Origin: an uncultured Candidatus Saccharibacteria bacterium
GTDB lineage: Bacteria; Patescibacteriota; UBA1384; XYA2-FULL-43-10; 1-14-0-10-43-13
Assembly (NCBI GenBank): GCA_964543385.1
Contig: CAZIYE010000001.1
Span: forward strand, 30,001 to 62,000
Length of the DNA: 32,000 nt
Direction: 5' to 3'
Shown piece by piece: positions 1 to 32,000 of this stretch; position 1 is the stretch's first letter, and the number at the start of each line of letters is the position of its first letter. Position numbers and translations under genes: made by a program. The notes beneath the pieces are model-generated. The model ran no database searches. It was given only the letters and a program-made list of their open reading frames with translations, and had not been told where the DNA came from.

Positions 1-51
1 GGATCAAAGACAATATCAGAAGTAACAGCCATAATCGACAAAAAAATATGA
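1..51 (+). CDS. 3' end of an upstream CDS, possibly adenylate kinase (partial, runs off window)
   Basis: Open frame from base 1 reads GSKTISEVTAIIDKKI and stops at TGA 49-51, overlapping the map ATG (ATATGA). Its position just upstream of map-infA fits the conserved secY-adk-map order. Identity rests on context only. Confidence 0.3.
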   Translation, partial: GSKTISEVTAIIDKKI

Positions 52-824
52 ATGAAAATGTCCTGAATAAAGAGCAAATTGTAATTATTAAAGAATGCGG
101 TAAATACTTGTGCGAAGCAATGCACATAGTTTCACAAAACGTTAGGCCAGGGATCTCAACAAAGCAGTTAGATACAATTGCAAAAGAGGAGCTAGAAAAA
201 AGAGGCTGTAGACCGTCGTTTCTAAATTATTATGTGGGAAGTGCTGGTCATTATCCCGCCTCTCTTTGTGTTTCCATTAATGATGAAATAGTTCACGGGT
301 TGCCAACCCATCATCGCTTGATTAAAGAAGGGGATATTGTGTCGCTGGACCTAGGAGCGGAACTTTCTGGTGTCTGTACAGATATGGCTGTCACAATTGT
401 TGCCAAAGGAGAAGGCGATGTTCCAAAGGAAATTGATCACTTAGTCTCAGTGACACGCGATTCATTGTATGAAGGGATTAAGGCAGTAAAAGTTGGTAAT
501 ACAATAGGTGATATTGGTTTTGCGGTTGAAAGCTTAGTCCTAGCGAATGGTCTGGATGTTATAAAAGATTACGTTGGGCATGGTATAGGAACCAAGCCTC
601 ATATGTGGCCGCAGATTCCAAACTATGGTAAAAAGGGTAGCGGACCAAAGATTGTAGAGGGGATGGCGTTAGCAATTGAACCAATGGTTACGTCTGGGGA
701 CATAACCACTGTCGTTCATCCAAATAACTGGACTGTGAAAACTGCCAGCGGACTTAATTCTGCTCATTTCGAACACACAGTTATTATTGAAAATGGACAG
801 CCGAAGATAGTTACCAAGTGTTAG
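48..824 (+). CDS. map: methionine aminopeptidase, type I
   Basis: 258-aa ORF with MetAP metal-ligand neighbourhoods (IVSLDLG, DMAVT, DYVGHGIG, ALAIEPM, HFEHTV). Sits in the canonical position before infA. Confidence 0.95.
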   Translation: MNENVLNKEQIVIIKECGKYLCEAMHIVSQNVRPGISTKQLDTIAKEELEKRGCRPSFLNYYVGSAGHYPASLCVSINDEIVHGLPTHHRLIKEGDIVSLDLGAELSGVCTDMAVTIVAKGEGDVPKEIDHLVSVTRDSLYEGIKAVKVGNTIGDIGFAVESLVLANGLDVIKDYVGHGIGTKPHMWPQIPNYGKKGSGPKIVEGMALAIEPMVTSGDITTVVHPNNWTVKTASGLNSAHFEHTVIIENGQPKIVTKC

Positions 825-845
825 TCTCTGAGATGTCTTAGAGTG

Positions 846-874
846 TTGACTTAACGTTTAATTTATGTTAAATT
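846..874 (+). promoter_or_regulatory. possible sigma70-type promoter upstream of infA
   Basis: TTGACT (846-851), 17-nt spacer, TAAATT (869-874), in the map-infA gap. Confidence 0.3.
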
Positions 875-886
875 TATCCAAGTAGT

Positions 887-1132
887 ATGTCAAAAAACGA
901 TGTAATTGAAGTTAATGGTAAGGTTATTGAGGTTTTGCCGGATTCTAAATATCGAGTAGAATTAGAGAATGGTCACCAGGTTCTTGGGTACCTCTCCGGT
1001 AGAATGAAACAAAACCGAATTCAAGTCACAACTGGTGACTCAGTCCTTGTGGAACTCACTCCATATGACCTGTCACGAGGGCGAGTAATTCGTCGCTTGA
1101 ATCAAAACCAACCACCAAGACCAAAGGTTTAA
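887..1132 (+). CDS. infA: translation initiation factor IF-1
   Basis: 81-aa ORF. S1-like IF-1 core: IEVNGKVIEVLPDSKYRVELENGHQVLGYLSGRMKQNRIQVTTGDSVLVELTPYDLSRGRVIRR. Confidence 0.97.
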   Translation: MSKNDVIEVNGKVIEVLPDSKYRVELENGHQVLGYLSGRMKQNRIQVTTGDSVLVELTPYDLSRGRVIRRLNQNQPPRPKV

Positions 1133-1176
1133 AAAACTTTATTAAGGGTAGATTTTATTTTTGTTGAAAAATATAT

Positions 1177-1323
1177 ATGAAAGTACAAGCATCAGTTAAA
1201 AAAATCTGCGATAAATGCAAGGTTGTCATAAGAAGTAAAAAAGGCAAGTCTTCTCGAACAAGTTCAAAGAGAAGGGTATTTGTTTTGTGCGAGAATCCTA
1301 AACATAAACAGAGACAAGGATAA
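1177..1323 (+). CDS. rpmJ: 50S ribosomal protein L36, with an internal insertion
   Basis: Not in the ORF track (below cutoff). Hand translation gives [48 protein letters not shown], stop TAA at 1321-1323. It has the classic L36 ends (MKV.ASVKKIC..CK and [11 protein letters not shown]) and sits between infA and rpsM. Confidence 0.85.
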
Positions 1324-1326
1324 ATA

Positions 1327-1710
1327 ATGGCTAGAATAGCAGGAATAAATCTTCCTAATGAAAAAAGAATAGAAATTGCACTGACTTATCTTTTCGGTAT
1401 TGGATTACCTCTAAGTCAAAGCATTCTAGGTGAGCTGAAGATTAGCCCTGATATTAGAGTTAAAGATGTAACTGACGAAGATCTTGAAAAGATCAGACAA
1501 TATATTTCTAAAAGATATCGAGTTGAAGGTGATCTTAGATCTGAAATCTCACAAAATATAAAGAGATTGAAAGACGTAGGTAGCTACAGAGGATTGAGAC
1601 ACAGTAAGAATTTGCCTGTCCACGGTCAAAGAACAAAGACTAATGCCAGAACAAAAAGAGGCAAAAAGGTCACCGTAGGATCAGGACGAAGAACAATTGA
1701 GAAGACATAA
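1327..1710 (+). CDS. rpsM: 30S ribosomal protein S13
   Basis: [10 protein letters not shown]...[24 protein letters not shown] is the typical S13 sequence. Operon position agrees. Confidence 0.97.
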
Positions 1711-1743
1711 TATATTAAGTTTTTAAATTGAGTTTATACACAA

Positions 1744-2148
1744 ATGGCAAAAGAGTCAGCTAAAGCAGCAAAAAAAATTGTAAAAAAGAAATCAAAGAGC
1801 CCAGTCTATTCTGGTAATATTTATATTCAATCAACTTTCAATAACACTCTAGTTACAATAACTGATGATAAAGGTGGAGCAATTGCGTCATCGTCATCTG
1901 GAGCTCTTGGATTTAAGGGAGCCAAAAAATCAACACCTTATGCTGCACAGCTTGCAGTTTCTGCTGCCGCTGAAAAAGCTAAGGCTAGAGGATTGAGTAA
2001 AGCTAATATTTACGTTTCCGGTGTCGGCCCAGGTAGGGACTCTGCAGTTAGAGCACTTATGGGCGCAAATATTGAAGCTGCTTTTATAAAAGATGTAACT
2101 CCAGTTGCGCACAATGGTTGCAGACCTAAAAAATCTAGAAGAGTATAA
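1744..2148 (+). CDS. rpsK: 30S ribosomal protein S11
   Basis: [42 protein letters not shown]...[12 protein letters not shown] is the typical S11 sequence. Confidence 0.97.
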
Positions 2149-2168
2149 TAACGTTCAAAGGTAAATAA

Positions 2169-2762
2169 ATGCTAAAAGCTTGTAAAAAATGTAGAAGAGA
2201 GAGCATGAAACTTTCACTCAAAGGTGAGAAGTGTTTGTCAGCAAAATGCCCAGTAACCAAGAGGCCATATGCCCCCGGCGATCATGGTCAAAATTTTCGA
2301 AGCAAACTTAGTGAATACGGTAAGCAGCTTCGCGAAAAACAGAAGGCTCGCAAGATATATGGTATCGGCGAAGTACAATTTCGAAGTTATGTTGCCCTTG
2401 CTGAAAAATTAACTGGTAATAAAACAGAAAATATTATGCGTCTCCTTGAGACAAGACTGGATAATGTTGTCTATCGTCTAGGTTTTGCAAATTCCAGATC
2501 AGAAGCAAGACAGATGGTTTCTCACGGCGCCTTCAACGTTAATAGCAAAAAAGTCACAATTCCTTCTTACAGAGTTAAGGCTGCTGATGTTATTTCTCCA
2601 AAGAGAGCTGAAAGGTTCAAAGAGTTATCACTTAGTTCATCTCAGCTTTGGCTTGATTCTGATTCCAAGAAGCTAACCGGCACTATCAAACACTTGCCAT
2701 CAAGAGAAGAAATCGATACTCCGGTCAACGAAAACTTGATTATTGAATTTTACTCACGATAA
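2169..2762 (+). CDS. rpsD: 30S ribosomal protein S4 (zinc-ribbon type N-terminus)
   Basis: N-terminal CKKCRRE..KLSLKGEKC....KCP four-Cys cluster. S4 domain LETRLDNVVYRLGFANSRSEARQMVSHGAFNVN. Confidence 0.95.
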   Translation: MLKACKKCRRESMKLSLKGEKCLSAKCPVTKRPYAPGDHGQNFRSKLSEYGKQLREKQKARKIYGIGEVQFRSYVALAEKLTGNKTENIMRLLETRLDNVVYRLGFANSRSEARQMVSHGAFNVNSKKVTIPSYRVKAADVISPKRAERFKELSLSSSQLWLDSDSKKLTGTIKHLPSREEIDTPVNENLIIEFYSR

Positions 2763-2778
2763 TACTAAGGAGAATATA

Positions 2779-3708
2779 ATGGAAAAGATAAATTTACCAA
2801 AAATCAGTGAGGAAAAAGTAAGTGAATTTCATTCAAAATTCACAGTCGAACCTTTGTATCCAGGGTATGGCTCTACAATAGGCAACGCTCTCAGGAGAGT
2901 TCTTTTGTCTTCTATTACCGGCGCTGCCGCAACATCATTTAAGGTTGATGGCGTTACTCATGAGTTTACTTCAATTGCGCATGCAAAAGAAGATGTCGTT
3001 GAGTTGATGATGAATCTCAAAAACATCCACTTCAAATCATTTAGTGACGAACCAGTTACACTTGAACTGTCTAAAAAAGGTCCTTCGGAGGTAACAGCAA
3101 AGGATTTTAAAGCAAATAGCAGTGTTGAGATTATAAATCCTGACACCCATATTATCACTTTGGACAAAAATGCTGATTTCTATCTTGAAGTGACTATTGA
3201 GAAAGATAGAGGATTTAGACCTGTTAATATTGGCATTGGTGAAAGAAGTGAAATTGGCAGAATCGGTATTGACGCCTTCTTTTCTCCAGTAGAGAGAGTT
3301 TCTATGCAAATTGGAAACACTCGTGTTGGGCAAATGACAAACTATGATAAATTAGAGCTTGAGATAGTGACAAACGGAACTATCACTCCAGATGAGGCCG
3401 TTAAGGAAGCATCGAAAGTTCTAGTCGATCATTATCAAGCAATTATTTTGGGAGAGATTGAAATAGAAGAAGTTGCCCAACATGATAGTAACGTAGTTGA
3501 AACTGTTGAGACCGAAAATGACGGAGATAACCTTGACAGCAAAACAAAAGTTGAAGATTTGAAACTATCACCTAGAACAACAAACGCTCTTATTAATGCC
3601 GGGATCAAAACTTTCGGCGGGCTAAAGAGACTATCATCTCTAAAAGTTGAAGAAATAAAGGGTCTTGGCAAAAAAGGTGTAGACGAGATTAATGCAATTT
3701 TAGGATAA
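2779..3708 (+). CDS. rpoA: DNA-directed RNA polymerase alpha subunit
   Basis: The track ORF starts at 2743, but AAGGAG at 2767-2772 precedes the ATG at 2779 (MEKINLPK...). NTD motif GNALRRVLLSS and a C-terminal helix-hairpin-helix CTD (LKLSPRTTNALINAGIKTFGGL). Confidence 0.95.
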   Translation: MEKINLPKISEEKVSEFHSKFTVEPLYPGYGSTIGNALRRVLLSSITGAAATSFKVDGVTHEFTSIAHAKEDVVELMMNLKNIHFKSFSDEPVTLELSKKGPSEVTAKDFKANSSVEIINPDTHIITLDKNADFYLEVTIEKDRGFRPVNIGIGERSEIGRIGIDAFFSPVERVSMQIGNTRVGQMTNYDKLELEIVTNGTITPDEAVKEASKVLVDHYQAIILGEIEIEEVAQHDSNVVETVETENDGDNLDSKTKVEDLKLSPRTTNALINAGIKTFGGLKRLSSLKVEEIKGLGKKGVDEINAILG

Positions 3709-3709
3709 A

Positions 3710-4159
3710 ATGAACAGGATTCAAAGCAACAAATCAAATAAAGGCCATATATTACGGAATTTAGCTACTTCCCTTATTCTTTTTGAACAGCTCGAAACCA
3801 CAGAGACAAAGGCCAAGGCAGTTAAATCTTATGTCGATAAAATCCTTGCAGGAGCCAAAACATCTGATTTTAATTCAATTCGAACTTTGAATAAAGTTTT
3901 CTTTGATAAAAATGCCGTTAAAAAAGTAGTAGAAGAGCTTGTTCCTCGGTATAAATCGCGCAACAGTGGCTTCATAAGAAGCTTTCACCTAAAGAATAGA
4001 TTAGGAGATAATGCTGCAATGATGAGGCTTGAGCTTATCGATAAGAAAGTTTTTGTTGATAAAGAACCATCTAAGTTAGAGGATAATAAGAAGGTTGTTT
4101 CTAAAAGCGATATTAAAGAAGAAAATACTAAGGCTAAGGTAACTAAAAATGCAAAATAA
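3710..4159 (+). CDS. rplQ: 50S ribosomal protein L17 with Lys/Glu-rich C-terminal tail
   Basis: GHILRNLATSLILFEQLETTETKAKAVKSYVDKIL...RLGDNAAMMRLELI is the L17 core. It is followed by a roughly 40-aa charged extension. Confidence 0.93.
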   Translation: MNRIQSNKSNKGHILRNLATSLILFEQLETTETKAKAVKSYVDKILAGAKTSDFNSIRTLNKVFFDKNAVKKVVEELVPRYKSRNSGFIRSFHLKNRLGDNAAMMRLELIDKKVFVDKEPSKLEDNKKVVSKSDIKEENTKAKVTKNAK

Positions 4160-4559
4160 AAGCACAGAAAAAGATTGGTATATATTTGATGCAAAAGGTA
4201 AAGTTCTAGGTCGACTTGCGACAGAAATTGCTACCTTGTTAAGAGGCAAGAATAAGCCTGGTTTTTTGCCAAATATTGATAATGGCGACCATGTTGTTGT
4301 ATTAAATGCCAAAGAAGTTGCACTTACTGGCAAAAAAGAAGAGCAAAAGAGATACTACAAACACACTGGTTATTTGGGAAATTTAAAAACCTACACAGTA
4401 CCAGAACTAAGAGAAGATCACCCAGAAGAGATAATCAACCATGCTGTAAGAGGTATGCTACCAAAGAATAAGCTTTCTGATTTGTTTATGGGTCGCTTAA
4501 ATGTTTATGCTGGCGATACTCATCCTCACCAAAATGTTAAGTTTAAGAACCAAGGATAA
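4149..4559 (+). CDS. rplM: 50S ribosomal protein L13
   Basis: WYIFDAKGKVLGRLATEIATLLRGKNKP...HVVVLNA...YYKHTGYLG is the typical L13 sequence. Overlaps the rplQ stop by 11 nt. Confidence 0.95.
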   Translation: MQNKSTEKDWYIFDAKGKVLGRLATEIATLLRGKNKPGFLPNIDNGDHVVVLNAKEVALTGKKEEQKRYYKHTGYLGNLKTYTVPELREDHPEEIINHAVRGMLPKNKLSDLFMGRLNVYAGDTHPHQNVKFKNQG

Positions 4560-4561
4560 AA

Positions 4562-4948
4562 ATGACTGCAAAAGAAACACAAGAAACATATTGGGCAGGA
4601 GTTGGCAGACGTAAAACAGCAGTCGCCTCTGTCAGAATATTCGAAAAAGACAAAAACATTACTGTAAATGGGAACAAGACAGAGTTACCAGAATCAATCA
4701 TGTCGCTATTTGAGTTGGTTGGTAAAAAAGGTAGCTTCGGATTATCCATAAAGGCTTTAGGTGGCGGAAAAGAAGGTCAGCTTGAAGCAATAAGACTTGG
4801 GATTGCTAGAGCACTAGAAAAGTTCAATTCTGATTATCGTTCAGTATTGAAAAAGGCTGGCTATCTCACAAGAGATCCAAGAGAAAAAGAAAGAAAGAAG
4901 CCAGGTCTGAAAGGCGCTCGTAGAGCACCTCAGTGGGCAAAACGTTAA
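4562..4948 (+). CDS. rpsI: 30S ribosomal protein S9
   Basis: GVGRRKTAVASVRI....GGGKEGQLEAIRLGIARAL...LTRDPREKERKKPGLKGARRAPQWAKR is the typical S9 sequence. Confidence 0.95.
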   Translation: MTAKETQETYWAGVGRRKTAVASVRIFEKDKNITVNGNKTELPESIMSLFELVGKKGSFGLSIKALGGGKEGQLEAIRLGIARALEKFNSDYRSVLKKAGYLTRDPREKERKKPGLKGARRAPQWAKR

Positions 4949-4966
4949 ATTTTATTCTCTCATATT

Positions 4967-5000
4967 ACAAAAGTACCCCTATTTACCGGGGTACTTTTGT
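4967..5000 (+). terminator. intrinsic terminator after rpsI
   Basis: Perfect 13-bp stem ACAAAAGTACCCC (4967-4979) / GGGGTACTTTTGT (4988-5000) with an 8-nt loop. The descending arm has a T-run. Confidence 0.7.
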
Positions 5001-5009
5001 AATATTGAG

Positions 5010-5038
5010 TTGGCAAATTAGTCATTTTCTGATAAGGT
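5010..5038 (+). promoter_or_regulatory. possible promoter for rbfA
   Basis: TTGGCA (5010-5015), 17-nt spacer, TAAGGT (5033-5038), directly after the rpsI terminator. Confidence 0.3.
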
Positions 5039-5045
5039 AAAGCAA

Positions 5046-5381
5046 ATGGTAACATCGAGAATGCAAAAATTTGATGAATTGGTCAAAAGAGAACTTTCTA
5101 AGGAAATGCAAACGCTATTTCCAGATAGTTTTATTTCGATAACTCAAGTTCACGTTTCAAAAGACCTGTCGTTTGCCAAAATTTGGCTTACTACACCTAC
5201 GAAAGATATAGATATAATGGTAAAGCAAGTACAAGCCAAAACATCAGATATTCGCAGAAAACTCTCTCAGAAAATTATTGCAAGAAAAGTACCAAATCTT
5301 TATTTTGTTTCTGATAAAACAGAAGAGCATGCTCAAAAAATAGAAAACCTTCTCTCGGAAATTAAACATAACGATAAATGA
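5046..5381 (+). CDS. rbfA: ribosome-binding factor A
   Basis: 111 aa. RbfA-like N-terminus (R..K..ELVKRELS.......SITQVHVSKDLSFAKIWL). Stops at TGA, overlapping the next ATG (ATGA). Confidence 0.8.
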   Translation: MVTSRMQKFDELVKRELSKEMQTLFPDSFISITQVHVSKDLSFAKIWLTTPTKDIDIMVKQVQAKTSDIRRKLSQKIIARKVPNLYFVSDKTEEHAQKIENLLSEIKHNDK

Positions 5382-5761
5382 CATCGATAGTAAGAAATTT
5401 ATTCTTTCTTTTTTCCATTACATTATTTGGAATTACTTCCACTGTTTTGGCGCTGTTTAATTATAATCCATTCACATCCAATGTGACCGTTTTCATAAAT
5501 TTTTATGCTTCATTCTTTGTAGCTATTGCTGGCATCATTGCAATAATAATCCTTTACATAAAATCCAGACGTTCGCCTAATTCAAACAACAATACATTTT
5601 TTTGGCCTTCCGTAAGACAAGCCTGTCTAATATCACTTATATTTACAACGCTATTAGTTTTAAAAGGTTTAAAAATACTGGACCTATTGATCGGGGTATC
5701 TATAGTTATAGTAGTATTTTTGTCAGAGCTGTTTTTTCAAACTAAAAGGCAATTTAAGTAA
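5378..5761 (+). CDS. small integral membrane protein, unknown function
   Basis: 127 aa with about four hydrophobic spans ([75 protein letters not shown]). Start is coupled to rbfA by ATGA. Confidence 0.6.
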
Positions 5762-5778
5762 TCAACAAGAGTAAAATT

Positions 5779-6459
5779 ATGAATAAGGGAAATTTACATC
5801 CACTAACGCAGCTACTAAATAAAGCCGTTTCAATATTTGAAGAGCTTGGATTCGATGTTTATGAGGGCCCAGAAGTTGAATCTGAGTGGTATAATTTTGA
5901 TGCACTGAATGTTCCAAAGGATCACCCGGCCAGAGATATGCAAGATACATTTTGGATTTCAAATAAAAAGTTACTGCGAACACAGACTTCAAATGGTCAA
6001 ATTAGATACGGGGAGTCACACAAACCGCCAATTAAAGTTATTTCACCGGGCCAAGTTTATAGAAATGAAGCAACCGATTTCAAGCATGAAACCAGTATTT
6101 ATCAACTAGAAGGTCTTTATATTGATAAGGGCGTAAATGTAGGACATCTTTTTGGGACATTAAAGCATTTCTTCGAGAAAATGTATGGCGAAGACACCGA
6201 GGTAAGATTCCGCCCAAGTTTCTTTCCATTTGTTGAGCCAGGATTTGAAGTGGAAGCAAAATACAAAGGCAAGTGGATAGAGCTTCTTGGCGCGGGCATG
6301 GTTCACCCAAATGTAATAAAAAATATGAAACTCGACCCTGAAAAATACACTGGTTTTGCATTTGGCATGGGCATAGATCGCTTGGTAATGCTAAAATACG
6401 GAATCGAAGATATTCGCAACTTACGTTCAGGCGATTTACGTTTTCTAAAACAGTTTTAA
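5779..6459 (+). CDS. pheS: phenylalanyl-tRNA synthetase alpha subunit, short form (catalytic core only)
   Basis: HPL......FEELGF.......[27 protein letters not shown]; motif 2 [15 protein letters not shown]; motif 3 [21 protein letters not shown]. Only 226 aa. Confidence 0.93.
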
Positions 6460-6487
6460 TCAGACAAACACACAAGAAAGACAAACC

Positions 6488-8758
6488 ATGAAAATAATAA
6501 GAAGTTGGCTAGAAGAGTATCTGCCAAGTATGAAAAATAAAAGTAATGAAGAAATTGCTGAAATCTTCCATCTTGCAGGGATAGAGGTTGAAGGCATAGA
6601 GGCAGGTCTTCATGAGAACGTTGTCGTAGCAAAAATTATAAAAATTGATAAGCATCCCGACGCAGATCGCTTAAATCTAGCCGAGGTGACTGATGGAGTC
6701 AGCAATTACAAAATTGTTTGTGGGGCGCCGAACATCAAGACAAACCAGGTTGTTCCTCTCGCAAAAATTGGGGCAATATTGCCTGGAGGTTTTGAGATTA
6801 AGAAAGCCAAGATAAGAGGAGTTGAATCAGACGGTATGCTTTGTGCTGCTGATGAGATCGGAATTGGAAGTGACCACTCTGGTATTATCGAGCTATCCGA
6901 TGAATATCAGCTAGGAAAACCTCTCAGAGATTACATTTCTAAAGAAACTATATTTGATATCTCAATTACACCAAATAGAGGAGACTGGCTCTCTCATTTT
7001 GGTGTTGCTCGGGAATTAGGAGCCTTCACAAATATCATCGTTAAAAAAAGCCCAATAAGTCTCCATCAATCTGCAAATGACGTTAAAGAGTTGTTAAATT
7101 TGGAGGTTGAAAATACCAAGAAATGCCCTCAATATTACGCGCGTGTCATTAAGGGGATTAAAATTGCCAAATCGCCAAAATGGCTTAGAGATAAGCTCGA
7201 AGCATCTGGAGTTAGATCAATAAATAATGTTGTTGATGTCACCAACCTTATACTCCTAGATTTTGGCCATCCACTTCATGCTTTCGATTATCAAAAAATT
7301 GCAGGCAAAACGATCGTTGTTAGGTCGGCTTTGGATAATGAAAAAATAGAGACTCTTGACGGCGTAACCCGCGAATTAGACAAAAATGATTTAGTGATTG
7401 CCGATAAGGACAAAGCAATCGCAATTGCCGGTGTAATGGGGGGTCTTAATTCAGAAGTAACAAACAAAACAACCAATGTAGTTTTAGAAGCTGCTGTCTT
7501 TGATCCAGCTTCAATAAGAAAAACCTCCAAGAGACTAAAACTGCAATCAGAAGCAAATTACCGATTTGAAAGAGGCATCGATGAAGGTGGCACTGAGTAT
7601 GTCATTAACAAGGCCGCAAATCTGATTATGGAAGTTGCGGGAGGAATAATATCAAAAGGAATATTGAAATCAGGTCAGACACCACAGCAGAAACAAGTTA
7701 AAATAGATTATTCAAAAATCAACAATCTTCTGGGGGTCAGTCTCCAATCAGACGAGATTAATCATTATTTAAAGTTGTTAGGGTTTGAGATAAAAGACAA
7801 CACAGCGATAGTACCACTTTGGCGTAACGACGTATCAATTATTCAAGATCTTGCTGAAGAAGTGGGTAGACTGCATGGCTACGATAATATCGTACCTGTT
7901 AAGCCAGCGAAAGAAACTCCCCCTAAAAAATCCATATATTATTCAAAACAATATTTAAAAGAAATTATTGCCCAAAATGGCTTTAGTGAGACAATTAGTT
8001 ATCCTTATTTATCCCAAAAAGATATTGATTTATTGAATATAAAAAGCAAAGATTTATTAGAGGTAGTAAATCCATTGCAAGACGAATACAAATATCTTCG
8101 CACTTCGCTAATACCTGGCCTTATCAAGGCGATTGCCAAGAATCCCGCCTTTGATCCAACTCTGTTATTCGAAATTTCGCATGTATATACAAAGGATGTC
8201 GAACAAACGAATCTTGCTATCGTATCGTCTGGTAAAAACGCAAAGAAAATTCTTGAAGATACTCTAAATAGCTTAGAAAAAAACCTTGGAAAGTCTATCT
8301 CTAAAGAAGTAGATGAATTTCCAAGAGAACAACTAGTTAAATTCAAAGTAAAAAAACCAGCAATTTATACGTTTGAGATAGACACTGACGAACTGCTGAA
8401 AAAATCAGTCGTTGATGACAGTAAACTAAAGCTTAAAATTTCGAATAAAGAGGTGACGTACAGACCAATTTCCAGATTTCCGATGATTACTAGAGACCTA
8501 GCCTTCATAGTTGATAAAAGCGTTGATGCGCAGGAACTATCTAAAGACATCTATAAAATTTCAGATTTGATAAATAGAGTAGAACTATTTGATGAATTTG
8601 CCTCTGATAAATTTGGCCTAGGCAAAAAGAATATTGCTTATCATATCTACCTGCAACACATAGAAAGAACATTGGTAGATAGTGAAGCAGATAAAGTTGT
8701 CAAAGATATTACAGACAAAATTGAAAAAGAATATAAAGCAACATTAAGAGGTAAGTAA
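6488..8758 (+). CDS. pheT: phenylalanyl-tRNA synthetase beta subunit
   Basis: 756 aa. N-terminal tRNA-binding domain (KHPDADRLNLAEVTDG...GVESDGMLC), B3/B4 (ITPNRGDWLSHFGVAREL), AGVMGG, and a C-terminal FDX-ACB-like domain (SRFPMITRDLAFIV). Confidence 0.93.
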   Translation: MKIIRSWLEEYLPSMKNKSNEEIAEIFHLAGIEVEGIEAGLHENVVVAKIIKIDKHPDADRLNLAEVTDGVSNYKIVCGAPNIKTNQVVPLAKIGAILPGGFEIKKAKIRGVESDGMLCAADEIGIGSDHSGIIELSDEYQLGKPLRDYISKETIFDISITPNRGDWLSHFGVARELGAFTNIIVKKSPISLHQSANDVKELLNLEVENTKKCPQYYARVIKGIKIAKSPKWLRDKLEASGVRSINNVVDVTNLILLDFGHPLHAFDYQKIAGKTIVVRSALDNEKIETLDGVTRELDKNDLVIADKDKAIAIAGVMGGLNSEVTNKTTNVVLEAAVFDPASIRKTSKRLKLQSEANYRFERGIDEGGTEYVINKAANLIMEVAGGIISKGILKSGQTPQQKQVKIDYSKINNLLGVSLQSDEINHYLKLLGFEIKDNTAIVPLWRNDVSIIQDLAEEVGRLHGYDNIVPVKPAKETPPKKSIYYSKQYLKEIIAQNGFSETISYPYLSQKDIDLLNIKSKDLLEVVNPLQDEYKYLRTSLIPGLIKAIAKNPAFDPTLLFEISHVYTKDVEQTNLAIVSSGKNAKKILEDTLNSLEKNLGKSISKEVDEFPREQLVKFKVKKPAIYTFEIDTDELLKKSVVDDSKLKLKISNKEVTYRPISRFPMITRDLAFIVDKSVDAQELSKDIYKISDLINRVELFDEFASDKFGLGKKNIAYHIYLQHIERTLVDSEADKVVKDITDKIEKEYKATLRGK

Positions 8759-8766
8759 GGATATAT

Positions 8767-10200
8767 ATGAAAAGAATAATGATAGAGGAAACGGTCAAGA
8801 AAGTGGGCGAAGAGGTAATGGTTGAGGGCTGGGTCCACACTCGTCGCGATCATGGTAAGATTGTTTTCATTGATATGCGAGATAAGTCTGGCATTTTGCA
8901 AGTTGTATTTGTGCCAGGATCGAAAGCCTACGATAAAGTTAAAGATATTAGACCAGAGTGGGTTATCTTATTAACTGGGCTTATAAAGGCCAGACCAGAG
9001 AAAATGATAAATGCCAACATGGTTTCAGGCACCGTAGAGATGGAAGCTGTTGATCTCGATATTTTAAGTGAGGCAAAAACTCCGCCCTTTGAAGTAGACA
9101 AAAATACTAAGTGTGTTGACGAAGAATTAAGATTAAAATACCGCTATCTTGATCTTAGAAGTGAAAGAATGGCTAAAAATATCACTTTGCGCCATGAAGT
9201 GATCAGATTTGTTCGCGAATACTTATGGAAAGAGAATTTCAGAGAGATAGAGACACCATATTTGACTAAATCAACCCCTGAGGGGGCTAGAGAGTTTATA
9301 GTGCCATCTAGAGTATATCCAGGGGAATTCTACGTCCTACCACAAAGCCCACAGCAATTTAAGCAGCTTCTGATGGTTGGCGGAATTGAAAGATATTTTC
9401 AAATTGCCAGATGTTTCCGCGACGAAGACCAAAGAGGTGATAGACAGCCAGAGTTCACCCAACTTGATCTAGAGATGAGTTTTATCGAGCAAGAAGATCT
9501 ATGGAACCTGATCGAACCAATGATGATAGAAATGGTAGAGAAATTAGTTCCAAACGCAAAAATCACTAAAAAACCATTTCCTCGTATAACCTACACAGAA
9601 TCGATGGAAAAATATGGCACTGACAAGCCTGATCTAAGAGAAAATAAAGAAGATCTAAATGAATTTGCATTTACCTGGATTATTGACGCACCACTGTTTA
9701 AATATTCTCAGACAGATAAAAAGCTAGTGTCCAGTCATCATCCATTTACCATGCCACAAGATCAAGACTTGTCATTATTGGAGAAGGAACCTGAAAAAGT
9801 CAGAGCCTATGCCTATGACCTAGCCCTGAATGGCAGTGAAATATTTGGAGGTTCTATTAGAATACATAAACGGGAAATACAGAATAAGATCTTTGATCTG
9901 CTTGGCGTTTCCGCCGAGGAAAAAGAGAGAAGATTCGGCCATATGTTAAACGCATTTGAGTATGGAGCTCCTCCTCATGGCGGAATAGCGGCTGGTATTG
10001 ATAGAATAGTTGCAATAATGGCTGGGGAAGAGGGCATTCGTGAAGTAATGGCATTTCCAAAAACAGGGGACGCAAGAGATGCAATGATGGGTGCTCCAAG
10101 CCAAGTCTCAGAACAACAGCTTAAAGATGTACATATTTGCCTACGTAAAGAGGCAGAGGGCAAAGAGCTCAAAGGTGCTGATACAGTTATAGGAGACTAA
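8767..10200 (+). CDS. aspS: aspartyl-tRNA synthetase, bacterial-type sequence lacking the GAD insertion domain
   Basis: OB-fold N-terminus, LRLKYRYLDLR, QSPQQFKQLLMVGG.ERYFQIARCFRDEDQRGDRQPEFTQLDLEMSF, HHPFTMP, GGSIRIH, GAPPHGGIAAGIDR. 477 aa. Confidence 0.93.
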   Translation: MKRIMIEETVKKVGEEVMVEGWVHTRRDHGKIVFIDMRDKSGILQVVFVPGSKAYDKVKDIRPEWVILLTGLIKARPEKMINANMVSGTVEMEAVDLDILSEAKTPPFEVDKNTKCVDEELRLKYRYLDLRSERMAKNITLRHEVIRFVREYLWKENFREIETPYLTKSTPEGAREFIVPSRVYPGEFYVLPQSPQQFKQLLMVGGIERYFQIARCFRDEDQRGDRQPEFTQLDLEMSFIEQEDLWNLIEPMMIEMVEKLVPNAKITKKPFPRITYTESMEKYGTDKPDLRENKEDLNEFAFTWIIDAPLFKYSQTDKKLVSSHHPFTMPQDQDLSLLEKEPEKVRAYAYDLALNGSEIFGGSIRIHKREIQNKIFDLLGVSAEEKERRFGHMLNAFEYGAPPHGGIAAGIDRIVAIMAGEEGIREVMAFPKTGDARDAMMGAPSQVSEQQLKDVHICLRKEAEGKELKGADTVIGD

Positions 10201-10212
10201 AGATCATTTCGC

Positions 10213-10252
10213 AAAAAAGCCGAATGCCCAGTTGGAGTTACTCGGCTTTTTT
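10213..10252 (+). terminator. probable intrinsic terminator after aspS
   Basis: AAAAAAGCCGA (10213-10223) pairs with TCGGCTTTTTT (10242-10252). The large 18-nt loop lowers confidence. Confidence 0.45.
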
Positions 10253-10279
10253 GTTAGAAAGTATAATCGATATACTGCT

Positions 10280-10308
10280 TTGACAAAGAAGTCATGTTAT
10301 GGTAATAT
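10280..10308 (+). promoter_or_regulatory. sigma70-type promoter for typA
   Basis: TTGACA (10280-10285), exactly 17 nt, TAATAT (10303-10308), about 60 nt upstream of the typA ATG. Confidence 0.5.
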
Positions 10309-10368
10309 AAGTAGGTTATATCTGGGGGATTTTTTTATTTATAAAACCTTAAGTTAGGGAACAAAAAG

Positions 10369-12186
10369 ATGGATATCCGAAATGTTGCAATTATCGCTCA
10401 CGTTGACCATGGCAAGACCACCCTTGTTGACGGTTTTTTAAAACAATCAAAAACGTTTCGTGACAACGAAGCTTATATGGATCAAGATTTGATCATGGAC
10501 TCAAATGATCAGGAACGTGAACGTGGTATTACAATCTTGGCAAAAAATACAGCCATTAATTACAAGGGCACGAAGATCAACATTATCGATACTCCTGGGC
10601 ACGCTGATTTTGGTGGCGAAGTAGAACGTACTCTAAATATGGCAGAAGGAGCAATCCTTGTTATTGACGCTCAGGAAGGCCCAATGCCTCAGACCAAATT
10701 TGTGTTGAAAAAGGCTTTTGAGATAGGGCTAAAGATTATAGTTGTTATTAATAAAATCGATAAACCAAATGCTGATATTCCGAAAACTATCGACAAAACA
10801 TATGATCTTTTTCTTGAGCTAGCACTTGATGACTCCCAATTAGATTTTCCAATATATTATGCTATTGGTCGTGAAGGCAAAGCTTGGGATAATCTTCCTG
10901 AAGACGAAAATCAAGATGCCAATTTAGCACCAATTCTTGATGCCGTGATTCAGTATGTTCCAGCACCAAAGAAAAATGATGAAGAGCCGTTTCAGCTCCT
11001 AGTTTCAGCACTTGCTGATGATAATTTCATCGGTAAATATGCGATCGGCAAAATTAATAGAGGCCAAGTTAAGACAGGTCAGCCAGTCTCCCTTGTAAAT
11101 GAAGAGGGTATCATTGAGAATGGTAGGATCGAAAAGATCTTTCAAAACAATGGCCTTAAGAAGATCGAAGTAAAAGAAGCTTTTTCTGGCGATATAGTCT
11201 CGATTGCGGGACTTAGCAAAGCGACAATTGGTAACACAATCACAGATATTAACTCGCCCGAAGCTCTACCAACTATTCAAATCGAAGAACCAACTTTAAA
11301 TATCTCTGTTTATGCCAATACATCACCTTTTGCTGGACGTGAAGGTAAATTTGTTACTGCCCGCCAGCTTTTAGACCGTATCAAGAAAGAGTTAGAAACA
11401 AATGTTTCTATGAAATTTTCTCATGGCGAAGATGGCAACTACGTTCTATCAGGCCGTGGTGAACTTCATTTATCAGTATTTATCGAGGCTTTACGCCGTG
11501 AAGGATATGAGCTTCAAGTAGGTAGACCAGAGGTTATTACAAAGGATGTTGATGGGGAATTAAGCGAACCAGTTGAAGAATTAACTATTGATGTTCAAAA
11601 CGAATATTCAAGCACAGTTATTGGTGAAGTTAGTCGAAGACGTGGTATTTTGCAAAATCAATGTGAAAATGCCGATGGTACCACCAGACTTATCTTTGAA
11701 ATTACCACTCGCGGTACACTTGGATTGAGAAATACTCTTCTTACGGCTTCTAAAGGTACAGCTATTATGAACTCTTTATTCCTAAGATTTGCGCCAATTG
11801 GATCAGCTATTCCTAAATTAAGAAATGGTGTGCTAATTGCCTTCGAAGCTGGTAAGGCAGTAACTTACGGCCTAAATATTGCCCAACAGCGTGGTATTAC
11901 TTTTATTCCTCCTCAAACTGAAGTTTATCCGGGTATGATAGTAGGATTGAATTCACGCGAAGACGATCTTGAGATCAATGTCACAAAAGAAAAGAAATTG
12001 ACCAATGTTCGTGCTTCAAGTTCAGATATTGCCACCATTCTAACACCGCCAACAATATTTTCCCTTGAGCAATGTATAGATTTTCTCGAAAAAGACGAGC
12101 TCTTAGAAGTTACACCGAAATCTCTACGACTTCGCAAGAAGATACTAGATGCCAATTTGCGTATCAAAGCCCGCAAGAATCAATAG
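10369..12186 (+). CDS. typA: translational GTPase TypA/BipA
   Basis: 605 aa. IRNVAIIAHVDHGKTTLVD (G1), DTPGHADFGGEVER (G3), NKIDK (G4). BipA-type C-terminal domain and length. Confidence 0.95.
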   Translation: MDIRNVAIIAHVDHGKTTLVDGFLKQSKTFRDNEAYMDQDLIMDSNDQERERGITILAKNTAINYKGTKINIIDTPGHADFGGEVERTLNMAEGAILVIDAQEGPMPQTKFVLKKAFEIGLKIIVVINKIDKPNADIPKTIDKTYDLFLELALDDSQLDFPIYYAIGREGKAWDNLPEDENQDANLAPILDAVIQYVPAPKKNDEEPFQLLVSALADDNFIGKYAIGKINRGQVKTGQPVSLVNEEGIIENGRIEKIFQNNGLKKIEVKEAFSGDIVSIAGLSKATIGNTITDINSPEALPTIQIEEPTLNISVYANTSPFAGREGKFVTARQLLDRIKKELETNVSMKFSHGEDGNYVLSGRGELHLSVFIEALRREGYELQVGRPEVITKDVDGELSEPVEELTIDVQNEYSSTVIGEVSRRRGILQNQCENADGTTRLIFEITTRGTLGLRNTLLTASKGTAIMNSLFLRFAPIGSAIPKLRNGVLIAFEAGKAVTYGLNIAQQRGITFIPPQTEVYPGMIVGLNSREDDLEINVTKEKKLTNVRASSSDIATILTPPTIFSLEQCIDFLEKDELLEVTPKSLRLRKKILDANLRIKARKNQ

Positions 12187-12202
12187 CTTGATACTATATT
12201 AT

Positions 12203-12234
12203 AAAAATGAGTAGGTCCCAACCTACTCATTTTT
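12203..12234 (+). terminator. intrinsic terminator after typA
   Basis: Perfect 14-bp stem AAAAATGAGTAGGT (12203-12216) / ACCTACTCATTTTT (12221-12234), 4-nt loop CCCA, T-run. Confidence 0.75.
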
Positions 12235-12323
12235 AGTGTTAACGAAATTGTCCACAATCTTAGCTTTACAAGAACAGTACAGAAGCACAGAATTTAAACA
12301 GCATCCGATTAAGGAGGCATGCC

Positions 12324-12530
12324 ATGAAAAACGAATATGGTTATGACCGCCCAGACCCTCAGCCGGATATTGTAAGGACTGAGGTACCATCCTATCCTCC
12401 ACCCATATGCCCAGAAGGGCATGTGGAATTTATCATCCCACTCGGCACAGGATATAGTTGCGCAAAAGCACTATGTCCGATCCGACCGAATGATATCCAA
12501 GATGGCACATGTTGTGCCTGCACAAAGTAA
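12324..12530 (+). CDS. stand-alone 68-aa Pro- and Cys-rich small protein, unknown function
   Basis: AAGGAGG at 12311-12317 lies 6 nt before the ATG. It has its own downstream terminator and an upstream terminator (typA). Six Cys (ICPEG, YSCAK, LCPI, TCCAC). No signal peptide or TM segment. Visibly GC-richer than its flanks. Confidence 0.55.
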   Translation: MKNEYGYDRPDPQPDIVRTEVPSYPPPICPEGHVEFIIPLGTGYSCAKALCPIRPNDIQDGTCCACTK

Positions 12531-12562
12531 ATGTCGCAGCTTATTTAATGAAACGTTGCAGC

Positions 12563-12599
12563 GGCCGTCCTGATCACTCGGGACGGCCTTTCATTTTCC
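12563..12599 (+). terminator. intrinsic terminator after the small Cys-rich ORF
   Basis: GGCCGTCC(TGA) at 12563-12573 pairs with (TCG)GGACGGCC at 12578-12588, loop TCAC, followed by TTTCATTTT. Confidence 0.65.
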
Positions 12600-12623
12600 C
12601 TTATTCTTGATAGAATATAAGTT

Positions 12624-13349
12624 ATGCAAATACGTTTAAATAAATTTATTTCCGATTCCGGTATAATGTCTCGCCGAAAAGCCGACGAAGCTATTTCAAA
12701 TGGTGAAATATCAGTAAATAACCAGGTAATTTCAGAGCTTGGTATTAAAATTGATCCAGAAAAAGATGCTGTCAAGTTCAATGGACGAAGGGTTAATCAA
12801 AGCACAGAGATCGTTTATTATGCAGTTTACAAACCAAACGGAGTGATTTCTACTGCCCAAGATGAGAAAGGTAGACAAAGCGTTACGGATCTTGTGCCGC
12901 GATTTCCTAGAGTTTATCCAGTTGGTAGACTTGATGCATATTCTGAAGGACTTATGATACTGACTAACGATGGAGATCTAACTCAGAAACTTACTCATCC
13001 TAGTTTCGAACACGAAAAGGAATACGAAGTTACTACTCACATCTCAAACGATGATCTGCGATACAATGTTAATTTGATCGGCCACCTAAAAAAATCCTTT
13101 ATAGAAGGCATGCGGATAGAGGGCAAACTTATGAAAGCAGACAAGATATTTATTAAAGAAAATGATAAATCTCTTGCTTTAGATTTGGTACTGCATACAG
13201 GTTATAACCGCCAAATTAGAAAGATGTGTGCTCAAATTGGCCTAGCCGTCTCCAAGATAAAAAGGATCAGAATAGGTAAGCTGAATCTTCATTCATTGAA
13301 TCTTAAACCAGGTGATTGCAAACAGATCAGTAAGAGTCAAATTATCTAA
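12624..13349 (+). CDS. rluB: RsuA/RluB-family pseudouridine synthase with N-terminal S4 domain
   Basis: S4 domain RLNKFISDSGIMSRRKADEAISNGEISVNN. Catalytic motif YPVGRLDAYSEGLMILTNDGDL, then GYNRQIRKM. Confidence 0.85.
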   Translation: MQIRLNKFISDSGIMSRRKADEAISNGEISVNNQVISELGIKIDPEKDAVKFNGRRVNQSTEIVYYAVYKPNGVISTAQDEKGRQSVTDLVPRFPRVYPVGRLDAYSEGLMILTNDGDLTQKLTHPSFEHEKEYEVTTHISNDDLRYNVNLIGHLKKSFIEGMRIEGKLMKADKIFIKENDKSLALDLVLHTGYNRQIRKMCAQIGLAVSKIKRIRIGKLNLHSLNLKPGDCKQISKSQII

Positions 13350-13351
13350 AT

Positions 13352-14347
13352 ATGATTACCAAACTACTACTCCTAGCTTCCATAGTGCTAAACACAGTAG
13401 GATTAAGGTCTCAAGCTCTTGATATTGATAAAAATCTCATACAAAAAGAGACAAATCCTGGTATTCTAGCAGAAGCATCTCTCAACCTACCATTACCAAA
13501 AATATCGATAAAACCGAAATTAGCGATAAATACACCAAAGCCTACGATCTATACAAAAAGTCACATATTAATTGACGAAGAGTCAGGAACAATATTGTCA
13601 GAAAAAGATAAGGATCTGAAACTGCCAATTGCTTCTACGACAAAAATCATGACGGGGATTATTGTCCTAGAAAAATACGATCTTGACGATGTTCTTACAG
13701 TCTCAAAAGAAGCAGCAAGCCAGATAGGTGTTGATCTGCTAACAGTAAAAGGCGAGAAAATTACTGTCCGCAACTTTCTCAAATGTCTTCTGATAAATTC
13801 TTCAAATCGTGCAGCCTTCGCTCTAGCCGAACACTATAATACTGCAAACGAATCCGGGATAACTAAGTTTGTTTCATTGATGAATCAAAAAGCAAAAGAA
13901 TTAGGTATGGTTAATACCGACTATCACGACCCAGCCGGACTTGATGTAACAGGATATTCAACAGCCTATGATTTAACTCTCGTTACAAAATATGCAATGA
14001 AAAATCCAATCTTCGCGGAAATTGTTAAAACAAAAGAAGAGGAAGTCACTGATGTCTCTGGAAAGATTAGATATCAACTTAGAAACTCAAATAGGCTAGT
14101 GAGAGAGTGGAATTATCCTGGAGCCTTGGGAGTAAAGACCGGCTATATGCCAGAAGCAAGCCACACACTAGTAGCTGCGGTTAGAAGAGACGGTCACACT
14201 CTTATTTCTGTAGTACTCTATACTTTTGTCGATACGGCTCCTGCTTCAGCAGAGGAATCGAAAAAATTATTTGACTGGGGATTTAAATACACCAGATGGG
14301 ACGACGAAATAGAACAAGCAGAAGAAGACATAAACGGAGATATATAA
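13352..14347 (+). CDS. D-alanyl-D-alanine carboxypeptidase (PBP5/S11 family), secreted
   Basis: N-terminal hydrophobic signal. SxxK (ASTTKIMT), SxN (INSSNRAA) and KTG (VKTGY) active-site triad at the expected spacing. Confidence 0.85.
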   Translation: MITKLLLLASIVLNTVGLRSQALDIDKNLIQKETNPGILAEASLNLPLPKISIKPKLAINTPKPTIYTKSHILIDEESGTILSEKDKDLKLPIASTTKIMTGIIVLEKYDLDDVLTVSKEAASQIGVDLLTVKGEKITVRNFLKCLLINSSNRAAFALAEHYNTANESGITKFVSLMNQKAKELGMVNTDYHDPAGLDVTGYSTAYDLTLVTKYAMKNPIFAEIVKTKEEEVTDVSGKIRYQLRNSNRLVREWNYPGALGVKTGYMPEASHTLVAAVRRDGHTLISVVLYTFVDTAPASAEESKKLFDWGFKYTRWDDEIEQAEEDINGDI

Positions 14348-14350
14348 GTT

Positions 14351-15052
14351 CTAGTTTAGCTCTTTCTCAACTTCACCCCAGCGCTCCAGAACTACTGCAG
14401 CAGCATCTATTTGAGCTCTTTGTTTCGACGGGCCAGCACCCTCTCCAACCTTTTTATCTCCGAGAAAAGCGCCGACAATAAAAGTCTTGGAGTGATCTGG
14501 TCCTGACTCAGAAATAACGTTGTAAGTAGGTGTTATACCAAACTGATCTTGAGCCAACTCCTGAAACTTACTCTTAGCATCTTGATAAAGACCTTTCTGA
14601 AGAATATTGTCCAATTTATAGCAAATGTTCTCAAGGATAAAATCCGATGCTTTATCAAAGCCTTGATCAAGATAGATTGCGCCAATAAGAGCCTCAAAGG
14701 CATTAGCTAGAATAATATCGCGAGCTTTTCCAACGTTTTTTGCTTCGCCACGTGAAGTTTTAATCAGGGGATCCATCCCGATTCTTTTCGCTTCATGTGA
14801 CAGTGATTCACCTTTTACCAAGGCGCTTCTCCAGTTTGTCAGCTCTCCCTCAGGACGATCATAGGTATCATAAAGATAACGAGTTACGGCCAATTCTAAG
14901 ACAGCATCACCAAGAAACTCGAGCCGCTCATTGTGTACAAGATTTAATGTTTTATGTTCGTTGAGATACGATCTGTGAATAAATACTGTTTCTAGAAGTG
15001 ATTTATCCTTAAATTGTATCCCAATCTTTTCTACAAATTCCTCTAATGTCAT
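14351..15052 (-). CDS. rnc: ribonuclease III
   Basis: RNase III signature NERLEFLGDAVLEL, EALIGAIYLD, and a C-terminal dsRBD (GPDHSKTF.V......G.G.G.SKQRAQIDAA). Confidence 0.95.
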   Translation of the reverse strand: MTLEEFVEKIGIQFKDKSLLETVFIHRSYLNEHKTLNLVHNERLEFLGDAVLELAVTRYLYDTYDRPEGELTNWRSALVKGESLSHEAKRIGMDPLIKTSRGEAKNVGKARDIILANAFEALIGAIYLDQGFDKASDFILENICYKLDNILQKGLYQDAKSKFQELAQDQFGITPTYNVISESGPDHSKTFIVGAFLGDKKVGEGAGPSKQRAQIDAAAVVLERWGEVEKELN

Positions 15053-15071
15053 TTGTCCTTTCCTAATAATT

Positions 15072-15539
15072 CTACATTTTTATTTTGTGCTTGCCCTCTA
15101 TTTTTTCCTCATATTTTTTATAGATTGTACCAAGTACACCATTTACAAACTTAGATGAACTCTCTCCGCCAAATTCTTTAGATAACTCAACTGCCTCATT
15201 TATTGCTACTTTTGGTGGTACATCTTTGAGATTAAAAAGCTCAAAAACTGCGATACGAAGCACGGTTTTATCAATCAATGAAATTTGATCTATGGGCCAT
15301 TCGGGAGCCGATTCGTCGACGATCTGATCCAGGTCATCCTTAACAAGAGTCACGCCTTCAACTAGGCTGTGAACAAAATCTTTCTCACATTTATTATCAT
15401 ACTCTGTGATATTGCGCTTTTCTATTTCGGAAACGTTAGAATCACTTCTAAAGTCCCATTCGTAGAGAGTTTGCATTGCTATCATACGAGATAAGTGTCT
15501 GTTCATAGATTTCTTTGTTATTTCGGACCTGCCTGCCAT
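15072..15539 (-). CDS. nusB: transcription antitermination factor NusB
   Basis: SRMIAMQTLYEWDF...IDKTVLRIAVFEL....VPPKVAINEAVELSKEFGGESSSKFVNGVLG is the typical NusB sequence. Confidence 0.85.
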   Translation of the reverse strand: MAGRSEITKKSMNRHLSRMIAMQTLYEWDFRSDSNVSEIEKRNITEYDNKCEKDFVHSLVEGVTLVKDDLDQIVDESAPEWPIDQISLIDKTVLRIAVFELFNLKDVPPKVAINEAVELSKEFGGESSSKFVNGVLGTIYKKYEEKIEGKHKIKM

Positions 15540-15581
15540 CCCGTACTTCCGTCTGGGCTCAGCCGAGACCGATGATACGGG
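15540..15581 (-). promoter_or_regulatory. GC-rich nested hairpin abutting the nusB start codon (possible translational or attenuator element)
   Basis: Outer stem 15540-15545 / 15576-15581 (CCCGTA/TACGGG). Inner stem 15551-15558 / 15562-15569 (8 bp with one G.G mismatch). The only SD-like GGAAG (complement of 15546-15550) lies inside the structure. Confidence 0.3.
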
Positions 15582-15629
15582 ATCTTCTGTACTGATCCGA
15601 AATCTGTATAATTATTTTAGATGAGATTA

Positions 15630-15659
15630 AAAAAGAGGCCTAAAATTAGTCCTCTTTTT
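15630..15659 (-). terminator. weak hairpin overlapping the rpmF stop codon
   Basis: AAAAAGAGG / CCTCTTTTT 9-bp arms (15630-15638, 15651-15659). The rpmF stop codon sits in the loop. Only 4 G:C pairs. Confidence 0.35.
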
Positions 15660-15828
15660 GCGCAAGTACTTGAGTATCAGAGTAGGTACCACATTTGTAA
15701 CAAACTTTATGAGGTTCCTTTGGCTCATGACATTTTGGACAATATACAAACGCATTTCGCACAACTTTGTCATGCATTCGACGCATGCCCTGCTTCGAAT
15801 TATTTGTTCGTTTCTTTGGTTCTGCCAT
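15646..15828 (-). CDS. rpmF: 50S ribosomal protein L32
   Basis: MAEPKKRTNNSKQGMRRMH...CPKCHEPKEPHKVCYKCG is the L32 zinc-ribbon. AAGGAA precedes the ATG. Confidence 0.9.
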   Translation of the reverse strand: MAEPKKRTNNSKQGMRRMHDKVVRNAFVYCPKCHEPKEPHKVCYKCGTYSDTQVLAQKED

Positions 15829-15916
15829 TATATTCCTTAAACTTTATAATCTGACGTACTTTTCACTTGGTAAACTAATGTTTATTATTGCATAAACTCT
15901 TTAAAAAATCAACCTC

Positions 15917-15946
15917 TTGCATTGTTTTAGAGTAGAGAGCTAAAAT
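15917..15946 (+). promoter_or_regulatory. possible promoter for the small zinc-finger ORF
   Basis: TTGCAT (15917-15922), 18 nt, TAAAAT (15941-15946). Confidence 0.3.
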
Positions 15947-15981
15947 AAGTTAGACCTAACTAGGTCGGGGAGGGAATGCTA

Positions 15982-16212
15982 ATGGAACAGTGTGGCAAGA
16001 ATGTTCATGCCTGTGCTGAACAAGCGCTTGATAACGGGCACATGTTTAACAACAATGCCAGTTGTCTTGAGTGCGTCAGCACACATATCAGCACCTGTCC
16101 AAAATGCGAAAAGTGGTTGTCCAGCCTTCACCAGGCGATGATCAACCGCGAAATCTCTCACATCCCGGGGCTCTTGAAGCTTCACTCGGCCGTCCAAAAA
16201 CGCGCCGCGTAA
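15982..16212 (+). CDS. 76-aa small protein with ZAS-like HxxxCxxC zinc-finger motif (orphan anti-sigma-like)
   Basis: GGAGG at 15969-15973 is 8 nt from the ATG at 15982 but only 2 nt from the ATG at 15976. Motifs C-11, CLEC, then H-ISTCPKC (HxxxCxxC). A strong hairpin with a T-run lies downstream on the + strand. An antisense ORF of equal length exists, so strand choice rests on the SD, terminator and motif. Confidence 0.45.
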   Translation: MEQCGKNVHACAEQALDNGHMFNNNASCLECVSTHISTCPKCEKWLSSLHQAMINREISHIPGLLKLHSAVQKRAA

Positions 16213-16245
16213 GTGTCTCAACGCTCCAATTGTAGCAACTTCATT

Positions 16246-16290
16246 TACCCCGCAGGACCTGATCTTGCGGGGTAAATATTTTTTATTTTA
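16246..16290. terminator. strong hairpin between the small ORF (+) and leuS (-), T-run on the + side
   Basis: 12-bp stem 16246-16257 / 16263-16274 (core CCCCGCA/TGCGGGG) with a 5-nt loop, then AAATATTTTTTATTTT. Probably terminates both convergent units. Confidence 0.6.
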
Positions 16291-19207
16291 CAACGATACT
16301 GACAAGCTTCTTTGGAATAATTATCGTTTTGATGACTTCTTTACCTTCAATAAGCTGCTTTATTTTATCGGAGTCAAGAGCAGTTTTCTTTAGTTCTTCA
16401 TCTGATATACCAGAAGAAACCGTTAGCTTATCACGTACCTTACCATTTATTTGAATTACTATTTCAACATTATCAGCAATTAAATACTCGGGATCAGCTT
16501 TTGGCCAATCATGCATCTCAATTGAATCTTTATTTTCGATCATAGCCCAGAGCTCAGAGGCAATATGTGGAGCAGCAGGGTAAAGCAATAGCATAAACTT
16601 GCTATAAGATTCTTTTGAGATCTTACCAGCCTTTTCTATAGCATTGTTTAGTTCCATCAATTTAGCAATATAGGTATTGAATCTAAAACCCTCAATATCT
16701 TCTGAAATACCAACAATCGTTTGGTTTAATTTAATCAGTAGTTCTTTCGAATCTTCGGCGCTGTCTAACTTCTCGATGTTGGCCCAAACCCGTTTCAGGA
16801 ATCTAAAAACTCCCTGTACACCAGCAGTACTCCAAGCGGACTCTTGGTCATAAGGCCCAATAAACATTATGTATGCGCGCAAAGTATCAGCACCATATTC
16901 AGAAGCAATATCGTCAGGGTTGATCACATTGCCAAATGACTTACTCATTTTCCTACCGTCTGGTCCAAGAATAATACCATGCGCAATTCTCTTAGCATAA
17001 GGCTCGCTTGTTGGAGCAATATTTAAATCATGAAGAAATTTATGCCAGAATCTCGAATAGAGAAGATGAAGAGTAGTATGTTCCATTCCACCATTATATA
17101 TATCGACAGGAGTCCAATATTCGAGTTTATCAGTCGCTGCTAGCTGAGCTTTATTCTCAGGATCGCAATAACGAAGGAAATACCAAGATGATCCCGCCCA
17201 GTTTGGCATAGTATCAGTCTCACGTTTTGCATCCCCACCACATTTTGGACACTTTGTATCAACCCAATCAGCAATAGCAGCCAGTGGGGACTCTCCCGTA
17301 TCTGTTGGTTCATATTTATCAACGTCAGGCAGAGTTAGCGGTAGCTGATCATCAGATAGTGGTACCATGCCACATTTATCACAATGAACTATAGGAATTG
17401 GCTCACCCCAATAATGCTGACGAGAAAATATCCAATCACGTAATTTAAAATTAACGGCCTTTTTGCCAACATTATGATCTTCGAGCCAACTAATCATCTT
17501 TTCTTTAGCTTGTTTTGACGGCAGATCATCAATAAAGTCAGAATTTACAGAAATGCCCAAATCAGAAAAGGCTTTCTCGCCCTCAACATAAGTAGTCCAA
17601 TAATACAGGTGATTTTCAAGATTTATAAAATTGTCTACCTTACTTTTCTCCACCCAGATTCCTTTATGATTTTTGATTTCTTCTGGATTAGGCTCAATAA
17701 ATTTATCCGATCCAAGCTCGATGAAAAAGGCACTAAAAACACCATATCGATTAACATTTTTATGACTGGCAAAGAAGGTATTATGAGTTGTAAAACCCAC
17801 TCTCTTTACCGACTTAATATCCTGATAACCAGTCTCTTCTTTCACTTCACGAACTATCGCTTCATCTTCTTTTTCGCCATCCTCAACACCACCGATAACA
17901 AAAGAATGCCAATCAAACTTCTCCCAGTCAAGTAAGTAGTATTTATCTTCACTCCAATGTTTGATGATACCTATGACAGCGTTTCTTCTGATAGTTTCCT
18001 TATCTTTCCTCGTTGCATCCCGACCAGTATTATTCTCAAAAAACGGAGCCACTACCTGCTTTATTTCAATATTATATTTTTTTGCAAATTCTAAATCACG
18101 CTCATCATGCGCAGGAACAGCCATGATAGCACCAGTTCCATAGCTTGCAAGAACATAGTCAGCAACATAGATAGGGATCTCCTCGTCATTAACTGGATTT
18201 ATTGCATAGACACCATATAGTTTGACTCCTGTCTTCTCTTTTTGCAATTCGGTTCGCTCAAGATCAGATTTCTTTTTTGCCTTATCTATATAGACTTTAA
18301 TCTCATCAAAATTTTGTATATGGTGACCGAGCTTACTAACGATTGGATGCTCAGGAGACACTACAAGATAAGTGCAACCAAAAAGCGTATCAGGTCTAGT
18401 AGTAAAGACCTCTATCTGCTCATCTGAGACAGTACCACTGAGGGATTTAACAACAAAATCTACATTTGCTCCGATTGATTTTCCGATCCAGTTAACTTGC
18501 TGGGTTTTTATTTTTTCTAGGTAATCTACTGTATCTAGATCTTTGATTAATCTGTCTGCATAAGCAGTAATACGAAGCATCCATTGCTTTTGTTTTCTTT
18601 TCTCGGCTTGAGTACCACATCGCTCGCAATTGCCGGAAATAACTTCTTCATTTGCAAGTACAACTTTACAAGAAGGACACCAGTTCACAGGCATTTCAGC
18701 TTGAAAGGCCAAACGAGGAGTAGAAGTATCATCGTCAGCAACCTCTATTAATTTACCATCGACAACTGCGTGCTTGTAAAACTGTAAAAATATCCACTGG
18801 GTCCATTTATAATATTGAGGATCTGTAGTATTTACTTCTCGGCTCCAATCAAAAGCAAGGCCCAACGACTTCATCTGCTTTTTAAACGTCTCGACATTAT
18901 TTTTTGTAGCAACTGCCGGCTTGATCTTGTTCTTTATGGCAAAGTTTTCTGTTGGCAAGCCAAAAGCATCCCAACCGATAGGGTACATAGTATTGTAGCC
19001 TTGCATTCGCTTCATTCGACAATAAGCATCTGAGGCACCGTAACCCATACAATGGCCAACATGAAGACCAGCGCCAGAAGGATAGGGGAACTCTACTAGA
19101 TGGTAGTGCTTTGGTTTTTTAGAAAAATCTTCCGATTTTCCATAATTATTTTCTTCCCAAATCTTCTGCCACTTAGCTTCGATTTCTGTGAAATTATAAT
19201 CTTTCAT
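16283..19207 (-). CDS. leuS: leucyl-tRNA synthetase carrying an internal Nudix-fold insertion
   Basis: 974 aa. HIGH-type LHVGH, KMSKS, CP1 editing motifs TTRPDTLFG and GTGAIMAVPAHDERDLEFAKKY, then RDWIFSRQHYWGEPIP. About 145 extra residues lie after CP1. Confidence 0.95.
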   Translation of the reverse strand: MKDYNFTEIEAKWQKIWEENNYGKSEDFSKKPKHYHLVEFPYPSGAGLHVGHCMGYGASDAYCRMKRMQGYNTMYPIGWDAFGLPTENFAIKNKIKPAVATKNNVETFKKQMKSLGLAFDWSREVNTTDPQYYKWTQWIFLQFYKHAVVDGKLIEVADDDTSTPRLAFQAEMPVNWCPSCKVVLANEEVISGNCERCGTQAEKRKQKQWMLRITAYADRLIKDLDTVDYLEKIKTQQVNWIGKSIGANVDFVVKSLSGTVSDEQIEVFTTRPDTLFGCTYLVVSPEHPIVSKLGHHIQNFDEIKVYIDKAKKKSDLERTELQKEKTGVKLYGVYAINPVNDEEIPIYVADYVLASYGTGAIMAVPAHDERDLEFAKKYNIEIKQVVAPFFENNTGRDATRKDKETIRRNAVIGIIKHWSEDKYYLLDWEKFDWHSFVIGGVEDGEKEDEAIVREVKEETGYQDIKSVKRVGFTTHNTFFASHKNVNRYGVFSAFFIELGSDKFIEPNPEEIKNHKGIWVEKSKVDNFINLENHLYYWTTYVEGEKAFSDLGISVNSDFIDDLPSKQAKEKMISWLEDHNVGKKAVNFKLRDWIFSRQHYWGEPIPIVHCDKCGMVPLSDDQLPLTLPDVDKYEPTDTGESPLAAIADWVDTKCPKCGGDAKRETDTMPNWAGSSWYFLRYCDPENKAQLAATDKLEYWTPVDIYNGGMEHTTLHLLYSRFWHKFLHDLNIAPTSEPYAKRIAHGIILGPDGRKMSKSFGNVINPDDIASEYGADTLRAYIMFIGPYDQESAWSTAGVQGVFRFLKRVWANIEKLDSAEDSKELLIKLNQTIVGISEDIEGFRFNTYIAKLMELNNAIEKAGKISKESYSKFMLLLYPAAPHIASELWAMIENKDSIEMHDWPKADPEYLIADNVEIVIQINGKVRDKLTVSSGISDEELKKTALDSDKIKQLIEGKEVIKTIIIPKKLVSIVVK
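17573..18010 (-). other. Nudix hydrolase domain embedded in LeuRS (aa ~400-545)
   Basis: Perfect Nudix box GX5EX7REUXEEXGU: GGVEDGEKEDEAIVREVKEETGY (aa 439-461, nt 17825-17893). Flanking beta-strand-like segments (AVIGIIKH, YYLLDWEK.DWHSFVIGG, VFSAFFIEL) fit the Nudix fold. Confidence 0.75.
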
Positions 19208-19271
19208 TTGGCCTCAACTTTTCAGTCTTATAACTTGATAAATTATAACTTCAATCTACCACTTTATCGCC

Positions 19272-19300
19272 TTGAATTCAATTTCAAATTATTGTAGAAT
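19272..19300 (+). promoter_or_regulatory. sigma70-type promoter for tRNA-Ala
   Basis: TTGAAT (19272-19277), 17 nt, TAGAAT (19295-19300). The predicted start lies a few nt before the mature tRNA 5' end. Confidence 0.5.
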
Positions 19301-19313
19301 CAATTGTATTCGT

Positions 19314-19390
19314 GGGCCCTTAGCTCAGTTGGCTAGAGCGCCTCCATGGCATGGAGGAGGCCAAGGGTTCAAGTCCCTTAGGGTCCACCA
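19314..19390 (+). tRNA. tRNA-Ala, anticodon GGC, CCA encoded
   Basis: Hand-folded cloverleaf. Acceptor GGGCCCT/AGGGTCC with the G3:U70 Ala identity pair and A73. D-arm GCTC-AGTTGGCTA-GAGC. Anticodon arm CCTCC-ATGGCAT-GGAGG. T-arm AAGGG-TTCAAGT-CCCTT. 77 nt. Confidence 0.93.
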
Positions 19391-19421
19391 AAAAATAACT
19401 AGTCTAGGACTAGTTATTTTT
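19391..19421. terminator. bidirectional intrinsic terminator between tRNA-Ala and the convergent 1050-aa gene
   Basis: Perfect 14-bp stem AAAAATAACTAGTC / GACTAGTTATTTTT, 3-nt loop, A-run and T-run on either side. Confidence 0.7.
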
Positions 19422-19479
19422 TGTTAGTTTACATTATATGCTTAGTGAATTTAACCTCGTTTTAAGACAGAATAACTAG

Positions 19480-22400
19480 TTATTTTAGTAATACAGCATC
19501 TATTTCACCTTCGGCAATATCACCAGGGGTCCGGAAATTAACCGTTCTAATCATGATTCCTTGCTTAAAAAAGGGCCTAAAACCTGGACCGTCCGCATAA
19601 CCAGGTACCAACAAGAAGCATCCGCTTTTGTCGTAAGATTCTTTAAACATTTTTAAGTTAGAGTCATTATCAGGAGTCATGGTATTCATTCTTGTCATGG
19701 ATAGCACAATCTTTCCATTCCTTTGCTTTTTTGGAAGATTTGGCCCAATCCCAACACGATAATGAAAAGGGTTATTCTGATCGAGATTAGTTAGTATTGT
19801 CACCCTGATTCTGTCCTCTTCATCTCGCTCACCGATCTCTTCCTTCCAATTAGAGAAAATTTTTTTTCCAGCATCGATATTCTTGAAAATTACGGTCAGC
19901 ACCGGTGGATGAATATTCTCTGACGCAGGAATAAATCCTACTCCTTGCCATTGTGCCTCATCCCATAAAACTGGCCTTGATGTTAAGAGAGTTTCAAAAT
20001 CTCCATGTTTAACTTGACGAAAGGGATCTTCGGCAAGTTCTGCCGCATTCTCTCCATCATCAGGTTTCTCGACAGAGGGAAAACTGAGTAGATTTTGTCG
20101 AGCAATTGGGTATTCGGTATCTTCATTTTTAATCCAATCAGCAAGCTTTGTCTTTGGCTTTTTACCAAGCACATTCCCAATTGTGATAAATGAACCCGTG
20201 AAGTTCAATGATCGCTCTACTGCTAGTTCACCGACAAGCAACGCTTGTAATTCTTTCTCGTCCCTAAAAACTACCATTCGAGCAGTAATATCTACGATAA
20301 TTTTAAAAAGTGATTCGTTAATCTTCTCTTGGTCTTTGCGCCTGATTGAATGGGGATCAAAATTTGTGCAGTGTATCTCAATACGTGGCCCTGAAGGATC
20401 ATCCTTGCACTCATGGCTGATTAACTCTCCATGTGCAGAGTCATCAACCGTAATTATTACTTGGCTTTCCCTTGGTATCTGGCGATTAGTGATGGTTGTT
20501 GACAGAAAACTTTCAAGCGCCGCCAAAACTGATTCTGTCAATTCAAGACAAGGAGATTGATTTTTTGCCTCGACAATAATCTTACAACCTAAGATTATTG
20601 ATTCAAACTTTACATCTTTATCTTCTGTTTGGATTGCATTTGATGGTAAATAATCCTCATCAGCTATCTGTGCCCATTTAGTAAAGAATTCTGTGTATTC
20701 CTCATAAGGAATGTTGTCCTTAAATTCTTCCCAAAATTTATCTTCATGCCCAAGTGCATACAGCAATGCAATTCGCGCAAAATCCATTCCTATTCGCGCA
20801 AGAACATCTGGTAATTTTTGCATAGCTTCCAGAGTACGTTTATCTGATCGTAATATAATATACCCTAATGCTAGTTCAAACTTGTCAACCGCCTCCAATA
20901 AATCGCCTTTATCTGACCTTTTTTGAATCAGCGCATTCCTCATTGTTAGATCCAGCTGATGCCAATCAAGAGATTGAGGCATTCGACCCAATCTAAGCTC
21001 TAACCATTTAAGTCGACTATAACAAGCGGCCTGCATTCGATTGATTTCTCCATGACTCCAGAAACTACTAGTAGCTAGTGATGCAGATGTGACAAGCACT
21101 CCTCTTGCTGCCCACAGTAATCCTGCCATTTCATAAGCTATACTGATCAGATATAGTGCCTCCACGATCTCGTCTTTGCTCTCATATTTATATAGCTTGG
21201 TTAGAGAGCGTCCTAATACGATGATGGCTTGATATGTATCTTCATTTCTAATTAATTCTTTTCCCCTATCTAGAAGTAGTTTTGCGCCTGTAACTTCTCC
21301 TTCCCTTCGAGAGATTTCTTCAACTGTTTCCTCAAATAATTTGCCATATTCGGAGTTGCTGACAAGCATTTTTCCCAATTCAATGATGATGTCTGCGTGC
21401 GGCCTGAAAGGAAATCCGATCAAGTTTCTTGACTCTTTGACAGAAGCGCGTAAATCAGATATTAGATTATTAGCTTCTTCACCGTTCACTAACCTGTTTG
21501 ATAATTCAACTTCGTTATTTAAAAAGCGAGCATACAAAGAAGAACTTGGTTTTTCATCATCTTTCATTAAGTCGCCGAGCTTTGATTTAAGAATTTTAGC
21601 TTTTTCGTCTAGAAAGTCAGAATCAATTTTGGCCAAACCAGATCGATGGATATTATATAAACAGTGCCAAAGATTACACAAGCGCTCAATTTGAAAGATA
21701 TTATTGCCTGTTATCGCCAGCTTCTCAACCTCAAGATACTGATCTATAAATGTAGAATAATCTTCATGCCACCAAAAGAGCGTCCAGGCATACTGATAGT
21801 TATAGTCAAATAATAAATAGGGGTTAGCCAGCTTTTTAGTCAATCTTTGCGCCCTTAAAAATCTGCCATCAATATCAGTTCTCGGCAACTCAAGTTCTCT
21901 GGCGATGATAGCGGAATCGATCGAATCTTCTGCGACAGCATCGTTAATATTGTTTGCTTCTATTGCCTTGTCTATGCGCTCATCCAATTCACTTAGACGA
22001 TCCTCCTTTTTTTGATCCAACGGTCCCTTTTTAACCTGCTCCCAGGAACTGCTCTTAATGCCCAACTCTTCCTGGGCAATTTTTTCACGCTTACTTTGGA
22101 AGATCTGGTCCAATATCCATGTGCGATCCATGATTTGAACTTCAACACCAAATTTTTCGCGAAGCATATCCTGTGTCTCTGACCTTTTCCTCGAACTAAT
22201 GCTTTTGCTGGATAAAAAATAAATACGCTTAAAATTGCGATCGGTTCCGACAGCTTTCTCAACATCGGCAACAACTTTCGCCTTCCAATTCTTATTGACG
22301 CTAATCGCAAGACCCCAACGCTCATCTGCTGCTTTCTTTTCAACGCATGAATACCATCCGAGCACTGTTATATCTGACACAGGGTAAGTTTCTGAGTCAA

Positions 22401-22632
22401 CCTTGCCATCACCGCCTCCTGTCGGACCAGTATTTGGCATAAAATTTGGACTTATCGCCGCTCTGCACAATCGTATTCCAAATCTTTCGAATTCTACCTC
22501 TTGGCTTCTGCTCGATAGTGTATCAAGGTAATGCTCAAGAACAATACGATCAATTTGTGACTCTTTGATTGATGAAGAATCAGAAAATTGCTTTGGTCGT
22601 CTAGCTCTAAGAAATTGTTTTGGCGTGATCAT
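19480..22632 (-). CDS. 1050-aa orphan protein: N-terminal Mrr/PD-(D/E)xK-like signature, long all-helical repeat body, unassigned C-terminal domain
   Basis: Uninterrupted 3.15-kb ORF. N-terminus reads FERFGIRLCRAAISPNFMPNTGPTGGGDGKVDSE...WGLAISVNKNWKAKV...RIYFLSSKSISSRKR...GVEVQIMDRTWILDQI, resembling the Mrr_cat layout (FE helix, GDGG-ID strand, xK strand). The middle ~450 aa are helical and TPR-like in composition. No Walker A motif. No family recognised for the last ~250 aa. Confidence 0.85.
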   Translation of the reverse strand: MITPKQFLRARRPKQFSDSSSIKESQIDRIVLEHYLDTLSSRSQEVEFERFGIRLCRAAISPNFMPNTGPTGGGDGKVDSETYPVSDITVLGWYSCVEKKAADERWGLAISVNKNWKAKVVADVEKAVGTDRNFKRIYFLSSKSISSRKRSETQDMLREKFGVEVQIMDRTWILDQIFQSKREKIAQEELGIKSSSWEQVKKGPLDQKKEDRLSELDERIDKAIEANNINDAVAEDSIDSAIIARELELPRTDIDGRFLRAQRLTKKLANPYLLFDYNYQYAWTLFWWHEDYSTFIDQYLEVEKLAITGNNIFQIERLCNLWHCLYNIHRSGLAKIDSDFLDEKAKILKSKLGDLMKDDEKPSSSLYARFLNNEVELSNRLVNGEEANNLISDLRASVKESRNLIGFPFRPHADIIIELGKMLVSNSEYGKLFEETVEEISRREGEVTGAKLLLDRGKELIRNEDTYQAIIVLGRSLTKLYKYESKDEIVEALYLISIAYEMAGLLWAARGVLVTSASLATSSFWSHGEINRMQAACYSRLKWLELRLGRMPQSLDWHQLDLTMRNALIQKRSDKGDLLEAVDKFELALGYIILRSDKRTLEAMQKLPDVLARIGMDFARIALLYALGHEDKFWEEFKDNIPYEEYTEFFTKWAQIADEDYLPSNAIQTEDKDVKFESIILGCKIIVEAKNQSPCLELTESVLAALESFLSTTITNRQIPRESQVIITVDDSAHGELISHECKDDPSGPRIEIHCTNFDPHSIRRKDQEKINESLFKIIVDITARMVVFRDEKELQALLVGELAVERSLNFTGSFITIGNVLGKKPKTKLADWIKNEDTEYPIARQNLLSFPSVEKPDDGENAAELAEDPFRQVKHGDFETLLTSRPVLWDEAQWQGVGFIPASENIHPPVLTVIFKNIDAGKKIFSNWKEEIGERDEEDRIRVTILTNLDQNNPFHYRVGIGPNLPKKQRNGKIVLSMTRMNTMTPDNDSNLKMFKESYDKSGCFLLVPGYADGPGFRPFFKQGIMIRTVNFRTPGDIAEGEIDAVLLK

Positions 22633-22666
22633 TATGAGCCCAGGTTACTGCTATTAACTAACTATT

Positions 22667-22695
22667 AGGGTAATTAGTTCTCAGTAAGATGTCAA
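22667..22695 (-). promoter_or_regulatory. possible promoter of the 1050-aa gene
   Basis: Minus strand has TTGACA (complement of 22690-22695), 17 nt, TACCCT (complement of 22667-22672). No clear SD before the ATG. Confidence 0.3.
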
Positions 22696-22845
22696 TCGCT
22701 TTTCGAGGTATTCATCTGGGATTATCAGCGCTCCCTTGGTCTAACTTTGAGCCAAGAGGTGGTAGGAATATCCAGGCACTATTAATTAGACTGATTACTG
22801 TAAATTTCTCTTAGTATCGGCTCCCATTCGTGCATAAAATCAATG

Positions 22846-22882
22846 AAGGTGTTCCAAGTTTTTTCGTCATAGTCCACCAAAG
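22846..22882 (+). repeat. degenerate direct copy of the tRNA-Ala 3' end (candidate att remnant)
   Basis: AAGGtGTTCcAAGT (22846-22859) matches tRNA AAGGGTTCAAGT (19363-19374). GTCCACCAAA (22872-22881) matches tRNA 19383-19392 at 10/10. Same strand, same order, spacing 26 vs 20 nt. Confidence 0.4.
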
Positions 22883-22986
22883 AAAAATCAATTCTCACAA
22901 GATTATTTTTTCTTGATTGACAAAAGTCCCTAATCTATCAGAGAACAAAAAATAGGATATGCGTTAGTGGCGGTTAGAACAATCTG

Positions 22987-23478
22987 TTAGATTATATATT
23001 TTTTAACCTCTTCATAACTTTTTGAAGCAAAGAAAGAGTTATTTACCCATTGCTCACCTGTTATATCTTTGCCAAACCAATCAGGGATAGAAAAATCTTT
23101 CACTGACATATCATCAACAAAAACCATTTCTATTAAAATAAAACCTTCAAGATTACCATGAAAAACATCGATTCTTAGTTCTGGTCCTATTCCTAGATTC
23201 GAATAATAATATCTTGTTTTGGAAAGCTTCTTGGGAATTAATTTCCAAATTGAACCAAATTCCTCCTTGGAGATAGGCAACTCTATATGCTCTCTTATGC
23301 TAGCATCGCCAGGCATTCCAATAAGTTTTTTAGTAACTGAATATAATTCATCTTTCTTTCTGAATCTGAGTGAATCCTGTGCATCGATAAAATAACCCTG
23401 ATCTATTTCAGCCTTTTGATGTTTCTCAAGATCTTTTGGTAATTCTTTAACTAAAAAAGTTTTTTCGATTCTGACCAT
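22987..23478 (-). CDS. CYTH (triphosphate tunnel metalloenzyme-like) domain protein with non-canonical N-terminal motif
   Basis: 163 aa. RIEKTFLVKELP......IDQGYF...LRFRKK....SVTKK...IREHIEL...SKTRYYY...LRIDVF.GNLEGFILIEMVF...IPDWFGKDITGE..VNNSF follows the CYTH strand pattern. The canonical EIERKFLV start reads RIEKTFLV. Confidence 0.75.
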   Translation of the reverse strand: MVRIEKTFLVKELPKDLEKHQKAEIDQGYFIDAQDSLRFRKKDELYSVTKKLIGMPGDASIREHIELPISKEEFGSIWKLIPKKLSKTRYYYSNLGIGPELRIDVFHGNLEGFILIEMVFVDDMSVKDFSIPDWFGKDITGEQWVNNSFFASKSYEEVKKYII

Positions 23479-23490
23479 ATTTGCCCCTCT

Positions 23491-24690
23491 CTACTCATAT
23501 TTTAATGCATCTAAAGGATTTAATTTAACTGCTCTTTTCGCAGGATACCATCCCGTTAAAAAGCCAACAACAATTGAAAAAAGTGCTACACATAAGGCAA
23601 AATTAAACGGAGTTACAAATAAATCAATTGGCTGAGCTGACGCTTTTATTGCAACATATTTTATTATAAAATTCAAACCTTGAGAAAAAAACACGCCAAA
23701 GAGCAAACCAATTATGCCGCCAAGCAGACCAATAAAAAGTGATTCTGTAACAAAAATTTTATAAACATCTTTGTTCCTCATACCAAGTGCCTTCATCAAC
23801 CCGACCTCCCTAATTCTTTCCATTAAACTGATCGTTAGTATATTGAATGTACCCAATGAAGCAACTATCAGAGCGATCATGCCAAATACGCCAAGAACAA
23901 CTCTGAAAAGTAAGAAAACCTCTGATACTTTATTCACGGTATCTCCGATATACTCAGTCTTAAGATTTAAAGTTTCTATAAATTGCCTAGACGAGGCAAT
24001 TTTATCTTTACTATTAACCTTTACCTTCATAGCAGAGTAGTTTACTATCCCCAAAAAGTCATTGTTTGAATCACTGATGTAAGCAGTGGGAATATTTTCG
24101 TTATCTGTTATGCCAACAACTTTGAAAGATAATTCCTTGAGACTAGACGGACCATCTTGGTTTTGCAATAAGTTAGAAGGGAGCACTAACTCAATATTAA
24201 TATCTTTATTTACGATATCCTGAGAATTCTCATTTATTAATCCCAAAACTGCTTTACTTAAGACTATTTCGCCGTTGTCTGTAGGAAATTTGCCTTTTGC
24301 TAGAATTCCACCAGAAACATTAAAATAATTTTGATTTGATGATATTACTAATGTTTCTGCAACCGATTTATTCTCCGAACCTTTGATCCTAGCTGGTATA
24401 TTTGCAATTGGCATTACTTCAATAACATTGGGAGCACTATCGATTGTGCCAGCCACCTCTTTATCTATTCTGTTTACTTTATAATTTTTTGTTGTTACAT
24501 CAATTGTTTTCAGGGCTTCAAAGTCGGAAACTAATTGATTCGTCACAAGTTTCTCTAAACCAAATCCAAAAGAAACAAGAAATATTATTGATGAAATACC
24601 AATCGAAACACCACCAACAGTTAAAATTGCCCTCATACGATGAGACCATAGGTTTTTGAATGCTATTTCTGATATTAGTGACTGTCTCAA
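23491..24690 (-). CDS. ABC transporter permease, MacB/FtsX family
   Basis: 399 aa. N-terminal FKNLWSHRMRAILTVGGVSIGISSIIFLV, a ~220-aa extracytoplasmic domain, and a C-terminal FtsX 3-TM bundle (MERIREVGLMKALGMRNKDV...YPAKRAVKLNPLDALKYE). Confidence 0.88.
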   Translation of the reverse strand: MRQSLISEIAFKNLWSHRMRAILTVGGVSIGISSIIFLVSFGFGLEKLVTNQLVSDFEALKTIDVTTKNYKVNRIDKEVAGTIDSAPNVIEVMPIANIPARIKGSENKSVAETLVISSNQNYFNVSGGILAKGKFPTDNGEIVLSKAVLGLINENSQDIVNKDINIELVLPSNLLQNQDGPSSLKELSFKVVGITDNENIPTAYISDSNNDFLGIVNYSAMKVKVNSKDKIASSRQFIETLNLKTEYIGDTVNKVSEVFLLFRVVLGVFGMIALIVASLGTFNILTISLMERIREVGLMKALGMRNKDVYKIFVTESLFIGLLGGIIGLLFGVFFSQGLNFIIKYVAIKASAQPIDLFVTPFNFALCVALFSIVVGFLTGWYPAKRAVKLNPLDALKYE

Positions 24691-25424
24691 AATACTCCTT
24701 GTAATTCTGTCCTTATTTCGTTCGCTACACCCTGTGCATCTGATGAAATAACCAGACCATCTTTAATAGCAACTTTTTTACTAGCCATGGGTAAATAAAT
24801 CAAATTATGAGTAACCATTATTATTGTTCTCTTTTCATTTACATTTAAATTTTGTAAAAGCTGCATAATTTGATCAGATGAGTGAGTATCCAAATTCCCT
24901 GTTGGCTCATCAGCAACAATAATTAATGGATTATTTACTAATGCGCGAGCCAATAAAGCTTTTTGCTGTTCACCGCCAGAGAGCTGAACAGGAGATTTGA
25001 GTGCGTAATCTTGCATACCGACCTCTTCTAGGCATGCCATAGCTCTTTTGAATGCTTTATCTTTGGCAAAACCTTCAACATAAAGAGGCATGGCAACATT
25101 CTCCAACACTGTCAGTGATTTAATCCAGTACCACATTTGATAGACAATTCCAAAATTTTTAGAACGAAAGATCGATCGTTCTTCGTCTGTTATAGTTGCA
25201 ATATTCTGTCCTTGTATGAAAATGTTTCCTTTTGTCGGTTTTTCCAGGCCTATAATATGATGCAACAGTGTTGATTTTCCAGAACCAGATGGACCATAAA
25301 TTATACATAGATCTGATTTATTTATTGTTAAATCGATACCTTTTAAGATTGGGTATTTGATATTACCATCTCGCGATTTATATGTTTTTTCTAAATTTTC
25401 AATTTTAATTAAAGTATTTTCCAC
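24687..25424 (-). CDS. ABC transporter ATP-binding protein (MacB/LolD/FtsE-like)
   Basis: Walker A GPSGSGKST, Q-loop VYQ, signature LSGGEQQK, Walker B IIVADEPTGNLD, H-loop VTHN. ATGA overlap with the permease gene. Confidence 0.93.
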   Translation of the reverse strand: MENTLIKIENLEKTYKSRDGNIKYPILKGIDLTINKSDLCIIYGPSGSGKSTLLHHIIGLEKPTKGNIFIQGQNIATITDEERSIFRSKNFGIVYQMWYWIKSLTVLENVAMPLYVEGFAKDKAFKRAMACLEEVGMQDYALKSPVQLSGGEQQKALLARALVNNPLIIVADEPTGNLDTHSSDQIMQLLQNLNVNEKRTIIMVTHNLIYLPMASKKVAIKDGLVISSDAQGVANEIRTELQGVF

Positions 25425-25431
25425 TTTTACC

Positions 25432-28400
25432 TTATTTTAAGAATCCAAACATCCATCCGAAAGTTTTTTGCAATGAATTTACGATTATACTAACTACTGA
25501 TTGTTGCGGGCTATTAGTGATGATGGTTGTGTCATCGCCATAAACAATATTATCACTGGCATCTTCAGAAACAGCTCTCAGATGATAAATTCTAGATGGA
25601 TCCAGTCCGGTTATCACTACGATATGGCTTTTAACTAACTCATTATCTTCTTTTGTTTTATAATTGTAATCAGCTCCAGAGATACCATCGGAATATTCAA
25701 CTTGAGAAGATGATGGTTCATCTGTTTCCCAAGAAACAACAAGCTCTGATTTGGTATTCTCGCTAGTTCCTGATTTTACTTCGTGGGAAAAATTAGTAAT
25801 TTTAGGAGCCCTTGTATCAAATGGTGTAGAATAATCCTGGACATCAGAAGTGCATTTATTACCAGAACCATCCATTCCCTCAATCTGAATTTCATAATTT
25901 ATATTATCTTCCAAGTCATTCAAGACAAGATCGTGGGCTTTTTTTAATTCTGCATCAGATTTGATTTGCCATTCCTCACTTCCTTTTATTCGATATCTAA
26001 CGATTGAAGTTGTATCTAAATTTGTCTCCCATACGGTTCTCACAGCGGCCTGAACCTCCTTTAAATAATCAAATTCGATACCAGAGATTTTAGGATAAGG
26101 TAGAGTTGTGAATGTTAGTGAAGTATAGTACGGCTGATTATCAGAAGATCTAGCCTCAATAATTAATTGATAATTTGTACCAGGGGTTAAATTCACAAGC
26201 CGCTCAGAAAATTTTGTAGCTTGACCATTAACAGTTTTAATCATTTCATAGTTCCCAACACCATATTTTAATGTTACTGTAGCGAGATCGCTAATCTCAA
26301 AATCAATAGTTGCGGTAAAGGGGCTGGTCGCTGTAACAGTTGGATTTTTAATTACCCTTGCCTGCATCGTTGTTGTTGAAAACCATTCACTTTCGCCATC
26401 ATTATTTGATGCATCTTTCCATACTAACTTATATTTATATTGTCTTTGTGGTTCCAACCCTATTAGAGATACAACGTGAACTTGTGTAAGTTCATTTTTT
26501 CCTTGCTGAGTTCCGTCATCAAGCTTAACATATGAAGTTGTCTGCTTGGAAGATACCCAGGAAACCTCTAAAGAAGTTGGCTCTCCTTTAACTGTTGGAC
26601 CAGTTAGAATACTTGCTGCGTCAGTAGTACAAAAAACTAATGTTTGCCAATCAGATACGTTGCCAACCTGATCCTTTGAGCGAACATAGAATACATTATC
26701 ACCATCTTGATAAGGAGTGATAGTTGCTGTGGTTTGCTCTGTAAAACTAATTTCCCCTTGAGCACCAAGTTTATAATCATAACCGACAACTGGTTTGGGT
26801 TGTCCTTCCTGGGTATCAGATGATTCTGGCCATGTCAAAGTAAAGGTTTTGGCGATTTGACAACCGGGCTTATCAATATTTACATATTCAATTTTGTTAG
26901 GGGCATTGTTATCATATTTATATTCAAAGAGAGTTACAGCTTCTGAATAATTCCGAGCTAAATCCCTTGTTCTTAATCTAAAATAATAAGTCTGATCGTT
27001 CACTAAAGTTCCATTATAAACAAAAGAGGTAGTAGCAGTGTAATTATTAGCAAAGAGAGGGTCACCACTTTGATCAGTGCCGAAATAGATTAGATATCCA
27101 TCGACACCACTCATATTATTAGATCGACTACATTCGCTACCAACAATTTGACCGTCAACAACTACATCCTGACATACTAAATTACCTTCACTATCAATAT
27201 CGTTAGAAGGCAACCACGAAAAACTCAATTGACTGTCGTTATACCAATTGCCACTAATAAGATCTTGACTATCGTTTGAAACAACTACACTTGATGGATT
27301 CTCGGGAGGAACAGTATCAGAATGATTTGTATAAAGTCGAAAGTTATCTATAGGTTGATTAATTGAATAACTTGGCATTATAGGATTAGAACCAACGTAA
27401 AAATAATACCCCAAATTTGTCAGATTCGACCATGGTGCAAATGTTTTATTCGCTATTTCATTACCGTCAATAAGTATTTTTACTTCTCCGGAAGAATTAT
27501 TGTAAGATACTTTTATCTTATGCCAATCACCGGCATTTAGAGATAAAGATGGTGTGTGTAAAACATAAGGTGTAGCGCCTGCTGAAATTGTAAACCTTAT
27601 CTGGTTTCGATTAGGTACTAATTCAACTGTCATGGGATTTGATCCGGAAGTTGTGAAAAGAGTTCTTTTTTGAGAACCATCAAATGGTGTCCAGTCAGAT
27701 AAATCCCACTTTGATTTTATGATACGACCTGATCCCTGATAGTCTACAATGTACATATCTCCGCTTGTTTCATCATAGACAACATCTCTCGCTGTTGAAA
27801 GACGACCAGGCGCTAAAAAAGGAACACTTGACGTTCCAAAGGTTGTCCAATCCGATCCGTCTATTTTAGTTTTTACTATTCTTGCATTTGAATTGTCAGC
27901 AATGTAGATATCCCCTGTAGCTTTGTCAAACTGGATTCCAGAGGGATAATAAAATTGTCCAATTCCGCTTCCATAGCTACCATATGTTGTCCAGCCTGTA
28001 CCATCCATTTTGGTCTTAACGATACGATGGTTACTGTAATCTGTTGCATAGATATAACCAGAGGTATTATCGTAATTAATACCCATTACCCCCTTAAACT
28101 GTCCCACGCCTGTCCCATAGCTACCATATGTTGTCCAGCCTGTACCATCCATTTTGGTCTTAACGATACGATGATTACTGTAATCTGCTACATACACAAA
28201 CTCACTTGCTTGATCATATTGAATATCATATGGATTGTTAAACCTTCCTATCCCTGTTCCGCTACTACCATATGTTGTCCAGCCTGTACCATCCATTTTG
28301 GTCTTAACGATTCTACTGTTTCCTCTATCAACTATATAAAGTAAATCAGTTGTCGAATCATACGATATGGATTGGGGATAAAGAAATTGATTAACACCAT

Positions 28401-29823
28401 TGCCCTGTGTGCCAAAAGTCGTCCAACCTGTGCCATCTATCTTGGTCTTAACGATACGATGATTGTAAGTGTCAGCGATAAATATATAATCACTCGCTTT
28501 ATCGTAAGCGATTGAACCAGCAGCGTAAAACATACCATCACCCCAGCCTGCTGTACCATATGTTGCCCAACCGGTACCACCCATCTGGGTTTTAACAATG
28601 CGGCTATTGCCATAATCAGCAATATAAAGGAAGCCAGTAGAAGAATCAAACTTTAGAGTACATGGATAAGAAAATTTACCTACACCAGAACCGTTACTAC
28701 CATATGTTGTCCAGCCCGTGCCGTCCATTTGAGTTTTAACTATACGATGATTACTGTAATCTGCGACAAAAACAGATCCGTCCAGAGAGTTATAGTAGAT
28801 ATCAGTCGGATAACTAAAGTTACCTATGCCAGCGCCCTCACTTCCGTAAGTCGTCCAACCTGTACCATCTATTTTAGTTTTAATGATCCGGTGAAGGCTA
28901 TAATCTGTATAATATATAAAATCGTTTTGACGGTCATAATTTATCCCATAGGCATTAGCCCTATAGGGATTATCAAGAGCAGATGAGCCAAGAACTGTCC
29001 AGCCTGTGCCATCAAATTTAGTTTTAACGATACGATAGTTGCTTGTATCAGCAATATAGAAAAAACCTGTTGTTGAGTCATAGTCGAAAGTTGATGGACT
29101 AGAAAATTTACCGATACCTGATGATCCTCCAACCCCAAATGTCGCCCAACCCGTACCATCCATCTTAGTTTTAACGATACGGTTATTGGATCTATCTGCA
29201 ACATAAACAAAATCTTCAACGGAATCATAATAAATACTGGTTGGATAGTAAAATTGGCCTTTTCCGCTACCAACGCTGCCAAGAACGGTCCAACCTGTAC
29301 CATCCATCTTAGTCCTAACTATACGATGATTATAGTAGTCAGCAGTATAAACAAAATCAGAAGCTACGTCATAGTAAATGCCCCTGTTATAATACAACTT
29401 ACCAACAGAATTATCTGTGCCATTAAAGTTATATGGCATTTTAAAATCCATTTCGATATCACCAACAGAGGTATCAAGATTATTAGCAAGCCTGTATTTA
29501 AGCGATTGACCGAAAGATACGTTGGCTGCACTACCGGAACCATCAACACCAGGAGAAGTTAACTCAGCTGGTTGCGAATCAAAATAAGCTGCATTATCAC
29601 CAACAGAATAACTACCATTAAGCGAGGCATCAAAATTAGAATAAAAAGCATCAGCGGCTCCAACATACTGAAATGCCATGCTATAGATTGAGATTATTAT
29701 TGCTAAGACGCATATTGTTAAAACTGAGAACCTAGACGTTCTATTCGTATATTTAACATTCTTAAAAAAATCTTTTTTTCGAAAGATTTTAGTATTTGAA
29801 AATGAAGAAAAAAACTTGAACAT
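25432..29823 (-). CDS. 1463-aa secreted/anchored giant protein: 12 NHL repeats, LamG-like lectin fold, multiple FN3-like domains
   Basis: N-terminal TM/signal segment (FSVLTICVLAIIISIYSMAF). Twelve ~48-aa repeats with the core Y.NHRIVKTKMDGTGWTTYGS.G.G.GQF..P (aa ~141-716). LamG-like GDWHKIKVSYNNSSGEVKILIDGNEI...IDNFRLY. At least six FN3-like modules toward the C-terminus (e.g. LEVSWVS...YKYKLVW, LVVSWETDEPSSSQVEY...YHLRAVS). Confidence 0.9.
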   Translation of the reverse strand: MFKFFSSFSNTKIFRKKDFFKNVKYTNRTSRFSVLTICVLAIIISIYSMAFQYVGAADAFYSNFDASLNGSYSVGDNAAYFDSQPAELTSPGVDGSGSAANVSFGQSLKYRLANNLDTSVGDIEMDFKMPYNFNGTDNSVGKLYYNRGIYYDVASDFVYTADYYNHRIVRTKMDGTGWTVLGSVGSGKGQFYYPTSIYYDSVEDFVYVADRSNNRIVKTKMDGTGWATFGVGGSSGIGKFSSPSTFDYDSTTGFFYIADTSNYRIVKTKFDGTGWTVLGSSALDNPYRANAYGINYDRQNDFIYYTDYSLHRIIKTKIDGTGWTTYGSEGAGIGNFSYPTDIYYNSLDGSVFVADYSNHRIVKTQMDGTGWTTYGSNGSGVGKFSYPCTLKFDSSTGFLYIADYGNSRIVKTQMGGTGWATYGTAGWGDGMFYAAGSIAYDKASDYIFIADTYNHRIVKTKIDGTGWTTFGTQGNGVNQFLYPQSISYDSTTDLLYIVDRGNSRIVKTKMDGTGWTTYGSSGTGIGRFNNPYDIQYDQASEFVYVADYSNHRIVKTKMDGTGWTTYGSYGTGVGQFKGVMGINYDNTSGYIYATDYSNHRIVKTKMDGTGWTTYGSYGSGIGQFYYPSGIQFDKATGDIYIADNSNARIVKTKIDGSDWTTFGTSSVPFLAPGRLSTARDVVYDETSGDMYIVDYQGSGRIIKSKWDLSDWTPFDGSQKRTLFTTSGSNPMTVELVPNRNQIRFTISAGATPYVLHTPSLSLNAGDWHKIKVSYNNSSGEVKILIDGNEIANKTFAPWSNLTNLGYYFYVGSNPIMPSYSINQPIDNFRLYTNHSDTVPPENPSSVVVSNDSQDLISGNWYNDSQLSFSWLPSNDIDSEGNLVCQDVVVDGQIVGSECSRSNNMSGVDGYLIYFGTDQSGDPLFANNYTATTSFVYNGTLVNDQTYYFRLRTRDLARNYSEAVTLFEYKYDNNAPNKIEYVNIDKPGCQIAKTFTLTWPESSDTQEGQPKPVVGYDYKLGAQGEISFTEQTTATITPYQDGDNVFYVRSKDQVGNVSDWQTLVFCTTDAASILTGPTVKGEPTSLEVSWVSSKQTTSYVKLDDGTQQGKNELTQVHVVSLIGLEPQRQYKYKLVWKDASNNDGESEWFSTTTMQARVIKNPTVTATSPFTATIDFEISDLATVTLKYGVGNYEMIKTVNGQATKFSERLVNLTPGTNYQLIIEARSSDNQPYYTSLTFTTLPYPKISGIEFDYLKEVQAAVRTVWETNLDTTSIVRYRIKGSEEWQIKSDAELKKAHDLVLNDLEDNINYEIQIEGMDGSGNKCTSDVQDYSTPFDTRAPKITNFSHEVKSGTSENTKSELVVSWETDEPSSSQVEYSDGISGADYNYKTKEDNELVKSHIVVITGLDPSRIYHLRAVSEDASDNIVYGDDTTIITNSPQQSVVSIIVNSLQKTFGWMFGFLK
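27676..29403 (-). repeat. 144-bp-period tandem coding repeats (NHL blades) with near-identical DNA tracts
   Basis: ACCATATGTTGTCCAGCCTGTACCATCCATTTTGGTCTTAACGA recurs exactly at 27979, 28123 and 28267 (period 144 bp). Diverged copies lie further along (e.g. ~28699). Confidence 0.8.
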
Positions 29824-29982
29824 ACCCTCCAGAAAATAAAACTATATTATATTCAGTATAATAATACAGAATATATTATTAAAAAACAAATCATTGAAGT
29901 TTTTATTGGGTTTTAAAATATCCTGTATTTCTTCTTACCCTGCCAAGCTCCACAACTAATATGGCACAGACAGACCGGCTGA

Positions 29983-30504
29983 ACTATTAAAGTTGGGTTT
30001 GCAATAATTATTATCCACCATAATGAATTCGCCAATACTGGTTTTACGACGATAAATGGGGACATCGGAACCTACCCGACTCTGTCCGAGACTGGATTTG
30101 ACTCTGTAACTCTGACCGGAACAAACAATGTGGGCAATGGCGTGACTCAGAGCGCCAAAGCAGATCTAATTACCGGGTACAATGCCGCTATTGCCAAGAC
30201 ACCCGTCACAACAGTAGCCACCGAGCTTGGTGGCACAACAAAGATTGCCGGGGTTTACGGCTCGGCATCAGGCACCTTTGGCATAACCGGCACCTTGATC
30301 CTTGATGCCCAAAACGATCCGGATTCATTATTTATTTTTAAAGCAGATTCAACATTGATCGCAGATGCTGATACAACAGATGTATTTAATTCGCATGACG
30401 GCAAAGTTCATCTCAATCTCATCACTTGCGGCGGGGCTTGGAATGAAGTTGCCAAAAGCCACTTCAAACGAATTGTGATATTTACTGATCAAGTTTTAGA
30501 CTAG
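29983..30504 (+). pseudogene. chimeric gene remnant: ice-binding-like (DUF3494) N-terminal part joined to a sortase C-terminal fragment
   Basis: The frame is open from 29983 with no ATG or signal peptide and an upstream in-frame TGA. It reads FAIIIIHHNEFANTGFTTINGDIGTYP...AKADLITGYNAAIAK...ELGGTTKIAGVYGSASGTFGITGTLILDAQNDPDSLFIFKADSTL (DUF3494 pattern), then switches to HDGKVHLNLITCGGAWNEVAKSHFKRIVIFTDQV (sortase TLxTC-type end). GC-richer than the surroundings. Confidence 0.55.
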
Positions 30505-30590
30505 CCTACTCGCTTTATCTTTAATAATTAGTTTTGTGTTGTTGGATATTTATTGAACATATATTTCTTAATGCGAATCTACTGTTGTCC

Positions 30591-30802
30591 ATTAAAATAT
30601 ATCTTTTAGCCATAGTTATGTCGGTTGATGGCAAAACCACAAAATGGAATGAGTCAGATATACAATCATGGAGTTCCAAAAAGGACCAAGGATTTTTGGG
30701 CTTGGTAAAAATTTGTTAGAGAATATAAAACTTAATCTTATAAAGATTTTTGAACTCAATAAACAGGGAACTTTACTGTCAAAATATAGTATTGATAAAT
30801 GA
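30591..30802 (+). pseudogene. collapsed RibD_C/dihydrofolate-reductase-like gene (N- and C-terminal pieces only, frameshifted)
   Basis: IKIYLLAIVMSVDGKTTKWNESDIQSWSSKKDQGFLGL matches the family N-terminus (..iA.S.DGk......W.s..d...f). After a stop and frame change, ENIKLNLIKIFELNKQGTLLSKYSIDK resembles the family C-terminus. The middle ~100 aa are absent and there is no ATG. Confidence 0.4.
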
Positions 30803-30806
30803 GCGA

Positions 30807-30815
30807 GGGGGGGGG
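30807..30815. repeat. G9 homopolymer at the left edge of the GC-rich micro-island
   Basis: Nine consecutive G, read directly. The composition switch occurs here. Confidence 0.9.
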
Positions 30816-30824
30816 ATCGAACGG

Positions 30825-31118
30825 CTAAGCCGGACGACCCCGCGGGCGAGGATAAGTGAGATCGCGCAAGTTAGGCGGTAGCCTATCAACAACTTCGCTA
30901 GAAGTCTTGATCAGCTCTTCAGCCCGATGGACAGCATCGCGAAAGACTGCTTCATCGAATGACTTGTACTTACTTAGAAGTAAGTAACATCCGAAATCAT
31001 CAGTCGATTCAGTCAGTAGCCAGTTGCGCAGTAGATGCGCAATGTACTTCGCTCGCAGAGTCTGTTGACTCTGGTAAAAACGAAGGAATGTTATTACTGC
31101 CCCCTCATGCGCTGTCAT
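30825..31118 (-). CDS. 97-aa hypothetical protein (island gene 2)
   Basis: AAGGAG lies 10 nt before the internal ATG at 31118 (MTAHEGAVITFLRFYQ...). The longer track ORF (to 31208) would overlap the upstream membrane ORF. Helical, no family recognised. Confidence 0.5.
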   Translation of the reverse strand: MTAHEGAVITFLRFYQSQQTLRAKYIAHLLRNWLLTESTDDFGCYLLLSKYKSFDEAVFRDAVHRAEELIKTSSEVVDRLPPNLRDLTYPRPRGRPA

Positions 31119-31275
31119 ATCGCTCGATCTCCTTATGCCAGATAACACAGATGCCGACGAATCCGACGGCAATAGCGATGTTGAACGCCCATTCTGGTGC
31201 TTTAGCATCTGCGCAGATCAACAGCGCTGCGAATGCTATCAATAGAATGGCGATCGTTGCGAGTATTTTGAACAT
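31105..31275 (-). CDS. 56-aa two-TM membrane peptide (island gene 1)
   Basis: GGAGGTG lies 7 nt before the ATG at 31275. MFKILATIAILLIAFAALLICADAKAPEWAFNIAIAVGFVGICVIWHKEIERYDSA has two hydrophobic spans. 14-nt overlap with the next ORF. Confidence 0.5.
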   Translation of the reverse strand: MFKILATIAILLIAFAALLICADAKAPEWAFNIAIAVGFVGICVIWHKEIERYDSA

Positions 31276-31297
31276 TTTCTCGCACCTCCATATTTTG

Positions 31298-31326
31298 ATT
31301 ATATCATAATTAGTTATTTTTGTCCA
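31298..31326 (-). promoter_or_regulatory. near-consensus promoter (extended -10) for the minus-strand two-gene cassette
   Basis: Minus strand reads TGGACA, 17 nt, then TATAAT preceded by TGa (TGnTATAAT). Confidence 0.5.
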
Positions 31327-31339
31327 TAAAAACCTTGTA

Positions 31340-31368
31340 TTGACTAAAAACATTAGTAGTAGTATAAT
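31340..31368 (+). promoter_or_regulatory. near-consensus divergent promoter
   Basis: TTGACT (31340-31345), 17 nt, TATAAT (31363-31368). The TTG start of track ORF 31340..31630 is actually this -35 box. Confidence 0.55.
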
Positions 31369-31423
31369 ATGTAATAAGAATAGACCCCCGTCTTTTCTAG
31401 AAACCCCATTGGAGGCAACCCCC

Positions 31424-31630
31424 ATGGAAAAAGTGCGCACTAACAGCACAACATCACAGTCTGGGACGCCAACCGTCCCTAAGACGCACAAAAGACAGAC
31501 GTTATCGTCGGGACTAAACGTCGAGGCAGTTTTCGCTATGCTGCACAAGCAGAATAGCGTCACGCCTGATGTCTGTCTCAGCCGGCGCTCCGGCACCCCC
31601 AGCAGCTTAATTGTTAGCCGCCTGAGGTAA
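31424..31630 (+). CDS. 68-aa basic Ser/Thr-rich hypothetical protein (island gene 3) or non-coding transcript
   Basis: GGAGG at 31411-31415 is 8 nt before the ATG at 31424, about 50 nt downstream of the consensus promoter. The sequence is low-complexity, so coding status is uncertain. Confidence 0.35.
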   Translation: MEKVRTNSTTSQSGTPTVPKTHKRQTLSSGLNVEAVFAMLHKQNSVTPDVCLSRRSGTPSSLIVSRLR

Positions 31631-31637
31631 AAACGCC

Positions 31638-31674
31638 GTTCCGGTTGCCTGACCATGTGTCAGGCAACCGGAAC
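31638..31674. terminator. 16-bp perfect GC-rich hairpin at the right edge of the island, likely terminator for elp3 (-) and possibly the + transcript
   Basis: GTTCCGGTTGCCTGAC (31638-31653) / GTCAGGCAACCGGAAC (31659-31674), 5-nt loop. On the minus strand it is followed by GGCGTTTTT. Confidence 0.6.
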
Positions 31675-31679
31675 ATCCC

Positions 31680-32000
31680 TTAAAGATTTTTTATCATATA
31701 AGTATCTTTTTCTATATATCCAATATTTCTGAAGTATCCCCTGACACCAACTCCAGCAATAACAGCAATTTTATCCAATAAATACTCATTCTTTGTTATC
31801 TTTTCAGCCTCTGATACCAATATTCTGCCAAAACCTTGATGCTGAGCAGCCTGACCACTTTTTTGTCCAATTCTCACTTGCGGACCATAAGTATGAATTT
31901 CACGAATTAGGGCACTATCCTCCAACGCTTTTATGAAGTGTTTTTTCTTTGAATTATATTGAGAGACGATTCTCAACCTAAGCATGCTATATAGTTGAGA
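31680..32000 (-). CDS. elp3: Elp3-family radical-SAM/GNAT tRNA-modification enzyme, C-terminal GNAT part (partial, continues beyond window)
   Basis: LRLRI......ALIREIHTYGPQV.......AQHQGFGRILVSEAEKITKNEY..DKIAVIAGVGVRGYFRNIGY...DTYMIKNL closely follows the Elp3 C-terminal consensus. The frame stays open to base 32000. Confidence 0.85.
   Translation of the reverse strand, partial: SQLYSMLRLRIVSQYNSKKKHFIKALEDSALIREIHTYGPQVRIGQKSGQAAQHQGFGRILVSEAEKITKNEYLLDKIAVIAGVGVRGYFRNIGYIEKDTYMIKNL

Follow-up and report, generated by a model that had tools for sequence, protein, structure and literature searches.

The Avs4 and Avs2 proteins are STAND NTPases with N-terminal nuclease effectors, and in EcAvs2 a TPR-type helical region is followed by a beta-rich C-terminal sensor (PMC13601566). 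The defence-associated sirtuins DSR1 and DSR2 are proteins of ~1000 aa in which an N-terminal effector, a SIR2 NADase, precedes a helical-repeat C-terminal region; they have no NTPase and are described as sensing phage by their C-terminal domain. Dsr1 and Avs7 have a sensor in common (PMC13581612). The bSEFIR system is a single NAD+-depleting protein, and SEFIR works through its N-terminal domain (bioRxiv 10.1101/2024.02.11.579819). In Upx, an NTPase-less terminase sensor, the PD-(D/E)xK nuclease lies C-terminal to the sensor and carries an ExK motif (PMC13601566).

How does the gene studied here compare with these systems? It lies in a 32,000-nucleotide stretch of a contig from an uncultured Candidatus Saccharibacteria bacterium (the window; positions below are those of the window), and its features are collected in Table 1. 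An earlier note on this DNA had pointed out one large gene beside a convergent tRNA gene and a 350-bp non-coding stretch, and all three were recovered: the gene is a single open reading frame on the minus strand, the tRNA is tRNA-Ala(GGC), 89 nt from the stop of the reading frame, and the upstream spacer is free of open reading frames of the length given in Table 1. Most probably it is a phage-defence system of a single gene that has not been described before, because its product combines a restriction-nuclease-like head with a body of helical repeats and a bSEFIR-type tail domain.

Table 1. Coordinates of the gene, the parts of its product and the neighbouring elements in the window
Feature	Position	Strand	Remarks
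Whole gene	19480..22632	(-)	single ORF, 1050 aa
N-terminal alpha/beta domain	22018..22632	(-)	aa 1-205; PD-(D/E)xK-like fold by Foldseek; putative effector
Glycine-rich acidic loop TGPTGGGDxKVDxETYPV	22378..22431	(-)	aa 68-85, invariant; D75, K77, D79 invariant
Beta-3/helix segment AISVNKNWKAK	22276..22308	(-)	A109-x-S111-x-(K/Q/N)113-K114...W116..K119; corresponds to the canonical (D/E/Q)xK
TPR-like alpha-helical solenoid	20653..22017	(-)	aa 206-660; putative sensor/scaffold
Subdomain C1	20143..20652	(-)	aa 661-830, alpha/beta; least conserved, 26% identity
Subdomain C2	19483..20016	(-)	aa ~873-1050, beta-rich; homologous to the bSEFIR C-terminal domain
tRNA-Ala(GGC)	19314..19390	(+)	convergent to the gene; may be an integration target
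Hairpin	19389..19423	.	perfect 16-bp palindrome between A-tract and T-tract
Upstream spacer	22633..22986	.	354 bp; no ORF >=60 aa; contains the distal repeat
att-like direct repeat, proximal	19383..19433	(+)	last 8 nt of tRNA-Ala plus 43 nt downstream
att-like direct repeat, distal	22872..22922	(+)	in-register copy, includes exact GTCCACCAAA

The AlphaFold model of the window protein (pLDDT 86.2, pTM 0.73) consists of an N-terminal alpha/beta domain, a TPR-like solenoid and two C-terminal alpha/beta subdomains. The ~450 aa of TPR-type repeats proposed in the earlier note are borne out by this model, in which ~26 successive helices run across residues 204-655, and by the Foldseek matches of the solenoid, which are the TPRs of LGN/Pins, KLC1, OGT, NprR and Rap (prob 1.0, with E-values of only 1e-3 to 2e-2); the Pfam TPR HMMs did not match the window protein, so the 34-residue sequence motif is undetected. 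No NTPase module is present in the protein: a Walker A regular expression found nothing, there is no AAA, NACHT or NB-ARC match in Pfam, and the model shows nothing but helices for residues 205-660, just as the note had it for the region between head and body. The C-terminal region that the note had left unassigned, put there at ~250 aa, is in fact ~390 aa long (661-1050) and divides into two subdomains. C1 is without assignment because full-length Foldseek searches of PDB and BFVD gave TPR proteins only; a marginal profile match of C1 to NusA-NTD (E 0.048) was taken as noise. The parts of the protein are conserved to different degrees, with a mean pairwise identity that is highest in the head (51%) and 26-34% in the other parts, and this sequence pattern is consistent with a conserved effector joined to a diversifying sensor.

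The head is predicted, by fold only, to be PD-(D/E)xK endonuclease-like. Its model has the alpha-beta-beta-beta-alpha-beta core fold of that class, and the five top PDB neighbours are, all five, PD-(D/E)xK nucleases led by Avs4 (8dgf; E 9e-4, prob 1.0, TMq 0.47-0.49), although the E-values are borderline (9e-4 to 1e-2), every TMq is <0.5 and the output came without the aligned Avs4 residues. Next to Avs4, the Foldseek neighbours include FokI, EcoT38I, N.BspD6I, XPF and RPB5. The nuclease-like N-terminal fold foreseen in the earlier note thus stands, with Avs4, FokI, EcoT38I and N.BspD6I in the lead, and only its more specific attribution to the Mrr family fails at the level of sequence: the window protein does not match Mrr_cat (PF04471), one of 32 N-domains matched it at E 0.12 (taken as noise), and the N-domain profile, aligned by hhalign with E. 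coli Mrr, gave a negative result (prob 0.2%). What likeness there is to this type IV restriction catalytic domain, judged by eye and from the fold matches, lies in the order of the secondary-structure elements and in a glycine-rich loop, GGGD-x-x-x-D, that precedes the beta hairpin; the window family differs in that S111 replaces the Q/E/D of QxK and in a ~13-aa insertion between the acidic loop and beta-2. The N-domain profile was also negative in hhalign against the REase head of an Agrobacterium Avs2-like neighbour, and sequence profiles gave no link of the head to the Aga/Avs2-type REase head. Matches of the head to RPB5 recur in the Foldseek searches.

The sequence motifs that the note had listed for the head are all in place (FERF 48-51, GGGDGKVD 72-79, AISVNK 109-114, RIYFLSS 136-142 and VQIMDRTW 165-172). 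The glycine-rich acidic loop, which is modelled at pLDDT <50, is presumably the active-site loop. Across the family D75, K77, D79, S111, K119 and D123 are invariant, and D75, D79 and E81 of the head are invariant or nearly so. Where the canonical (D/E/Q)xK would stand, the family motif is S-x-K/Q/N, a serine replacing the acidic residue; 80% of the relatives have K at position 113 and the rest Q, M, T or N. The window protein has N113-K114 there, so that the VNK reported earlier is indeed found at this place, while the residue of the K113-type mutant proposed with it is N113 in this protein, with K114 present beside it.

The tail of the protein gives a connection to a described defence system. 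C2 matches a bSEFIR member by tblastn (E 5e-4, with reciprocal matches), and the C-terminal profile of the family, aligned by hhalign with a full-length bSEFIR member, gave prob 97.8% and E 9.7e-13 over 179 columns; the partner protein itself matches the PADLOC bSEFIR model over its full length with E 7.4e-57. On the strength of these comparisons C2 is a homologue of the C-terminal domain of a bSEFIR defence protein: SEFIR acts via its N-terminal domain, and therefore the domain held in common with C2 is the non-effector module. The two proteins are alike in being the product of a single gene with an N-terminal effector and in this homologous domain. They differ in the effector, which is a SEFIR/TIR NADase in bSEFIR and a predicted nuclease fold in the window family, and in size and composition, bSEFIR being ~370-410 aa long and having neither solenoid nor C1. 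No SEFIR/TIR domain was matched in the window protein by Pfam or PADLOC, the bSEFIR HMM included, and a search for other C2 carriers through the bSEFIR-type member retrieved only that protein. If confirmed, the bSEFIR C-terminal domain would be a portable module wired either to a nuclease fold or to a SEFIR NADase, and this would offer a direct handle on infection sensing, since one could look for the same trigger with both effector types.

The protein had been called an orphan, and this description has to be given up. At least 471 full-length homologues with 36-48% identity to the window protein were found, and an exhaustive search put the family at 1887 clusters at 50% identity, almost all of them full-length. 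Its members are ~1050-1150 aa long, are conserved across the full length and are carried by at least 224 species among 185,579 species genomes (~0.1%) in more than 12 phyla; the family is large, unnamed and horizontally scattered among bacteria. It is patchily distributed, its members do not sit in syntenic positions, and we found no conserved partner gene, no neighbour cluster or family occurring in more than 5 of 80 loci. The whole protein has no match in Pfam, NCBIfam, PADLOC, PHROGs or the PDB sequences (in PADLOC, Avs profiles included, 0 families at E<=10), and per-domain searches (Pfam, NCBIfam, PADLOC, PHROGs, PDB phmmer and profile hmmsearch) returned nothing significant; in keeping with the note's failure to place the protein, no housekeeping family emerged for any segment by profile or by structure. 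A marginal CinA_KH match (E 0.03) was taken as noise. Nearly all homologues have "-" in the precomputed Pfam column, and no paper that names the family or its accessions came up in a search of the literature. Annotation pipelines cannot detect the family now, because it has no Pfam, NCBIfam or PADLOC model. Source records label the homologues only "TPR repeat protein".

The genomic contexts of the relatives are rich in defence genes, and some copies lie within defence islands. Thirteen copies are on plasmids, 10 of which are conjugative or mobilisable, and in 5 of 8 plasmid contexts known defence systems directly adjoin the family member; the near and distal neighbour sets are, however, alike in being defence-rich, with no gradient between them, and the counts are without a genome-wide baseline. 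The adjoining genes include HamA/HamB (Hachiman), IetA/IetS (IetAS), PD-Lambda-4, PD-T7-5, an Avs2-like STAND protein and a PD-T4-6-like kinase, and within 10 kb of the genome loci there are type I R-M, a CBASS cyclase with TRIP13, SIR2-pAgo, DRT and AriA. Five viral contigs carry a family member with terminase, portal and integrase genes close by (prophages). Several chromosomal contexts are plainly housekeeping or regulatory.

The tRNA gene beside the reading frame may hint at how the gene came to be here. The 3' end of tRNA-Ala and the spacer upstream of the gene hold a pair of direct repeats that are 32/51 (63%) identical in register at a spacing of 3489 bp; the pair is the best non-self match in the 32 kb, where shuffled sequences give maxima of 26-30. 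The family gene is the sole ORF between the repeats, and there is no integrase between them. The gene appears to have arrived as a ~3.5-kb integrase-less cassette at the tRNA-Ala 3' end. The same geometry occurs in a second genome (locus L078), where a 13/15 copy of a tRNA-Asn terminus lies 27 nt before the ORF, and a tRNA-end repeat was looked for at a further one (L026) with a negative result. Among the relatives' loci compared there is no syntenic relative without the insert that would represent the empty site; at the closest LeuRS/tRNA-Ala locus (L108) synteny ends at the tRNA, and the flanking 163-aa gene has no homologues among those searched. Compositional signs of recent acquisition are absent, the GC3 of the gene (0.343) being native-like against 0.319 +/- 0.062 for the genes of the window.

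With moderate confidence we lean towards reading the gene product as a sensor-effector immune protein that stands alone, has no NTPase and belongs to an undescribed, horizontally mobile family; its nuclease activity, trigger and defence phenotype we infer. A defence role has independent support in the homology of C2 to the bSEFIR domain, in the known defence systems directly adjoining plasmid copies and in the copies within prophages. The mechanism proposed is modelled on Avs, DSR1/DSR2, bSEFIR and Upx: the solenoid and the C-terminal domains would recognise a phage-derived trigger, probably a protein; its binding would relieve autoinhibition and/or bring the nuclease heads to oligomerise, and the activated heads would then cut DNA and so abort the infection. 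The layout of an N-terminal effector and a C-terminal TPR-type sensor that characterises Avs proteins is found in the Foldseek assignments of head and body, and the likeness to Avs4 and Avs2 extends to the best structural neighbour of the head, to the extended run of TPR-type helices with a beta-rich C-terminal "sensor" part behind it, and to the single-gene, horizontally mobile organisation. The Avs/STAND-like architecture claimed in the earlier note is correct to this extent, but no PADLOC Avs model matches, the STAND NTPase is missing, the middle region being all-helical, and the head is unrelated in profiles to the Avs2-like/Aga-type REase head. DSR1/DSR2 agree with the window protein in size, in overall layout and in lacking an NTPase, and differ in the effector; no sequence or PADLOC relation between them was found. 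Upx is likewise a large single protein of broad phyletic spread in which an unannotated sensor is combined with a divergent PD-(D/E)xK nuclease without a STAND NTPase, but the order of the domains is reversed (the Upx nuclease, with its ExK motif at E1176, is C-terminal and the window head N-terminal) and the Upx sensor is beta-rich where the window protein has a TPR solenoid.

Could the head instead recognise its target directly? A type IV-restriction-like or plasmid-targeting nuclease, in which the head recognises and cuts foreign or modified DNA and the rest serves oligomerisation or regulation, would accord with the true restriction enzymes among the structural neighbours (FokI, EcoT38I, N.BspD6I), with the frequent occurrence of the family on plasmids (twice beside parAB) and with the want of an NTPase switch in the protein. 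We consider it unlikely: a large body that diversifies to 26-34% identity while the head keeps 51% is typical of protein-sensing receptors, C2 is held in common with a system that has no DNA-cutting role, and Pfam and profile searches found no recognisable DNA-binding or modification-reading domain. The plasmid copies, together with the prophage copies, the adjoining integrases, IS elements and par genes and the cassette-like tRNA-end repeats, also bear on the idea that the protein serves the carrier element and not the host, as a maintenance or inter-element competition factor (addiction, exclusion, anti-plasmid). Most copies are nevertheless chromosomal without adjoining mobility genes, no antitoxin-like partner was found, and the immediate neighbours are specifically anti-phage systems, so that we think this reading quite improbable; such a role is in any case compatible with phage defence, and the two do not exclude each other.

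The protein might, finally, be a non-immune TPR scaffold or regulator whose nuclease-fold domain is degenerate and catalytically dead, its association with defence genes being incidental to life in the accessory genome. The degenerate canonical motif (Ser for D/E/Q, Lys variable), the lack of a defence HMM match, the housekeeping or regulatory nature of some contexts and the bare TPR label in the sources could all be read in this way. A dead domain would not, however, be the most conserved part of the protein, nor would its D75, K77, D79, K119 and D123 stay unchanged in more than 12 phyla; presence in ~0.1% of species and rampant horizontal transfer are a poor fit to housekeeping, and both the domain in common with bSEFIR and the directly adjoining known defence systems argue against it. 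We regard the dead-domain account as very unlikely.

Returning to the sensor-effector immune protein, a wider reading brings several of these observations together, and we offer it tentatively, as possible but doubtful in its entirety. The window protein would be the first member to be recognised in a widespread family of NTPase-less immune receptors (~1900 clusters at 50% identity, more than 12 phyla) with a divergent PD-(D/E)xK head and a non-canonical S-x-K/K119 active site; the head would be under the control of the TPR solenoid and of the C-terminal module that in bSEFIR controls the SEFIR NADase, and this module would then be a portable trigger-sensing or switch domain for nuclease- and NADase-type effectors; and the gene would travel as a ~3.5-kb integrase-less cassette into tRNA 3' ends, reaching even genomes of very small size (the contig at hand measures 671 kb). 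The immune-protein reading, if confirmed, would add a large, cross-phylum family of single-protein anti-phage receptors without a STAND NTPase to DSR1/2, bSEFIR and Upx, would make the gene one of a handful of candidate immune genes from an ultra-small genome, and would provide an example of a defence gene that moves as a one-gene cassette beside tRNA genes.

The signals around the gene correspond in part to those described earlier. The promoter-like element that had been ascribed to it is not borne out: positions 22633-22986 contain no sigma-70-like site and no consensus promoter, and the count of promoter-like sites in the region is 14, close to a shuffle mean of 10.1 +/- 3.2. An Rfam search of the region matched only the tRNA and nothing in the upstream spacer. 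The terminator element, on the other hand, was found as described, and the perfect 16-bp hairpin at 19389-19423 is a bidirectional terminator common to tRNA-Ala and the gene.

The earlier note took the 1050-aa protein for an orphan, which it is not, since hundreds of full-length relatives exist: a word-indexed search found at least 471 (36-48% identity, 96-100% coverage), and an exhaustive HMMER search found 1887 clusters at 50% identity (E ≤ 1e-3; 644 of them at E ≤ 1e-30), nearly all of which are one full-length stretch of 1050-1150 aa. These relatives are annotated as 'hypothetical' or 'TPR repeat protein' at their sources, and in a few of them the C-terminus has a SEC-C motif. The protein itself has no match in Pfam, PADLOC, NCBIfam, PHROGs or the PDB sequences; the family is missing from PADLOC 2.0.0 (2023, candidate families included), Pfam and NCBIfam, and no paper naming it was found in the open-access literature. 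One family gene, in a Gemmataceae MAG (locus L085), is apparently split into two or more ORFs, a possible sign of a frameshift or pseudogene.

The rest of the local description held: the ORF is single and uninterrupted, the quoted motifs are at the residues assigned to them, and the gene is convergent with tRNA-Ala and adjoins a non-coding stretch (table below). As to regulatory elements of its own, the hairpin beyond the stop codon can terminate both convergent transcripts (tRNA-Ala and the 1050-aa gene), but the proposed promoter was not found; the upstream spacer has no sigma-70-like match, and the region has promoter-like matches no more often than shuffled sequence does. The remaining window genes are housekeeping genes (PheT, class II aaRS, BipA, pseudouridine synthase, D-Ala-D-Ala carboxypeptidase, RNase III, NusB and LeuRS).

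Coordinates of features in the window, in the 1050-aa protein and in other records (L-numbers are loci fetched from other genomes or plasmids)
Feature	Location	Strand	Source
1050-aa ORF, uninterrupted	19480-22632	-	ORF call
tRNA-Ala(GGC), convergent with 1050-aa ORF	19314-19390		tRNA search
Hairpin, perfect 16-bp palindrome flanked by A and T tracts, between tRNA-Ala and ORF stop codon	19389-19423		
tRNA-end repeat, tRNA-Ala copy	19383-19433		
tRNA-end repeat, second copy	22872-22922		
ORF-free 354 bp between 1050-aa gene and next gene	22633-22986		
Alpha/beta N-terminal domain (head)	aa 1-205		AlphaFold2 model
About 26 successive helices	aa 206-660		AlphaFold2 model
C1, alpha/beta	aa 661-830		AlphaFold2 model
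C2, beta-rich, joined via disordered linker	aa ~873-1050		AlphaFold2 model
tRNA-Leu beside family gene	L026 6415-6500		
tRNA-Arg beside family gene	L076 13349-13424		
tRNA-Asn beside family gene	L078 13348-13422		
tRNA array with family member	L076 3518-14293		
Split family gene	L085 10001-13266		
Family member in 'phage' record	MT836254.1 3447-6359		
808-aa NACHT-domain protein	L005 14625-17048		
bSEFIR homologue	L178 3982-5100		
LeuRS	16283-19207	-	
163-aa ORF	22987-23478	-	
FtsX-type permease	23491-24690	-	
ABC-transporter ATPase	24687-25424	-	
1463-aa protein	25432-29823	-	
ORFs of deviating composition	30130-30504, 31105-31656		

An AlphaFold2 model built from 50 homologues (pLDDT 86.2, pTM 0.73) has four parts. 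The structural matches of the full-length model in the PDB are TPR proteins only (LGN/Pins, KLC1, OGT, NprR and Rap) but the Pfam TPR models are silent on the protein, and we therefore call the middle region "TPR-like"; the helical body proposed earlier is thus confirmed at the level of the fold. The noted lack of a Walker/NTPase module was likewise correct, as there is no Walker A motif in the protein and no alpha/beta NTPase domain in the model. The closest PDB neighbours of the head, modelled alone at pLDDT 79, are two portal-bound Avs4 chains (8dgf; E 9e-4 and 4e-3; probability 1.0; TMq 0.47-0.49), followed by FokI and EcoT38I (two chains) and, lower, N.BspD6I and XPF, all of them PD-(D/E)xK nucleases. 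RPB5-type subunits, whose N-terminal domain is classed with the restriction-endonuclease-like folds, are also among the matches. Gao et al. in 2022 reportedly described an N-terminal Mrr-like nuclease in Avs4, and, judging from the other matches, this is probably the part aligned to the head. Of the Mrr/PD-(D/E)xK assignment in the earlier note the fold is supported, but Mrr_cat membership is not confirmed by sequence: profiles match one of 32 members (E 0.12), and hhalign of the head was negative both against E. coli Mrr and against an Avs2-like neighbour's REase head.

Conservation in the family is clearly strongest in the head (mean pairwise identity 51%; solenoid 32-34%, C1 26%, C2 33%), and this fits a division of labour between a conserved effector and a variable sensor. 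Conservation is maximal in the loop TGPTGGGDxKVDxETYPV (aa 68-85); D75, K77 and D79 in this loop and S111, K119 and D123 in the rest of the head are invariant across 85 diverse sequences. At the place of the canonical (D/E/Q)xK the family has S111-x-K113, where K is found at position 113 in ~80% of sequences and Q, M, T, N or R in the others. The 1050-aa protein has N at this position and K114 instead, and in three of the 85 sequences neither 113 nor 114 is basic. The invariant loop is the sole low-confidence part of both models (full-length and N-domain). We therefore consider the modelled PD-(D/E)xK-like fold to be supported but catalytic competence to be no more than plausible.

The C-terminal part connects the family with a known defence system. 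Searching plasmids with aa 661-1050 by tblastn returned family members and a 372-aa 'TIR domain-containing protein' of a Lactiplantibacillus plantarum plasmid, which matches aa ~880-1050 (E 5e-4) and from which the reverse search recovers family members. Its residues 162-368 align with a profile made from 73 C-termini of the family (hhalign 97.8%, E 9.7e-13, 179 columns); the W..A.W.G motif, invariant in the family, lies within the aligned stretch. The L. plantarum protein has Pfam SEFIR and TIR_2 matches and along its full length fits PADLOC's model for bSEFIR (E 7.4e-57; residues 2-362 align with positions 36-397 of the 412-position profile), so that model takes in the C2-like domain. [quoted passage not shown] The only match of C1, a marginal one to NusA-NTD (E 0.048), was set aside. 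The bSEFIR homologue (locus L178, NZ_CP020094), annotated merely as 'TIR domain-containing protein', has a gene for an AbiEii toxin and a toxin-antitoxin pair, YafQ/Phd, as neighbours on a mobilisable 14.8-kb plasmid.

Members of the family are solitary genes, with copies on mobile elements and in defence islands. Motif-seeded scanning of 185,579 species, at one genome each, found at least 224 loci (a lower bound), in Patescibacteria-type lineages (Peribacteria, TM7), Bacillota, Chloroflexota, Acidobacteriota, Verrucomicrobiota, Planctomycetota, Cyanobacteriota, Bacteroidota, Pseudomonadota, Gemmatimonadota and others. When all neighbours were clustered no partner family occurred in more than five of 80 loci; the gene acts alone and is non-syntenic. 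It is present on 13 plasmids (10 are conjugative or mobilisable), on five IMG/VR contigs with genes for portal, head protease, large terminase (E 3e-215), endolysin and integrase, and in one GenBank 'phage' record (a full-length member, 27% identity, 96% coverage). That record, MT836254.1, is an unannotated 11.6-kb sequence from human faeces labelled 'Bacteriophage sp.'

On annotated plasmids the direct neighbours are verified defence genes (PADLOC E-values in parentheses): HamA (3e-109) and HamB (1.7e-274) in Sphingobium; IetA (1.4e-73), IetS (4e-60) and PD-Lambda-4 (6e-302) in Burkholderia; PD-T7-5 (4.8e-102), with AbiEii, an integrase and a NACHT protein, in Nostoc; a protein with an REase head and an Avs2-like STAND domain in Agrobacterium; and a PD-T4-6/Stk2-like kinase amid IS elements and integrases in Cupriavidus. 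The 10-kb surroundings of the 80 genome loci contain type I R-M, CBASS cyclase with TRIP13, SIR2-pAgo, DRT, IetAS, AriA, Gabija-like helicases and Dodola, evidence that is qualitative because it has no genome-wide baseline and immediate neighbours are about as rich in defence genes as those at 6-10 kb. Some chromosomal contexts are ordinary. The 808-aa Nostoc NACHT protein (L005, plasmid NZ_CP040303), in one small cluster with the family member, PD-T7-5 and AbiEii, has no PADLOC model match.

The last 8 nt of tRNA-Ala and the 43 nt downstream recur in exact register at a spacing of 3489 bp (32 of 51 identical, including an exact GTCCACCAAA), with weaker similarity reaching back into the T-arm, and the 1050-aa ORF is the sole gene between the copies. 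The second copy is the top non-self match of the first across the 32-kb window (runner-up 28); when the whole window was shuffled 30 times, the best matches scored 26-30. The family gene's 3' end also abuts a convergent tRNA 3' end, 28-95 nt from the stop codon, in three other genomes; in L078 the tRNA-Asn 3' terminus recurs, with 13 of 15 positions matching, 27 nt ahead of the ORF start (spacing 3454 bp), and no such repeat was found in L026. There is no integrase between the window repeats, and GC3 of the gene is native-like. A search via the 163-aa flanking gene and the nearest LeuRS/tRNA-Ala locus found no empty site, because the former has no relatives and the latter is non-syntenic. The arrangement is suggestive of insertion at the tRNA as a one-gene cassette. 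In an Acidobacteriota MAG (L076) the family member lies within a 27-gene tRNA array (17 of the tRNA genes are upstream of it and 9 directly downstream), an arrangement that L079 and L086 apparently share.

By analogy with Avs, DSR1/DSR2, bSEFIR and Upx, the solenoid and C1-C2 would bind a phage-derived trigger, and binding would release or assemble nuclease heads that degrade DNA and so cause abortive infection. As there is no NTPase, activation would have to occur through a conformational change on binding or through pre-formed oligomers, as has been proposed for DSR2. In DSR1/DSR2 an N-terminal SIR2 is activated once the C-terminal domain detects phage. The protein resembles Avs minus the NTPase, and DSR2 or bSEFIR with a nuclease head; Upx is an NTPase-less sensor with a PD-(D/E)xK nuclease (PMC13601566). 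It belongs to none of Avs (no NTPase, no HMM match), bSEFIR (no SEFIR domain) or Upx (domain order reversed), and we place the family as another variant within the class of single-protein sensor-effector immune receptors. Many systems of this class are already known; this family is large, unannotated and open to direct test, and its domain link to bSEFIR is informative.

The protein might instead sense DNA directly, serve in competition between mobile elements, or be a non-immune scaffold. The nuclease-like fold, the C2-bSEFIR link, the defence-gene neighbours and the mobile elements support and strengthen the earlier defence or sensor interpretation, and we judge a role in defence or conflict likely; the trigger-activated nuclease model, drawn from analogy, has slightly better than even chances.

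Several other genes of the window merit mention. LeuRS is interrupted at aa 432-524 by an inserted NUDIX hydrolase domain (Pfam PF00293, E 1.8e-10, exceeding the curated cut-off); its metagenome relatives range from ~2.4 to 3.5 kb in gene length, and locus L108 has a free-standing Nudix gene close to the same tRNA-Ala. The 163-aa ORF matched only itself among 5.8 billion proteins (word-indexed search) and has no Pfam match; it matches phrog_6660, a phage protein family of unknown function (E 2.3e-14), and by eye may be CYTH-like. Two ORFs near the window end have GC 0.46-0.47 and GC3 0.44-0.53, compared with ~0.38 and ~0.32 elsewhere in the window. The 1463-aa protein, with NHL-repeat beta-propeller, laminin-G and fibronectin-III domains, is probably a surface protein, and its gene is directly upstream of same-strand ABC-transporter genes.
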